A stretch of 64,000 nt of DNA, taken from NCBI GenBank assembly GCA_017937285.1, contig JAGBDU010000021.1:15987-79986 (forward strand). The letters run 5' to 3'. The notes beneath the pieces were generated by a model that made no database searches, was not told where the DNA came from, and saw only the letters and a program-made list of their open reading frames with translations. The translations under genes were made by a program, and so were the position numbers. Below are positions 1 to 64,000 of the stretch, piece by piece. The stretch comes from Clostridia bacterium. GTDB lineage: Bacteria; Bacillota; Clostridia; TANB77; CAG-508. The first letter of the stretch is position 1, and each line of letters begins with the position of its first letter.

Positions 1-1367
1 TATATAATACAAATATGCCATCACTTACTTTAGGCTGTGGTACTTTTGGAGGCAACTCTACAACAGCAAATGTATCATCAGTTAATTTAATAAATGTAAA
101 AAGAGTCGCAAAAAGGAGGGTTAATATGCAATGGTTTAAAGTTCCAGAAAAAATATATTTTGAATCAGGATCTATATCATATTTAGAAAAAATGTTAGAT
201 ATTTCAAGAGCATTTATAGTAACAGATCCAGGTATGGTTAAACTTGGATATGTTGATAAAATTTTATATCATCTAAGAAAAAGAAAAGAATATGTTCATT
301 CAGAAATATTCGCAGAAGTTGAGCCAGATCCATCTTTTGACACAATAAAAAAAGGTGTTGCAATGATGAATTCATTCAATCCAGATGTAATTATAGCAAT
401 AGGTGGAGGAAGTGCAATGGATGCAGCCAAAGGAATGTGGTTATTTTACGAGCATCCAGAAGCAGATGTAGAAGGTTTAAAACTAAAATTTATGGATATA
501 CGTAAACGTACATATAAATTCCCAAAATTAGGAGAAAAAGCAAAAATGGTATGTATTCCAACAACATCTGGAACAGGTTCAGAAGTTACATCTTTTGCAG
601 TAATTACAGATAAAAAACTTAACAAAAAATACCCATTAGCAGATTATGAACTAACACCAGATATTGCAATTATAGATCCAGACTTGGTATCAAGTTTACC
701 AAAAAGCATCACAGCAGATACAGGAATGGATGTGCTAACACATGCAATTGAAGCATATGTATCTAATATGGCATCTGATTTTACAGATGGGTTAGCAGAA
801 AAAGCAATTGAACTTGTATTTAAAAATTTAAAAGAAGCATATGAACACGGAGATAATCAATATGCAAGGGAAAGAATGCATAATGCAAGCTGTATAGCAG
901 GAATGGCTTTTTCAAATGCATTTTTAGGAGTAAACCATTCTATAGCACATAAATTAGGGGGAGAGTTCCATTTACCACATGGAAGAGCAAATGCAATAAT
1001 ACTTCCATATGTAATAAGATACAATAGCACAAAGCCAACTAAATTCGTTTCATTCCCTAAATACGAATATTTTATTGCTGATGAAAAATATGCAGAAATT
1101 GCAAGAAGATTAGGTCTAAAGGCTAAAACAACAGAGCAAGGGGTAGAGTCATTAATCGAAGCAGTAAAACAATTAAATAAAGATTTAGGAATTCCAAAAA
1201 CTTTAAAAGAAGCAGGAATAGATGAACAAGAATTCTTATCTAAAGTAGATAAATTATCAGAAATGGCATTCGAAGATCAATGTACAACTGCAAACCCAAG
1301 ATTACCATTAGTTCATGAAATAAAAGAATTGATGCTTCAAGCTTATTATGGGGAGAGAGAAGAATAA
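1..1367 (+). CDS. adhE: bifunctional aldehyde/alcohol dehydrogenase, C-terminal iron-ADH half (5' part outside window)
   Basis: Reading frame is open to the window edge. Translation (NMQWFKVPEKIYFESGS, GGGSAMDAAK, NHSIAHKLGGEFHLPHG) matches the linker plus Fe-alcohol dehydrogenase domain of AdhE. Confidence 0.9.
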   Translation, partial: YNTNMPSLTLGCGTFGGNSTTANVSSVNLINVKRVAKRRVNMQWFKVPEKIYFESGSISYLEKMLDISRAFIVTDPGMVKLGYVDKILYHLRKRKEYVHSEIFAEVEPDPSFDTIKKGVAMMNSFNPDVIIAIGGGSAMDAAKGMWLFYEHPEADVEGLKLKFMDIRKRTYKFPKLGEKAKMVCIPTTSGTGSEVTSFAVITDKKLNKKYPLADYELTPDIAIIDPDLVSSLPKSITADTGMDVLTHAIEAYVSNMASDFTDGLAEKAIELVFKNLKEAYEHGDNQYARERMHNASCIAGMAFSNAFLGVNHSIAHKLGGEFHLPHGRANAIILPYVIRYNSTKPTKFVSFPKYEYFIADEKYAEIARRLGLKAKTTEQGVESLIEAVKQLNKDLGIPKTLKEAGIDEQEFLSKVDKLSEMAFEDQCTTANPRLPLVHEIKELMLQAYYGEREE

Positions 1368-1410
1368 AATATGAATAATGTTTTTGTAATAAAAGCATAA
1401 AATTTAAAAT

Positions 1411-1439
1411 TTGACATATAATAAAAAATAGGCTATAAT
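1411..1439 (+). promoter_or_regulatory. consensus sigma-A type promoter with no downstream CDS
   Basis: TTGACA (1411-1416), exact 17-nt spacer, TATAAT (1434-1439). About 80 nt downstream lies the terminator at 1493-1527. Confidence 0.5.
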
Positions 1440-1492
1440 ACTAATAGCTCAAATGAGTAGAGATTTCAAATTTAAAAAAGTTGTAAACATTA

Positions 1493-1527
1493 AAAAAGAC
1501 TAGGAATGGCAGTTCCTAGTCTTTTTA
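1493..1527. terminator. bidirectional intrinsic terminator
   Basis: Stem aaaagactaggaa / ttcctagtctttt with loop tggcag, preceded by an A-run and followed by a T-run. Confidence 0.6.
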
Positions 1528-1725
1528 GTAATTTGCTATTTTTCATCATTCATTATAAGATAAATGATTACTAAAGCTAGCAATTTAAGTAAAGATTTCA
1601 ATTGTTGCAAACACCTCCCTTATACAGGGATTTGTCCTATATAGGACTTGAATATTATATATTATTTAGCATATAAAATAATAAAAAATAGCATATAATA
1701 ATTTAATTATAATTATTCAACAGTT

Positions 1726-2526
1726 TTAATCAACTAATTTAGCACAAACTAACAATCTTTGATTATTTAAACCATAGCAAGTGTACAATGTAATTATTTG
1801 TTCAGTATCATCTAAGTTTGTATTGAAGTTATGTGAGCTGGTATTTTTTAATTTTTGTATATATAAATTAAATTCATCCTTTGAAGAAAAGCCAGTTTGC
1901 AAATATGAACTTACATCTTTATCATTACATACAAATGTTGAAAATATTTTATACACATGGCTTTCATTAAGTGTTGAAAAATTAATATATAAGTTTTCTT
2001 CATTAGAATACCATTCAGATTCTAAAACAGTTTTTAAAGAACCAAACATACTTTTATCTTTTCTATTATGACCGTAGATAATGATATTAGAAGATTCACC
2101 AATGTTACATCTATAATCAGCAAATATCCAGCCCGCAGAATTATTAGAATTGTCAAAAGAATGATTTAAATAATAGTCATTATTATTTATTTGAACAACT
2201 GGATAATTAATTTTTGTATTAGGAACATATACCCAACCTACAGTATTTTGATTTGTTTTTAATAATTCTGAAAAATCAAAATTATGCTTAGTAATACTTT
2301 GATCTTCTACAACAATTTGCTCTTGCGTAATAGTAGTTTTTGACTGAATATCGCTTAATAAAGAATCGCTAGTATGATTTTCTAAAAGCCAATATCCTAT
2401 GTTATATAAAGAAAAAATAATAACAATAATACAAATTATAATTATTATTTTTGAAACAATACTAGTTTCATTTTTTTTTTCTTTTTTATGATTTTCTTTA
2501 AAATTTTTTCCTTTTGTTTTATTCAT
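1726..2526 (-). CDS. srtB: class B sortase
   Basis: N-terminal TM helix, then NTVGWVYVPNTKINYPVVQ..NNDYYLNHSF...GWIFADYRCN, IIIYGHN and TLYTC catalytic Cys motif typical of SrtB. Confidence 0.75.
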   Translation of the reverse strand: MNKTKGKNFKENHKKEKKNETSIVSKIIIIICIIVIIFSLYNIGYWLLENHTSDSLLSDIQSKTTITQEQIVVEDQSITKHNFDFSELLKTNQNTVGWVYVPNTKINYPVVQINNNDYYLNHSFDNSNNSAGWIFADYRCNIGESSNIIIYGHNRKDKSMFGSLKTVLESEWYSNEENLYINFSTLNESHVYKIFSTFVCNDKDVSSYLQTGFSSKDEFNLYIQKLKNTSSHNFNTNLDDTEQIITLYTCYGLNNQRLLVCAKLVD

Positions 2527-2553
2527 TTAACTCACCCAAAATACTATATAAAA

Positions 2554-3939
2554 TTAAAATTCACAATTTTTTGGAGTTCTAGGGAAAGGTATAACATCAC
2601 GAATATTTTGCATACCAGTTAAGTACATCATCATTCTTTCAAATCCTAGTCCAAATCCAGAATGTTTTGTGCTTCCGTATTTTCTTAAATCTAAATACCA
2701 CCAATAATCTTCTTCATTCATTCCAAGATCTTTAATTTTGTTTTGTAATATTTCTAAATTGTCTTCTCTTTGGCTTCCTCCAATTATTTCTCCAATTCCA
2801 GGAGCTAGTAAATCTGCTGCTGCAACAGTTTTTCCATCTGGGTTTAGTTTCATATAAAAAGCTTTTATTTCAGCTGGATAATCTGTGACAAATACAGGTT
2901 TTTTAAATACAACTTCACACAAATATCTTTCATGTTCTGTTTGTAAATCTGTACCCCATTCAACAGGGAATTCAAATTTGTCGTTATTTTTTTCTAATTC
3001 TTTTATCGCATCTGTGTAGCTAATTCTAGCAAAATCTGAATTTAATACATTATTTAATTTTTCAAACAATCCTTTATCAATAAAATTATTAAAAAATTCC
3101 ATTTCTTCTGGGCAATTATCCATAACGTATTTAATAATATATTTTACCATATCTTCTGCCAAATCCATATCATCTTTTAAATCTGCAAAACATATTTCTG
3201 GTTCAATCATCCAAAATTCAGAAGCATGTTTTACGGTATTTGAATTTTCAGATCTAAAAGTAGGTCCAAAAGTATATACATTTCTGAATGCATGTGCATA
3301 AGTTTCAACACTTAGTTGTCCACTTACAGTAAGGTGAGCTGGTTTTCCAAAAAAGTCTTCTGAATAAGCAACTTCACCATCTTCTGTTTTGGGTACATTG
3401 TTTAAATCAAATGTAGTTAAATTAAACATTTCTCCTGCACCTTCACAGTCACTAGATGTAATTATTGGGGTGTGAACATATACAAATCCTCTTTCTTGAA
3501 AGAATTTGTGGATTGCATATGATAAAACAGAACGAACTCTGAATACAGCATTAAAAGTATTTGTTCTTGGTCTTAAATGTGCAATAGTTCTTAAATATTC
3601 AAAAGAATGCCTTTTCTTTTGAAGTGGATAATCTAAGTCTGCTGCAAATTCAATATCTATTTTGGTAGCTTTTATTTCAAATGGTTGTTTTGCACCTTCT
3701 GTTTTTACAAATTTACCAGTAACGGCAATAGTTGAACTAAGAGGCAATTTGCATACTTCTGCAAAGTTTTCTAATGAATCTTCAAAAACTATTTGTATAT
3801 TTTTAAAAAATGTTCCATCATTTAATTCTATAAAGCCAAATGTTTTAGAATCTCTAACTGTTTTTACCCAACCTTCTACAGAAATTTCTTTATCTGCATA
3901 AGCATCAATATTTGAATATAAATTTTTTATTAATTCCAT
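2554..3939 (-). CDS. asnS: asparagine--tRNA ligase
   Basis: Translation from [10 protein letters not shown]...[22 protein letters not shown] to class II aaRS motifs ([28 protein letters not shown]). ATG at 3937-3939 sits behind AAGGAG. The longer tabulated ORF (to 4275) only translates the upstream repeat array. Confidence 0.93.
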
Positions 3940-3968
3940 AACGCATCTCCTTAAAATCAATATGTAAT

Positions 3969-3997
3969 AATATATCACAAAAAGAGCGCTTTGTAAA
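3969..3997 (-). promoter_or_regulatory. asnS promoter
   Basis: On the minus strand: TTTACA (3992-3997), 17-nt spacer, TATATT (3969-3974), about 30 nt upstream of the asnS ATG. Confidence 0.5.
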
Positions 3998-3998
3998 T

Positions 3999-4081
3999 GG
4001 GGACGGAGAATTTTGGGGACGGAGAATCGGGGACGGAGAATTTCGGGGACGGAGAATCTCCGTCCCCGATTCTCCGTCCCC
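3999..4081. repeat. GC-rich 13-mer array: 4 direct plus 2 inverted GGGGACGGAGAAT units
   Basis: Direct units at 3999-4011, 4015-4027, 4029-4041 and 4045-4057. Inverted copies at about 4056-4067 (partial) and 4069-4081 (ATTCTCCGTCCCC). Followed by A8. Confidence 0.9.
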
Positions 4082-4093
4082 CAAAAAAAACAC

Positions 4094-4122
4094 TTGATAA
4101 TAGGTGAATAAACTGGTAAAAT
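4094..4122 (+). promoter_or_regulatory. promoter of the metallophosphoesterase gene
   Basis: TTGATA (4094-4099), 17-nt spacer, TAAAAT (4117-4122). Confidence 0.5.
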
Positions 4123-4154
4123 TAATATAAAAGTATAACAATAAGGGAGTGAAT

Positions 4155-4958
4155 ATGGAAAAAATAGCAGTAATAAGTGATGTACATGCAAACATAACAG
4201 CACTAAATGCGGTATTAAGCGATATAAAAAATAGAAACATAAGAAAAATAATATGCTTAGGGGATATTGTCTCAAAAGGTGCTAATCCTAAAAAAGTAAT
4301 AGATATTATTAAAGAAAATTGCGAAGTTATACTAAAAGGTAATTGTGATGAAGTAATGACTTCTGATAAAGCATTAATAAAAAAGTTTTGGACAAGAATG
4401 CAAATTGGCGAGGAAAGAGCAGAGTTTTTAAAAAATCTTCCTATAATGTATGAGTTCTATTTAAGCGGGTATTTAATAAGGCTTTTTCATGCATCTCCAT
4501 ACGGATTAGATTTATTATTTAATCCAGCATACTCAAACAAAAAAAATAGTTATGCAAATTTAGAAATAGATAATCCATTAGATTTATTTAAAAATACAGA
4601 ATTTATAGGAAAAACAGAAAAAGACAAAATACCAGACATAATAGGATATGGGCACATACATACTCCAAATTTAGTAAGATATCAAAATAAATTAATATTT
4701 AATACAGGAAGTGTAGGAGCACCAATTGAAATGTTAAATAAAAATGAGTATTGTCCAACTAACAAGTTTTCAACAGTTGCTTCATATACTATATTAGAAG
4801 GAAAACATGATGAAAAAGAATTACAACCAATACTAATTACAAATGTACGTGTACCATATAATATTGGTGAAGAAATTGAAATACTAAAAAATTCTAGTAT
4901 GCCAGGAAAAGAAAAAATAATAAAATCATTAAAAACAGCAATAAGCGAATATAAGTAA
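4155..4958 (+). CDS. metallophosphoesterase (calcineurin-like, YfcE/MJ0936-type)
   Basis: [19 protein letters not shown] and GHIHTP metal-binding motifs. ATG at 4155 lies 5 nt after AAGGGAG. Confidence 0.75.
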
Positions 4959-4994
4959 AAAGGAGAGATATGTATAAATATCAAAAAAGAACCT

Positions 4995-6251
4995 ATGAAA
5001 AATAAAATAATTGATGTTAAATTACAAAAAGCCCAAACTATATTAAAAAAATATGGTCAGGAACAGTTATTGCAATTTTATGATGAATTAGATATTTACC
5101 AAAAAGAATTATTATTAGATCAAATTGTAAAAACTAATTTTGAACGTTTGAATAAAATATATACTAAATCTCTAACAAATAAAATAATTAATCATAAAAA
5201 TATATCACCAATTAATTATTTTTGTTTTGAAGATTTTTCACAAGAGAAGAAAAATGAATATAAATTAATAGGTGATAAAATAATAAAAAATAATGAATTA
5301 GCAGTAATAACACTTGCTGGAGGGCAAGGAACAAGGCTTGGGTATAAAGGACCTAAAGGTTGCTATGAAATAGATGTTCCGCCAAAGAAATCATTATTTG
5401 AATTTTTATCTGATAAATTAAAAAAAGTTCATATAGAGTATGGAGTATATTTAAATTGGTATATTATGACTAGCATATTTAATGATGAAGATACTAAAGA
5501 ATATTTTAAACAAAAAAATTATTTTGGATATGATAAAGATAAAATATACTTTTTTAAGCAAGATACATTACCATTGGTAGATAAAGAAGGTAAAATTATT
5601 TTAGATAATTTATATACTCTAAAAGAAGGCTCTAATGGTAATGGAGATGTATTTAAAGCTTTTTATAAATCAGGTTTATTAAAAACTACATCAAAGATCA
5701 ATTGGTTTACCATTTCAGGAATTGACAATATTTTATTAGAAATAATTGATCCTATTTTACTAGGATTGATGGTAAGTAATAAATCAAATGTGGCCGCAAA
5801 ATCTATTGCAAAAGAAAATATTAATGATAAAGATTGGGTTTTTGCTAAAGTTAACAATAAAGTAAATATTATAAATCCCAAACATTTAACAGCAGATATG
5901 TTAAATTCAAAAAATGAGCGCGGAAAATATAATTATAATCAAATAAATATATTATCACATATTTTTGATAAAAAAACTTTTATAAAAGCGATTGATTTAA
6001 AATTACCATACCATAGAGCTTTCAAAAAAAATGATTATATAAATAAAGAAGGTGTAAAAACTGTGCCTTCAGAGCCAAATACTTTTAAATTTGAGAAGTT
6101 TATTTTTGATGCTTTTAAAATAAGTAAAAATTTTACATTATTAGAAGTAAAAAAAGAAGACGAGTTTGCACCAATCAAGGCTTTTTCAGGAAACGAAACG
6201 CCAGAAATTGCATTAGCGATGTACTTAAACAAAAAAAACGCACATAGGTGA
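4995..6251 (+). CDS. UDPGP-family sugar-1-phosphate uridylyltransferase (UAP1/UDP-GlcNAc pyrophosphorylase-like)
   Basis: LAGGQGTRLGYKGPKG nucleotide-binding loop and overall length typical of the eukaryote-type UDPGP family. Confidence 0.7.
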   Translation: MKNKIIDVKLQKAQTILKKYGQEQLLQFYDELDIYQKELLLDQIVKTNFERLNKIYTKSLTNKIINHKNISPINYFCFEDFSQEKKNEYKLIGDKIIKNNELAVITLAGGQGTRLGYKGPKGCYEIDVPPKKSLFEFLSDKLKKVHIEYGVYLNWYIMTSIFNDEDTKEYFKQKNYFGYDKDKIYFFKQDTLPLVDKEGKIILDNLYTLKEGSNGNGDVFKAFYKSGLLKTTSKINWFTISGIDNILLEIIDPILLGLMVSNKSNVAAKSIAKENINDKDWVFAKVNNKVNIINPKHLTADMLNSKNERGKYNYNQINILSHIFDKKTFIKAIDLKLPYHRAFKKNDYINKEGVKTVPSEPNTFKFEKFIFDAFKISKNFTLLEVKKEDEFAPIKAFSGNETPEIALAMYLNKKNAHR

Positions 6252-6410
6252 TATTAAAAATGTAAATGCATATATGGAACGTAAAAAAATGTTCAAACGT
6301 TCTTTATGTGCATTTTTACGATTTACGGTATATTAAATTAATTATAACTGTATGCTGTGCTTTAAACTGACCAAAATTAAAACTATATCTATCTTAAAAT
6401 TTACATAAGT

Positions 6411-6439
6411 TTGACTTTTGTCTAGAAATTTGATACAAT
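6411..6439 (+). promoter_or_regulatory. mtaB promoter
   Basis: TTGACT (6411-6416), 17-nt spacer, TACAAT (6434-6439). Confidence 0.5.
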
Positions 6440-6473
6440 CAAAAATATTTAAAAAGAGAAAAATAGGAGAAAT

Positions 6474-7781
6474 ATGAAAATGAATGAATCAAAAAAAGTA
6501 GCATTTTGCTCTTTAGGTTGTAAAGTAAATCAATACGAAACAAATGCAATGTCACAAAAATTTATAGAGCACGGATATGAAGTAGTTCCATTTGATAAAT
6601 ATGCTGATATATATATTGTAAATACTTGCACAGTAACAAATGTAGCAGATAGAAAATCAAGACAAATGTTAAGAAGGGCAAAAGAAATAAATAGTAATTC
6701 AACACTAGTAGCATGTGGATGTTATGCACAAGTTGCAAAAGATGAACTTAAAAAGATTGAAGAAATAGATTTAATACTAGGAAATAACGAAAAAAATGAT
6801 ATTGTACAAGTAATCGAAAATCATATTAAAGAAAAAGGAATAGAAGAATATGTATCTGATGTAATGTATAAAACAGATTATGTAGAGCTTGGAACAACAA
6901 CATATACAGAAAAAACAAGAGCAGTAATAAAAGTTCAAGATGGTTGTGATAGATTCTGTTCATATTGCTTAATTCCATTTGCAAGAGGACATATACGTAG
7001 TAGAAAAATTGAAAATGTAATTGAAGAAATTGAAAAAATAGTATCTGATGGAATAAATGAAGTAGTAATTACAGGTATTCATATTGCATCATATGGAAGA
7101 GATTTAAAAAATGGTATTGGATTGATTGATTTATTAGAAGAAATAAATAAAATAGAAGGATTACACAGAATAAGATTAGGTTCAATAGAGCCAACAATAA
7201 TAACAGATGAATTTGTAGAAAGATTATCAAAGCTAGACAAAATATGTGATCATTTCCATTTATCATTACAAAGTGGATGTACAGAAACTTTAAAAAGAAT
7301 GAATAGAAGATATACAGCAGAAGAATTTAAACAGGTAACAAAAAGGTTAAGATCAAAATTCCCAAATGCAGCACTTACAACAGATATTATAGTTGGTTTT
7401 CCAGGTGAAACAGAAGAAGAATTTAATTCAACATATGAATTCTTAAGTGAAATATCATTTTATAAAATGCATATATTCAAATATTCACCAAGAAAAGGAA
7501 CAAAAGCAGCAGTTATGCCAAATCAAATAGATGGTAAAATAAAAGAAGAGCGCAGTAGAAAATTAATTGAATTATCAAATGAAAATGAAAACAGATATAA
7601 TCATGAGTATGTTGGAAAAGAAGTTGAAGTTTTATTTGAAGAAAGAGAAGGAGAATTCATTAAAGGACATACTAAGAATTATGTTGTTGTTATGTTTAAA
7701 ACTGAAAGTGATGAGTTAGTTAATAAAATTGCAAAAGTTAAAGTTTTTGAAGCAAAAAGCGATTGTTTGATAGCATTTTAA
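6474..7781 (+). CDS. mtaB: tRNA (N6-threonylcarbamoyladenosine) methylthiotransferase
   Basis: N-terminal VAFCSLGCKVNQYETNAM, radical-SAM CDRFCSYCLIPFARG, C-terminal TRAM-like region. RBS is AGGAGA. Confidence 0.85.
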   Translation: MKMNESKKVAFCSLGCKVNQYETNAMSQKFIEHGYEVVPFDKYADIYIVNTCTVTNVADRKSRQMLRRAKEINSNSTLVACGCYAQVAKDELKKIEEIDLILGNNEKNDIVQVIENHIKEKGIEEYVSDVMYKTDYVELGTTTYTEKTRAVIKVQDGCDRFCSYCLIPFARGHIRSRKIENVIEEIEKIVSDGINEVVITGIHIASYGRDLKNGIGLIDLLEEINKIEGLHRIRLGSIEPTIITDEFVERLSKLDKICDHFHLSLQSGCTETLKRMNRRYTAEEFKQVTKRLRSKFPNAALTTDIIVGFPGETEEEFNSTYEFLSEISFYKMHIFKYSPRKGTKAAVMPNQIDGKIKEERSRKLIELSNENENRYNHEYVGKEVEVLFEEREGEFIKGHTKNYVVVMFKTESDELVNKIAKVKVFEAKSDCLIAF

Positions 7782-7875
7782 AGTTTTGTAAAGCAATTGA
7801 CATATTATGTAAAATAGTATATACTATAAAAAGTTCTTTAAAAAAAGACAATAAAAAATGAAAGGTTGATGAAAT

Positions 7876-8262
7876 GTGAATCCACGAGATTATGTCCAAT
7901 TCACAAGTCTACTTCGGAAAGAATTTATTCTGAGGGGAATACATTTTATTCAGGGAAATAACGGAACTTTTTGTGTACAGAATGCAATTAAGCCCAATTA
8001 TGAATATACAATATTCATTAATGAAAAAGGCTTATGCTATGTTTCAAAAGGTAAAGTAAAAAATGGCTTAATTGACTTATTAAGAAGAGACAAAAAAATC
8101 ATTAACAGACAAATATGCATCGAAACGGTAAATTATAAGTGTTTTTTAGAATCATTAGATTCAGATGAGATATATAAGAGAAAATATGGTTTTTCTCAAA
8201 ATGCTGTTATCGACTTAGCATTTGTTTTATGTTTTGATATCCCTCAATTTATTAAGACTTAA
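7876..8262 (+). CDS. hypothetical protein (GTG start)
   Basis: 128-aa ORF followed by a terminator hairpin at about 8282-8325. No recognisable motif. Confidence 0.4.
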   Translation: MNPRDYVQFTSLLRKEFILRGIHFIQGNNGTFCVQNAIKPNYEYTIFINEKGLCYVSKGKVKNGLIDLLRRDKKIINRQICIETVNYKCFLESLDSDEIYKRKYGFSQNAVIDLAFVLCFDIPQFIKT

Positions 8263-8320
8263 GCATTAAAATTTTTCATAAAAAGAGATTTGAACTAAAT
8301 TTTAGATCAAATCTCTTTTT

Positions 8321-8420
8321 TATAAATTCGTATGTATCTATTTTTTCTTCAATTTTGTTCTATATTTATAAGACATTGTAAAAACGATGTGCAAATGTTT
8401 GCAATGAATAGATTTTTTTG
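8321..8420 (-). pseudogene. internally deleted remnant of an IS91-family transposase gene
   Basis: 8321-8360 aligns with 35331-35370 (35/40 identical). 8371-8420 aligns with 35895-35944 (45/50 identical) of the intact transposase gene. The intervening ~525 bp are missing. Confidence 0.6.
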
Positions 8421-8662
8421 TTCTATTTGTAGTATCTAAATCTCATACTTCTGGTATATAAATTTTTTTCATAAAAGCAAATCTTTTCAACTTTTTTTGA
8501 TTTTGATTCGTATTATATTTAGAAAAAAAGTTGAAATTAATTTTTTTTATTGTTATACTCAATGTATAATTAAAAGGAGAAGTTTAGTATGAAAAAAATA
8601 TTAAATTTTTTTCATAACTATGTGTGACTTTAAACGAAGTAAGAAAGGAATGTGAGTTTTAT

Positions 8663-9443
8663 ATGAAAAAATTAGGTAAAGTTGTTTTAGTTTTATTAAT
8701 TCTAGTATTACTAGGTGTAGTAGGGTATGGAGGTTATTATTTATATAACCAAAATGAAGAGGCTAATAAAAAAATAGGTGAGTTGGAAAATAAAATTGTA
8801 ATAGTGAGCGAAAATAAAAATGAAGTAAATATTGATACTACAGAAAATACAAGTAATAATCAAAGTGATAAATACGAAAAAATAGTACCAAAATATTACA
8901 GTGATTATGATCCTGAAATATTTAAATCTGAATATGTTGCTTTTTTAGAAAATAGCGAATATATAGGTTTGGGCATAGATGAAATTATAAAGAATTCGGA
9001 TGAAACATATACTGTTAGAGGAACAGCAGTTTCAATGTATAAATTAAATGATGATGAAATAGCAGAACTTGAAAAAACAGGATATGTACATATTGAAGGA
9101 AAAAAAATGTAAAAAAGTAGATGAAGATAATGAGGGAATTCATATAGAAGAGTGTGAAGCAGATGAGAATGGATTCAAAATGAGATATTATTATAATAAA
9201 GTTACAAAAGAGGTAACAAGTCAATATGGACAATATTCAGAGATGTGGAGAGATACTGATAAAAAGATGGAAATTACTCTTGATAAGGACGTATTTGTTC
9301 CAAGTGATGCAGAAGTTGACCTTGAATATGGAATTGGAATGTCAATAGAAGAATTTTATAATGAAAGAAGATATGGTTACTATAATTTTGGGTTTAAAGA
9401 CGGTAAATGTATAGAAATGCTTCCTATTAGATTTACAACTTAA
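8663..9443 (+). pseudogene. membrane-anchored hypothetical protein split by a +1 frameshift in an A8 tract
   Basis: ORF 8663-9112 (MKKLGKVVLVLLILVLLG signal anchor) stops just after the A8 run at 9100-9107. The frame continues as ...KKCKKVDEDNEGIHIEE... to 9443 if one A is removed. Confidence 0.6.
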
Positions 9444-9565
9444 TTAGATCAATAAAATCAAATATATATAAATTTTGGATGACTTTTAATTAAAGTTCAC
9501 CCAAAATTTTTTTGCCTATTTCATAATTTGTGAATGTGAAAATCATGTAGACTTGAAATTAAGAA

Positions 9566-9670
9566 GTTACAGTTTAGGAGCATTAAGATAAGCTCTTCAA
9601 AGTAATATAAATTTTATATTACTTTGAACTCCTCTACAATAGAAAATTCAACGACTTACTGAATTGTAAC
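9566..9670. repeat. palindromic intergenic element (GTTACA.TT / GAATTGTAAC termini), copy E
   Basis: gttacagtt at 9566-9574 and gaattgtaac at 9661-9670 are inverted. They enclose a perfect 33-nt palindrome at 9596-9628. Confidence 0.5.
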
Positions 9671-9911
9671 ATTAAAAAATACTATTAAAACTTTTTAATC
9701 CACTATTTTTATAAAATGATATATGATATATTAAGGTTATAAATTTTAAACTTTTAGCGGTTTTAAATCGTTTTACAAATGAAGGGGGATAAAAATGAAG
9801 GAAAAGAAAACTGCAAATCACATTATTCACATAAAACAATCAAGCCCTTGCAATTTACCCCAAATTGTAATATAATTGACGAAAATTTATTTTTAGGGGA
9901 GATGAAAAATA

Positions 9912-11687
9912 ATGGAAAAAGTAGATTTAAAAAATATATATTTAAAATTCTTCGAATCTAATGGTCACAAAGTAATACCAAGTGCTCCTGTAATTCCAGA
10001 AAATGATCCAACATGTTTATTTAACACAGCTGGAATGCAACCATTAGTTCCATATTTAAAAGGAGAGCCACATCCAGAAGGAACACGTTTAACAGATGTT
10101 CAAAAATGCTTTAGAACAAACGATTTAGACGAAGTAGGAGATAAAACACATCACACATTTTTTGAAATGTTAGGAAACTGGTCATTAGGAGACTATTTCA
10201 AAAAAGAATCAATTACATGGAGTTTTGAATTATTAACAAAACATTTAAACATTCCAATTGAAAGATTAGCTGTAACAGTATTTAAAGGAAATGACATAGT
10301 ACCAGCAGATACCGAATCAGCAGATATATGGAAATCATTAGGAATACCAGAGTGCAGAATAGCATTTTTAGGAGAAGATGATAACTGGTGGCCAAATATG
10401 GAAGCAACAGGACCATGCGGACCAGACACAGAAATATTTTACTGGAGAAGTGAGGAAGAAATTCCAACTAATTTTGATCCAGAAAACGACAACTGGGTAG
10501 AAATATGGAACAATGTGTTTATGCAATATAATCACAATATCGATGGAACATTTGAAACATTAAAAAACAAAAATGTTGATACTGGAATGGGTGTAGAAAG
10601 AGTTGTAGCAGTATTAGAAGGACAAACAGATAACTACAAATCATCAATTTGGTCTGATTTAATTAAAAAATTAGAAGAAGTTTCAGGTAAAAGTTATGAT
10701 GATGAAAAATACACAAGAAGCATGAGAATTATAGCAGATCATATAAGAGCTGTAGTAATCTTAAGTGGTGATGATGCAGGAATTAAGCCATCAAATACAG
10801 ATCAAGGTTATATATTAAGAAGATTAATAAGAAGAATGATTCGTTATGCTAAAGATTTAGAAATTGATATTAATAGTAACTGGGAACAAGAGCTTGCAAA
10901 AGTTGTAATTAATAATTATAAAGAATATTATAAAGAATTAGATAGAAATCAAAACACAATATTAGAAGTATTAAGTAACGAAAAAACAAAATTCAACAAA
11001 ACACTAGAAAAAGGTTTACGTGAATTTGAAAAATTAACAAATAATATTGAAGGAAAAGAAATATCAAAAGATATAGCTTTCAAATTATATGATACTTATG
11101 GATTCCCAATAGAGCTTACAGAAGAACTTGCAAAAGAGCAAGGGTTAACTGTAGATATCGAAGGATTTAACAAAAAATTCGAAGAGCATCAAGAAAAATC
11201 AAGAGCAGGATCAAACCAAAAATTTAAAGGTGGTTTAGCTTCAACTGGTGAAATGGAAACAAAATATCATACAGCAACTCACTTATTAAATGCAGCACTA
11301 AAAAAAGTTTTAGGTGATCATGTTCATCAAAAAGGAAGCAACATAACAGTTGAAAGAATGAGATTCGACTTTTCACATGATGCAAAAATGACACCAGAGG
11401 AAAAACAACAAGTAGAAGATTTAGTAAATGAATATATACAAATGGCTATACCAGTTGAAAAAATGGAAATGCCTAAAGAACAAGCTGTTGAAATGGGAGC
11501 AGAATGTCAATTTATTGAAAGATATCCTGATATTGTAACAGTGTATAAAATAGGGGATGTATCTTTAGAAATATGTGGAGGACCTCATGTAAACAATACA
11601 TCAGAGCTTGGTAAATTCAAAATTAAAAAAGAAGAAGCTAGCTCATCAGGTGTTAGAAGAATAAAGGCTGTTTTATCAGAAGAATAA
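9912..11687 (+). CDS. alaS: alanine--tRNA ligase, short form (591 aa, no C-Ala domain)
   Basis: N-terminal class II AlaRS core (FFESNGHKVIPSAPV, FNTAGMQP, MLGNWSLGDYFK). Editing-domain zinc motifs HTATHLL and CGGPHV are present. The protein ends right after the editing domain. Confidence 0.85.
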   Translation: MEKVDLKNIYLKFFESNGHKVIPSAPVIPENDPTCLFNTAGMQPLVPYLKGEPHPEGTRLTDVQKCFRTNDLDEVGDKTHHTFFEMLGNWSLGDYFKKESITWSFELLTKHLNIPIERLAVTVFKGNDIVPADTESADIWKSLGIPECRIAFLGEDDNWWPNMEATGPCGPDTEIFYWRSEEEIPTNFDPENDNWVEIWNNVFMQYNHNIDGTFETLKNKNVDTGMGVERVVAVLEGQTDNYKSSIWSDLIKKLEEVSGKSYDDEKYTRSMRIIADHIRAVVILSGDDAGIKPSNTDQGYILRRLIRRMIRYAKDLEIDINSNWEQELAKVVINNYKEYYKELDRNQNTILEVLSNEKTKFNKTLEKGLREFEKLTNNIEGKEISKDIAFKLYDTYGFPIELTEELAKEQGLTVDIEGFNKKFEEHQEKSRAGSNQKFKGGLASTGEMETKYHTATHLLNAALKKVLGDHVHQKGSNITVERMRFDFSHDAKMTPEEKQQVEDLVNEYIQMAIPVEKMEMPKEQAVEMGAECQFIERYPDIVTVYKIGDVSLEICGGPHVNNTSELGKFKIKKEEASSSGVRRIKAVLSEE

Positions 11688-11692
11688 ATCAA

Positions 11693-11729
11693 AAACAACA
11701 TATTCAGTATGGGAATATGTTGTTTTTCG
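11693..11729 (+). terminator. alaS intrinsic terminator
   Basis: aaacaacatattc / gaatatgttgttt stem followed by T-rich tail. Confidence 0.7.
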
Positions 11730-11732
11730 ATT

Positions 11733-11803
11733 GTTACAATTCACGGCCATTTTTTATAATATAATCCCTTTGGAACGGCTTACTTTTAGCCGTGAATAGT
11801 AAC
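11733..11803. repeat. palindromic intergenic element, copy A
   Basis: GTTACAATTCAC (11733-11744) ... GTGAATAGTAAC (11792-11803), 11/12 inverted-repeat termini. The core is ~80 percent identical to copy B. Confidence 0.6.
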
Positions 11804-11894
11804 TTTCGATTCGGGAACGGATGAAAATTTTTATAATAACAATAGCAAAAAAATATTTGCTGTGTTATAATAAAAAAGAAACAAAAATTATTAA

Positions 11895-12257
<363 letters not shown>

Positions 12258-12278
12258 TTTTTAAGGAGGCAAAAAAAG

Positions 12279-12974
12279 TTGAAAAGAGGAGCATATGACA
12301 AATTTTTAACTGTATTACTTGCAATACTAATAATCGGTATAGTAGGAACAGCTGGATTTTTAGTATATAAATATTACGAAAAATATAAAATAAATACAGA
12401 TGCTGATGAATTTTTAAATGAATTTGATAATTATATAAATAACGATAATAATGTTGATAATAATAACAATAATATAGATGATGAGCTATTATATGATCCA
12501 GAAGCAGAAAATCAAGCTATAAGGGAACAAAATTCTGGAAGAGTACGTGGAATTTCAACTGATGCACTAGTTTATAAAGGATATAAAGTTGCAGGAAAAC
12601 TAGAAATGCCTACTGTAAATTTACAATATCCTGTTTTAGAGCAGATGACTGATGCAAATGCAATTGAAGTTTCTATTGCTATACAATATGGAGTAGGATT
12701 AAATAATGTAGGAAACACTGTTATTATAGGACATAATTATAGAAGTGGTTTATTTTTTGGAAGTAATAAAAAATTACAAATAGGAGATACTATATATATA
12801 ACAGATAGTTCAACAGGAACAAGAAGAGCGTATACTATATATAATAAATACACAACAGAAGAGTCTGATACTTCTTTTTATAACAGAAATACGAATGGAG
12901 CAAGAGAAGTATCTTTAGTAACATGTCAGTCTAATAATAAATATAGGTTAGTAGTATTGGCAAGAGAAACATAA
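12279..12974 (+). CDS. sortase-family transpeptidase (TTG start)
   Basis: N-terminal TM helix, VIIGHNYRSGLFF and SLVTC catalytic motif. TTG start lies behind AAGGAGG. Confidence 0.75.
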   Translation: MKRGAYDKFLTVLLAILIIGIVGTAGFLVYKYYEKYKINTDADEFLNEFDNYINNDNNVDNNNNNIDDELLYDPEAENQAIREQNSGRVRGISTDALVYKGYKVAGKLEMPTVNLQYPVLEQMTDANAIEVSIAIQYGVGLNNVGNTVIIGHNYRSGLFFGSNKKLQIGDTIYITDSSTGTRRAYTIYNKYTTEESDTSFYNRNTNGAREVSLVTCQSNNKYRLVVLARET

Positions 12975-13022
12975 AAAATGCAAAATTTGTAAAATTTTTT
13001 ATGGAAAATATGAGAACACCAC

Positions 13023-13051
13023 TTGACAAATATTTTATAAAATAGTAAAAT
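13023..13051 (+). promoter_or_regulatory. promoter of the tRNA-His/tRNA-Gln pair
   Basis: TTGACA (13023-13028), 17-nt spacer, TAAAAT (13046-13051). Confidence 0.55.
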
Positions 13052-13078
13052 AGTAACTGCATTAAATAAGTGCAAGAT

Positions 13079-13156
13079 GGTGGATGTAGCGTAGTTGGTT
13101 AACGCGTCAGTTTGTGGCACTGAAGACCGTGGGTTCGAGTCCCATCTTCCACCCCA
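13079..13156 (+). tRNA. tRNA-His (GTG)
   Basis: Cloverleaf with extra 5' G(-1), anticodon loop cagtttGTGgcactg, T-arm gtgggTTCGAGTcccat, encoded CCA. Confidence 0.9.
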
Positions 13157-13182
13157 TAAAAAATAATGCAAATTTAATACAT

Positions 13183-13257
13183 TGGGCTGTAGCCAAGCGG
13201 TAAGGCATCAGACTTTGACTCTGACATGCGCTAGTTCGAATCTAGCCAGCCCAACCA
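13183..13257 (+). tRNA. tRNA-Gln (TTG)
   Basis: TGGGCTG/CAGCCCA acceptor stem, anticodon loop gactTTGactc, T-arm gctagTTCGAATctagc, encoded CCA. A terminator hairpin follows at about 13295-13328. Confidence 0.9.
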
Positions 13258-13623
13258 ATAACGAATCTATTCGAACTAATGGAATAGAGAAAACAAAAAT
13301 CAATCAGTAACATGGTTGATTTTTTTTATTTAGCAAAAAAATCATCCGAAAGATTTGCAATCCAAAATATTAATTTTGGATTGCGATGAAAGAACAAAGT
13401 GAGTTAAAGGATGGTGTGAAAAATGCAGATAATTAAAGAAAAAATTGAATTTGAGAAATCTTTAAAACAGCGATTAGACTTTATATGCGAATTTACATAA
13501 AATATCAAATATTCTTGACACAATTTACATAAAGTGGTATCCTAAAATAGTTAGAGGGTTGATAATCCTCACCCGCAAGGGTATATCATATAAACCGCTG
13601 GTGATACCAGCAGGAGGTATTTT

Positions 13624-13857
13624 ATGAGTATTTTTAGGAAATTCCCAAACAAAAAAGTTCGCGTTTGTTTTAATTTAAAAAAGGCAAGCGAGTTAACTTT
13701 ATTAGGGATGGAGCAGATTGAGACTTATAATGCTCTGAAGAATGGTCATGTTTACGAAGCAACTGCGTATCACGATCAATTCGGGAGAATTGTTTGGGTC
13801 AAACTGAAAGATTTCCCAAAAGTATCTCTGTCTGCGAGGATGTTTGATTTCACGTAA
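13624..13857 (+). CDS. hypothetical protein
   Basis: 77-aa ORF behind AGGAGG, with visibly higher GC than its surroundings. The 5' leader is structured, including an accc-GCAA-gggt hairpin. Confidence 0.4.
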   Translation: MSIFRKFPNKKVRVCFNLKKASELTLLGMEQIETYNALKNGHVYEATAYHDQFGRIVWVKLKDFPKVSLSARMFDFT

Positions 13858-14019
13858 GACAGAGCAAAAGGCTTCTGATATGCAGAAATGTGTATCGGAG
13901 GCTTTTTGCGTAAAGAAAAAAAGTCGAAATATCTAAACAAATGTTTGAAAAACATTGAAAATCACTTTGAATTATAGTATAATAATCTCATTACATACTT
14001 AGAAGGGAGACGATATAAT

Positions 14020-14826
14020 ATGAATAAATTAGAAAAAAACAACAACAAAACATTTGAGGATATCAAGCATGTTGATGAGAATGGAATTGAGTTTTGGTAT
14101 GCTAGAGAGTTACAGATTGTACTAAATTACAAAGAATGGAGAAAATTTGAAGGTGTAATAGAAAAAGCTAAGTTAGCCTGCCAAAATAGTGATATCAATG
14201 TGTTTGAACATTTTGTCGGCGCCGACAAGTTGTCGAAACGTGCTAACAATGCGAAAGTTAGAATAAATGACTATAAACTTTCTCGTTATGCATGTTACTT
14301 AATAGCTCAAAACGGAGACTCAAGAAAAAAAGTAATCGCTCTTGCTCAAACATATTTTGCAATTCAAACCAGAAAACAAGAAATTAGCGAAAAAGAATAT
14401 AGTTCACTTACTGAAGATGAAAAAAGATTTTATCAAAGGGATTTAACAAGAAAAGGCAATTATTCACTAAACCAAACTGCAAAAAAATCTGGTGTTAAAA
14501 ATTTTGATAAATTTCATAATGCAGGATATAAAGGATTATATAATGGAGAAACAGCTGATGATATTGCAAAAAGAAAAGGATTAAGATATAGGGAAGATAT
14601 TTTAGATAATATGGGAAGTGATGAATTAATTGCTAATTTATTTAGAATTTCACAAACGGAACAAAAATTACGAAAAGATAATGTAAAATCTGAAAAAGAG
14701 GCAAACGAAACTCATTATGAAGTTGGAAAAAAAGTAAGAAAAGCAATTGCAGATATTGGGCGGAACTATGCCAGAGGATTTACCAACTCCAAAAAAGAGC
14801 CTAAAACAATTAGAAAAAGAAAATAG
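14020..14826 (+). CDS. dinD: DNA-damage-inducible protein D (DinD)-like; C-terminus apparently frameshifted
   Basis: FEDIKHVDENGIEFWYARELQIVLNYKEWRKFEGVIEKAKLAC matches the DinD family. After 14758 a +1 frame encodes GGTMPEDLPTPKKSLKQLEKENSKSLRKK, ending at 14848. Confidence 0.7.
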   Translation: MNKLEKNNNKTFEDIKHVDENGIEFWYARELQIVLNYKEWRKFEGVIEKAKLACQNSDINVFEHFVGADKLSKRANNAKVRINDYKLSRYACYLIAQNGDSRKKVIALAQTYFAIQTRKQEISEKEYSSLTEDEKRFYQRDLTRKGNYSLNQTAKKSGVKNFDKFHNAGYKGLYNGETADDIAKRKGLRYREDILDNMGSDELIANLFRISQTEQKLRKDNVKSEKEANETHYEVGKKVRKAIADIGRNYARGFTNSKKEPKTIRKRK

Positions 14827-14881
14827 CAAAAGCTTAAGAAAAAAATAAATAAATATATTATATTCTTTAGGGGGCATAAAA

Positions 14882-15082
14882 ATGGATATTAGTGAATTTA
14901 CAAAACATTGGGATAATAAAAATGGATTTACTTATGAAGAAGCATTAGCAAAGAAAAAAGTTGTTGATGAAGCACATGGAATTGGAATAAATCCAAATTC
15001 TTGTTGGAATCCATCACAAATTGTTTTAGATCCATTAAAAAATGATGGATATAAAGTAATTATTATACCAAAAAATATGTAA
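14882..15082 (+). CDS. hypothetical small protein
   Basis: 66-aa ORF behind a GGGGG RBS. No recognisable motif. Confidence 0.4.
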   Translation: MDISEFTKHWDNKNGFTYEEALAKKKVVDEAHGIGINPNSCWNPSQIVLDPLKNDGYKVIIIPKNM

Positions 15083-15097
15083 CAGTATGTAACAAAA

Positions 15098-15124
15098 GGA
15101 GGAAAACCTTAATGGTTTTCCTCC
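15098..15124. terminator. bidirectional terminator between convergent genes
   Basis: ggaggaaaacc / ggttttcctcc stem with loop ttaat. Confidence 0.6.
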
Positions 15125-15145
15125 AAACTATTTATATTAACAAAA

Positions 15146-17383
15146 TTAAATTTTTTCGTGAATAGTTCTATTAATAACATCTAATTGTTGCTCTCTTGTT
15201 AATTTGATAAAGTTAACAGCATATCCAGAAACACGAATTGTAAGTTGAGGGTAATTTTCTGGATGTTCCATAGCATCTTCTAATAATGCACGATTAAATA
15301 CATTAACATTAATGTGATGTCCTGTTTGCATAAAATATCCATCAAGCATACTTACTAAGTTATTAACTTGAGTTTTAGGATCATTTCCAAGTGTATTTGG
15401 AGTAATAGCAAATGTATATGAAATTCCATCTTCTGAATATTCATAAGGTAATTTTGCTATAGTGTTCATAACAGCTAATGCACCATTTGTATCTCTACCA
15501 TAAAGTGGGTTAGCACCAGGTCCGAAAGGAACGCCTGCATCTCTTCCATCTGGAGTATTTCCAGTAGCTTTTCCATATACTACATTTGAAGTAATTGTTA
15601 ATACAGAAAGTGTAGGTTTTGCATTTCTATAAATAATGTGTTTTTCTAATTTTCTTTGGAATTCTTTTACTATATTAACTGCAATAGAGTCAACTCTATC
15701 ATCATCATTACCATATTTTGGATAATCACCTTCAACTTGGTAATCTACAGCTAAGCCATTTTCATTTCTTATAACTTTTACTTTAGCATATTTTATTGCA
15801 GAAAGAGAATCAGCTACAACTGAAAGTCCAGCAATTCCACAAGCCATTGTTCTTAGTATTTCTTTATCATGTAAAGCCATTTCTAATGCTTCATATGAAT
15901 ATTTATCATGCATATAATGGATTGCATTTAACGCTTTTATATAAATTTTTGCAACATATTCCATCATATCATCAAATTTTTCCATAACTTCATCATAGTC
16001 TAAATATTCTGAAGTAATTGGTCTAAATTTAGGTGCAATTTGTTTACCAGAAATTTCGTCACGTCCACCATTGATTGCATACAATAATGTTTTTGCAAGG
16101 TTTGCTCTTGCACCGAAGAATTGCATTTGTTTTCCTATTTTCATTGCAGATACACAACATGCAATACCATAATCATCACCTAAAGTAACTCTCATTAAGT
16201 CATCATTTTCATATTGAATAGCAGATGTATCTATTGAAACTTTTGCACAAAAATCTTTAAATCCTTGTGGTAAATTTTTTGACCAAAGTACTGTTAAGTT
16301 TGGCTCAGGAGCAGGTCCTAATGTTCTTAAAGTGTGCAAAACTCTGAAAGAATTTTTTGTAACTAAAGTTCTTCCGTCAACACCCATACCACCAATGCTT
16401 TCTGTTACCCAAACTGGGTCTCCACTAAATAATTCATTATATTCTGGTGCACGTAAAAATCTAACTAATCTTAATTTCATTACAAAATGATCCATTAATT
16501 CTTGTGCTTGTTCTTCTGTTAATATTCCATTTTCGATATCTTTTTCGATATAGATATCTAAGAAAGTAGATGTTCTACCTATACTCATTGCTGCACCATT
16601 TTGATCTTTAACAGCTCCTAAGTATCCAAAATATAACCATTGAATTGCCTCTTTTGCATTTGATGCTGGTTTAGAAATATCAAAACCATATTTTGCAGCC
16701 ATTTTCTTTAAATCTTCTAAAGCTGATATTTGGTCAAACATTTCTTCACGAGCGCGTATTACATCATATGTGAATTCATCTCTGTCGTAAGTTTCTAGGT
16801 CTTTCTTTTTAGCTTCTATTAATGCGTCAACACCATAAAGTGCAACTCTTCTGTAGTCACCAATAATTCTTCCACGACCATATCCGTCTGGTAAACCTGT
16901 GATTAGGTGAGAGCTTCTAGCAGCTCTTATATCTGGAGTATATACTGCAAAAACTCCATCATTGTGAGTTCTTCTTAATGCATGGTATATTCTAGAAGTT
17001 TCTTCATCAACTTTTAAACCATAAGCTTCACAAGATTTTTCAACTATACGAATACCACCATTTGGCATTATAGCTCTTTTTAGTGGGGCATCTGTTTGAA
17101 GACCAACTATTTCTTCTAAATCTTTGTTGATATAACCTGCATCATATCCATTTATTGTAGAAGGAGTTTTTACATCTGCATCTAAAACTCCACCATTTTC
17201 TCTTTCTTTTTTGTATAGCTCTAAAACTTCGTTCCATAAAGTTTTTGTTTTTTCTGTAGCATCAGCCAAGAAACTATCATCTCCAGTATAAGGTTTGTAG
17301 TTTGCTTGAATAAAGTCACGAACGTCAATTTCTTTAGTCCATTCGCCTTGTTTATTAAAATTTTTCCATTGTTCGAAATCCAT
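15146..17383 (-). CDS. pflB: pyruvate formate-lyase (glycyl-radical enzyme)
   Basis: [27 protein letters not shown]-terminus, active-site ACCVS, C-terminal glycyl-radical motif [12 protein letters not shown] at 17381-17383 sits behind AGGAGG. The tabulated ORF start at 17416 is an upstream extension. Confidence 0.95.
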
Positions 17384-17548
17384 AAAATACCTCCTATTAA
17401 AAATTATAAATTTCATATTTTGAAAATTTTCGAGAATAATATATCATAGCTAAAGTTTATTATCAACAAATTTCACTAAAAAGATACACAAAATCTCAGA
17501 AAATAATTGAAAAAAATCAAGTGAATTGATATAATAGGAGGTGAATTA

Positions 17549-17816
17549 ATGCCTATAGTTTCACAGTTTTACGGTGTTATTGTAAGAATGTATTATGACG
17601 ATATGAAACATCATAATATGCCACATATACATATTCAGTATAATGATTATAAAGCAGTATATAATTTTAATGGAAAATATATAAAGGGAAATATACCCAA
17701 ATAAGCAGTCTAAATTAGTGGAAGCGTGGATTGTAATACATGCAGAAGAGCTAAATACATTATGGAAGTTAATGCAAGAAGATAATCAATTTTTTACAAT
17801 AGAACCTTTAAAGTAA
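17549..17816 (+). pseudogene. DUF4160-family gene interrupted after codon 51
   Basis: MPIVSQFYGVIVRMYYDD..HNMPHIHIQYNDYKAVYNF is the DUF4160 signature. TAA at 17702-17704. The conserved continuation SKLVEAWIVIHAEELNTLWKL resumes in the +1 frame to 17816. Confidence 0.65.
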
Positions 17817-17851
17817 AAAAATATATAGGCAAATGAAAGGAATGGTAAAGT

Positions 17852-18103
17852 ATGGAAAATTACATAGAACCAAATCCAATAATAGTAAAACCACTAGAAA
17901 ACTTTTGTCTATATCTAAAATTTGCTGATGGAAAAGAAAAGATATATAATATGAGTAAATTGATTAAAAAAAATCCGGCATATATAAAATTAAAGGATTA
18001 TGAATATTTTAAACTAGTAAAATTAGCAGGAGAAACAGTTGAATGGCCAAATGGAGAAGATGTTTGCCCTGAAAACTTATATTATGATAGTATAGAATGC
18101 TAA
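17852..18103 (+). CDS. DUF2442-family protein
   Basis: 83-aa protein (KPLENFCLYLKFADGKEKIY...VEWPNGEDVCPENLY) in the usual position downstream of a DUF4160 gene. Confidence 0.65.
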   Translation: MENYIEPNPIIVKPLENFCLYLKFADGKEKIYNMSKLIKKNPAYIKLKDYEYFKLVKLAGETVEWPNGEDVCPENLYYDSIEC

Positions 18104-18217
18104 AAGTATACATTTTAACATTTTATGAGAACGCCAGAATAAAAAATAGTCGGTATGCTAAACACATACCGACTATAATAGTTCAATAAAACTTTTTGAA
18201 ACTATTGGTTAATTTTA

Positions 18218-20095
18218 TTATGAATTTTGCAAATCAATTTGTTTGAATAGACCTGAAATTTCCTTTTCCGACATAATACCCGATTTTGCTAGTGCTTCAG
18301 CTAATGCTTTAAGATGCATATGGTGCTCTGTTAAAAGTTTATCCGCATATATGCTAGCTTCATTAAGAATTGCGTTAATACGTTCATCTATCTTCAAAGA
18401 AATTTGTTCAGATGGAATAGCGTTTTCTGAGTTAAATGAAAATACTCTGTTTGATGAAATCTTGTCAAGACCATATTTTGTTACCATATTTCGGGCAATC
18501 TGTGTGGCTTTTTCAAGATCATCGATTGCACCAGATGTATATTTTGAAGAATATTTTTTTTCTGCAATTCTGCCTGCAAGATAAGATCCAATAAGTTGAA
18601 TAAAATAAATTCGGTTGTTCGAAGGTGTAATATCTGGATCAATCTCGCATACATTTACACCAAGATAGTTTTCAGCAGGTATTATAGATACAGCTAATCT
18701 TTTAAAATCGATAAGTTCAGATGAGTAGCGGTGCAAAATGTAGTGTCCTGCTTCGTGATATGCAGTGGCCATTTTTTTCTCAATAGACATATTTTTGAAT
18801 TTATTTTCATTAATAGAAAAATTGTCAAAAATATCTTTCTTTGTCACCTTGGTTTTTCCAGCAATTTCTGCATTTGCAAGGCTTCTGTCGATTAAATCCA
18901 ATGTTCTGTCAGGATTTCGAGTTTCATAATTGAAACAGGAAGTATAAAATATTGCTGAATCAACCAGATGCTTAGATATTGTGGCTTTGTGAATCTTTTC
19001 TAAATGTTTAATTTGATTTTCAATCATAGAATAAACATTTTTTGAAAGAGGTTCGTTTACTACAATTTTTTCAAACCTGCGCTTTAGGGCACCATCCTTT
19101 GAAAAATATTTTGTATATTCTTCTTCAGTGGTTGCACCAATAACGCGAGTGTTACCTCGTGCTAAAATTGGTTTTAAAGCATTTGCCAAGTCGAGTGCTC
19201 CTTCATAACAAGCTCCAGCTCCGAGCAGAAGGTGAATTTCATCAATGAAAAGAATGCATTTTGGATTATTTTCCAAAAATGAAATAAGATCATTGAACCT
19301 TTCTTCTGCAGTTCCTCTGAATTTTGTTCCGGCAATAATTGACGTTACGTCAAGTGAAATCACCACGGAGTCTTTAAGTTTATCTATGCAATTACCAGTA
19401 GCAATCATCCATGTAAGTTTTTCTACAATGGCAGTTTTTCCTACTCCTGGTTCACCAATTAATACGGCATTGCTTTTTTTGGCTTTCATCAGAATTTGGG
19501 TGAGCTGCTTGATTTCAGAATCTCTGCCACAGATTTTACATTCTTTTTCATCTGGTGAATAAGTTTCATTGAGATTTGTCAAGTAAAACTTCAATTTGTC
19601 AGGTATAGTGAATTTTTCCTTTGCAGGAGTTTCAACCTCAAACTTTGGTTTTTTGGCACAAAGTTGTTCCTCATAGTTTGGTATGAATGTTGTTAAAAAT
19701 TCAACATATTCTGAATAATATAATTCGCCAAATGCTTCGATTAAATCTGTAACTGAAATGTGAGATCTGCTATAAGACCTTCTTGCAATTTTGAGCGCTT
19801 CTGTGAATAATTCGCCAAGAGTGTAGTCTAAAAGATAGCGTGTATCTTCAATGGTCAAACTTAAAAAAGTGGTTGGCTTTTCATCGGGTTCTTTGAGGAT
19901 GGAAATTGCTTTTTCCCATAATTCATATCGACTGATGCCAGTAGACATGATATATCTGTAAAATGGAGTTTCCGGATACAAAAATAGTGAAACTAAAAAT
20001 GATTTCCGGGAACTGAATTCTGGAGACTGGGAAATGTTGCTTGACAGAATGATTGTTTGAATAGTCGATTCTCCAAGCTGATAATTTGTTTTCAT
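18218..20095 (-). CDS. soluble Clp-type AAA+ ATPase (D1-like) fused to an FtsH-like M41 zinc peptidase domain
   Basis: GRDSEIKQLTQILMKAKKSNAVLIGEPGVGKTAIVEKL and ILFIDEIHLLLGAG match ClpA/B/C D1. C-terminal HEAGHYILH and GAIDDLEKATQIARNMV match M41 peptidase. No TM segment is visible. ATG at 20093-20095 sits behind AGGAGG. GC is visibly above neighbours. Confidence 0.75.
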   Translation of the reverse strand: MKTNYQLGESTIQTIILSSNISQSPEFSSRKSFLVSLFLYPETPFYRYIMSTGISRYELWEKAISILKEPDEKPTTFLSLTIEDTRYLLDYTLGELFTEALKIARRSYSRSHISVTDLIEAFGELYYSEYVEFLTTFIPNYEEQLCAKKPKFEVETPAKEKFTIPDKLKFYLTNLNETYSPDEKECKICGRDSEIKQLTQILMKAKKSNAVLIGEPGVGKTAIVEKLTWMIATGNCIDKLKDSVVISLDVTSIIAGTKFRGTAEERFNDLISFLENNPKCILFIDEIHLLLGAGACYEGALDLANALKPILARGNTRVIGATTEEEYTKYFSKDGALKRRFEKIVVNEPLSKNVYSMIENQIKHLEKIHKATISKHLVDSAIFYTSCFNYETRNPDRTLDLIDRSLANAEIAGKTKVTKKDIFDNFSINENKFKNMSIEKKMATAYHEAGHYILHRYSSELIDFKRLAVSIIPAENYLGVNVCEIDPDITPSNNRIYFIQLIGSYLAGRIAEKKYSSKYTSGAIDDLEKATQIARNMVTKYGLDKISSNRVFSFNSENAIPSEQISLKIDERINAILNEASIYADKLLTEHHMHLKALAEALAKSGIMSEKEISGLFKQIDLQNS

Positions 20096-20202
20096 AAAAT
20101 ATAACCTCCTATAACCGTTAAAAACGGGTGATATATCTATGATATAAGGATTTACGGGATTTGTCAAGAAAAAACAGATATTTTGTAAAATTTACATAAA
20201 TC

Positions 20203-20250
20203 AAAAATTACAATTATTAAAAATTACAATTATTAAAAATTACAATTCAC
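20203..20250. repeat. three tandem 16-bp units AAAAATTACAATTATT
   Basis: Units at 20203-20218, 20219-20234 and 20235-20250. The last unit is variant (..ATTCAC) and runs into the left terminus of palindromic element copy C. Confidence 0.8.
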
Positions 20251-20391
20251 AACTAAAAATAATCCCTTTTCTACTACTCTAAAAAATGGATGTGAATAGT
20301 AACAACTGGAATTGCCGTTCACAGTCACTTTTTTGAGTAGTGCAAAAGAAAATTTTTTTGAAATGACTTATTATTTGCAATGAATTGTAAC
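20239..20391. repeat. palindromic intergenic elements, copy C plus adjacent partial copy D
   Basis: ATTACAATTCAC (20239-20250) ... GTGAATAGTAAC (20292-20303). Then ttcacagtcactttttt (from ~20318) ... GAATTGTAAC (20382-20391). Confidence 0.5.
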
Positions 20392-20452
20392 AAACTAGTA
20401 TTGAAATAAAATATAATAATATTTATAATATATGCTAAAAGGAGGTAATGCA

Positions 20453-21271
20453 ATGGTAATATTTGGTTATGATATACGAATGTATTTTTTGCTATTTATG
20501 ACATATGCAGTTTTAGGTTGGGTAATGGAGGTAACTTGTAAATTAATAGAAGATAAGAAATTTATAAACAGAGGATTTTTAATAGGCCCTTATTGTCCAA
20601 TTTATGGTTATGGCGCAATACTTATAACAATACTATTAAAAAAATATATAAATGATCCATTTACTTTATTTATAATGGCAATATTAATTTGTGGTGTATT
20701 GGAATATTTAACAAGTTATTTTATGGAAAAAATTTATAAGGCTAGATGGTGGGATTATAGTAGAAAAAAGTTTAACATAAATGGTAGAATTTGTTTGGAT
20801 ACTATATTGCCTTTTGGATTATTAGGATTACTTATTATGTATGTGTTAAATCCATTTTTTTTAGAACAAATAGGTAGATTATCTCAAATATGGTTAAATA
20901 TATTATTTTGGTTATTATTAGGAATTTTTATTTGTGATAATATTATTTCCGAAGTAGTATTAAGAGCAGTAAAAACAACAGAAAAAGGATTTGGAAAAGA
21001 GCTTGATAATACAGAAGAAATTACAAAAAAAGTAAGACAAATATTACAAGAAAAATCTATTCTGCATAGAAGATTGTTAAATGCTTATCCAAAAATTCAA
21101 GCTGTGAAATTTAAAATAAAAGAGCAAAAGGAAAAAATAAAAAAGAAAGGTAAAGAAATACAAGATAATATAGAAGAAAAAAGCAATATGATAAAAGGAG
21201 TTATTGAGCAAAAAAATGCAGAGATAAAGGGCAAGTTGAAAGGTGAGAATAAGGTGGAGAAGGAAAAATAA
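20453..21271 (+). CDS. multi-pass membrane protein (CmpB / putative ABC-transporter type IV family-like) with Lys/Glu-rich tail
   Basis: FLLFMTYAVLGWVMEV...NRGFLIGPYCPIYGYGA is typical of that family. ATG at 20453 sits behind AAGGAGG. Confidence 0.6.
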   Translation: MVIFGYDIRMYFLLFMTYAVLGWVMEVTCKLIEDKKFINRGFLIGPYCPIYGYGAILITILLKKYINDPFTLFIMAILICGVLEYLTSYFMEKIYKARWWDYSRKKFNINGRICLDTILPFGLLGLLIMYVLNPFFLEQIGRLSQIWLNILFWLLLGIFICDNIISEVVLRAVKTTEKGFGKELDNTEEITKKVRQILQEKSILHRRLLNAYPKIQAVKFKIKEQKEKIKKKGKEIQDNIEEKSNMIKGVIEQKNAEIKGKLKGENKVEKEK

Positions 21272-21677
21272 TGTATAATATACTCATAGATGTGGATACA
21301 ATAGAAAAAGGGTACCCAATATTGTGGGCATAAGAAAAAGGTATAAAAAACTAAAATATAGACACAAGAAAAAGGAAAGTAATTTAGATAATATAATAGG
21401 AATTATAACAAATGCTGTAAGACAAAAAACACTAGATAAAGTATTTATAACATAAAAGTTTATTGAATATTAGAATGAAAATTACAGGCGAATTAAATGG
21501 AATAAATAGTAAATTAATTGTCAATGGTTTTATCCTGAATATATATTGAGATATATAGACTTTTATATATAAATATGATAATATAATTATATAGGAAAAT
21601 ATTTTATATACATATTTATGCAAAAAATGACAAAATCTAAGTATATAAAAATGTTTTTATCTGAAAGGAGGAAAATA

Positions 21678-22154
21678 ATGAAAAATAAAAAAATTATAAC
21701 GAGTATTGCAATAATTGCAATTTTGGTATCTAGTTTAATAGGACTAACAGGATGTACAACAAAAAAATCATTTACATATAAAGTTGAAACAGGAGACACA
21801 ATAAAAGTTGAAATGAAAACAAGTGGAGGTTATGATTTAACATCAGAATTACCAATTAAATTTAGTAAAGATGACGAGGTAATTTCGCAAGGTACTTTTG
21901 CACAAAAAGAAGCATACAAAACATATCGTGAATTAATGGAAGACCAAGACAATGTAAAGATTTTAGAAGAAAAAGAAAATGATGATATTGAATATTTCTT
22001 CTATGAAGTTAAAAATAACTATACTGACGAAGTTGAGTATGATTATATTATAAAAATTAAAAACTCAGATACATGCTTTATGCTTGGCAATACAGAAAGT
22101 GAAGAATCTGCAAAAGATGTGTTTAAAAGATTAACATTTTCAGTAGAAGATTAA
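21678..22154 (+). CDS. lipoprotein, function unknown
   Basis: Signal peptide with lipobox LTGC (MKNKKIITSIAIIAILVSSLIGLTGC). ATG at 21678 sits behind AAGGAGG. Confidence 0.7.
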   Translation: MKNKKIITSIAIIAILVSSLIGLTGCTTKKSFTYKVETGDTIKVEMKTSGGYDLTSELPIKFSKDDEVISQGTFAQKEAYKTYRELMEDQDNVKILEEKENDDIEYFFYEVKNNYTDEVEYDYIIKIKNSDTCFMLGNTESEESAKDVFKRLTFSVED

Positions 22155-22297
22155 AATTAATTATTAAAAAAGAAAAGTATTTGAATAAAATTAGATATCC
22201 CAAAAGAAGTATTTGAACATGAAAAAATCAAATACTTCTTTTTATGGTTCGATTATCTGTCAAAATTGTAAAAGCATCTAAAAAGATAAATGAAGCT

Positions 22298-22394
22298 GTT
22301 ACAGTTCAAACCATTAGTAAGATGGTCTATTCACAGTCACTTTTTTATAATATAAACCCTTTGGAACGGCTCGCTTTTTGCTGAGAATAGCAAC
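22298..22394. repeat. palindromic intergenic element, copy B
   Basis: gttacagttca at 22298. The core 22329-22394 (attcacagtcacttttttataatataaaccctttggaacggc...gagaatagcaac) is colinear with copy A. Confidence 0.55.
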
Positions 22395-22497
22395 ATAAGA
22401 TGTTATAAATTAAAAGAAATAGAGCAAAATAGACTTGATATTAATAGCTATAATTAATATAATACAAGTATATTAAATTTATATTGGAGGGATTATA

Positions 22498-22878
22498 ATG
22501 AAAAATAATTTGATTTTGAAAAAATGTGCAAAGTGTGGAGCACTTGTAAAAATAATAGAGGATTGCAATTGCGAAGATTGCGGAATTAAGTGTTGTGGAG
22601 AAGAAATGAAAGTTGTTACTCCAAATAGCATAGAAGCGGCAGTTGAAAAACATATTCCAACTTATGAAAGAGTGGAAGATGAAATATTTGTAAAAGTAAA
22701 TCATGTTATGGAAAAGGAACATTTTATTGAATGGGTTGCAATGGTAACAGATACAAGAGAAGAATTTGTAAAATTATATCCAGAGCAAAATGCAGAGTGT
22801 AGATTTAAATATGTGCCTGGTGCAAAGTTATATGCTTATTGTAATAAGCATGGATTATGGGTTGCTGATGTAAAATAA
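22498..22878 (+). CDS. dfx: desulfoferrodoxin (2Fe superoxide reductase)
   Basis: N-terminal desulforedoxin Cys cluster (CAKCGA...CCGEEM) and SOR centre motifs (EKHIP, HVMEKEHFIEW, CNKHGLW). Confidence 0.9.
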   Translation: MKNNLILKKCAKCGALVKIIEDCNCEDCGIKCCGEEMKVVTPNSIEAAVEKHIPTYERVEDEIFVKVNHVMEKEHFIEWVAMVTDTREEFVKLYPEQNAECRFKYVPGAKLYAYCNKHGLWVADVK

Positions 22879-23368
22879 TTAAAAAAATCAAACAAAATAT
22901 AGTATTAAATAAATCTAAATAATAGAATTGTAAAAGAGGAAATCTTTTATAAAAAATAGTACAAAATTAATACTGTTTGAGATGTAGGTTTAACGGTTAT
23001 GGGGGCTAATTTAATTGTTGTAGAAATTGACAAGGATGTAACTAATATTTTAATAGAGAATAAGTAATAATAACAAAGAAATAAAAAAAACGAATAACAC
23101 CTAGGAAACACAATGCAAATACACTGTTAGATGTAAATAAATGAATTTACATCTAATTTTTTTGATTGACAAACATAATATATAAACGAAAAAATCAAGA
23201 GCAAAAGTAAGTAGTTAAAAGGAAAGAAACACACTAGATATACTGCACAGTGTGTCTTCAATGACTCAAGCCTATACATATTGGGAACGTTAAAATGTGC
23301 AATGTTCCCAATATGCAAATTTTGAATATGAAACTTATTCAATAAAACTCTATTTATAGGCATCAAAA

Positions 23369-23761
23369 TTATATTTTAAATGAGTAGGGTAATAAATCCT
23401 CTAGTTTATATGAAGTAATTTTGTTATTTTGATTTCCTATATATATAATAAAATTACTATCAACAAATTCGCTCATAAATTGTCTACAATACCCGCATGG
23501 TAGGCATTCATCTAGATCATCAATACTTTTTCCACCACATAAAACTAAACATTCAAATTCTCTTTCACCTTCAGAAATTGCTTTGGTAAATGCTACTCTT
23601 TCTGCACAAATAGACATTATTCCATGATTTTCTACATTACATCCAGTATAAATTTTTCCGTTTTTACATAAAAGTGCTGCTCCAACATAATATTTGCTAT
23701 ATGGTGCATAAGATCTTTGCATTGCTGATTTTGCTATTTCAATTAATTCATCTATATTCAT
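23369..23761 (-). CDS. cdd: cytidine deaminase
   Basis: CAERVAF and PCGYCRQF zinc-binding motifs, 130 aa. Confidence 0.92.
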   Translation of the reverse strand: MNIDELIEIAKSAMQRSYAPYSKYYVGAALLCKNGKIYTGCNVENHGIMSICAERVAFTKAISEGEREFECLVLCGGKSIDDLDECLPCGYCRQFMSEFVDSNFIIYIGNQNNKITSYKLEDLLPYSFKI

Positions 23762-24014
23762 ATAATCATCCTTATTTTATTAAATTTATAAACTATTATA
23801 TTTTACTACTAAATATAATAATTTACTTTATTATATATTAAAAATTATACCTTATCAATATATTTTAATTTTTTGTCTATATTTCAATGCACATGGGGTA
23901 TGTTAAAAGTGTGCAGAGAAAATAAGTAAATATTGAAGAAAAATATTTATATTGAAAATTAATTTCCGTTTTTATATAATTACCTCAATAAAAAGTGCGT
24001 TGCAGGAGAAAATT

Positions 24015-24380
24015 ATGAGTATAAAAGTAAATAATATAAATATACATTATGAAGTTATAGGAGAAGGAAAAGAAATAATTTGCTAAACCCAAATTCTATA
24101 AATACAAATTCAATGAGATTTATAGCCGATAAATTATCAAAAAAATTTAAAGTTTATATTTTTGACAGAAGATGTTGTGGTAAAAGTGAAAAGAATAGAT
24201 ATACCTGCTCTAATTGTAAATAGAGGAGAAAAAGATATAGTTCCAGTAAGTGAAGCTAAATATATATCAGAAAACATTAAAAATTCTAAATTATTGATAC
24301 TTGAAAATGAAGGACATTTTAGCTATATGATAAATTGTAAATGGTATAATGAGTTAGAAAAATTTTTAATGGAAATTTGA
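24015..24380 (+). pseudogene. alpha/beta-hydrolase remnant (premature stop plus internal deletion)
   Basis: N-terminal MSIKVNNINIHYEVIGEGKEI then a stop. The next frame gives ...KVYIFDRRCCGKSEKN joined directly to the C-terminal IPALIVNRGEKDIVP...LENEGHFSYM. The nucleophile-elbow region is absent. Confidence 0.6.
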
Positions 24381-24580
24381 AAATCACATCAACTTAAATA
24401 ATCAGAATAATGAAGACGGACATTGTATATGTTTTTTGTTTAATGATTTTTAGTGAATAATTATTTCAGAAAATAGTAATTTGCAAAAATTAACATAAAG
24501 AGGTATAATTAGAGTGTATTCGTAAGAATGCACTTTATTCGTTCGGCAAAATTAAGTTTTAATTTTAGGAGGTTACAATT

Positions 24581-25513
24581 ATGAACAAGACAACAGCTAA
24601 GAACGATATTCAGGTGGTACTTCAGGAGTATATTGGAAACAGAAAGGCAAAGAAAGTAGCCGAGGCAGTGTATGAGGTAATGCAGGCAGAAACTCAGCAT
24701 ACACACAACGGCAAGAAGTTCTTTATCAATGAAGATGAAATTGGAGCACTTGTGCTCACAATGGAGTCTATGGTAAAGAAGTCAGTTGAGGCAATTTTGT
24801 ACCAGAATCTTGAAGAAGACGAGGTAGGGGAGTGTCTTGAGCAACTTATGGCAGAAAGTAATGCAACTGAAATAGAAAAGATTATTGGCATTGAAACTAT
24901 TCATGTTGAAGGCTCAGATAGTAAGATTTATTCCGAACTGTTGGAACACAAAGCTTTGAACAATCGTGAAAAGGAATTCATGAAGAATCTCCGAACAGCG
25001 ATTGAAGCTGGAATAAAAAGTTTCGAAGTTCCTGTTTGTGATCCGTCAATTGATGGAAATGGTAAACTTCAGTTTATCCCAGGTTGTAAAGTAGCAGTTG
25101 CCTATTCCTATAATGAACTGGAAAAACTGGCAGAGGAAAATAGTGTACGTTTGGGAACTAAGAATGAGTATTTTCTGTTTTTAGGAACAATCCTCAACAG
25201 GTTAATTGCGGAAGGTTGGTCTGAAAGAGCGGCATTTGAAGCAGTATGTACTGATTCAACAGAGTTGGGACATTACGCAAATTCGGCAGATGCGAAAGAT
25301 GACTTTGAGTTAACTGGTTCAAGAAAAATTGTAGGTAAGTGCGATCTTGCAAATGCCTGCAAGATTCTTGCAAATGACGAAAAGGCCGGTGGTTTCTGGC
25401 TTGCTGGTGGTTTCTACTATCGCGATGGTAGCCACTGTCCGCTCGCCTGCCTTTACCTTTACAGCTGCTATGATAGTCGCAGCAACTATTGTGTTGGTTG
25501 GTTTGTGCTTTAA
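24581..25513 (+). CDS. hypothetical protein of foreign composition
   Basis: 310-aa ORF behind AGGAGG with a TTGCAA-17-TATAAT promoter and a GC-rich terminator (agagctctct/agagagctct at about 25549-25575). GC is clearly above the local background. No known motif. Confidence 0.5.
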   Translation: MNKTTAKNDIQVVLQEYIGNRKAKKVAEAVYEVMQAETQHTHNGKKFFINEDEIGALVLTMESMVKKSVEAILYQNLEEDEVGECLEQLMAESNATEIEKIIGIETIHVEGSDSKIYSELLEHKALNNREKEFMKNLRTAIEAGIKSFEVPVCDPSIDGNGKLQFIPGCKVAVAYSYNELEKLAEENSVRLGTKNEYFLFLGTILNRLIAEGWSERAAFEAVCTDSTELGHYANSADAKDDFELTGSRKIVGKCDLANACKILANDEKAGGFWLAGGFYYRDGSHCPLACLYLYSCYDSRSNYCVGWFVL

Positions 25514-25678
25514 GTAGCACTGTCCACTGATACTGCATCTGAACGATAGAGCTCTCTAACTTAGAGAGCTCTGTTTCGTTATATAGATAAAAAAATATGT
25601 AAAACATTAAATGTATTTTTATTTATACTATAATGGTATATAATTAAGATATAAATAAATTATATAAAAGAGGTAAAA

Positions 25679-25810
25679 ATGAGTAATAATGAATTAGTGA
25701 TTATACCTAAAATAGAGAAATATATAGAATATATGTTAACAATATTAATAAAATTACCAAGAATAGAAAAATTTAGTATAGGAACAGAAATAAAAACAAA
25801 TGCGATGTAA
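25679..25810 (+). pseudogene. N-terminal fragment of a four-helix-bundle (Avd / 23S-IVS-like) protein
   Basis: 43 codons (IPKIEKYIEYMLTILIKLPRIEKFSIGTEIK) resemble the N-terminus of that family. The ORF is truncated by a stop. Confidence 0.35.
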
Positions 25811-26086
25811 ATGAAATTTGGTAAGATTTTAGAAGATGTTTTATTTGCAAGATTTTTAAATATGTGTTATTATATTAATGTAGTATTTCCATTCGACCAT
25901 TCGCGTGATACTACCGAAGAAATTGATAACTAAAATAGTTTGAATAATAGAAAATGTTGAGAACCTTTTTCTATGAATGGCAAAAATTTAAACCATAGCA
26001 AAATTATGGTTGTTTTTGCTGTTGACAGAAAGGAGGTTCTTGTTGTATATACAACCAAATTTATTAATAAAAAGGAGAAATAAATT

Positions 26087-26851
26087 ATGCAAGAAAAAGA
26101 AATTGAATATTACGAAAGAATAGAAAACTGGAATTTTGATGATATAAAGTGTGACACAGTAAAAATTACAGATTGGGACTTTTATGAAAAGATAAAAGAA
26201 AACACTAACAAAAATTCATTATGTTTAGATTTAGGAACAGGTGGAGGAGAAAAAGTTTTACAAAAATATCCAAATGTAGGAATGATAATAGCAACTGATA
26301 TTTCAAAAAGTATGATAAAAACAGCCAAAGAAAATGCCAAAGAATATCCAGATAAAAAAATAAAATTTGTACAAATGAATAATTTACAAATGACATTTCC
26401 AAAAGGCATATTTGATTTAATTTCAGCAAGACATACAATAATAAATGCAAAGGAAATTTTTGAATGCTTGTCTGATGAAGGAACTTTGGTAATACAAGGA
26501 ATAGATAAAATGGATTGCATAGAAATAAAGAAAATCTTTAAAAGAGGTCAGGGTTATAATGACAAAATGTCAATAGCAGAGCAAGATTATAATGATTTAA
26601 TAAACGCAGGTTTCAGCCGAATAGAAAAAGTGGAGATATTAGAGGATGAGTATTATGAAACAGAAGATGATTTAATGGCTCTGTTATTAAAAACACCGAT
26701 ATTGAATGATTTTTCTGAAGTGAATAATGAAAAGATTGAGGATAAAGATAGAGTGAAGAAGGATTTTTTTGATGAATACGTGAAGAGGTATAAAACTGAG
26801 AGAGGAATTTTGCTAAAGAGAAGATTGTATGGAATTGTGGCGAAGAAGTAA
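26087..26851 (+). CDS. class I SAM-dependent methyltransferase
   Basis: Motif I is LDLGTGGGE; the fold length is typical. Confidence 0.8.
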   Translation: MQEKEIEYYERIENWNFDDIKCDTVKITDWDFYEKIKENTNKNSLCLDLGTGGGEKVLQKYPNVGMIIATDISKSMIKTAKENAKEYPDKKIKFVQMNNLQMTFPKGIFDLISARHTIINAKEIFECLSDEGTLVIQGIDKMDCIEIKKIFKRGQGYNDKMSIAEQDYNDLINAGFSRIEKVEILEDEYYETEDDLMALLLKTPILNDFSEVNNEKIEDKDRVKKDFFDEYVKRYKTERGILLKRRLYGIVAKK

Positions 26852-27141
26852 AAAAGAAGAAATAGCTAGTGGTTTAGCTGTTTCTTCTTTTAAATTCAAA
26901 ATATTTAAATTAGTTTTTTTGATACTATAAAATCTCTTACCGTATAGTTATTTTTTAGATAAAGATTCATATCATAAAGAAACCTGATATGGAAGATAGA
27001 AAAGTAAATTTTATGTAAATAATCAGCACTCTATGTTGACAAGTGCTAAAAAATAGTATAAATTACCATAAGTCGTTTATTAAATGTGCTAAAAAATAAA
27101 ATGTATTAAGCACAAAATATAAAAAAGAAAGAAGGAATTTT

Positions 27142-28161
27142 ATGCAGAAAATAACAGTTAAAAGTATATTCTTAAATTTATTGAAGTTAATGTTTATTAT
27201 GTTATTTGTAGGTATATTTTCACAAATATTCGGATCAAATAATTCTTTAACATGGGTATGTATATTAATAGGCACAATGATGTATTGGTATATGGATATT
27301 GGTATTGACAAAAGACAAGCACCTTTTATTATTGTTCTAATGTTTTTACTAACAGGAATTTCTAATAGAATAGCATTAATAAATCCAATATTAGGATTTG
27401 TTATAAATTTTATTACGATTTTTATAATTATGTATATTCCATCAGCTAAACCTGAATATAAAGCATATATACCATTTATTTTATGTTACATATTTGACCA
27501 ATCTAATCCAGCAATAGGAAATGATTTTGCAACAAGAATGGCTAGCCTTTTCATAGGTGGAATAATGGTAGCATTAATATACTATTTTAGACATAGAAAA
27601 TCTGAAGTAAATCACAACACAATTCAATATACATTAAAACATATAAATATAACATCTAATAGATTTATTATAGCAATTAAAATGGCAATCGGGGTAAGTA
27701 TTGCAATGTTAATTGGGACTTTATTTGGATTAAAACGTACTATGTGGATTTCTATGTCTGTTATGTCTTTAACACAAATTGATTTTGAACATACACAAAA
27801 AAGATTTATAAGCAGAATTATTTCTACAGTAATTGGATCATTTGCATTTGCACTATTATTTCAAGTGCTAATACCAGCAAAATATGATGTTTTAGTTACA
27901 ATTATTTTGAATTATATTTATACATTTATAAAAGATTACAAATATCAGGTGATATTTATTACAGTAAATTCAATTAGCTCTGCTTCAGCACTTTTTGATA
28001 CTAGTACTGCAATTGAGTTAAGAATAATGTTAATTATTTTTGGATGTGTATTAGGATATGTTATTAATAGAATAAATTTTAGAAAATATTTAGTGCTTTT
28101 AAAAAGAAATTTGAAATCAAAAGAAAGGCTAAAAATAGGTAAGTTAAATTATAGTCATTAA
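27142..28161 (+). CDS. integral membrane protein (FUSC/ArAE-like)
   Basis: About 9-10 hydrophobic helices. RIISTVIGSFAFALLFQ resembles FUSC-family signature helices. Confidence 0.45.
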   Translation: MQKITVKSIFLNLLKLMFIMLFVGIFSQIFGSNNSLTWVCILIGTMMYWYMDIGIDKRQAPFIIVLMFLLTGISNRIALINPILGFVINFITIFIIMYIPSAKPEYKAYIPFILCYIFDQSNPAIGNDFATRMASLFIGGIMVALIYYFRHRKSEVNHNTIQYTLKHINITSNRFIIAIKMAIGVSIAMLIGTLFGLKRTMWISMSVMSLTQIDFEHTQKRFISRIISTVIGSFAFALLFQVLIPAKYDVLVTIILNYIYTFIKDYKYQVIFITVNSISSASALFDTSTAIELRIMLIIFGCVLGYVINRINFRKYLVLLKRNLKSKERLKIGKLNYSH

Positions 28162-28378
28162 AATTTATAAAAACATAAAAAATAAGATATGGAAATTATA
28201 TGAAATATCCTAAATGTAATGAAAAAAGTTGGAATAAAAAAGTATTAATTTAAGTTTGCTTTTGATATATAATTCGAAATGTAGATATAAGGATAATAAT
28301 GGTGACGGAAAAGAAGAGCAAATGGTTTTGAAGTGTTATTTAAATTTTTTTAATAAATAAAATTGAAGGATGGAAAAT

Positions 28379-28960
28379 ATGAAAAGTATAGAAAGATATT
28401 ATGATATTACTGAATCAGACAAACCAAGGTCAAGTGTTAAATATTTTATAGAAAATATAAAATGCAATCCCAGTACAGCAATAGAGCTAGGATGTGGAGC
28501 AGGAAATGATACAGTATATCTGATAAAAAATGGCTGGAATGTTTTAGCAGTTGATAAGGAAAATGTTGAAGAGCGAATAGCAAAAAGATTAACATCAGAA
28601 GAATTGCAGAGGTTCAAATTTCAACAACAAAGTTTTGAAAATGTAAGATTAGAAAAAACAAAATTAATTGTAGCAAATTATTCTTTACCATTTTGCAATA
28701 AAGATAAATTCGAAGATTTATGGAATGATATAAAATTAAATATACAAAAAGATGGTTATTTTATAGGAAACTTTTTCGGACTAAATGATAGCTGGCATAT
28801 GAGTAAAGCAGAGATGACATTTTTATCAAAGGAACAGGTAATTGATTTGTTTAGTGATTTTGAGATTTTGCTCTTTAGAGAAGTGGAAGAAGATGGAAAG
28901 ACGGGGTTAGGAAGGATAAAACATTGGCAGGTATTTCATGTGATTGCTAGGAGAAAGTGA
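28379..28960 (+). CDS. TehB-like SAM-dependent methyltransferase
   Basis: ELGCGAGNDTVYLIKNGWNVLAVD is motif I. A paralogue with the same layout lies at 55902-56483. The second ATG (28379) has better RBS spacing. Confidence 0.75.
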   Translation: MKSIERYYDITESDKPRSSVKYFIENIKCNPSTAIELGCGAGNDTVYLIKNGWNVLAVDKENVEERIAKRLTSEELQRFKFQQQSFENVRLEKTKLIVANYSLPFCNKDKFEDLWNDIKLNIQKDGYFIGNFFGLNDSWHMSKAEMTFLSKEQVIDLFSDFEILLFREVEEDGKTGLGRIKHWQVFHVIARRK

Positions 28961-29157
28961 TGGAGGGAATTGATTTCAAAGGTGTTATTAATAAGTGTGT
29001 AATTGTGCGTGAGGAATGGAATAGTATATGAAGAGTGTTTGTTGTGTTAAAGTGAATATTGAAGAGGTTTATTAAAATGTGAGAGGATTAAAGTTTTATT
29101 AGAAGATGATATATTTTGAGGGCGGTTGTGTTTTTGAAGGAATTATAGTGGACGGGT

Positions 29158-29202
29158 CTCATAACCCGAAGGTCGTAAGTTCGAGTCTTACCCCCGCAAC
29201 CA
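29158..29202 (+). repeat. att-type direct repeat 1 = 3' half of an initiator tRNA-Met (anticodon loop to CCA)
   Basis: CTCATAACCCGAAGGTCGTAAGTTCGAGTCTTACCCCCGCAACCA. No D-arm or 5' acceptor strand (CGCGGGG) lies upstream. Confidence 0.8.
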
Positions 29203-29213
29203 AGAATTTGACT

Positions 29214-29248
29214 AGAGTCGCAAGAGATTGCAGACTCTTATTTTTTTT
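29214..29248 (+). terminator. intrinsic terminator following repeat 1
   Basis: agagtcgcaa-gaga-ttgc-a-gactct hairpin followed by T8. Confidence 0.6.
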
Positions 29249-29396
29249 GTCTCTGACATAATTTTGACGTAAATGGGGACAGCTTGGGGACACAAGCTTT
29301 TATAAAGCTCATAAAATAGCATAAATCCTAATTTACAATCTTAAAAAAAGCAATTTTTGAATTTATTGAAATTAAGAGTTTTAGCTGATAAGTATA

Positions 29397-30587
29397 TTAG
29401 TTCTTATCGACTAATAAATTTTGCAAGACTATACCTGCACTTCTATTGTGAGAAGCAAGTGGATGCACATAGAAATTAAATGTCGTACTAATTTGTGCAT
29501 GTCCTAATCTTGCAACTACAACTGCTACATCAACATTTTGAGAAATAAGTAGAGTAGCATTTGTATGTCTGATACCATGGAAATTCAAATAAGGTAGTCC
29601 TATCTTCTGAACAAATTTAACAAACCATTTACTTACCGTATCAGGATGCATAGGTTTGCCATTATCTTGTACAAATAACCTATTAGATTCTTCCCAGAAT
29701 TCACCACAAAGATCTTTTTGATCATCATACCATAATTTATATTCTTCAAGTATTTCAATGACAGAATCAGGTATAGAAATGTGTCTATAAGAACTAGGTG
29801 TTTTAGGTGTCTTGGTATAAACTCCTGTACTTGCTAAATATTGACTTGATTTATTTACGGATATTTCTTTGTTTTTGAAATCAATATTTTCCCAGTCTAG
29901 TCCCATTAATTCTCCTAACCTTACTCCAGTAAATACTGTAAGAATAATAGCAACCTTATATTTTATTTCGCTATCTTTAAGTTCATTTAATCCTTTTAGA
30001 AGAACTCTGCATTGTTCATCATCGTAGAATTTACGTTGTGCTTTTGGTGCTCTTGGTGGTTGAACTCTATCTGCAGGATTATAAGGTATTAGTTGCCAAT
30101 ATACAGCCTTGTGTAGCATTGCACTTATTAGTCTATGATGTTCTAGAATAGTCTTTTTAGATAATGGTTTCAAAGTACGCTCACCATTATTTTTAGCAAG
30201 TCTTTTAATTTGTGTATCTTGTTCTAGCATATCATAAAGTTTCATAAGATCTGTAGGTTTAATTTTTTCTAAAGTAAAAGAGCATAAATATGGAAGAATT
30301 CTGCTTTCTAACATTCCAACATATCTGTTGTAAGTAGATGGCGCTAAATCCTTTGTACCATAATTTACTTGCCAAATATGATAGAATTCTTCAAAAGTTA
30401 CTGGCTTTCCTGCAGGTATTAATCCACGATTAGCTTCTGTAACAAATTCTGCAAGTGCAATTTCAGCATCTTTACGAGTTCCATGGATAGTTTTTGTTCT
30501 TCTTGCTCTAGATCCATCAAGATTTTTACCAGTAGATACTACTAACCTATAAGTATTTTCACCTCTTTTTTCAATACTCCCAGCCAT
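29397..30587 (-). CDS. int: tyrosine site-specific integrase
   Basis: MAGSIEKRGENTYRL N-terminus, core-binding domain, catalytic HGIRHTNATLL and LGHAQISTTFNFYVH. ATG at 30587 lies 9 nt after AAGGAGGTG. Confidence 0.9.
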   Translation of the reverse strand: MAGSIEKRGENTYRLVVSTGKNLDGSRARRTKTIHGTRKDAEIALAEFVTEANRGLIPAGKPVTFEEFYHIWQVNYGTKDLAPSTYNRYVGMLESRILPYLCSFTLEKIKPTDLMKLYDMLEQDTQIKRLAKNNGERTLKPLSKKTILEHHRLISAMLHKAVYWQLIPYNPADRVQPPRAPKAQRKFYDDEQCRVLLKGLNELKDSEIKYKVAIILTVFTGVRLGELMGLDWENIDFKNKEISVNKSSQYLASTGVYTKTPKTPSSYRHISIPDSVIEILEEYKLWYDDQKDLCGEFWEESNRLFVQDNGKPMHPDTVSKWFVKFVQKIGLPYLNFHGIRHTNATLLISQNVDVAVVVARLGHAQISTTFNFYVHPLASHNRSAGIVLQNLLVDKN

Positions 30588-30840
30588 TGCCTTTTTCACC
30601 TCCTTTCAGGCATAACCATGGGTGAGAGTTTCATATTTAATTGAGATTATTATATATCAAAATATTGATGATTACTAGTGGATTTTGCTTATTTTTCAAG
30701 TGTTACAAAGATTACAATAAGATTCATAAAAAAACTTACATAGAACAATAAAAAACTAGATAAAATGTAATATTAAGCTAAAATGTCGTAAAAAGTCGAA
30801 TTTTATCAGAAAAAAGTTAACACAAATTTTTATTCATATA

Positions 30841-30869
30841 TGGATAAAAAAGTAAAAATATGTTATAAT
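30841..30869 (+). promoter_or_regulatory. promoter upstream of the KAP NTPase gene
   Basis: TGGATA (30841-30846), 17-nt spacer, TATAAT (30864-30869), with TG at -15/-14. Confidence 0.5.
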
Positions 30870-30885
30870 TTCTGTATCACAAAAG

Positions 30886-30919
30886 AGAAAGTAGAAAATT
30901 GCTACTTTCTTTTTTTTTA
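30886..30919 (+). terminator. leader terminator / attenuator between promoter and KAP start codon
   Basis: agaaagtag / ctactttct stem followed by T8, ending 24 nt before the ATG at 30943. Confidence 0.6.
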
Positions 30920-30942
30920 TAATTACAAGAGTAGGTGAATAG

Positions 30943-33900
30943 ATGAAAAGTAATAATATATATTTAATGGATAAGCCAATTGATGATATAAATAAAGATG
31001 AATTTGACTATAAAAGTATTGTAGATGAGATAGTAAATAACATACAAAATAATCAACCACCATATAATATAGCACTAATAGGAAAATGGGGAACTGGTAA
31101 AAGTAGTATATTAGATTGCGCTAAAAAAGAATTAGAGAATAAAGGAAATAATGAATATTTATTTACTACAATTAATGCATGGAAATATGAAAAACAAGAA
31201 ATAAGAAAATCATTTATCTTAGAAATACTAAGTAAGATTCCTAATCAAGAAGAAAAAAGCAATAAAATTCAAGCAATAATTGATTCATTAAGCAATATTT
31301 TTATGATTAAACCAAAGGAATTAGAAATAAAGGAAAAATGGTATATAAAATTATGGAATATTGTTAAACAATCTTTTATATGTATTTTACCATTGGTATT
31401 GATGTTTTTATTTGCATACTTAATAATTGATGCCGTATTGAATGCCTTTGGTAAGACAATAGATGGTTATAATTCTATAAGATTAGAACAATGTGGAGCT
31501 TTTATAATGGCAATTTTAACTGAAATTGGTATTATAATTAAAAGTAATGTTTTTGGAAAAAAACCTGTAAATTTTTATTTGGAGGAAAATGAAAAGGATA
31601 CAAATTTTTATGAAAAGCAATTAAAAAAATCAATTGAATTATATAAAGAAGAAAATGAAAATTTTAAATCTATTGTATGTGTAGTTGAAGATATTGATAG
31701 ATTAAATGCCAATAAAATGGTTGAAGCTATAAGTGCTTTAAAAGGTTTTGTAGGAGTAGATAACCTAATATTTATTGTTCCATATGATACGAATATATTA
31801 TGCAAAGTATTAGAAGAAAGCAAAACAAATAAACTATCTAACAATTATGAAATATTAGAAGGAGAATTAGTATTAAACAAATTATTCCAATATAAAATAT
31901 ACATGCCAGAGCTAATACAAGAAGATATGTATGAGTATATTAAAAATTTAATAGAAAAGGAAAATAATGAAATATATAAACTATTCCCAAATAAGGAACT
32001 ATTAGTTGATGATATATTGCCAATTCTTATGTATGAAGAAATAAAAACTCCTCGTGATGCTAAACAAATTTTAAATTCATTTATTTTTAAATATAATATT
32101 GCTATTAGTAGAAAAGTAATAGATTATAACAATATAGATAAAAATGAAATAAAAATGCTAGCTGTATTAACTGTATTGGAAAATGATTTTAATGAGTTTT
32201 ACTCTTACATTTTAATGTATCCGACAATAATTAATGACTTTTTAGAAACAGAGAAATTAGATAAAAAAGATAATGCTATATATAGAATATTTAAGAATAA
32301 AATTTATAAAGGAAGAAAATTTGAATCACTGTTAGCATTTTTAAAATATACAACAACTATAAAAATAGAAAATGTAGAGAGATTTATATATTTAAATGAC
32401 AGTAAAATTGATAAAGTTAGTGGAGGAAAATTAGGAAAAGAATTTAGATTAGCTATAACAAGTTTTGATATTAGAAATGCTAAAAAAGCAGTTGAAAATA
32501 TTAGCAGTATTACTGACATGGTTAATAGAGAAATGAGTTATAATTCAGGAAATATACTGAAAAAGAAAAATATCATTCTTACACTAATTTCAATTTACAG
32601 TATATTAAAAAATACTTTAGATAAAAATAATATAAGAAATATTATTGAAAATAATATAGAAGTTATTGAAAAATCAGATTATTCAAATATAAATACAGTT
32701 GAATTATTAAAAATTGTTTTAGATGATAAAGAAAATCAATGTAAAAAAACGGTTGATCTTTTTAGAGAAAAAATAGATAATTGGACACCTGTGTATTATT
32801 TTAATCAAGATGAAAGTTTAGGATATGTGGATCAAAAAGATTTACTGGAAGAAGAAATAGATATGTACATAAATGCATTTCCAGATTTAGATAATGAGAC
32901 TCAAATTAAAATTAGCAATTTATTAAGTAAAATTGGTGATTATTCGTTGACAGAAGATGATATTGAAAACAATTTAAAATTATATACATTTGTTGATTAT
33001 TATAATTTCCTAAAAACAAAGATGAACGAAAATAACTATTATATACTAGAAAATAGCTTCTTAAATAGGGTAATGCCATGTGTTAAAGAAGATAAAATAA
33101 AAATAGAAGAATTGAGAGTTCTAAAGAATATTTATGTTAAAAATAAAAAATTTGATGTTTATGCAGAAAAGCTAGTATCAGAATTTAAAGAAGAGAATGC
33201 TGAGAGATTATTAGAATGTTTAAAATCTTTAGAAGATAATTTAAGTACAACAAAGATTGAAATAAAAAAATTAATATTTGAAATTATAGAGAATAATTCA
33301 ACGGATTTGCTTGAATTAGATGCGGCTGGTGATTTAGATAATATCTTAGAAACAATTATAGTTGACATATTAAAAGATGATAATAATAATGATGTGGATG
33401 CATTACTTATGAAATTGAATGAAAAAATATATATTGTTGAGACAATTAACAAAATAGCTACAAATAATATGTTACAAAGGATTCCAAATACTATATTTGA
33501 TATAAATGAGGAACTTGTGGAAAAAGATGATACAGAGTATTCAGCTATGTTTGAAAAAATGCATAATAAATACTCTTTAGAAGAAAAAAGTGATATACTA
33601 AATAAATTATATAATAGAATTCCTAAGTTAAAAAACAATATAAATAAAATTAAAGAGATATTTGAATTATTAAATATAAAAAACAATAGAGATATTTGTA
33701 TTGATTTTATTACAAATATTGTTAACTATTTGGAAGCAAGTTTTGCTACTTTAACTGATAAAACAGTAAGAAATGAATTATTACTATTTGCCACAGAAAA
33801 TTCAAATCTTCTAGAAAATAAAGAAAAAGAAAAGTTTTTTAATTTTATTAATCAAAAGGTATATGCAACTGATATAAAATTATCAATAGAATGTAATTCT

Positions 33901-34647
33901 AACGTAAATTTTGATGATTTAGATGATTCAAAATGGGAAGAGGTTATCGAAAAATATATAGCTTCTGCAAAATTAGAATTAATGGATTTTATTCATATAA
34001 TAGAAAAACATAATAATATCTTAATAGACAACACTGATTTAAAAGAACAATTTATTGATAGAGTAATAAACGAATTTGAAGCTGAATCTGGTGATGGAAT
34101 AATAAATGTTTTACAAACAATAAATATTTCTGAAGAAAGCAATGTGATAAAAATATATGATCTATTTTCTAAGTATGTAGATAATCATAAAATTGTTGAT
34201 TGCATGAAAAATATATTGAACAATATAGAAAGTATATCAGAGTTTGTAGAAAAAATAATTAGAGGAGATTCAGATATAGATTTATTATTACAAGTAAGCC
34301 GTCAAAGTAAAAAAATAGAAATTGAAAGTATTATAAAAACAATTATTGAAAAATACAAATCTGGTAATGAAAATTTTGAATTAAGTTCAAAAATAAAAAT
34401 ACTACGATTTATTGCTGAAAGATTTAGCGGTAACAAAAAATTCAAGGAGGATTTTATTCTATTATCTAAGGATATTGTAAATAATATAGATACTACAGAT
34501 GTAGATGAAATAGTAGAAATATTAATTGAAAATAAAAAGATACTTGATAAAGATACAAGAAAAACATTAACTGATAAATTGGAAGTTACAATAGAAAAGA
34601 TGGAAAATAAAGATGAACTAATAAAAAAATTAGAACAATTAAAATAA
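30943..34647 (+). CDS. KAP-family P-loop NTPase with inserted TM helices (Tmn-like)
   Basis: Walker A is IALIGKWGTGKSSIL. Two hydrophobic helices (FICILPLVLMFLFAYLIIDAVL, GAFIMAILTEIGIII) are inserted before Walker B VCVVEDIDRL. A long helical C-terminal region follows; 1234 aa. Confidence 0.8.
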   Translation: MKSNNIYLMDKPIDDINKDEFDYKSIVDEIVNNIQNNQPPYNIALIGKWGTGKSSILDCAKKELENKGNNEYLFTTINAWKYEKQEIRKSFILEILSKIPNQEEKSNKIQAIIDSLSNIFMIKPKELEIKEKWYIKLWNIVKQSFICILPLVLMFLFAYLIIDAVLNAFGKTIDGYNSIRLEQCGAFIMAILTEIGIIIKSNVFGKKPVNFYLEENEKDTNFYEKQLKKSIELYKEENENFKSIVCVVEDIDRLNANKMVEAISALKGFVGVDNLIFIVPYDTNILCKVLEESKTNKLSNNYEILEGELVLNKLFQYKIYMPELIQEDMYEYIKNLIEKENNEIYKLFPNKELLVDDILPILMYEEIKTPRDAKQILNSFIFKYNIAISRKVIDYNNIDKNEIKMLAVLTVLENDFNEFYSYILMYPTIINDFLETEKLDKKDNAIYRIFKNKIYKGRKFESLLAFLKYTTTIKIENVERFIYLNDSKIDKVSGGKLGKEFRLAITSFDIRNAKKAVENISSITDMVNREMSYNSGNILKKKNIILTLISIYSILKNTLDKNNIRNIIENNIEVIEKSDYSNINTVELLKIVLDDKENQCKKTVDLFREKIDNWTPVYYFNQDESLGYVDQKDLLEEEIDMYINAFPDLDNETQIKISNLLSKIGDYSLTEDDIENNLKLYTFVDYYNFLKTKMNENNYYILENSFLNRVMPCVKEDKIKIEELRVLKNIYVKNKKFDVYAEKLVSEFKEENAERLLECLKSLEDNLSTTKIEIKKLIFEIIENNSTDLLELDAAGDLDNILETIIVDILKDDNNNDVDALLMKLNEKIYIVETINKIATNNMLQRIPNTIFDINEELVEKDDTEYSAMFEKMHNKYSLEEKSDILNKLYNRIPKLKNNINKIKEIFELLNIKNNRDICIDFITNIVNYLEASFATLTDKTVRNELLLFATENSNLLENKEKEKFFNFINQKVYATDIKLSIECNSNVNFDDLDDSKWEEVIEKYIASAKLELMDFIHIIEKHNNILIDNTDLKEQFIDRVINEFEAESGDGIINVLQTINISEESNVIKIYDLFSKYVDNHKIVDCMKNILNNIESISEFVEKIIRGDSDIDLLLQVSRQSKKIEIESIIKTIIEKYKSGNENFELSSKIKILRFIAERFSGNKKFKEDFILLSKDIVNNIDTTDVDEIVEILIENKKILDKDTRKTLTDKLEVTIEKMENKDELIKKLEQLK

Positions 34648-34764
34648 GAGCTTTTACAGCTCTTATTTATTTTATATTATAGGAAAGTTCGTTTTTTACT
34701 AGAAAGGTAGACATAAAAAAGAGGCTCAATAAAAAAGCCTCAAAAACGTATTTTTTTGAAGTAA

Positions 34765-35034
34765 TTAAAAAGGTAAATCCTCATCATTAAAATTCTCATT
34801 TTTATTATCATATCCATAAAATTTTGCGGCTTCATCTTCCCAGCCTTCATCATCAGCCCACATTTCTTCATAATCATCTTCGCACATATCATTCATACCA
34901 GATATAAATGACATATATGCTATAAATTCGTCATCGGGCATTGCATCAATCATTTTCTTATATTCTTCTTTTAATTGTTTTATCTCATTTGAAAATGGAT
35001 AATTCATTTTTTTATCACTTTTCTTCTTGCTCAT
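34765..35034 (-). CDS. small acidic protein downstream of the IS91 transposase
   Basis: ATG at 35034 sits behind GGAGGG, 15 nt after the transposase stop. Asp/Glu/Trp-rich, 89 aa. Confidence 0.45.
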   Translation of the reverse strand: MSKKKSDKKMNYPFSNEIKQLKEEYKKMIDAMPDDEFIAYMSFISGMNDMCEDDYEEMWADDEGWEDEAAKFYGYDNKNENFNDEDLPF

Positions 35035-35048
35035 ATTTTCCCTCCACA

Positions 35049-36200
35049 TCATATATTATACAATGGGAGGCGAGTGGATTTCAATATTTCTGGGTCTTTT
35101 ATTTTTAATTCGAAGAATATTAAGTTGCCACCACAACTGCAAATTGTGGTGGCATATCCAAAAGAAAGCTCAATTGCTAAATTCCATTTGCGTAATTGAT
35201 TTCTTATTTCAATTTGATTTTTATTTAATAATTTAAATATTTTATCTGAATGTTTATGTTTTTTTGCATAAATGCCGTAATATCTAACTACTTTGAAGTT
35301 TTTATCTGGAATATGCATTATTAATTTTTTTATAAATTCGTATGCATGTATTTTTTCTTCAATTCTTTTTCCGTCTTCATGTCGCTCATAATAATATGTT
35401 ACGTAAGTTCCATCATAATCTATAATTCTTGATTGAGCCATTGCGGGTCTGCCCGTGTATCGAACAACATAATTTATTGTTTGATTTATTGAAGAAATAT
35501 TATCTGGTTTAGCATATACATAAAATCCATTATTATATTCTTTATATATTTGATTTTTTAATTGTTTAAATTTTGGTAGTTCATTTGCGGGTAAATTGTT
35601 TTGTAAATAATCAAGAAGTAATTTTTGCCATCTAAAACGAAGTGCTTTAAAATTTATATGTTTAACAATTCTAAACACTTCTGTGTTGCCTGCACCACCT
35701 TCTGTGCATAACATATGTATATGCGGGTTCCATTTTAAATCTCTTCCAAATGTGTGTAATGTGCACATGATTCCTGGAGTAAAATTTTGAGATTTGTTTA
35801 ATTCATAAAACCAAGATAAAATTGCTGAAGAAGCAGAGCTAAAAAGGCCATCTAAAAGATTTCTGTATTTAAGAAAATAAGACCATAATTTATCAGACAT
35901 TGTAAAAACGATGTGGCGATGTTTACAACGAATAGATTTTTTTGTCATAGAGAAAGCCCTGTCTTGAGCATATTTTACACCACAAGTGTTGCAAAATCTT
36001 GATTTGCAACGAAATGGAACTTTAACGAATTTTTTGCAATGTTCACAGACATATAGAGCATATCCATAATCTGGATTACCACAATTCATTATTTTTTCTA
36101 CTTCATCAAATACAACTTGACGAATGTTTAATTCTGGATTTCTAACTATAAAATTATCCCAATTGTCGATGAATATTTGTTTTATCGTGAATTCAGACAT
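35049..36200 (-). CDS. tnpA: IS91-family (Y2 HUH rolling-circle) transposase
   Basis: N-terminal zinc-binding domain (CGNPDYGYALYVCEHCKKFVKVPFRCKSRFCNTCG), HTFGRDLKWNPHIHML HUH region, YVVRYTGRPAMAQSRI tyrosine region. Confidence 0.85.
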   Translation of the reverse strand: MSEFTIKQIFIDNWDNFIVRNPELNIRQVVFDEVEKIMNCGNPDYGYALYVCEHCKKFVKVPFRCKSRFCNTCGVKYAQDRAFSMTKKSIRCKHRHIVFTMSDKLWSYFLKYRNLLDGLFSSASSAILSWFYELNKSQNFTPGIMCTLHTFGRDLKWNPHIHMLCTEGGAGNTEVFRIVKHINFKALRFRWQKLLLDYLQNNLPANELPKFKQLKNQIYKEYNNGFYVYAKPDNISSINQTINYVVRYTGRPAMAQSRIIDYDGTYVTYYYERHEDGKRIEEKIHAYEFIKKLIMHIPDKNFKVVRYYGIYAKKHKHSDKIFKLLNKNQIEIRNQLRKWNLAIELSFGYATTICSCGGNLIFFELKIKDPEILKSTRLPLYNI

Positions 36201-36377
36201 ATGAATACATCCAAAGAGATAATAAAATAAAGAAAGTAAAAATAAAAGAAGAAAGCTCTAAATTGTAGAGCTCCAAGGGCGGAATTTATTCCGCTTTTTT
36301 AGAAAAAATAATTGTCGATTTGTGGAAAAAAACGTGAAAGTGTGATATAAGATATACTAGATAAAATATAATTAAAA

Positions 36378-38792
36378 GTGGTAATGAGTATGAATAAAAT
36401 ATATAAATTGTGTGAATACGGTGTATCAATTTATACTGTAAATAAATTAAAAAAATATACTGTAGAAGAATTAGAATATAAGATTGATGAAATAAATGAT
36501 ATTAGTGGATTGGGAATCGGTAAAAAAAATCAAATTAAAGAGATAATAAAAAGCGATAGGTTTAAAAATGATAAAAACTATAGTGTATTTGAATTATATG
36601 AATATGGTTTGAATTTACAACAAATAGAGAATTTATATAGAAATAATGTTGATATTTATAAAATTACGGATGAAGAGATAGATAGCATTGAAATAAGTAA
36701 ACAATTAAAAGACAAACTAAAAAATATAATTATATCTTTACGAATTAAAGATGATGAAGTTGGTAAAAATATAAGTTTTGCAACATTACTAGAAAGTGAA
36801 ATAAAGAAAATTTTGAATCCTTTTGAAATAATGTCAGTAAATATGTTAAGAAACAAAATTTTTAAAAGAAAAGAGTATCCTATAAATCACTTTATTGAGG
36901 ATTTAAATGATTTAAAAGACACTGGAGTTATAATAATGTCAAATGAAGGGGTATATTATAGCATACCAGAGTTGTTGGATTGCATTAAAAAATTAAAAAG
37001 TGAAAAAGATAAGGATATATTTATTGATAGAATTAATGGAAAAACACTATCTGAAATAGGTAATAAATATGGAATTACCAGAGAAAGAATACGACAGATA
37101 GTTGAAAGAAATTTAAGAAATCTACCTATTGTGAAAGAAGAAAAATATAAGTCTATATTTTCAACTTATGCTTGGGAAGAAAACATATTTTGTAAAATAT
37201 TTGATGTTGAACCATATGTGTATAATTTTTTAAATTTGAAATATAAAAAAGGTAGTATTGAATTAGTAAAATTATATGACGATGAACGTATAGATGAAAA
37301 GCAACAAGTTATTTTAGATAATTATTTAGGATATATTGAGTTATATGATGAAAAAATACCTAACAATCAGGAAACAATATTAAGACTATTTGCTAAACAT
37401 GAGGCAATAGAAATTATTTCAGTAGACGAGTTGTATGAAAAATATCAAAAAATTTCTGAAAAATATAATTTAAAAGAGATAGATGGAATTAGAAATTTTG
37501 AATCAATTTTATCTAGAAAAAATTATATATTAAATAATTTAAATAGAAAGATGAGATTTTACGATATAAATAAAGTGACAGATAAAATGAGAATAAATTT
37601 GAATGAAATATTAAATTGTGAACCAGGAGAATATTCAACTTTGTATTTTTATAATCTTCATAATGAATTAATGCAAGAATTAGAATTACAAAATGAATAT
37701 GAGTTGCATAATTTACTTAGAATTTTAGATATAAATAATGATAAAAACAAAATTATTTTTAATAAAATGCCACATATTTTTATAGGAATAACTGATAAAA
37801 AAATATTTTTTGAAGAACGCCTTAGAGAATTAGCTCCAATTTCAGTAGATGAAGCTGCCGAATTTTTTCAAAATCAATATGGTCATAAATATGAAACAAC
37901 AAGTGCATATTTGCGATTAGAATTTAAAACTTATATCAATAATAATATCATTAGTTTTGATATAGAACAGTTAAATGAAGACGTATTGAAGAGAATAAAA
38001 AAAAGAATTAATGAAGATTTGTGTACATTATCTAATGCCAGAGATATTTTTAAAATGATAATAGGAGATAACTATTTGAAATATTTTAATTCTTATAATT
38101 TTGAAAAAATAGGATATAGAGTTAGGGGAGATTATATTCAAAAAGATACAATTAATAATCTTGAGGAATATATTATTAATTGTTTTTTACAAAAAAAAGT
38201 TATTTATTCATATGATATTCCTTTATATGGATTAAATGTTATATATAATATATTAAGAAATTGTGAAAATAGATTTGATATTATTAAAATTAGTGAGGAT
38301 AAATATTTAAATTATTCAGTATTAGAAAATGCAGGAATAAGTAAAAAAGAACTTATTAATTATGGTGAGAGGATAAAAAGAGAATATTCTGCAGGTGATT
38401 TTTTTAATTTATATTCTGTAAGAAATCGTTTAGGGGAATGCAACTTAGATAATGAAGGATTTGAAGATATGTTTTATGAATCATTAATCTTCCATACAGA
38501 AGGAATAAAAAAAATAGGATTAAATAACAACAGCATTTTTTATATAACTTCTACGAGAGACAGACATGAATACCGTGCTAAGGATGTAATAAAAGATATA
38601 ATAGGAAGTCAAGAAGGAATGAGATTAGGGGATGTCTATGAAAAATTAGAAGATGAGTATGGAATAAAATTTGATAATGAATATTTGTTGATAGATTTAA
38701 TTAGAGAAAATAAATATTATTATAATCATATTTTAAATAAAATATATACAAGTAAAATAGCGTATTTAAATGAAATATATGAGGAGGAATAA
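36378..38792 (+). CDS. 804-aa protein with HhH-like repeats and a sigma-70 region-4-like HTH (gene A of candidate system)
   Basis: LCEYGVSIYTVNKLKKYTVEEL / LYEYGLNLQQIENLYRNNVDIY repeats, ISGLGIGKKNQIKEI, GKTLSEIGNKYGITRERIRQIVERNL. The rest has no motif I recognise. The start (GTG 36378 / ATG 36384 / ATG 36390) is uncertain. Confidence 0.6.
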   Translation: MVMSMNKIYKLCEYGVSIYTVNKLKKYTVEELEYKIDEINDISGLGIGKKNQIKEIIKSDRFKNDKNYSVFELYEYGLNLQQIENLYRNNVDIYKITDEEIDSIEISKQLKDKLKNIIISLRIKDDEVGKNISFATLLESEIKKILNPFEIMSVNMLRNKIFKRKEYPINHFIEDLNDLKDTGVIIMSNEGVYYSIPELLDCIKKLKSEKDKDIFIDRINGKTLSEIGNKYGITRERIRQIVERNLRNLPIVKEEKYKSIFSTYAWEENIFCKIFDVEPYVYNFLNLKYKKGSIELVKLYDDERIDEKQQVILDNYLGYIELYDEKIPNNQETILRLFAKHEAIEIISVDELYEKYQKISEKYNLKEIDGIRNFESILSRKNYILNNLNRKMRFYDINKVTDKMRINLNEILNCEPGEYSTLYFYNLHNELMQELELQNEYELHNLLRILDINNDKNKIIFNKMPHIFIGITDKKIFFEERLRELAPISVDEAAEFFQNQYGHKYETTSAYLRLEFKTYINNNIISFDIEQLNEDVLKRIKKRINEDLCTLSNARDIFKMIIGDNYLKYFNSYNFEKIGYRVRGDYIQKDTINNLEEYIINCFLQKKVIYSYDIPLYGLNVIYNILRNCENRFDIIKISEDKYLNYSVLENAGISKKELINYGERIKREYSAGDFFNLYSVRNRLGECNLDNEGFEDMFYESLIFHTEGIKKIGLNNNSIFYITSTRDRHEYRAKDVIKDIIGSQEGMRLGDVYEKLEDEYGIKFDNEYLLIDLIRENKYYYNHILNKIYTSKIAYLNEIYEEE

Positions 38793-38793
38793 A

Positions 38794-39999
38794 ATGAAAA
38801 ATTTATTAGAATTAAAAGAAAAAGTATCATTAACTGAATTATCAAAAAAAATAAATATAAAAGGAGAAACAAAGATTTATCCTGTATATAGAATTGCAAT
38901 AGAGGAATTATATTATAACAATCAAAATGATAGAATTGCTAGTCAAATTAGTGAATATATGGAAAATAATAATTTAGAAAACTTTGATGTAGACTATGAT
39001 AATTTATCTAAATATAATGATATTGTAGGTGAATTTATTAAAGCATCAAACATGCCAGCTTTTATGAAGACTAAAAATAATATTGAAAGATTTTCTCAAT
39101 TAGAGGCAGGTGTTGTAACAACAGATGGAAGAGTAATAGATGGAAACAGAAGATTTACATGCCTAAGAGAATTATCAAAAGATAATCCTCAGTTTGCATA
39201 TTTTAATGCAGTAATATTAGATGATGGCCAATTAACTCCAAAAGAAATTAAAACTTTAGAGTTAGAAATACAGCATGGTCAGGAAGAGAAAGTTGGATAT
39301 GATATAATTGATAGATGTGCAGGAATTTATAAAGATTTAATTAAAGAAGGGCATATGTTTACTCGTGAAGAGTATGCAAGAAGTACAGATGAAAAAATAT
39401 CTGATATAGATAAATTAATTGAAAAAACAAATTTGATTGTAGAATTTTTAGAGTTTATGAATGCCCCTGAAAAGTTTCATGTTGCGAGAAATTTAGAAAT
39501 TGATGGCCCAATAAGTGAGTTGATTCCATTGAAAAAAAACAGTTCTGAAGAAGAGTGGAATAAAATTAAAATAATTACTTTTGATAATATTATAACTAAA
39601 ACAGATAAAGATATAACAAGATATATAAGGGATATAAAAAAATATGTAAAAGATGATGAGCTTGATAATTATTTCGAAGAACATAGAGAAACTTCAAAGC
39701 AGATTCATACTAAACTTGAGAATATGGGCAATGTAACAATTGATAAAGTAAAAGAAGAGATTAGATCTAATGAGGATTTAAAAGAAAATGCTCGTAAAGT
39801 ATATGAGAAATATACAGATAAAGGAAAATTAAAAGAAGTTAAAGAGCAACCAATAAAATTATTAGAAAAAGTTTCGAATATTTTAGATGAAATAGATTTT
39901 AATGCTGTAAATAAAATGTCTATAGATGAAAAAGATAGATTCATATATTCTTTTAATGAAATTTTAAATAAGTTAAATAATATGAAGGGAAAGATATAA
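38794..39999 (+). CDS. ParB/Srx N-domain protein with long helical tail (gene B)
   Basis: ELYYNNQNDRI and GVVTTDGRVIDGNRRFTCLREL fit the ParB N-terminal domain boxes. ATG at 38794 lies 6 nt after GAGGAGG and 1 nt after the gene A stop. Confidence 0.65.
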   Translation: MKNLLELKEKVSLTELSKKINIKGETKIYPVYRIAIEELYYNNQNDRIASQISEYMENNNLENFDVDYDNLSKYNDIVGEFIKASNMPAFMKTKNNIERFSQLEAGVVTTDGRVIDGNRRFTCLRELSKDNPQFAYFNAVILDDGQLTPKEIKTLELEIQHGQEEKVGYDIIDRCAGIYKDLIKEGHMFTREEYARSTDEKISDIDKLIEKTNLIVEFLEFMNAPEKFHVARNLEIDGPISELIPLKKNSSEEEWNKIKIITFDNIITKTDKDITRYIRDIKKYVKDDELDNYFEEHRETSKQIHTKLENMGNVTIDKVKEEIRSNEDLKENARKVYEKYTDKGKLKEVKEQPIKLLEKVSNILDEIDFNAVNKMSIDEKDRFIYSFNEILNKLNNMKGKI

Positions 40000-40000
40000 A

Positions 40001-42598
40001 TTGTTAAATCAAATAAAAGTAAAGCCAAACTATAATAGCTATTATGATAATGTAGTCGATGATTTTTATGGAAATGTTTTAAATGAAAGTATTAGCTATG
40101 ATAGAGCATCTGCTTACTTTTCGGCAAAGGCATTAGCTAATATATCTCATAAAATTGATATTTTTTATAAAAATGGTGGGAAAATTCGATTGGTTATATC
40201 GAGTGAAATTACTTCAGATGAATACGAAATTATAAAAAATGGCTATGAAGCTAAAAAATCAATATATAATAGAATTGTTGATGAATTCGATAATGACACA
40301 TTAAATGAAATAGATGAAATAAATTTATCAAATTTAGCATATTTAATTGAAAAAGGCTTGGTAGATATAAAAATAGCATTTAAACCAGAAGGAATTTTTC
40401 ATGATAAATTTGGAATTATTGAAGATTTAGATGGAAATAAATTATATTTTAGAGGATCGAACAATGAAACAATTGCGGCAATAGAAAAAAATTATGAATC
40501 TTTTGATGTGACATGTTCTTGGTTAGCTAGTACATTTGAGATAGAAAAGATAAATATTGCTCGAATGCAATTTGAAGATTTATGGAATAATAATGTTGAG
40601 AATTTATATGTAATGGATATACCAGATATAATAAAGAATAAAATATTTTCGTATAGTAAAGGTAATATCATTACAACAAATAAATTAGATAAACTTAGTA
40701 TAAAATTCGATTTCGATGAAGATGAAAGCATATTTTATGCAAAATTGGGTGAAAATGTTGTTTTTAATATTAAAAATTATATATATAAGATGGATATAGC
40801 TTGGTTAGTAAATAAAATAGAATCTAATAAAATTATATTTAAAGAAGGAATTTCATATATAAAGTATAAGGAAATAATTGCTAAGTTTAAAGAATATTCT
40901 AAATTAGAGCGTGAAAAAGGAAATACAACTTTTATTTATGTTGAAAAACATTTAAATGAATATATTAGAAAAAAAGACTTTAAAATTAATGAAAGATGTG
41001 AATTAGGAAAATGTATTAAAGAAGAAAATAGAATTGAAAATGAGATAATTAAGTCTAGTTTTGATGAATTTTGTAAAATATTAGATGACAATATGGAAAG
41101 AAAGCTAAAACCAAAACAGTTATGGAATGCGTTTCATATTGTTAAAATGAAAAAGAGTGCTAATTTTTCAGTTCCAGGAGCAGGAAAAACAACTATCGTA
41201 TATGGAGCATATGCATATTTAAATAAAAAAAATTTAGTTGATAAGCTTATAGTTATTGGACCTAAAAGTTCATTTGCTTCATGGAAAAATGAGTTCGTAT
41301 TAAATTTTGGAGATAAAAAAGAATTAAAAGTTTGTGATATTCAATCAGTTTCTAAAAATGAGTTTATTGAGAATGCTGTTAATGCTAATCTAATTTTAAT
41401 TAATTATGAAGCATTACCAGGTTGGTATAGTGAAATAAAGTATATTTTAAAAGATAGTTCAATGTTGGTGTTTGATGAAGTTCATAAAATTAAAGGTATT
41501 GATAAAATAAGAGCTAAAATTGCAATTGACATATCACAAAAATCAAATTATAAAGTAGTATTAAGTGGAACTCCAATTCCAAATGGTTATGAAGATATTT
41601 ATAATATGTTAAATATTTTGTATATGGATGAATATAATGATTTTTTTGGGTTTACACCAAGGGAATTGAAAAATTGTAGAAATTCTAAAGAAGATGTTAT
41701 TAATGATAAAATATATCCATTTTTTTGTAGAACTACAAAAAGAGAGTTAAATGTACCAGAAGCTGAACCAGATAATATAATATATAGTCAAACTACTGAT
41801 GATGAGAAAATGTTATTTAAAGCTTTAAAACAAAAATATAAATCTAATCCATTTACTTATTATATTAGAATGATGCAGGCAATGACAAATCCAAAATTAT
41901 TGCTTTCTGATTTAGATAATAATGAAGTAAATAGTTTGTTTATAGATGATTCAGATGAAAGTTATTTTGAACAGGATATTACGATTGAAAATGTGGAAGA
42001 TAAATCTAAGCTAACAGATGAATATATAATTTCTTTAATTAATAAAATAAACCATACCGATAAATTTAAAAAAGGGTTAAGATGTATAATAGATTTAATT
42101 AAACAAGGAAAGAAAGTATTGGTATGGGGGATTTTTACAAACACATTATATAAAATTAGGGAAGAATTAATTTCTAATAATTATAATGCTGAAGTAATAT
42201 GTGGAAATGTTATTGATTTGAAAGAAAGAGAGAATATTATAGATAAATTTAGAAATGGGGAAATTGATGTTTTGATTGCTAATCCAAATACGCTTGCAGA
42301 ATCAGTTTCATTACATTCTATTTGTCATGATGCTGTATATATGGAATATAGTTTTAATTATACGCATATGGCACAATCAAGAGATAGAATAAATAGATTA
42401 GGGTTAAAAGCTGAAGATTATACTAGATATTATTATTTGGTTTCAGAACCATCTAATGGAAATGATTCTGTTGATTTAATTATATATAACAGATTGCAAG
42501 AAAAACAAAGATTAATGTTTGATGCAATTGAAAATGGAGAATTAGTTTCTGTAAAAGAAAATATAACAGAAGATATATTAAAATTATTAAAAGATTAA
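40001..42598 (+). CDS. PLD(HKD) nuclease-like domain fused to SNF2-family helicase/translocase (gene C)
   Basis: HKD motif is GIFHDKFGIIEDLDGNKLYFRGSNNET. Helicase motifs are VPGAGKTT (I), LVFDEVHKIKG (II), LSGTPIPNG (III) and AQSRDRINRLG (VI). TTG start lies 1 nt after the gene B stop. Confidence 0.8.
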   Translation: MLNQIKVKPNYNSYYDNVVDDFYGNVLNESISYDRASAYFSAKALANISHKIDIFYKNGGKIRLVISSEITSDEYEIIKNGYEAKKSIYNRIVDEFDNDTLNEIDEINLSNLAYLIEKGLVDIKIAFKPEGIFHDKFGIIEDLDGNKLYFRGSNNETIAAIEKNYESFDVTCSWLASTFEIEKINIARMQFEDLWNNNVENLYVMDIPDIIKNKIFSYSKGNIITTNKLDKLSIKFDFDEDESIFYAKLGENVVFNIKNYIYKMDIAWLVNKIESNKIIFKEGISYIKYKEIIAKFKEYSKLEREKGNTTFIYVEKHLNEYIRKKDFKINERCELGKCIKEENRIENEIIKSSFDEFCKILDDNMERKLKPKQLWNAFHIVKMKKSANFSVPGAGKTTIVYGAYAYLNKKNLVDKLIVIGPKSSFASWKNEFVLNFGDKKELKVCDIQSVSKNEFIENAVNANLILINYEALPGWYSEIKYILKDSSMLVFDEVHKIKGIDKIRAKIAIDISQKSNYKVVLSGTPIPNGYEDIYNMLNILYMDEYNDFFGFTPRELKNCRNSKEDVINDKIYPFFCRTTKRELNVPEAEPDNIIYSQTTDDEKMLFKALKQKYKSNPFTYYIRMMQAMTNPKLLLSDLDNNEVNSLFIDDSDESYFEQDITIENVEDKSKLTDEYIISLINKINHTDKFKKGLRCIIDLIKQGKKVLVWGIFTNTLYKIREELISNNYNAEVICGNVIDLKERENIIDKFRNGEIDVLIANPNTLAESVSLHSICHDAVYMEYSFNYTHMAQSRDRINRLGLKAEDYTRYYYLVSEPSNGNDSVDLIIYNRLQEKQRLMFDAIENGELVSVKENITEDILKLLKD

Positions 42599-42608
42599 GC
42601 CAAAAAGC

Positions 42609-42637
42609 TTGATCTTTTTTTTAAAATATTTTATAAT
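42609..42637 (+). promoter_or_regulatory. methyltransferase promoter with GATC inside the -35 hexamer
   Basis: TTGATC (42609-42614), 17-nt spacer, TATAAT (42632-42637). A second GATC lies at 42651-42654. Confidence 0.5.
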
Positions 42638-42707
42638 AAATTTGCAAAAGGATCTTTACAAAATGGAGAAAAAATTATATAATGCAAGAATAGAAAGGAT
42701 GAGCAAA

Positions 42708-43911
42708 ATGGATAAAACAGTTTGTGAATTATTTGCAGGAGTTGGAGGATTTAGAATTGGTCTTGAAAGAGCAGATCCTAATTGGAATACAGTTTGGGCA
42801 AATCAATGGGAACCAGGTAAAAAAAGTCAACATGCATTTGATTGTTATGTATCACACTTTGGAAAAAATGAAAATTATATAAATGAAGATATAGCAAGTA
42901 TAGATAAAAATAATATACCAAATCATAATTTATTAGTAGGAGGCTTTCCTTGTCAAGATTATTCAGTAGCTAGAACTGGAGCAAAAGGAATGGAAGGAAA
43001 AAAAGGTGTACTTTGGTGGCAAATAAGAGATATATTGGAAACGAAAGCACCTAAGTTTGTTCTTCTTGAAAATGTAGATAGATTATTGAAATCGCCAGCT
43101 AGTCAAAGAGGTAGGGACTTTGGAGTAATTTTAGCTTGTTTTAATGATTTAGGATATACAGTTGAATGGAGAGTTATAAATGCTGCTGAGTATGGATTTG
43201 CTCAAAGAAGAAGAAGAACATTTATATTTGCTTGTAAAAATACCACAAATTATTATCATGATATTGAAGGAGAAAAGCTAGAGAATATCATTCATAAAAA
43301 TCGGTTTTTTTATTAAACAATTTGAGATAGGAAGTAATATTGATGGTAAAGAATATGAATTTAAATATGATGATGTATATGATGTATCAGAACACTTTAA
43401 ATTAGACTTTAAAAATGCTGGTGTGATGCGAAATGGAAAGATTTATACTGAAGATGTGAATCCTGTAGAAGTTAAATATACATCATTAAACAAGATTGTA
43501 GAAAAAGATGGAGTGGAAGACAAATATTATCTAGGTGATAATTTAGAAAAATGGAATTACTTAAAAGGTGCAAAAGATATATTAAGAAAAGCAGGAACTC
43601 CACACGAATATCATTTTAGAGAAGGAGCAATAGCTTTTCCGGATTCATTAGAAAAACCAGCTAGAACCATGCTAACAAGTGAAGGTAGTTTAAATAGGAG
43701 TACACATGTTATAGAAGATCCTAAAAGTAAATGTTACAGGTTATTAACTCCTTTAGAAACAGAGAGAATAAATGGATTCCCAGACAATTGGACAAATACT
43801 GGAATGCCACAAAATTTTAGATATTTTTGTATGGGAAATGCATTAGTTGTTGGACTTATAGAAAAAATGGGTATACAATTAAATGAAATATTTGAAAAAG
43901 AAGGAAACTAG
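42708..43911 (+). pseudogene. M.Sau3AI-like DNA (cytosine-5) methyltransferase, reading frame broken once
   Basis: Motifs I (ELFAGVGGF), IV (GGFPCQDYS), VI (ENVDRLL) and VIII (QRRRRTFIF) are in frame 0 up to the TAA at 43314. TRD, IX and X (PARTMLTSEGSLNRSTH, TPLETERINGFPDNW, GNALVV) are in frame +1. The junction lies at cataaaaatcggtttttttatt (43293-43314). Confidence 0.85.
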
Positions 43912-45041
43912 ATTCCTTCTTTTTTTAAAGATATTTCTTTATCTGAATAATTATAAGATATAAAACTTAAATCGTTCCATGTTCTATTTTCTACGGGATG
44001 ACTTGAAATTATATATTTTCTTTCAACAATTGATTTACCATTTTTTAATAAGTCTTTAGAAAAACTAGGTGCAACAATATATGCTTCTACCATTTCATAA
44101 TTACCATAAGCATAATTTTTAACTACCCAATCTACATATTTACTTATTTGTTCTGCAACTTCTATAGTAGCTTCTTCATTTTTGTTTTCAATAATTAAAT
44201 ATTTAGAAACTATTTTAGTATCCGGTAAAAATCTATACCCAAAAACATCAATTTTATCTATATAATCTATTGGTTTAAAAGGAGATGCTTCGACTTGATG
44301 AGAAATATAATCCCAATTACCAAACACAGAATTCTTATTGTTAGCTAGTTCTAAAACTACAGCTGATTCTAAAGCCATTTCGTGTTTTATTTTATTATCT
44401 TGTGTAGTTGCAAAATCAAGTATTGGTTTATAGGATAATAAATAGTCTTTATTTTGAAATTTGTTTTCATTTCTTTCTTGAAAGTCTGAAGAATAAGTAT
44501 AAGTATTTGTATTATTCTGATTACGTAACAAAATAAATTCTTTTAAAGAATTGTTTTCTTCATCATTTATTTTGGTAAATGATTTTTTCCAAAAAGTTCG
44601 TAAGGTTTTAAATGTATCTGGTTTATATGAAAGAACATCATCCATATCTACCGGATTGCAATAAAATTCTGGAGAAGGTTTAAAAATACAAATCCAACGA
44701 TTATTAACATTTGATGGATTATCATTTAATATCATTTCTTTAGATATATTTTCATAATTTTCTTGGATTGGAGTGGATGCAGTTGGATAATTAACAAATT
44801 TACAATCATTGCCTTTGCAAATTAGCTCCCCAATACCATATATTTTTCTATTTGTGAAAAAATATATATTATCTCCAGTTTTCATACTACAATAATCAGC
44901 AAAGGTACCTTCAAATGGTATAAAATTCCTTGTAGTTTCAGTTATTGGACTCATATTTGTTGAATAGCAACCATTATATATACAATTTTTTTATATTTCT
45001 TGTGCATTATCTTTTCCCAATGAAAAAATATAACCTGCCAT
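43908..45041 (-). pseudogene. PUA/EVE-like N-domain plus PD-(D/E)xK-like C-domain protein with in-frame TAA at codon 17
   Basis: Strong RBS (GAAGGAGAG) and ATG at 45041, 3 nt after the REase stop. MAGYIFSLGKDNAQEI-stop(44991-44993)-KNCIYNGCYST...GDNIYFFTNRKIYGIGEL. The C-terminal IDVFGY...LIIENK resembles a nuclease core. The tabulated start at 44954 has no RBS. Confidence 0.5.
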
Positions 45042-45043
45042 AA

Positions 45044-46429
45044 TTACTCTCCTTCTATTTGTTGTTTTATATAACTTGCATTTAGCCAAAAACATTTTTT
45101 TATTGCTTGTTTACCATCCAATGTTGGATAAGTATCTTGAGCATTTCTAGCATGAGGTCTAACATGTAATATAGGACTCTCTGATATTCTTGGTAAATTA
45201 TCATATTCATTATTTCTTATTCTTTCAATAGTATCTTCCCAAACTCTTTTTATTTCGGTATTTAAATCTTTTTCTGGTACATTCCAGAACATAGCTTTCT
45301 TGAAAATTAAAGTGTCTTCATCCACATACTGATATATCATAAATAAATATTTAGTAGTTGAAAAAGTTTCATATAGTTCAGAATCTAACCATGTTTCTTT
45401 AACAATCTCAGTATATTTAAAAGTCGGAAAAGACATAGACTCTTTTGGCATACCATCAGGTCTTAATCTAATAGCTTTTATTTTTATGTTAGCTTTTTCA
45501 AATTCTTCAATTTTTTCATTTACTACTTCTAACATTCCTTTTGCTAGTAAATATGTAAAAGATTTATTAGTTACCTGATATGGAATATTAAATTTATGCT
45601 TTAAGAACTCTATATCTTGATTATAATAGGGTTCTAGTTTGCTAATAATATATTGTTCTAGAGTTTGTTCTTTTAAGATATTAGCATCTTTTATGACAGA
45701 CTCATATTCTTCAGTTTTATTTACAATATAGTGGTTTAGAATATAAGACATATAAGAATTTTTTAAACAAAAAGCTCTTTGCATTGCTTTTTCAGAACTA
45801 AAAGGTTGTTCTCTTAAAGAGTTTGCATTAGCACCCTTAGTACAAGCACCTAAATAGTTTGTATCACTTTCAGATATTTCTTCTGCCTTACCATTTTTTA
45901 TTTTATCAATAATTATTTTATAATCATTTTTTATTATTTCTAAATCTTCTTCTGGAAATTGAAATAGTTTAATGTAATTTATTAAATAATCTAATCTTTC
46001 TTTATTTGGTTCGTATAAATAATAAATTAAAAGCATTAAGGCACATTTTTCATATGCATGGCTTTTTAAAAAATCTTCTTCTTTATAATCTTTCATGTAG
46101 TTAATAATAGTAAGTACAAGTCTTTCTTTTGCTCTTAAGTCACCGTTAGATTTTATAGTATATGGAGTAACTTTTAATTCAACTCCAGCTTCATTAAAAT
46201 CTGCCTCAGAATTACTATTTATATCATAGAAGAAAAAATGTTTTTCTATTAATTGACCTAATGACCCTTTTGATTTAGGGTTATTATAGTATTCAAATAA
46301 TACAGCTCTATCTTCATCTGTAATATTAGGGTCATTTAATAAAACGTCTTTAAATGTTTTTTCTTTTAGATTAAGTGCGTATTGAACAATTGATTCTTTT
46401 GAACTTCTTATATAAGGTAAATTATCCAT
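45044..46429 (-). CDS. Sau3AI-family type II restriction endonuclease
   Basis: AGVELKVTPY, KERLVLTIINY, LGACTKGANANSLREQPFS and QRAFCLKNSYM closely follow my recollection of R.Sau3AI. ATG at 46429 sits behind AAGGAGA. The ORF is uninterrupted (461 aa). Confidence 0.8.
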   Translation of the reverse strand: MDNLPYIRSSKESIVQYALNLKEKTFKDVLLNDPNITDEDRAVLFEYYNNPKSKGSLGQLIEKHFFFYDINSNSEADFNEAGVELKVTPYTIKSNGDLRAKERLVLTIINYMKDYKEEDFLKSHAYEKCALMLLIYYLYEPNKERLDYLINYIKLFQFPEEDLEIIKNDYKIIIDKIKNGKAEEISESDTNYLGACTKGANANSLREQPFSSEKAMQRAFCLKNSYMSYILNHYIVNKTEEYESVIKDANILKEQTLEQYIISKLEPYYNQDIEFLKHKFNIPYQVTNKSFTYLLAKGMLEVVNEKIEEFEKANIKIKAIRLRPDGMPKESMSFPTFKYTEIVKETWLDSELYETFSTTKYLFMIYQYVDEDTLIFKKAMFWNVPEKDLNTEIKRVWEDTIERIRNNEYDNLPRISESPILHVRPHARNAQDTYPTLDGKQAIKKCFWLNASYIKQQIEGE

Positions 46430-46592
46430 AATATTCTCCTTCAAGATTATTATATAGAAATTTGTTGAAATGAGCAAGGTTATGTAGAAAATTTTTAAAA
46501 AATGTGATACAATAAGCTCAAATTAAATATATAGCACTAAAGAAAAAAGTAGGGAGTATATCTTTACTTTTTCTTTACTAAGGGGGCAATTT

Positions 46593-47510
46593 ATGGAAGA
46601 AACAATTGAATTTTATGGATTTAGAGGTAATATTATCTTTCCTAATCAAGTTACTTTATTTAGTTTGGGATTTGAAAATAATTCAAAAGATAAAAATCAA
46701 GTTTTTACAAATTTTTTTAAAGAATTAAAAGAAAATGGAAGAGTAGATTCAGAGTATCAAAAAAGAAGATATTATTTGATTTTTATTAATCAATATGACA
46801 CAATTATACATTGTCAGTTGGCAAGAGAAAGAATTTATGATAAATACGAAATGACTCGTGAGAAAATAATTGGAACAAAAGACCAAGATTATCCTTTTAT
46901 AAATGTCTTTGTAGAATTAAAAACACAGAAATTTTTAATAGAATCTAAAACAATAATTTTTGAAAATTATAATACATGTAGCGATGTTATACAAAATATA
47001 ATGAATAAATACTTAAAAAAGATAGATGCAACTATTGATATAAATCCAATTATAGAAGAACAGGAATTTTGGAGTTTTTTTATAGAAGATAATGAAGTGA
47101 AAAATTTAAATTTTAATTTAGCAGTTCCTAATTTATTTGATGCAAGTGATGATGCAACAAGCTTTTTAAATGATGCTAGAGATAATGTTGGAGCTAGCAA
47201 TGTTTCTTTAAATTTTTCTAATTCAGAAGGAAGATTGAAGCCAAATAAAGAAGGAATAGAGTCTTTTGTAAAATATACAAGTGCCGGTGGAGGAACTTGG
47301 CGTTTGAACTATAAAGATAAAAACGGAGAGACAAAATCTGCTAATAGTAAGCAGAAAAGTAAAAAGATTAGCATAAAGTTTTTTAGAGAAGAAATAAATA
47401 ACTTATTAGATGAGAAAAAAGTTGAAACAATAAAATATGAAATGAGAAAAATAGAAACCATAGAAAAATTTAAGGAGGAATTGGATGAAAAAGAAGATAA
47501 CAATAATTAG
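46593..47510 (+). CDS. hypothetical protein (305 aa), first gene of a two-gene module
   Basis: ORF behind a GGGGG RBS. No catalytic motif is recognised. Its 3' end overlaps the next gene by 26 nt. Confidence 0.5.
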   Translation: MEETIEFYGFRGNIIFPNQVTLFSLGFENNSKDKNQVFTNFFKELKENGRVDSEYQKRRYYLIFINQYDTIIHCQLARERIYDKYEMTREKIIGTKDQDYPFINVFVELKTQKFLIESKTIIFENYNTCSDVIQNIMNKYLKKIDATIDINPIIEEQEFWSFFIEDNEVKNLNFNLAVPNLFDASDDATSFLNDARDNVGASNVSLNFSNSEGRLKPNKEGIESFVKYTSAGGGTWRLNYKDKNGETKSANSKQKSKKISIKFFREEINNLLDEKKVETIKYEMRKIETIEKFKEELDEKEDNNN

Positions 47511-47967
47511 TTTAATTACAATTTTAAGTTTTTTTGTGGGAACTACAAGAGAATCATTTATAATAAATGTTGAAGTGTTAGCACCTTTCCTGTTCACGTT
47601 GCTTGGATTATGTTTAACAGCATATACATTTATATATGCTCCAATTTCAGAAATATTAAAAAAAGATAGTATGAAAAACGATGAATCAAAGCAACGATTG
47701 CAAAAATTATTAGGAAGTTTTGAAGAGGATATGATGTTAATTTTCTTTATGACAATTATAATAATTATTCTTGATTTTATGAAACATGTTGATATTCCAT
47801 TCTTTAAAAATGCATTAAATTTAGATTTAGGAATAGTAAAGATAGGTTCTTTAAAAGAATATGTTTTTAATTTTATTATATCTATGAGTGCATGCTTTTC
47901 TTTCTATGCACTATATGATTTAATGCGAGCAACATTTAAAATATTAAGAAAAAGTTTTGATAAATAA
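47485..47967 (+). CDS. small multi-TM membrane protein (160 aa)
   Basis: ATG sits behind AAGGAGG inside the end of the upstream gene. There are four hydrophobic segments (IISLITILSFFVG, LAPFLFTLLGLCLTAYTFIY, MLIFFMTIIIIILDF, FNFIISMSACFSFYALY). Confidence 0.55.
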   Translation: MKKKITIISLITILSFFVGTTRESFIINVEVLAPFLFTLLGLCLTAYTFIYAPISEILKKDSMKNDESKQRLQKLLGSFEEDMMLIFFMTIIIIILDFMKHVDIPFFKNALNLDLGIVKIGSLKEYVFNFIISMSACFSFYALYDLMRATFKILRKSFDK

Positions 47968-48028
47968 ATTGAATATAGAAAAATTGTGATTTTAAAAAAA
48001 AATATATATAAATAAGGAGGCGGAGTTT

Positions 48029-48373
48029 ATGGCAAAATATACAGATGATGATATTATAAATAAATCTAAAATAAGCTGTCAAATTGCAGGGGATTATCTA
48101 GGAATTTCAGCTAATGCTGTTTCTATTGGTATGAGAAATAATTTATTACCGATAGGTTTTGCAGTTCATAATGAAGAAAATGATAGGGGATTTTCAGAGA
48201 GTTGGTCATATTATATAGTTGCTGAAAGGTTGATTGCATATAAATATGGAAAAATATCTGAAGTTAGAGTTCAAAATATTGAGAAGAATTTGGAAACTAT
48301 CATAAAAGAATTTGAATCAATGAAAAATGAATTACTTTTTATATTAAGCGAAAACGCAGAACAAGAGAACTAG
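48029..48373 (+). CDS. hypothetical small protein (possible HTH)
   Basis: 114-aa ORF behind AAGGAGG. ISCQIAGDYLGISANAVSIGMRNN is HTH-like. Confidence 0.45.
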   Translation: MAKYTDDDIINKSKISCQIAGDYLGISANAVSIGMRNNLLPIGFAVHNEENDRGFSESWSYYIVAERLIAYKYGKISEVRVQNIEKNLETIIKEFESMKNELLFILSENAEQEN

Positions 48374-48448
48374 AACTATATGAGTATGCGTTTTCGCTAG
48401 GAAAGTATGAAAATAAAGAAAAGAAATTTGAAGGAAAGGAAGATTTTT

Positions 48449-49708
48449 ATGGATAGTTTATCTATAAAATTTGAACGAAAAAAACTTTATGATGAAATTT
48501 GGGATATTTCATTAACAGGTGTTTCTAAAAAATATGGACTAAATTATACAAAATTGGTACAAGCTTGCAAAGAAAATAATATTCCATATCCATCTTCGGC
48601 ATATTGGACTAAGAAGAATATGGGATTGGATTTTTCAACTGAAATTGTTGAATTGACAGAATCAGAAGAAAAAGAAATTGAAATTCCATTAAAAAATACT
48701 GGAGTATTGATTGATGAAAAAGTTAGTAATAAAGACAAATTTATTCAAGAATTTAATTTTCTAAATTTTCTAGAAGAAGGTGAAAAAAAGAAGGTAGCTG
48801 AAGTTATTTATGACCTAAGTGTAGATAAATATAAGAGAAATCATAAAGTAATTATTGAATATAAAAATAAGAAAAAAGAAGAACGAAGAGAAGAAAGAAA
48901 AGCTAACTATTTTAATCCTTATTATAATGTTCATGATTATGTAGAAAAGGGATATTTTTCTAATATATCAAAACTACAAAAAGATAGATGTATGAAGATA
49001 TTAAGTGCGATTTACTTTGCAATAGAAGAACTAGGAGGAAAAGTAAACAACGATTTTTCACTACAAGTTCGTGAAGAACGTATTACAGTTGAAATAGAAG
49101 AATTACAAGATAAAGTAATGCATGAATTAACTAAAGAAGAGGCAAAAAAGCTATTAGAATATGAGGAATCCCAAAAGAGACATACATTTGGATATAAGCC
49201 TAATATAAGGAAGTATGATTATGTTTATAATGGTAAATTAAAAATAACTTGTGGTAACAGAAAATACATAAGAGAGAATGATAAAATAAGATTGGAAGAT
49301 AAACTAGGAGATATAATTATAAAATTATATGAACAATCTGAAGAAACGAAGAATGAAAGACTAGAAAGAGAAGAAATTGCGAGAAGACAAAGAGAAGAGG
49401 AAGAAAGAAAAGAAAAAATTAGAAATGCCAAAAAGAAAGAAGCACAAAAAATTAAAGAGTTGATAAATTGTGCAGAGGATTATAAAATAGCATGTGAGAT
49501 AAGAAATTATATTGATGCTGTTTCTAAAAAAGAAAACTTAACAGATGAAATAAAAGAATGGATTAATTGGGCTAATAAGAAAGCAAATTGGTTTGACCCT
49601 ACTATTGACGAAGAAGATGAACTTCTTGGAAAAAGAGACCATACAGAATCTATGGATAATAAAAATAATAAATTAGATAAATATGGTTCATATTATGATT
49701 GGTATTAG
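48449..49708 (+). CDS. hypothetical protein with N-terminal HTH-like domain and Glu/Lys/Arg-rich coiled coil
   Basis: LYDEIWDISLTGVSKKYGLNYTKLVQACKENNIPYPSSAYWTKK is a recurrent N-terminal module of uncharacterised bacterial proteins. ATG at 48449 sits behind AAGGAAAGGAAG. Confidence 0.5.
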   Translation: MDSLSIKFERKKLYDEIWDISLTGVSKKYGLNYTKLVQACKENNIPYPSSAYWTKKNMGLDFSTEIVELTESEEKEIEIPLKNTGVLIDEKVSNKDKFIQEFNFLNFLEEGEKKKVAEVIYDLSVDKYKRNHKVIIEYKNKKKEERREERKANYFNPYYNVHDYVEKGYFSNISKLQKDRCMKILSAIYFAIEELGGKVNNDFSLQVREERITVEIEELQDKVMHELTKEEAKKLLEYEESQKRHTFGYKPNIRKYDYVYNGKLKITCGNRKYIRENDKIRLEDKLGDIIIKLYEQSEETKNERLEREEIARRQREEEERKEKIRNAKKKEAQKIKELINCAEDYKIACEIRNYIDAVSKKENLTDEIKEWINWANKKANWFDPTIDEEDELLGKRDHTESMDNKNNKLDKYGSYYDWY

Positions 49709-49748
49709 AAAAATAAGCAGACTCTATATGGAGCCTGCTTTACCTTTA

Positions 49749-49892
49749 TTATTTTTTCTTATGTGTATGTTTTGGTTGCCTTTGAGATAAAGCAGAGCCA
49801 GCTACAGATTTTGTAGTTTTTGAAGTTCTACCATCTTTCAAAAGTTTTGAAGATTTTGAAGCAACACTTGAACTTGTTTTCTTACAAGCCAT
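49749..49892 (-). CDS. possible 47-aa Ser/Lys-rich basic peptide
   Basis: MACKKTSSSVASKSSKLLKDGRTSKTTKSVAGSALSQRQPKHTHKKK. The GAAAGGCGGTG RBS-like sequence lies 6 nt upstream. Not in the ORF table (<60 aa). Confidence 0.3.
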   Translation of the reverse strand: MACKKTSSSVASKSSKLLKDGRTSKTTKSVAGSALSQRQPKHTHKKK

Positions 49893-49987
49893 AATTATCA
49901 CCGCCTTTCTAGGATAAAATCCTTCCTCCTTTGATTTTTATTAGAAAGTTGATGACAATAAAATAATAGCAAAAATTAAAGTAAAAG

Positions 49988-50022
49988 TCAATATTTTTGA
50001 GAAAAATTCTCAAAAATATTGA
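49988..50022. promoter_or_regulatory. perfect 16-bp inverted repeat overlapping the -35 of the ATPase/RloB operon promoter
   Basis: tcaatatttttgagaa-aaa-ttctcaaaaatattga. The promoter is TTGATA (50019-50024), 17-nt spacer, TATAAT. Confidence 0.5.
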
Positions 50023-50072
50023 TATTTTAAAAATTTTAGCATATAATATATAGAGAAAAGGAGGATTTAAAA

Positions 50073-51305
50073 ATGTTAATAAGATTTAGTTTTAAAAATT
50101 TCAAATCTTTTAAAAATGAAAATTGTTTAGATATGGAAGCAACATCATTAAAAGAACACGAATATAATGTAGCTAAAACAGAAAATGGTGAATATTTAAA
50201 AGTATCTGCTATTTATGGTGCCAATGCTAGCGGAAAGACTAATGTGTTACAGGCTTTTGATTATATGAAAAAAAGAATATTAGTAAGCGATGACTCTAAA
50301 AAGAATTCTCCAATAGATGAAGAAAATATTTATAGTTTTATGATAAATAATGATCCAATTGCTTTAGAAGTAGAAATATTAGCTAAAAACAATAAAATAT
50401 ACAAATATGGTTTTGAAGTTTTAAAAGATAAAATAATTTCAGAATGGTTATTTGAGAAAAGAGTTAATAAATTTTATTCTATTTTTGAAAGAGAAAATAA
50501 TAATGTATCAATGAAACCTAACAAAATTTCAGAGTTAGTAAATATGGACGAAAGAACATTATTCTTAAATATATATAGTAAAATAGATAGAAATAATGAA
50601 GATTTTAGTAATGTATATGATTGGTTTGTAAACAGCACATATTTAGATTTAGGTAATCCTAATTTTGAAAGGTTCATTAATAATAGAGTTTCACTAAAAA
50701 TCTTGAGTGATGAAAATTATAAAAAAGAACTATTAAAATTTATAAAGACATTTGATTCTGGAATTGAAGGAATAAAAACTACACCAGATTCGATAGAAGC
50801 TGTTAAAAGCAACAATGGCATTATAGATATTGAAGTTATTCATAGAGGAGAAAACGGAGAGTTAAAAGCATTACCATTTTATTTAGAGTCTAATGGAACT
50901 AGAAAAATGTTTCACTTATTTGATTTCTTTATGGATGCATTAAAAAATGGTATGGTATTATTTGTTGATGAATTAGACGCAAAACTACATCCATTATTAA
51001 CAAGATATATTATTAATTTATTCCATAATAGTGATACAAATAAAGGCAATGGACAGTTAATATATTCAACACATGACACAGTAAACCTAAATAAAGAAAC
51101 ATTTAGAAGAGACGAAATATGGTTTGCAGAAAAAGATAAAGATGGTATTTCAGAAATATATGCATTATCTGATTATATACTAGAAGATGATAAAAATGCA
51201 GGTAAAAAAGTAAGAAACGATGCAACATACAATAAAGATTATTTAACTGGAAGATATGGTGCTATTCCAGTATTGGAAGAATTTGATATAGATTATGAAA
51301 AATAA
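50073..51305 (+). CDS. AAA_21/ABC-type ATPase (AbiLi / RloA-like)
   Basis: FKNFKSFKNE N-terminus, Walker A AIYGANASGKTN, Walker B LFVDELDAKLHP, STHDT, C-terminal GRYGAIP. Confidence 0.8.
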   Translation: MLIRFSFKNFKSFKNENCLDMEATSLKEHEYNVAKTENGEYLKVSAIYGANASGKTNVLQAFDYMKKRILVSDDSKKNSPIDEENIYSFMINNDPIALEVEILAKNNKIYKYGFEVLKDKIISEWLFEKRVNKFYSIFERENNNVSMKPNKISELVNMDERTLFLNIYSKIDRNNEDFSNVYDWFVNSTYLDLGNPNFERFINNRVSLKILSDENYKKELLKFIKTFDSGIEGIKTTPDSIEAVKSNNGIIDIEVIHRGENGELKALPFYLESNGTRKMFHLFDFFMDALKNGMVLFVDELDAKLHPLLTRYIINLFHNSDTNKGNGQLIYSTHDTVNLNKETFRRDEIWFAEKDKDGISEIYALSDYILEDDKNAGKKVRNDATYNKDYLTGRYGAIPVLEEFDIDYEK

Positions 51306-51936
51306 TAATATTTCTAGAAAAGATAGATTAAAGAGTAAAAGGCAAGCACCAGCCAATTACTTAATAGTATGTGAAGGAAAGAAGACAGAACCTAACTATT
51401 TTTATGGGCTAAAAAGAAAAATTAATGATAAGTACGGCAATAAAGTAGATGTTTTAATTCCGAATATTGATGTAAAAGGGACAGGAATGAATACAACATC
51501 TTTAGTAAAATATACTCAAAAAACAGTTAATCATGCTAATAAAGTATATGGACAAGTCTGGGTAGTATTTGACAAAGATGAGTATAATGATGAACAATTT
51601 AATTCAGCGATAGATAATTGCAATTATAATGTAGCTTGGTCTAATCCTAATTTTGAACTTTGGCTATTAGCACATTTTAAGAAAGTAAACAGGTATGTTT
51701 CAAAAGATGATGTATTACAAGAACTTAGCAAAGAATTTCAGAAAAAAGGTTTAGGTGATTATACTAAAAACGATACAAATATATTTGATAAAGTTACTGG
51801 CGAAGGAAAGCTACATACTGCGATAAAAAATTGCGAATATATGGAAGAATTAAATAAAGATGGACAAGCTTCACAAAGAAATCCAATGACTAAAGTATAT
51901 AAAATCGTTGATGGATTAAAAGAGTATTTAGAATAA
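51295..51936 (+). CDS. RloB-like protein (AbiLii-like, Toprim-related)
   Basis: YLIVCEGKKTEPNYF and VWVVFDKDE motifs. It overlaps the ATPase gene by 11 nt. Confidence 0.8.
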   Translation: MKNNNISRKDRLKSKRQAPANYLIVCEGKKTEPNYFYGLKRKINDKYGNKVDVLIPNIDVKGTGMNTTSLVKYTQKTVNHANKVYGQVWVVFDKDEYNDEQFNSAIDNCNYNVAWSNPNFELWLLAHFKKVNRYVSKDDVLQELSKEFQKKGLGDYTKNDTNIFDKVTGEGKLHTAIKNCEYMEELNKDGQASQRNPMTKVYKIVDGLKEYLE

Positions 51937-52083
51937 GTTTACACAAGAAAAGCAAAGTATGAGAGTAATTAATAATTACAGGATTATTTTGCTTTTTTGA
52001 TAATAAAAGACAAGTTTCGACAAAATATTTAATTAAAAATATGTATAATGATTGTATGATTTTTAAGAGAAAGGAGTATATGT

Positions 52084-54375
52084 ATGAATAAATTAAATGA
52101 CATTATTAGTATTGATTTACATATTCATTCAATTTTTAGTGATTACAAAGAAAGTGATGGATATGTCCAAAATTCAAGTATTGAGAATATTGATGTACTA
52201 TTGCAAAAACTGAATGAAAATAACGTTAATATGTTTGCTATTACAGACCATAATAGGTTTAGTTATGAATTGTATTTGGCTATAAAAAATAGAATATCTC
52301 AAAATTTGTTTAAAAATGTATATAAGAATTTACCTGGAGTTGAATTTGATGTTCAAATAGAAGAGGGTAAACCATGTTGCCATATAATAGCAATATTTGA
52401 TGATAAAGAGGAAAGTAAGTTAAAGGATATTGAAGATACTATTAATAATAATTTAATAGAAAAACAAGATGGGTTTTATACCCGTGGAGATTTTGAAAGA
52501 ATACTTAGAGAGATTGGATTGAATGTTATTTTGATAGCTCATCAACATAAACATTTTGATAACGAAGAAGGTGGCCCTAAAAGTTTATCAAATTCAGTAA
52601 GTGATATTTATGATTTTATAAGAACAGGATATATAAATGCATTAGAATATCAAAAACCAAGTGTACAAGGAATGCTAATTAATAGCTTAAAAAAGGCAAA
52701 TGAAAATGTTGCAACTATAATAGGTAGTGATTGTCATCAATGGGAATACTATCCTTGTAAAGATTCAAATGCTCCTAATAGAAATTATGTTACAAAAATT
52801 AAAGCTTTACCTAATTTTGATGGACTAATATTTGCTTTTACTAATATGGAAAATAGATTTAATAGAGTACAAAATAAAAATACAAATATAATTAGATCTA
52901 TAAAATTTGATTCCAACGAAATTTTATTAAGCAATGGAATTAATGCCATTATTGGAGATAATGGTTCAGGAAAAACATTTTTATTAGAATTTCTTAATAA
53001 TGAGGATAAATTAAAAAAACATTATAAAAGTTTGGCAGAAAAAAATAATGTAACCAAAAGGGTTAGTGGACAACCTAATATTTATTATGTTGAACAAAAT
53101 CAAATAATTGATCAAGTAAAAAAAGGAGAATTATTCAATAATTCAGAATATTATAATCCAATAGCTACTAAAACATCGTTTAAGGAAAGCATTCAAAAAT
53201 ATGCTAAAGATATGATTGATTATATAAACTATAATATAGAAACAGAAAAAATTAAAAATAAGTTAAATGAAGGAAAAATAAGTCTTATATTAGAAAAAGA
53301 TAATCTTTATATTCCAACAGTAAAGATTGATATACAAACATCTCCAAATAAATACAAAAGTAGAAGTGAATCATTGGAGAATATAATAAACTCTTTTAAA
53401 GCAGAAATTAGTTTTAATCAAGAGTTTTATAAAGAGTATGAAGATAAAATCATCATTATAAATGAACAATTAGATGCAATTCAAAAATCAATATTAAATA
53501 AATCAAAAAATATAGAAGTCGATAATCAGATTAGAAACTTAATTATTTCCGCTTTAAGAAACTTTAATGCTGAAATGGATAAAAATAGAACTGATAAAGA
53601 AAAAGAGAATGTAAAATATAAGCAAGAAAAAAATGATTTTTGCAATTTAATAATAGATTATATTATTAGACTTGCAAACAAACCAGATATGCCAAAGTTT
53701 CCTGATAAAATGGTTGGTGTTTCAAAAAAATTATATCAAGGATTTACATTTGTAAAAAAAGCTAAATTTGATGGATTATTTTTGGAAGATGAATTTTATG
53801 AAGAACTTTTTAATAAATCATATTCAAAAGAACGTATATTAGAAATTACATCAAATCAAGAACTTGAAGAAGCACTTCAAGGAATAAAAGATATAAGAAA
53901 GATTGAAACATGGTACAATAAAGTTGATAAATTTATAGAAGAATATTTAAGTGAAGAAACATTTATTGAAAAAGATGGACTAAAAAACACAGTTGGTGAA
54001 ACACCAGGAGAAATTTCTGCTATACATTATGATTTTTTATTTAATGATTTGAGTAAAGATTATGATATTATCATTATAGATCAGCCAGAAGATGATATAA
54101 GTAGTACTAAAATTACTCAAGAGCTTCTTAAATACATAAAGCAAGTTCGAGATTATAAACAAATTATTATAGCAACACATAATCCATTGCTCGTTGTTAA
54201 CTTAGATGTTGATAATGTAATTTGTTTGAATAAAAACTATAAAAATGAAATTACTGTTAAAGATGGATGCTTAGAATATAATTGTCAAGAATATAAAATA
54301 ATTGATGAAGTGGCAGATATAATGGATGGAGGCAAAGAAGCAGTCGAAAGGAGATTTAGATTATATGGAAATTAA
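52084..54375 (+). CDS. PHP-domain phosphoesterase fused to an ABC/SMC-like ATPase (PplA-like)
   Basis: PHP motifs are IDLHIHSIFSD and ITDHN. Walker A is IIGDNGSGKTF. A coiled-coil-like insert of about 360 aa follows. Walker B is IIIDQPEDDIS and the D-loop/H-loop is ATHNPLLVV. Confidence 0.75.
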   Translation: MNKLNDIISIDLHIHSIFSDYKESDGYVQNSSIENIDVLLQKLNENNVNMFAITDHNRFSYELYLAIKNRISQNLFKNVYKNLPGVEFDVQIEEGKPCCHIIAIFDDKEESKLKDIEDTINNNLIEKQDGFYTRGDFERILREIGLNVILIAHQHKHFDNEEGGPKSLSNSVSDIYDFIRTGYINALEYQKPSVQGMLINSLKKANENVATIIGSDCHQWEYYPCKDSNAPNRNYVTKIKALPNFDGLIFAFTNMENRFNRVQNKNTNIIRSIKFDSNEILLSNGINAIIGDNGSGKTFLLEFLNNEDKLKKHYKSLAEKNNVTKRVSGQPNIYYVEQNQIIDQVKKGELFNNSEYYNPIATKTSFKESIQKYAKDMIDYINYNIETEKIKNKLNEGKISLILEKDNLYIPTVKIDIQTSPNKYKSRSESLENIINSFKAEISFNQEFYKEYEDKIIIINEQLDAIQKSILNKSKNIEVDNQIRNLIISALRNFNAEMDKNRTDKEKENVKYKQEKNDFCNLIIDYIIRLANKPDMPKFPDKMVGVSKKLYQGFTFVKKAKFDGLFLEDEFYEELFNKSYSKERILEITSNQELEEALQGIKDIRKIETWYNKVDKFIEEYLSEETFIEKDGLKNTVGETPGEISAIHYDFLFNDLSKDYDIIIIDQPEDDISSTKITQELLKYIKQVRDYKQIIIATHNPLLVVNLDVDNVICLNKNYKNEITVKDGCLEYNCQEYKIIDEVADIMDGGKEAVERRFRLYGN

Positions 54376-54637
54376 AATTAAAATAGAATATGAACCAACT
54401 AATAAAATATATTTGAGTTCAAACGAAAATAGAAGTCTTATATTATCAGATGAAAATAAAGAGATTTCTGCAAAGAATATACTTGAATTTCTTGATTATA
54501 AAAAAGAAAATACATATAAATTGGAAGAATTGAGTGAAGATATATCTAATCTAGATGAAAATAATAAAAATTATATAGAGCAAATATATTTTATGTTACA
54601 ATCAATAGTTGAAGGTATCAATAATATACAACAATAA
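54365..54637 (+). CDS. small acidic protein translationally coupled to the PHP-ATPase gene
   Basis: ATG at 54365 overlaps the upstream stop (ATGGAAATTAA). 90 aa, no motif. Confidence 0.45.
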   Translation: MEIKIKIEYEPTNKIYLSSNENRSLILSDENKEISAKNILEFLDYKKENTYKLEELSEDISNLDENNKNYIEQIYFMLQSIVEGINNIQQ

Positions 54638-54641
54638 AAAG

Positions 54642-54666
54642 GAAGTCCGAGAAATCGGACTTCTTT
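54642..54666. terminator. bidirectional terminator
   Basis: gaagtccga-gaaa-tcggacttc followed by TTT, between convergent genes. Confidence 0.6.
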
Positions 54667-54668
54667 AA

Positions 54669-54962
54669 TTATTTATAAGAACTACCACCAATTAGCTGCA
54701 CTCCATCGCAAAACCCATTCCTATAATACTTCTCATTCCAATAAAAAATATAATCCATAAAATTTTCATCAAGCAGATTAAGTTGCTTTTGCACATACTT
54801 TTTATTCTGCTCAGGAACATTTTTCAAAATCCTCTCAGAAATCTCATCAAAATAAACAAAATGCTTTCTATCCTCATCACAAGTCAAAGAACACAAATCT
54901 TCCTCTCTAAATTCTAACCAATCTTTCAAAATATCATCATTAACTTCTCTTAAATTATTCAT
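54669..54962 (-). CDS. hypothetical protein (97 aa)
   Basis: ORF behind AGGAGGA. No recognisable motif. Confidence 0.5.
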   Translation of the reverse strand: MNNLREVNDDILKDWLEFREEDLCSLTCDEDRKHFVYFDEISERILKNVPEQNKKYVQKQLNLLDENFMDYIFYWNEKYYRNGFCDGVQLIGGSSYK

Positions 54963-55190
54963 AATCTAAATCCTCCTAAAAATTAAAATTTTTCATTTTC
55001 AAAAAGTATCGACAAGAGCCAAAAATCCAAGAACAAACGTACCATACTCATTGGGTAAAAATTGGGTAAAATCTTCTCCAAAAATGCCCTAAAAATGCAC
55101 AAATGTCCTATAAATCAAAACTCTTGTAAATACTGAAATACCAACAAAAACTCTAATTTTCACAAAACCACAAAAACCGGTCAAACCTCG

Positions 55191-55235
55191 CTCATAACCC
55201 GAAGGTCGTAGGTTCGAGTCCTACTCCCGCAACCA
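55191..55235 (+). repeat. att-type direct repeat 2 (tRNA-fMet 3' half, 3 mismatches to repeats 1 and 3)
   Basis: CTCATAACCCGAAGGTCGTAGGTTCGAGTCCTACTCCCGCAACCA, followed by its own terminator hairpin (agcatttgct...agcaggtgctttttt). Confidence 0.8.
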
Positions 55236-55431
55236 CAATAAAATGAAGCATTTGCTAGATTTTAGCAGGTGCTTTTTTCTTGCATTTTTGGGCAAAATTG
55301 TCACACTTTGGTCACAATTAGGGCGAGTCTTGGCGTGGCTAGACAAGTTTTAACAGGAAATGTATTTCAATAATTCACAGGAAGTGGTATAATTGTGGAG
55401 AACAAATTCCAGAACAATAGAGGTGATTCAT

Positions 55432-55887
55432 ATGGTTGAAGTATATAATCTTTTAAACAAATTAGAGTTTCTAGAAGAAGTTGCCATTTTGGAATATGAA
55501 GAATGGGCGGATAATAAAGAAAAGGATAAGGAAAATAGAATTGTTAAAAAAATAGAGAAAATAAAAAGTAACTTAAAAAATGATGACTTTTGCAAATTAA
55601 TATTGTTAAGTAATGATAGATTAATTGGATTTATTTCAATATTTCCAAATGATTGTGATGAGTGCATAAATTTAACGCCTTGGTATGCAACAATGTATGT
55701 AAAAAAGGAATATAGAGGAAATGGATATTCAAAAATATTGAATAATGCAATTCTAGAAGAAAGCAGGCGAAGAAATTATAAAGAAATATTCTTAAAAACC
55801 GACTTAAATAATTATTATGAAAAATTTGGTGCTAAATTTATAAAAAATTTAAACAATGGTGAAAAGTTATATAAATTTGAATTATAA
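55432..55887 (+). CDS. GNAT-family N-acetyltransferase
   Basis: The YRGNGYSKILNNAI acetyl-CoA binding motif follows a beta-strand VKKE. ATG at 55432 sits behind AGAGGTG. Confidence 0.8.
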   Translation: MVEVYNLLNKLEFLEEVAILEYEEWADNKEKDKENRIVKKIEKIKSNLKNDDFCKLILLSNDRLIGFISIFPNDCDECINLTPWYATMYVKKEYRGNGYSKILNNAILEESRRRNYKEIFLKTDLNNYYEKFGAKFIKNLNNGEKLYKFEL

Positions 55888-55901
55888 AGGGATTTGATAA
55901 T

Positions 55902-56483
55902 ATGAGAAATATTGAAAAATATTATGATAATACAGAATCGGAAAAGCCTAGAAACAATGTGCAATATTTGATTGAAGAAGTAAAATGTAATCCAGGTAAA
56001 GCAATTGAACTAGGTTGTGGTGCTGGAAATGATACAGTATATTTAATAAAAAATGGCTGGAATGTACTTGCAATTGATAGAGAAAGTGTTGAAGAAAGAA
56101 TTTCTAAAAGATTAAATAATGAAGAGTTAGAAAAATTTAGATTCCAAAATCAAAATTTTGAAAGCCTTGAATTAGAAAAAAGTAATTTAATTGTAGCTAA
56201 TTATTGTCTCCCATTCTGCAATAAAAATAATTTTAAAGAATTATGGAATAAGATAAATGATAGCATTTTAAAAGATGGATATTTCGTCGGTAATTTCTTC
56301 GGAAATAACGATGAATGGAAAAGTACAAAAGAAGAAATGACTTTTCTAACAAAAGAGCAGGTAATAGAATTATTTAAAGATTTTGAGATTATAGAGTTTA
56401 AAGAAGTTGAAAAAGATGGAGCTACTGGTTTAGGCAAAATGAAGCGTTGGCATATATTCAATGTAATAGCAAAGAAAAAATAG
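55902..56483 (+). CDS. TehB-like SAM-dependent methyltransferase (paralogue of 28379-28960)
   Basis: ELGCGAGNDTVYLIKNGWNVLAID. It is colinear with the 28379 protein along its full length. Confidence 0.75.
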   Translation: MRNIEKYYDNTESEKPRNNVQYLIEEVKCNPGKAIELGCGAGNDTVYLIKNGWNVLAIDRESVEERISKRLNNEELEKFRFQNQNFESLELEKSNLIVANYCLPFCNKNNFKELWNKINDSILKDGYFVGNFFGNNDEWKSTKEEMTFLTKEQVIELFKDFEIIEFKEVEKDGATGLGKMKRWHIFNVIAKKK

Positions 56484-56496
56484 AAGGGAGAATAAG

Positions 56497-57486
56497 ATGA
56501 GTTTAAAAGAGAGTAATGAAATAACGGTAAAAATTAAATGTGAATTAAATGAGTTCTATAAGATAATAAAAGAAAAAGGATTTAAAATAATAGACAAATT
56601 TTCAATGGATGATACATATTTCATACCTGAAGAAGTGAATTTAGATAAGATAAATACAAGAGACATTTTATCTAAAGCAGTATTAGTAAGAGATATTATA
56701 GGGAAGATGTCAAATAGAAGAACAAAACTAATAACATTTAAAATTAAAAACTTTGATGAGTCCGGCAACATATTAAATCAAGAAGCTGTTAATTGTGATA
56801 TTCTAGAAATAGAGGATGCTAAGAAATTATTAAAAGTAATAGGGTACAAAGAAATTATGAATATAAAAGAAGATGATGTAGTATACGAAAAAGATGGATT
56901 TAAATTAGCAATTAAAGATATAAAAAATGGAGATAATTTAATAGAAATAGAAACTGAAGAAAACAAGGAATTAGATACTATAGAAAAATTAATTAAAAAA
57001 ATTAATGAAATTGAGATACCAATTTATACAGATAATTATTTCGTGAAAAAAGCAGAAGTAGAATTAGATAAGAGATTAAATAAAAGAACTAATAAAGAAA
57101 GGGAAAAATCTTGTGGATGCATTATAACAAAGGATAATAAAGTACTATTAATCAAGCAAACAAAAGGGCATTGGGGATTTCCAAAAGGACATGTTGAAAA
57201 AAATGAAACAGAGATTGAAACTGCAATTAGAGAGGTAAAAGAAGAAACAAATTTAGATGTAGAAATTGATGCTAATAAAAGATATACAATGGAATATGTA
57301 ACAGATAAAGGAAAACTAAAACAAGTAGTATTATTTATTGCCAAATGTATAGGTGGAGAGATAAAAGCACAGGAATGTGAAGTGAATGATATAAAATGGT
57401 TAGATTTCGATGAGGCAATTGAAACAATTACATATGATAATACTAGAGAATTATTTAAGGAAATACTTAAGGAGAGAAAAATATGA
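56497..57486 (+). CDS. CYTH-like domain fused to a NUDIX hydrolase
   Basis: The N-terminal half has CYTH-type strands (EITVKIKCEL ... GDNLIEIETEE). The C-terminal Nudix box is GFPKGHVEKNETEIETAIREVKEETNL. Confidence 0.7.
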   Translation: MSLKESNEITVKIKCELNEFYKIIKEKGFKIIDKFSMDDTYFIPEEVNLDKINTRDILSKAVLVRDIIGKMSNRRTKLITFKIKNFDESGNILNQEAVNCDILEIEDAKKLLKVIGYKEIMNIKEDDVVYEKDGFKLAIKDIKNGDNLIEIETEENKELDTIEKLIKKINEIEIPIYTDNYFVKKAEVELDKRLNKRTNKEREKSCGCIITKDNKVLLIKQTKGHWGFPKGHVEKNETEIETAIREVKEETNLDVEIDANKRYTMEYVTDKGKLKQVVLFIAKCIGGEIKAQECEVNDIKWLDFDEAIETITYDNTRELFKEILKERKI

Positions 57487-57869
57487 AAGTATTAACTATA
57501 AAGCAACCTTGGGCAACGTTAATAATGCAAGGTGATAAAAGATTTGAATTTAGAAGTTGGCAAACTAAATATAGAGGAGATTTACTAATCCATGCAGGAA
57601 AAGGAATAGATAAAGAAGCAATAAAAAGATTATCAAAATATATTCCAGAAGATTTGCCAGCAGGAAAAATATTAGGAAAAGTAACATTAGTAGATTGTGT
57701 GAAAATGTCACCAGAATTTAAAGCGATGTTATTAAAAGAAAATAAAGATATATACACAGATAGTTCTTTTAAAGAAAATTATGGTTGGCAGCTAGAAAAT
57801 GTAGAAGTATTTGGTGAGCCAATAGAAGCAAAAGGTAAATTGAGTTTGTGGGAATATGATATGAAATAA
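57483..57869 (+). CDS. ASCH-domain protein
   Basis: MKVLTIKQPWATLIMQGDKRFEFRSW is the ASCH N-terminal signature. There is an ATGA overlap with the upstream gene. Confidence 0.8.
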   Translation: MKVLTIKQPWATLIMQGDKRFEFRSWQTKYRGDLLIHAGKGIDKEAIKRLSKYIPEDLPAGKILGKVTLVDCVKMSPEFKAMLLKENKDIYTDSSFKENYGWQLENVEVFGEPIEAKGKLSLWEYDMK

Positions 57870-57912
57870 TTTTATAAATAGATGTTTATTAAGAAGCGGA
57901 AGAGTCAGAAAA

Positions 57913-58077
57913 AGAAATGAAGTATTTGCAGACTATATTAATTATTGCAAAGATTCAGGATATATTCATAAAGGTAGAAATAAATTTTATGAAGAAGTTG
58001 AATCAACAGGATTAGTACAAAAAGGTGTATATAATGGATATGATACATATATTTTCGATAAGACACTAATAAAATAG
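57913..58077 (+). pseudogene. C-terminal remnant of a phage/satellite primase-helicase-like gene
   Basis: The frame encodes RNEVFADYINYCKDSGYIHKGRNKFYEEVESTGLVQKGVYNGYDTYIFDKTLIK. This resembles the C-terminal tail of D5/P4-type primases. No upstream part is present. Confidence 0.35.
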
Positions 58078-58245
58078 AAAAATCCACTAAAGTAGAACAT
58101 AAATATATAGACGGTTTCAGGAAATTCTAGTGGACTTTTTAAAATAAAAAATATATAACTATATAGTTTTTATTATATATATTTTAGAGATTATAAAAAA
58201 TAGCAAAGAAAATATAAAAAGATAAAAAAACATCACTAAGAAAAG

Positions 58246-58336
58246 ATTACACATGTTTTGAAAATACGTGTAATTTTTTTATTTTTTTACACATATTTAT
58301 TGCATATGTGTAAATTTTATATTATAATACACATAT
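58246..58336. promoter_or_regulatory. operator array (TTACACATAT half-sites) overlapping the Fic promoter
   Basis: IR1 is ATTACAC (58246-52) / GTGTAAT (58268-74). IR2 is TTACACATAT (58287-96) / ATATGTGTAA (58304-13). A half-site TACACATAT lies at 58328-36. The promoter is TTGCAT (58300-05), 17-nt spacer, TATAAT (58323-28). Confidence 0.55.
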
Positions 58337-58350
58337 GGAGGTAGAAAAAA

Positions 58351-59412
58351 ATGAAACATGAATTAAAAATGTTGCCACCAGAAGATAATTTCAGAACAGT
58401 AAGAATATTAGAACAATTAGCAAGAACTAATAGAGCACTTGCAGAATTAAAAGGATATGCAAGAACAATACCAAATCAACATATATTAATAAATGCTATA
58501 ACAATAAATGAGGCGAAAGACAGTAGTGAAATAGAAAATATAGTGACTACACATGATGAAATATATAAAGCAATGACTCAAAGTAATTATAAAAATGAAA
58601 GTGCTAAAGAAGTAGTGGATTACAGAAGTGCTATATGGAGAGGTTATAATTTAGTAAAAGAAAAAGAAATAATAACTACTAATATTTTAGTAGAAATTCA
58701 ATCTATAATAGAACACAATAATGCAGGAATTAGAAAAATTCCAGGAACAGTTTTAAAGAATTCAAAAACAGGAGAAGTTGTATATACTCCACCAGAAACA
58801 GAAAAAGAAGTTAGAGAATATTTAAAGAATTTAGAAGAATATATAAACACTGATGATATGATAGATCCTTTAATAAAACTTGCAATTATACATTATCAAT
58901 TTGAATCAATTCATCCATTTTATGATGGTAACGGAAGAACAGGAAGAATATTAAATATTTTATATTTAGTACTAAAGGATTTATTAGATAGTCCAATTCT
59001 ATATTTAAGTAGATACATTAACGATAATAAACAAACATATTACAAATTATTTAAAGAAGTAAGAGAAACAAATAATTTTGAAGAGTGGATTATATATATA
59101 TTAATTGGAATAGAAGAAACTGCAGAAGAAACAATGAAGCTAATTAAAGACATTCAAAGTGAGATGGAAATCTATGGTGAAGAATTAAAAGAAAAATTAC
59201 CTAAAATATATAGTAAAGAATTATTAGAAGGATTATTTTTCGAAGTATACACAAAGATAAACTATATTGAAAATATATGTGGAGTTACAAGAAAAACTGC
59301 AATGTCATATCTAAATCAATTAGAAGAAGCGGGATTCCTTTCATCTGAAAAAATAGGAAGAGACAGAATATATAAAAATGACAGATTAATTAATCTATTA
59401 AAAAATAAATAA
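58351..59412 (+). CDS. Fic-family protein (AMPylase-type) with C-terminal winged-helix
   Basis: The Fic motif is HPFYDGNGRTGR. The C-terminal VTRKTAMSYLNQLEEAGFLSSEKIGRDRIY is wHTH-like. Confidence 0.9.
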   Translation: MKHELKMLPPEDNFRTVRILEQLARTNRALAELKGYARTIPNQHILINAITINEAKDSSEIENIVTTHDEIYKAMTQSNYKNESAKEVVDYRSAIWRGYNLVKEKEIITTNILVEIQSIIEHNNAGIRKIPGTVLKNSKTGEVVYTPPETEKEVREYLKNLEEYINTDDMIDPLIKLAIIHYQFESIHPFYDGNGRTGRILNILYLVLKDLLDSPILYLSRYINDNKQTYYKLFKEVRETNNFEEWIIYILIGIEETAEETMKLIKDIQSEMEIYGEELKEKLPKIYSKELLEGLFFEVYTKINYIENICGVTRKTAMSYLNQLEEAGFLSSEKIGRDRIYKNDRLINLLKNK

Positions 59413-59424
59413 AAGGGTGATTAG

Positions 59425-59688
59425 ATGAATAATTATTTATTCTTAACAAATGAGGGCTATACATACCAACCAGATTCAGAGTGTATAGAACCAGACTGTG
59501 AGAATTCACAATTAATTGGAATAGCATCTGGAAATACACAAGAAGAAGCATTTAAAAATTTAATAAATGAAAAAGAATACCTAAGACAATTTAATTTTAA
59601 TGAAATATATTGCTATAAATTAGCAAAAGATTACGAAGAAAGTAAAAGGTATTTTTATATAAAAGATGATAATATAGGAGATGAATAA
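59425..59688 (+). CDS. hypothetical protein (87 aa)
   Basis: ORF 12 nt after the Fic stop. No motif. Confidence 0.45.
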   Translation: MNNYLFLTNEGYTYQPDSECIEPDCENSQLIGIASGNTQEEAFKNLINEKEYLRQFNFNEIYCYKLAKDYEESKRYFYIKDDNIGDE

Positions 59689-59701
59689 TCATCTCCTATT
59701 G

Positions 59702-59932
59702 TTAAAATTTTGTGTCTTTAGGTGGACAAGAATCATTGCCATAGCTGTCTTTGTCACGAATTCTACCATGTTTGTCATGAATAACTAATTCGGAACTTTG
59801 ATTCTTAGCAATTTCTCTACCGTACGATATAGCTTCTTTTTGAGTATTAAATAATTTGGTAGGTTTTGAATTGCCAGCACCAATCACTTGCCACAAGTCG
59901 CCTTTGGGCGTGATGTGTTGATCTTTTTTCAT
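59702..59932 (-). CDS. DUF2188-family small protein
   Basis: WQVIGAGNSKPTKLFNTQKEAISYGREIAKNQSSELVIHDKHGRI matches the DUF2188 pattern. Confidence 0.6.
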   Translation of the reverse strand: MKKDQHITPKGDLWQVIGAGNSKPTKLFNTQKEAISYGREIAKNQSSELVIHDKHGRIRDKDSYGNDSCPPKDTKF

Positions 59933-60265
59933 TATTGTTTCCTCCGTTTTCTATCCTTGAAGTATTGACTTCTAGCAATAATGAGTGCTATAATAAAGAA
60001 AATATAACTTGGCAAGGGTTATATAGAACTAATTCTAATGTTTATTATAGCATTAGGATTTTTTTATTGCTAAAATTATTATATAATAAAATTGTAGATA
60101 AGTCAATCGAAGATGAATAAAAAATACAAAAAAACATAAAAAAACACGAAAAATAGAAATATTATTTTAATAAATGAATAAAAAATACAAAAAAGAGAAA
60201 AATAATTTTAAAAAGTGTTTACAATTTATGAATTCTATAATATAATATAGTAAGGAGGAACTCAT

Positions 60266-61534
60266 ATGTTAGTAGAATTTAGTGTTAAAAATTTTATGTC
60301 GATTAAAGATGAGATGACATTCAGCATGGTAGCTGGTACTGGCGATGAAAACATAGAAAATATTATAAAGGATGAAAAAACAGGTGAAGGATATCTAAAA
60401 TCAACTGCTATTTATGGTGCAAATGCATCAGGAAAGACAAATTTTATGAGAGCATTAACAGCAGCAATTTTAACAGTTAGAAGATCAAATTTAAGAAATA
60501 TTAATGAACCATTAATAGAAATGAAACCTTTTAAATTTGATTCAAAAACAGTTAATGAACCTTGTGAATTTAAATTTGTTTTTATAAAAAATAATATCAA
60601 ATATATATATGGATTTTCAGCAGACGTTAATAGAATATATACGGAATATTTATATCAATATTTATCAGCTAAACCAAGTTTAATTTTTGAAAGAAAAAAT
60701 ATAAATGAATACAAATTTACTCAATCAGAACAAAGTAAGTTAGAAGAATTGGCAACTAAAAATACAGAAAAAAAATTATTCTTATCAACAGCTACGGCTT
60801 GGAACTATGAAAAAACTAAAGATGCATATATATGGTTTTCAGAAGATATAGACACTTATAATGATTATATGAATGTTGGAGGATATGCATTTGATAAATT
60901 TGAGAAAGACGAAGAGGGAAGTTTAAAGAAATTTACAATTAACTTATTAAAACAAGCAGATATTCTTATAAAAGATTATAATTTTGAAGTTAAAGATATG
61001 AATCTTAATAATATAATAGCATTTAATAATGTTAAAATTCCAAATGAAAATATAGTACAAAAAGAAGTAAGAATATCTACACTTCATGAAATAGAAAATG
61101 AAAATGGAGATAAAGAAAATTATGAATTAGAATTACAAGAGGAATCATTAGGAACACAAAGTTTATTTTTCTTTAGTCCTATCTTAAAGGAAGCTTTTGA
61201 AAAAGGAAAAGTAATAATTGTAGATGAAATAGATAAAAGCTTACACCCTTTATTAGTAGAATTTATAATAAAATTATTTCATAATAGTGAAATAAATAAA
61301 AATAATGCACAATTAATATTTAATACACATGATACTAATTTATTATCATTAGATAATTTTAGAAGAGATCAAATATGGTTTACAGAGAAAGAACCAAAGA
61401 AAGGAACTACTGAACTATACCCATTAGATGATTTTTCAGTAAGAAAAACTGAAAATGTTCAAAAAGGATATTTGAATGGTAGATATGGTGCAATTCCTTT
61501 TTTGGCTACAGGTAATAGCTTATGGGAAGACTAG
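60266..61534 (+). CDS. AAA_21/ABC-type ATPase (second AbiLi / RloA-like copy)
   Basis: Walker A is AIYGANASGKTN, Walker B is IIVDEIDKSLHP. NTHDT and GRYGAIP are present. Same architecture as 50073-51305 but divergent. Confidence 0.8.
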   Translation: MLVEFSVKNFMSIKDEMTFSMVAGTGDENIENIIKDEKTGEGYLKSTAIYGANASGKTNFMRALTAAILTVRRSNLRNINEPLIEMKPFKFDSKTVNEPCEFKFVFIKNNIKYIYGFSADVNRIYTEYLYQYLSAKPSLIFERKNINEYKFTQSEQSKLEELATKNTEKKLFLSTATAWNYEKTKDAYIWFSEDIDTYNDYMNVGGYAFDKFEKDEEGSLKKFTINLLKQADILIKDYNFEVKDMNLNNIIAFNNVKIPNENIVQKEVRISTLHEIENENGDKENYELELQEESLGTQSLFFFSPILKEAFEKGKVIIVDEIDKSLHPLLVEFIIKLFHNSEINKNNAQLIFNTHDTNLLSLDNFRRDQIWFTEKEPKKGTTELYPLDDFSVRKTENVQKGYLNGRYGAIPFLATGNSLWED

Positions 61535-62148
61535 AACAGAGAAAAAGAAATCGCAACCAAAGAAAAACAAAATCAATTATTGCAATAGGATGTGAAGGAA
61601 AAAATAAAACTGAAACGACATATTTAAAAAATTTTTCGAGTAGAGAATGTATTATAAAATTCTCTACTGGAAGACATACAGATCCAGTTGGTATGGCTAA
61701 TGACTTAGTTGATTTTATAAGAAGTGAAGATATTAAAACAGAATATGGAGATAAAATTTATCTTCTAATAGATACAGATGTAAATCAAAATAAACAAGAG
61801 CAGATAAATGCAGCAAAAGAAATATGTAATCAAAATAATATAGAATTGATAACTTCAACGCCTACATTTGAATATTGGTACATATTACATTATGGATATA
61901 CATCAAAAAATTACCAAAGTAGTAAGCAAGTTAAAAATGAAATGAAAAACAAAATACCTAATTATTCCGAAAGTATGAATGTTTATCCTATAATTGAAAA
62001 TAAAACAGATATTGCAATAGTAAATGCTAAGAAAATTGAAAAATATCAAGAAGAAAATGGACAAGTTATAGATAGCGAAGAAGCAAATCCTCATACAAGT
62101 GCATATAGAGTAATTGAAGAATTAAAAAAGAGAAATAGTATAAAATAA
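61522..62148 (+). CDS. RloB-like protein (second copy)
   Basis: SIIAIGCEGKNKTETTYL and YLLIDTDVN motifs. It overlaps the ATPase gene by 13 nt. A terminator hairpin lies at about 62150-62183. Confidence 0.75.
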   Translation: MGRLEQRKRNRNQRKTKSIIAIGCEGKNKTETTYLKNFSSRECIIKFSTGRHTDPVGMANDLVDFIRSEDIKTEYGDKIYLLIDTDVNQNKQEQINAAKEICNQNNIELITSTPTFEYWYILHYGYTSKNYQSSKQVKNEMKNKIPNYSESMNVYPIIENKTDIAIVNAKKIEKYQEENGQVIDSEEANPHTSAYRVIEELKKRNSIK

Positions 62149-62385
62149 AACCCGGACTTTAATTTTAAGAGTCCGGGTTTTGCATTCGAAAATACGGATT
62201 ATAATATAAAAGTACGGCTTTTGAAATACGGTTTCTTTGTCACACCTTGGTCACACTCTCTACAAAATTACACGATTTTAAACACATTTTAACACAAACA
62301 AAGAATCTACAATTTCACCGATTAACTTACTCCAACAAAGCATAACATGATTACACCAAACTCAACAATATCAACACTTACGGGA

Positions 62386-62429
62386 TCATAACCCGAAGGT
62401 CGTAAGTTCGAGTCTTACCCCCGCAACCA
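62386..62429 (+). repeat. att-type direct repeat 3 (identical to repeat 1 over 44 nt)
   Basis: TCATAACCCGAAGGTCGTAAGTTCGAGTCTTACCCCCGCAACCA, followed by its own hairpin (aaagtccc...gggacttt). Confidence 0.8.
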
Positions 62430-62531
62430 TTGAAAAGTCCCGTTTTCGTTGAGAAATAGGGACTTTTATAAATTTTGAAGTAATCCATTTAAGTACATTA
62501 AAAACCGTTAAAAATCATTAAAATTTGTTTC

Positions 62532-62575
62532 ATAAAGGGAAAATAAAGGGAAAATAAAGGGAAAATAAAGGGAAA
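62532..62575. repeat. four perfect tandem 11-bp units ATAAAGGGAAA
   Basis: Read directly. The period of 11 bp equals one helical turn. Located ~100 bp right of repeat 3. Confidence 0.85.
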
Positions 62576-62651
62576 GAAATAATATTAAAGTGAAGTGAAA
62601 TATACTAAGTAATCTCAAGGCATTTGGGATTATTTTTTTTGGAGGTTTTAT

Positions 62652-63104
62652 ATGTATAAAGGGAAAATTGATAAATTAATTAATGAAATAAACAAAATTG
62701 CAAGATTAAAAAGAATATCATATAAATTAGAAAATATATATGAAGAATATGATGAATTTATTGAGGATTATTACTTTATGGAATGGCTTAGAATATCACA
62801 AGATGGAATAACACAAATAGAAGAATTAAATAATATGTTAGAGCTATTTGAACAAACACTAGAAGAATTAGAAATTGCAATTTATAATGCTGAAGATAAA
62901 GTTGATATTATATGCAATTCTATATTAGCATATAATAAGAAAGAATTAGGAGACTATATAAATGACTTTGAGCTATATAATGACAATTACATAAAAGATA
63001 CAATAATGAATTTTATTGAAAATAATATGTATGAGATAGATGAAGATTACCTATTTCTTGAACTAGAAAAGTTACTAGAAGGAGGAATAGGGCAACATGA
63101 ATAA
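62652..63104 (+). CDS. hypothetical acidic protein (150 aa)
   Basis: ORF behind GGAGG. No motif. Confidence 0.45.
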   Translation: MYKGKIDKLINEINKIARLKRISYKLENIYEEYDEFIEDYYFMEWLRISQDGITQIEELNNMLELFEQTLEELEIAIYNAEDKVDIICNSILAYNKKELGDYINDFELYNDNYIKDTIMNFIENNMYEIDEDYLFLELEKLLEGGIGQHE

Positions 63105-63513
63105 AACTGATTACAAAAAGATAGAGTATTATTTATATAACTATAGTAATATAGATAAACTGATTGATGAGATAAAAGATGGCTTGATAAATAGTGTTAA
63201 TGTAAGTGGGAGTGCATGGAGGAAAGGAATAACAGTATGCAATAATACTTTAGAAAATCAAGTTATTAAGATAATAGAAAATAAAAAAATACTAGAATTT
63301 AAGAGATGGCAAGTACTGATAAAAAAGGTACTTGCTTTTTTGATGCAAAAATATCCGAAATATTATGATTTTATAAATCTAAAATATTTTCAAAAGCAAT
63401 CTAAAGATGAGATTGAGGAAACTCTTAAATTCGATTTTAAGAAACAAAAAATAATAAAGGACAAGTTAATTGAGTTCGTATATAAAAATGCGAAAATGAG
63501 AAATTTGGTTTAA
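63097..63513 (+). CDS. RinA/ArpU-like phage late transcriptional activator
   Basis: KKIEYYLYNYSNIDKLIDEI N-terminus, FINLKYFQKQSKDEI and a 138-aa length fit that family. It overlaps the upstream gene by 8 nt. Confidence 0.45.
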   Translation: MNKTDYKKIEYYLYNYSNIDKLIDEIKDGLINSVNVSGSAWRKGITVCNNTLENQVIKIIENKKILEFKRWQVLIKKVLAFLMQKYPKYYDFINLKYFQKQSKDEIEETLKFDFKKQKIIKDKLIEFVYKNAKMRNLV

Positions 63514-63530
63514 ATATGGAGGTAATAAAA

Positions 63531-63641
63531 ATGTTTTGGATAGGATTAATTATAGGACTAATAGTAGGAGCAAATATAAGCTTGATATTATATGCTTGTA
63601 TAATTGCAGGAAAGGAAAGTGATAGCCGTTGTGAAGGATGA
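63531..63641 (+). CDS. possible 36-aa single-TM peptide
   Basis: MFWIGLIIGLIVGANISLILYACIIAGKESDSRCEG behind a GGAGG RBS. Not in the ORF table (<60 aa). Confidence 0.3.
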   Translation: MFWIGLIIGLIVGANISLILYACIIAGKESDSRCEG

Positions 63642-64000
63642 AGAGATACAAAGAATAGGATATTATGCAGTAATACCTGCTACGGTTCTATTTAATGAAC
63701 GATTAAAACCTAATGAAAAATTGCTTTATGCTCTTATAACAGCACTATCAAATAAAGAAGGCTATTGTTATGCTTCTAATAAATATTTAGGAGAAAAGTT
63801 AGGAGTAGATCCTGTAACAGTTTCAAGATGGATAACTGATTTAAGAAGGAACAATTATGTTTTTGTAGATATAATGAGAAACGAGAAAAAAGAGATAATT
63901 TGTAGGAGAATATTTCCAAATGATGTACCCTATAGACTAAATAATCAATACCCCTATATACTAAAAAATCAAGAGGGTATTGATGAAAAAGTCAAAGATA
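63631..64000 (+). CDS. HTH (HTH_36 / DnaD-like replication-organiser N-domain) protein, 3' end outside window
   Basis: GTG start overlaps the previous stop. YYAVIPATVLFNERLKPNEKLLYALITALSNKEGYCYASNKYLGEKLGVDPVTVSRWITDL is typical of phage/plasmid replication-initiation HTH proteins. Confidence 0.5.
   Translation, partial: MKDEEIQRIGYYAVIPATVLFNERLKPNEKLLYALITALSNKEGYCYASNKYLGEKLGVDPVTVSRWITDLRRNNYVFVDIMRNEKKEIICRRIFPNDVPYRLNNQYPYILKNQEGIDEKVKD

Follow-up and report, generated by a model that had tools for sequence, protein, structure and literature searches.

Organization of the A-B-C locus

We analyzed a window of 64,000 nucleotides on a contig from an uncultured Clostridia metagenome-assembled genome (MAG) and focused on three genes, A, B, and C, together with the restriction-modification (R-M) genes downstream of them. 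The features of the locus are listed below.

36378 to 38792, + strand: gene A, AbiRa-like, 804 aa from GTG 36378 (ORF call)
38794 to 39999, + strand: gene B, AbiRb-like, 401 aa (ORF call and SD sequence)
40001 to 42598, + strand: gene C, AbiRc-like, 865 aa, TTG start (ORF call and Pfam)
42655 to 42683, + strand: best promoter-like match on this strand, TTTACA-17-TATAAT, upstream of the methylase ATG; weak indication
42708 to 43316, + strand: N-terminal half of a C5 cytosine methyltransferase, motifs I-VIII (Pfam DNA_methylase 3-168/324; PADLOC MTase_II)
43312 to 43911, + strand: C-terminal half of the C5 methyltransferase, TRD and motifs IX-X (Pfam 221-321/324)
43908 to 44954, - strand: 348-aa gene between methylase and restriction endonuclease (REase), downstream of the REase (no Pfam or PADLOC match)
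45044 to 46477, - strand: Sau3AI-family (MutH-fold, GATC) REase (Pfam MutH; PADLOC REase_II, E 1e-100; 4pxg, E 1.9e-64)

Inspection of the ORFs agreed with the preliminary description of three co-directional genes spaced 1 nt apart: the TAA of A ends at 38792 and the ATG of B follows at 38794 behind GAGGAGG, and the stop of B ends at 39999, with the TTG start of C at 40001. The ORF coordinates of A also held, but its length of 804 aa is probably slightly too great: a 96%-identical homologue of 800 aa and the gene calls in the related loci L090-L092 suggest that the true start is most likely the ATG at 36390, giving a protein of 800 aa. All three genes are under purifying selection (dN/dS 0.035-0.116). 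The existence of the triplet outside this genome, on which the preliminary description had made its proposal depend, was confirmed by a comparative survey of loci, which showed that A, B, and C are kept as a unit across dozens of species at 24-65% identity, a conservation far beyond chance.

The genes lie on a chromosomal, integrative island of about 26 kb, flanked by tRNA-like direct repeats of about 45 nt at 29158 and 55191. Pfam and PADLOC scans of the neighbors identified an integrase (29397-30599), a KAP NTPase, IS91, the Sau3AI-like R-M genes, AbiLi/ii, and a Ppl/GajA-like gene on the island. Together, the scans and the flanking repeats bear out the integrase-bounded defence island proposed earlier.

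Domain architecture of proteins A, B, and C

To the two helix-hairpin-helix (HhH)-like repeats and the sigma-70 region 4 helix-turn-helix already recognized in A, the searches assigned two RNA polymerase (RNAP) alpha-CTD-like HhH modules at about aa 7-100 (profile against PDB sequences, E 1e-8) and Sigma70_r4 at aa 212-249 (Pfam, E 2.6e-8; about 209-249 in the domain map). Residue-level alignment of the recognition helix of region 4, GITRERIRQI, showed that TRERIRQI is identical to the primary sigma factor, and the key residues of this region are invariant or near-invariant in an A family alignment with a mean column identity of only 22%. The following 550 aa or so had been thought to contain no recognizable motif; in the AF2 model (pLDDT 88.7), however, about eight tandem winged-helix domains follow sigma region 4, and Foldseek matched the model to the tandem winged-helix arrays of UFL1, SelB, and Rpc5. 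The last 270 aa or so of A (from 37980) form a portable module, here called A-CTD, which is present in 507 representative clusters and always occupies the C-terminal position. Neither Pfam nor PDB searches matched the unrecognized heads of two A-CTD proteins, P0400 and P0315, and PADLOC v2.0.0, Pfam, and NCBIfam r20 contained no model for the body of A. Among relatives of A, the number of alpha-CTD-like repeats ranges between 1 and 5, and a few plasmid loci carry no A at all.

The AF2 model of B (pLDDT 89.7) showed a ParB/Srx-fold N-domain and a middle domain, followed by a long helical C-terminal half. The top six Foldseek matches all belonged to the ParB family, five of them at probability 1.00, and the top PDB matches included Noc (7ol9), the ParB N-domain of pNOB8 (5k5d, rank 2), and Spo0J (1vz0). 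The NxxNDR and DGNRR motifs, the latter being the GxRR box, are invariant in B family alignments, and DGNRR was found in 85 of 86 family members. Fold and GxxR/GxRR box together place B in the ParB/Srx superfamily, in line with the N-domain boxes quoted in the preliminary description. This kinship is visible at the fold level only, as B had zero HMM matches in Pfam, NCBIfam, or PADLOC, and its profile retrieved nothing relevant from PDB sequences. With the CTP-dependent clamps ParB, Noc, and KorB, B has in common the fold of its N-terminal and DNA-binding domains, the GxRR box, and the upstream NxxNDR, but it differs from them in its lack of a ParB Pfam match, of parS, and of ParA, in its long helical C-terminal domain, and in a setting of defence rather than segregation.

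Protein C consists of a single-HKD (PLD-type) head at about aa 1-230, a linker, and an SNF2 ATPase. The fusion of an HKD nuclease to a complete SNF2 protein reported before was reproduced by Pfam (PLDc_2, SNF2-rel_dom, and Helicase_C) and by a motif check: HxK...GSxN, Walker A GAGKT, and DEVH are intact, and the signatures of both classes, HxK(x)4D/E...GSxN and SNF2 motifs I, II, and VI, are present. Across the C family, the HKD motif was found in 30/30 and Walker A in 67/67 members. Comparison with PDB sequences gave Snf2/INO80 matches. In PADLOC, PbeA matched only the head of C (aa 2-225, E 3e-67), with weak matches to DrmD (partial, E 2.6e-10), DpdE (E 1e-7), and ZorD. Members of this family carry only generic database annotations, for example "SNF2-related protein" or "ParB N-terminal domain-containing protein".

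A split C5 methylase and a Sau3AI-type REase next to the operon

The longest ORF of the methylase begins at 42609, and homologues align from about 42708. The frame of the C-terminal half is open from about 43312, with its first canonical start at GTG 43423. Alignment against the intact orthologues of loci L094 and L008 showed that the split is caused by a 1-nt insertion near 43302, which creates a stop; removal of one base restores a 433-aa methylase with 45-72% full-length identity to methylases at other A-B-C loci. A T7 run had first suggested slippage or an error of assembly as the source of the split; we rejected this because the insertion is shared and is present with an interrupted T-run too; it was also seen in an independent assembly. 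Relative to L092, dN/dS was 0.143 for the N-terminal half and 0.053 for the C-terminal half. Judged from these substitution ratios, both halves are under purifying selection rather than parts of a decaying pseudogene, and the C5 methylase, although split, seems to have kept its function. The repaired methyltransferase that had been suggested for heterologous tests is therefore probably unnecessary.

The REase is 477 aa long by longest ORF and 461 aa in the gene calls of L090. It is a direct homologue of Sau3AI (4pxg, 2reu, 7xm0), and the non-catalytic GATC-binding domain at the C-terminus of Sau3AI is the very module that is fused to A-CTD in relatives. Sau3AI itself acts alone as a type II enzyme, whereas the family described here is tied, through gene linkage and through fusions, to machinery made of ParB, SNF2, and HKD parts. 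The 348-aa gene had no homologue in more than 80 related loci and is absent from the closest relatives, L092 and L094; it is doubtful that it belongs to the system. A scan for promoters and terminators gave no excess over chance in this AT-rich DNA (67 promoter-like matches against 70.7 expected).

Probable assignment to AbiR and comparison with other defence systems

The preliminary description had called the operon uncharacterized and ranked it first as a possible novel defence system. The literature instead points to a named system, AbiR, with which we compared the triplet by published description. According to a review (PMC13064643), AbiR was named in 2000 (Twomey) and its operon defined in 2006 (Yang). 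In that review, AbiRa is sigma70-like, AbiRb is ParB-like (PDB 5K5D), and AbiRc combines an N-terminal ATP-dependent endonuclease with an INO80/Snf2-like ATPase; the genes adjoin LlaKR2I on the Lactococcus lactis plasmid pKR223, and a ternary complex is predicted (PMC13064643). Phage resistance was shown experimentally; the phenotype is heat-sensitive, impedes phage DNA replication, and is classed as abortive infection (Abi), and the review regards the sigma-like protein as possibly the sensor (PMC13064643). The review, citing Yang et al. 2006, also states that AbiR needs the LlaKR2I methylase and is toxic without it (PMC13064643); the REase is absent from the AbiR requirements that it lists. 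LlaKR2I, Sau3AI, and MutH are related and all cleave GATC (PMC4471560).

The locus matches this description component by component. A large sigma70-like protein, a ParB-like protein, and an endonuclease joined to an Snf2/INO80-like ATPase are encoded in one operon, 5K5D being common to AbiRb and B, and a Sau3AI-family GATC REase (4pxg, E 1.9e-64) with a C5 methylase lies alongside, likewise on a mobile element. Protein A, which had been said to have no known counterpart, thus corresponds by published description to AbiRa. The two loci differ in that AbiR is carried by a dairy plasmid and the present genes by a chromosomal integrative island of a Clostridia MAG, where a frameshift divides the methylase and an additional gene is located between it and the REase. 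From architecture, shared structural matches, and R-M partner, we conclude that A-B-C is most likely a new member of AbiR, a known system with an unsolved mechanism. Assignment to a named system, an outcome that the preliminary description had counted against its proposal, therefore came through the literature and not through PADLOC v2.0.0, Pfam, or NCBIfam, which returned no such assignment and no AbiR match; DefenseFinder includes AbiR/AbiRc.

The resemblance to DISARM and Dpd noted earlier did not extend to their signature partners, and the earlier observation that these are missing was upheld by PADLOC and Pfam on every neighbor, which showed no genes of the DrmA, DrmB, or DpdA type. DISARM shares an SNF2 ATPase (DrmD), a PLD nuclease (DrmC), a C5 methylase (DrmMII), and unmethylated DNA as the expected target. 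It was rejected because the DrmA helicase and DrmB (DUF1998) are missing among all genes from 27 to 54 kb; in addition, PLD and SNF2 form one polypeptide here, and DrmD matched C only weakly and partially (E 1e-10), over the C-terminal lobe. Dpd (7-deazaguanine) was rejected because no DpdA (TGT-like), DpdB, DpdC, or preQ0 genes were found in the island and B had no DpdB match. PbeA of PbeABCD/CxC-ABC-DndE (PMC6459918, PMC10853773) has a homologous N-terminal HKD head fused to an SF2 motor, but this head is all that matches: the motor of C is SNF2 rather than ResIII/DEAD-type, and PbeB, PbeC (CxC ABC ATPase), PbeD (DndE-like), and phosphorothioation genes are missing, with no ABC ATPase or DndE in the operon. 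Type-2 BR, a DUF499-centred, BREX-related system (PMC12839542), also combines an N-terminal HKD endoDNase with a Swi2/Snf2 helicase and follows an R-M-like logic with a dedicated methylase. It was rejected because Pfam found no DUF499, DUF3780, or N6-MTase among the neighbors; Type-2 BR relies on a DUF499 AAA+ ATPase, an N6-adenine methylase, and DUF3780, without a ParB-like or sigma-like component, whereas the methylase here is C5.

Distribution of the family and linkage of the methylase to HKD-bearing forms

Relatives of B were found in at least 245 of 185,579 species, with a sporadic distribution. The triad occurs on 66 plasmids, mostly of Enterococcus and mostly conjugative or mobilizable, where its neighbors are cargo genes (MazF, Fic, Type I R-M) rather than the replication/partition region. 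Only four weak partial B matches were obtained in the phage collection, so the system is not phage-borne. PADLOC detected bona fide defence genes (GajB, DRT, PDC-S48) among 115 genes flanking family loci. No fourth conserved component was found, the mid-sized clusters being antisense shadow ORFs.

The effector of the family is HKD-SNF2, SNF2 only, or a HEPN domain fused to B; the HEPN variant is of the Swt1 type with an intact RNxxxH motif, and in S. pasteuri B is fused to C'. For loci from one-genome-per-species contigs, we counted C5 methyltransferases within 10 kb. The results showed a methyltransferase near 17 of 28 HKD-SNF2 loci (17/20 where flanks were at least 4 kb), compared with 2/35 SNF2-only and 0/14 HEPN-type loci (Fisher p = 2.8e-6); at three of the well-flanked HKD loci it was missing. 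The linked methyltransferases form one orthologous family (the range of 45-72% full-length identity given above), with the methyltransferase of L054 and a second copy in L084 as exceptions, and gene order and orientation differ between loci.

In L032, a full-length Sau3AI-like REase and a complete A are encoded as one ORF of 1311 aa, and the Sau3AI C-terminal domain (2reu/7xm0, E 1e-17) is fused to A-CTD in at least 8 distinct 50%-identity clusters. Four loci with such a fusion (L036, L042, L073, and L084) contain a methyltransferase and no complete REase, and a plasmid of L. plantarum carries a stand-alone Sau3AI C-terminal domain gene directly 3' of C.

Proposed mechanism and alternative explanations

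We consider it likely that the island carries an AbiR-family system together with a Sau3AI/LlaKR2I-family GATC R-M system, acting as a methylation-gated, ATP-dependent restriction module rather than by classical abortive infection. Host GATC sites would be marked by the C5 methyltransferase, whose homology is clear and whose GATC specificity is suggested by its Sau3AI-family partner. Unmarked DNA would then be attacked by A-B-C, as suggested by the toxicity of AbiR without the LlaKR2I methylase and by the family-wide coupling to a methylase. In this scheme, A would serve as a DNA-binding scaffold through its alpha-CTD-like HhH modules, sigma region 4, and winged-helix array, and A-CTD, given its observed fusions, may be an adaptor for alternative DNA readers, including the Sau3AI GATC-binding domain. 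By fold and motif, B would be the hub of the complex and probably a CTP/NTP-gated DNA clamp. C, with its intact motifs, is the predicted effector, in which the SNF2 motor would translocate and the single-HKD head would pair with that of a second copy to cut. Related systems keep B, usually with A, and replace the effector with SNF2 alone or a B-fused HEPN RNase, without a methylase. The few plasmid loci that lack A weaken the view that A is always the scaffold. The earlier idea that A-B-C may read the m5C mark of the adjacent GATC-type methylase still stands, on the comparative co-occurrence and fusion data and on AbiR genetics as given in PMC13064643, where the published methylase dependence fits the co-occurrence of methylase and HKD seen in our survey. 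The published AbiR phenotypes alone do not show DNA cleavage. A defence role for A-B-C is backed by the swappable effector, the island and plasmid-cargo settings, the sporadic spread, the conservation of catalytic motifs, and purifying selection.

The SNF2-only and HEPN variants work with no linked methylase, so something other than methylation status must be able to trigger the A-B core. This need is one argument for an AbiR-family system that is triggered by infection, in which the RNAP-derived modules of A bait phage takeover proteins or read strong phage promoters and thereby license B and C, the methylase limiting collateral damage or serving as a protein-level antitoxin. The identity of TRERIRQI to primary sigma, the near-invariance of the key residues, and the variable number of alpha-CTD-like repeats are consistent with such a trigger, as are the HEPN RNase effector, which is typical of abortive systems (PMC3710099), the historical classification of AbiR as Abi, and the review's proposal of the sigma-like protein as sensor (PMC13064643). 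We nevertheless regard it as unlikely. The phage protein partner is purely hypothetical, and sigma region 4 and HhH are ordinary DNA-binding domains; the repeated fusions of the GATC domain to A or A-CTD and the confinement of the methylase to nuclease-bearing forms point to self/non-self reading at the DNA level in the HKD class; and the toxicity in uninfected cells without the methylase, as reported in PMC13064643, argues against strict infection gating in this class.

The remaining alternatives are considerably less probable than the methylation-gated module. That the operon is an unnamed three-gene defence system merely echoing DISARM and Dpd, as first proposed, is very unlikely: the absence of models for B and the body of A, the generic annotations, and a likeness to AbiR established here by description rather than from the pKR223 sequence would allow it, but the AbiRa/b/c description fits each component, including the ParB-like PDB match and the R-M partner family, and abiR homologues are reported in staphylococci, where the A-B-C family also occurs. 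Independence of A-B-C and the Sau3AI-type R-M, co-located only through clustering of defence genes, is highly improbable; defence islands are routinely mixed, this one holding KAP-NTPase, AbiL, and Ppl/GajA-like genes too, and three well-flanked HKD loci lack a methylase, yet the methylase and REase that accompany A-B-C, in varied gene orders, almost always come from the same orthologous families, REase domains are fused in frame to A or A-CTD, the methylase is strongly depleted in nuclease-less variants, and genetic dependence on the methylase is recorded for AbiR in PMC13064643. The least probable reading is that of a mobile-element module for partition, silencing, or transcription, based on ParB and with no role in defence, to which the ParB fold of B, the sigma-like HTH of A, and the plasmid occurrences of the triad might point; against it, plasmid triads lie among cargo genes instead of at the replication/partition region, an HKD nuclease or a HEPN RNase serves as effector, and the anti-phage activity of AbiR is experimentally established (PMC13064643).

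Implications for AbiR and related systems

In all likelihood the locus is simply one more example of a system that already has a name, and it should no longer be claimed as a novel defence system. The mechanism of AbiR is unsolved, and the comparative results turn this question into specific tests. To what we found published on AbiR they add the variety of effectors, the linkage of methylase and HKD, the Sau3AI-domain fusions, and the selection on the methylase. They tie the methylase requirement to the HKD-nuclease-bearing forms only, reveal a Sau3AI-derived GATC-binding domain repeatedly wired to the C-terminal module of AbiRa, with the ParB-like protein as the constant hub, and extend the range of the family well beyond lactococci, through its many species and plasmids, to nuclease-free and HEPN variants.

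We also put forward, tentatively and as a possibility, a wider model in which AbiR belongs, as a single branch, to a much larger modular family of which our literature searches gave no earlier description. This family would be built on a B clamp hub, an A scaffold of RNAP promoter-recognition modules (1-5 alpha-CTD plus a sigma region 4 with the -35-reading helix of primary sigma) with a winged-helix chain, the A-CTD adaptor, which could take up alternative DNA readers such as the allosteric GATC domain of Sau3AI, and interchangeable effectors (HKD-SNF2 with an obligatory methylase, SNF2, or HEPN). A would sense foreign DNA or phage takeover by promoter-like recognition or RNAP mimicry, and the CTP-gated ParB clamp would relay the signal to the effector. 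The family would also offer a natural example of immunity that employs a ParB-type clamp, and sensing by promoter recognition or RNAP mimicry relayed by such a clamp, if true, would amount to a sensing principle new to bacterial immunity.

Gene organization of the operon and its putative integrative island

The three ORFs under study, A, B and C (AbiRa-, AbiRb- and AbiRc-like, respectively), lie exactly where the preliminary description had placed them, and their spacing of 1 nt between neighbors was confirmed. The true start of A is probably the ATG at 36390, as judged from the length of 800 aa in a 96%-identical homologue and in the genes called on independent assemblies. The features of the region are as follows.

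28370-28960 and 55902-56483: a pair of paralogous genes for TehB-like SAM methyltransferases (68% amino acid identity), just beyond the two ends of the putative island
34765-36200, minus strand: IS91-family transposase (Y2_Tnp + Zn_Tnp_IS91) and a 95-aa ORF, inserted immediately upstream of A
36378-38792, plus strand: A, ORF
38794-39999, plus strand: B, ORF with ATG behind GAGGAGG
40001-42598, plus strand: C, ORF with TTG start
42708-43316 and 43312/43423-43911, plus strand: C5 cytosine methyltransferase in two pieces, directly downstream of C
43908-44954, minus strand: 348-aa gene flanked by the methylase and the REase, in the orientation of the latter
45044-46477, minus strand: Sau3AI homologue REase (4pxg, E 1.9e-64)
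46593-49708, plus strand: four co-directional genes (305, 160, 114 and 433 aa) between the REase and AbiL, inside the putative island
58351-59412 and 60266-62148: SoFic-like Fic protein and a second AAA_21 + RloB (AbiL-like) pair, right of the putative island

Upstream of A, we found the IS91 transposase, a PifA-like KAP NTPase and an integrase; a terminator-like hairpin lies at 36252-36274, and the IS is absent upstream of A in L092, a 98%-related strain. Downstream of the REase lie four genes without an assigned family, AbiLi/AbiLii and a Ppl/GajA-like ATPase. None of these four genes had a Pfam or PADLOC match, and they are candidate uncharacterized defence genes. In L092, similar-sized genes (309 and 163 aa) come after the REase. 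The 348-aa gene likewise had no Pfam or PADLOC match and no homologue in the 80+ related loci, including the closest relatives L092 and L094, and looks like a strain-specific insertion. Imperfect direct repeats of ~45 nt (29158-29205 and 55191-55238; 20 nt exact), resembling the 3' half of a tRNA-Met-like gene, enclose the integrase and all the defence genes listed for the island. This bracketing makes the repeats the probable att sites of an integrative island of ~26 kb; ARAGORN detected no tRNA at either copy. Since the Fic protein and the AbiL-like pair lie to the right, defence genes extend past the putative att repeat.

Domain composition of A, B and C

The domains proposed from sequence in the preliminary description, namely sigma region 4 and HhH in A, a ParB-type B and an HKD-SNF2 C, were all borne out by Pfam, profile or predicted fold. 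Pfam placed Sigma70_r4 at aa 212-249 of A (E 2.6e-8), and the A-family profile, searched against PDB sequences, matched the RNAP alpha-CTD over two stretches (positions ~9-60 and ~53-128) and region 4 of primary sigma over positions 205-259. Alpha-CTD-like repeats number 1 to 5 copies in A relatives. Within the recognition helix, GITRERIRQI, the core TRERIRQI is shared without change by primary sigma factors, including that of S. aureus; in the family alignment (22% mean column identity), R237 and Q240 were invariant and R235, E236 and R239 nearly so. The other ~550 aa of A had been thought to lack a recognizable motif, but are predicted with high confidence to fold into ~8 winged-helix units (pLDDT 88.7), whose closest PDB matches are the tandem-WH arrays of UFL1, SelB WH1-4, Rpc5 and ESCRT-II.

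For B, neither Pfam, NCBIfam and PADLOC nor a sequence-level PDB search returned a match. The top six structural matches of its predicted model (pLDDT 89.7) were Noc, pNOB8 ParB-N (5k5d) and Spo0J, and DGNRR was present in 85 of 86 family members. C comprises a single-HKD head, an SNF2 domain and Helicase_C (Pfam), with the HKD motif intact in 30/30 relatives and Walker A in 67/67. Its head is homologous to PbeA (PADLOC, E 3e-67), with homology limited to the head, and its motor matches Snf2 and INO80.

Probable membership of the AbiR family

According to a 2026 review of lactococcal Abi systems, AbiR consists of three genes, of which AbiRa resembles a sigma70 factor, AbiRb resembles ParB and was superimposed on 5K5D, and AbiRc joins an N-terminal ATP-dependent endonuclease domain to an INO80/Snf2-like ATPase; the system was discovered next to the LlaKR2I R-M genes on pKR223 and impedes replication of phage DNA, and it depends on the LlaKR2I methylase, in whose absence it is toxic (PMC13064643). 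LlaKR2I itself is related to Sau3AI and MutH, all three being GATC enzymes (PMC4471560). AbiR/AbiRc is tracked by DefenseFinder (PMC12278908), and abiR homologues have been reported in S. aureus. Because the architecture, the shared structural match (5k5d) and the R-M partner family agree, the window locus very probably belongs to the AbiR family, the pKR223 proteins being compared by published description only.

PADLOC v2.0.0 and NCBIfam scans gave no name for the A-B-C system, and membership of DISARM, Dpd, PbeABCD and Type-2 BR was rejected in each case, the defining partners being absent. The operon had been proposed as a novel defence system; on that proposal's own terms the novelty is refuted, as the triplet matches the already named AbiR, while the domain assignments and the link to methylation stand.

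Distribution and architectures of the family

At 90% identity, homologues formed >1,300 clusters for B, >1,100 for C and 66 for A (word-indexed search), and A-CTD (the last ~270 aa of A) alone gave 507 representative clusters. A search of 185,579 species genomes found relatives of B in at least 245, mostly Firmicutes but also Coriobacteriia, Treponema, Fusobacteria and Melainabacteria. The triad was found on 66 plasmids, mainly of Enterococcus, in cargo regions adjoining MazF, Fic or Type I R-M, and was essentially absent from phages.

A survey of 80+ fetched loci revealed three architectures: A-B-C with HKD-SNF2 (HKD type); A-B-C', in which C' (~625 aa) is SNF2 only; and A with a long B but without C. 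The B of this third architecture carried an N-terminal Swt1-type HEPN with intact RNxxxH in nine loci. The other five (L045 4015-5730, L052, L063, L064 and L078) had no HEPN; their B bears an unrecognized ~170-aa C-terminal extension, which may be another effector type, and their A is very long, reaching 1330 aa and as many as five alpha-CTD repeats. A ~160-aa ORF directly after A is conserved in six HEPN-B/A loci (L087 13670-14302, L071, L074, L076, L083 and L086), which makes it a candidate third component there. B and C' are fused in S. pasteuri, and no fourth conserved component was found among the related loci.

Three HKD-type loci without methylase and REase (L018, L023 and L070) have, upstream of B-C, A in two paralogous copies of ~905 and ~660 aa; the shorter copy has no alpha-CTD repeats and may be an alternative specificity subunit. 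Two LAB plasmids, L. lactis pIBB109_AgSa_3 (L096, 2720-10734) and L. plantarum CP096858 (L097, 2070-9320), lack A. One has B-C' immediately downstream of a Type III Mod/Res pair, and the other combines dcm, B and HKD-SNF2 C with Vsr and a free-standing 247-aa homologue of the Sau3AI C-terminal domain.

Coupling of the HKD type to GATC restriction-modification

Of 28 HKD-type loci, 17 had a C5 methylase no more than 10 kb away (17/20 where flanks were adequate), compared with 2/35 SNF2-only and 0/14 long-B loci (Fisher p = 2.8e-6). Except for the MTase of L054 and a second copy in L084, the linked methylases are orthologous over their full length to the repaired enzyme of the window (45-72% identity), and they are accompanied by the same MutH/Sau3AI-type REase in varying gene order and orientation. 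In L032, an entire Sau3AI-like REase and an entire A are encoded as one 1311-aa ORF. Bacillaceae encode an extra ~517-aa protein consisting of a Sau3AI C-terminal-domain homologue (2reu/7xm0, E ~1e-17; Sau3AI residues 269-477 aligned) and a copy of A's last ~270 aa. This architecture was present in at least 8 clusters at 50% identity, and four such loci have the methylase and no complete REase. At the sequence level, these fusions to A or A-CTD are Rosetta-stone links from GATC recognition to the A-B-C machine. The earlier suggestion tying the operon to methylation by the adjacent methyltransferase was thus right, given the methylase-HKD co-occurrence, the REase-domain fusions and the published methylase requirement of AbiR.

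In C. perfringens (L001, 6220-7191), a 323-aa protein with an AspBHI N-terminal domain (PF18062) lies between the Sau3AI-type methylase and A. This domain is SRA-like and m5C-binding.

Relative to the intact orthologues in L094 and L008, a 1-nt insertion (AAAAAT[C]GG) near 43302, within the segment 43295-43320, splits the window's methylase. The insertion is common to the window, the independent assembly L090 and L092, which comes from another sample; because it is shared and the T-run of L092 is interrupted, slippage or assembly error was rejected. When the window was compared with L092, the N-half showed 38.5 synonymous and 27.5 non-synonymous differences (dN/dS 0.143) and the C-half 64.8 and 26.2, respectively (dN/dS 0.053). 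Comparable values were obtained for the REase (0.096) and for A (0.080), B (0.035) and C (0.116). Judged from these ratios, both halves are still under strong purifying selection, so the split gene is unlikely to be a pseudogene and probably encodes a methylase that functions in two pieces. M.AquI is a precedent for such an enzyme. At the second-frame junction, L092 has an ATG exactly there and the window has ATA.

Proposed mechanism

The best-supported model is that A-B-C and the methylase form a methylation-gated restriction module, as suggested by domain content, conservation of the catalytic motifs, co-occurrence of methylase and HKD nuclease, and REase-domain fusions, together with the published methylase requirement and toxicity. 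The methylase would mark host GATC sites, and A-B-C would damage DNA without the mark. A would act as a DNA-binding scaffold with A-CTD as adaptor, and B as an NTP-gated clamp and, because it is kept in every variant, as the hub; C would translocate and then cut once HKD heads pair.

The window's own A has no GATC reader fused to it, and the SNF2-only and HEPN variants are methylase-free. The main rival holds that the RNAP-derived modules of A sense phage takeover or promoters, which we consider unlikely; if it held, the family would genuinely sense infection. The locus is very probably a new instance of the known AbiR system, and the interest lies not in the locus itself but in the family-level patterns that make the AbiR mechanism testable.
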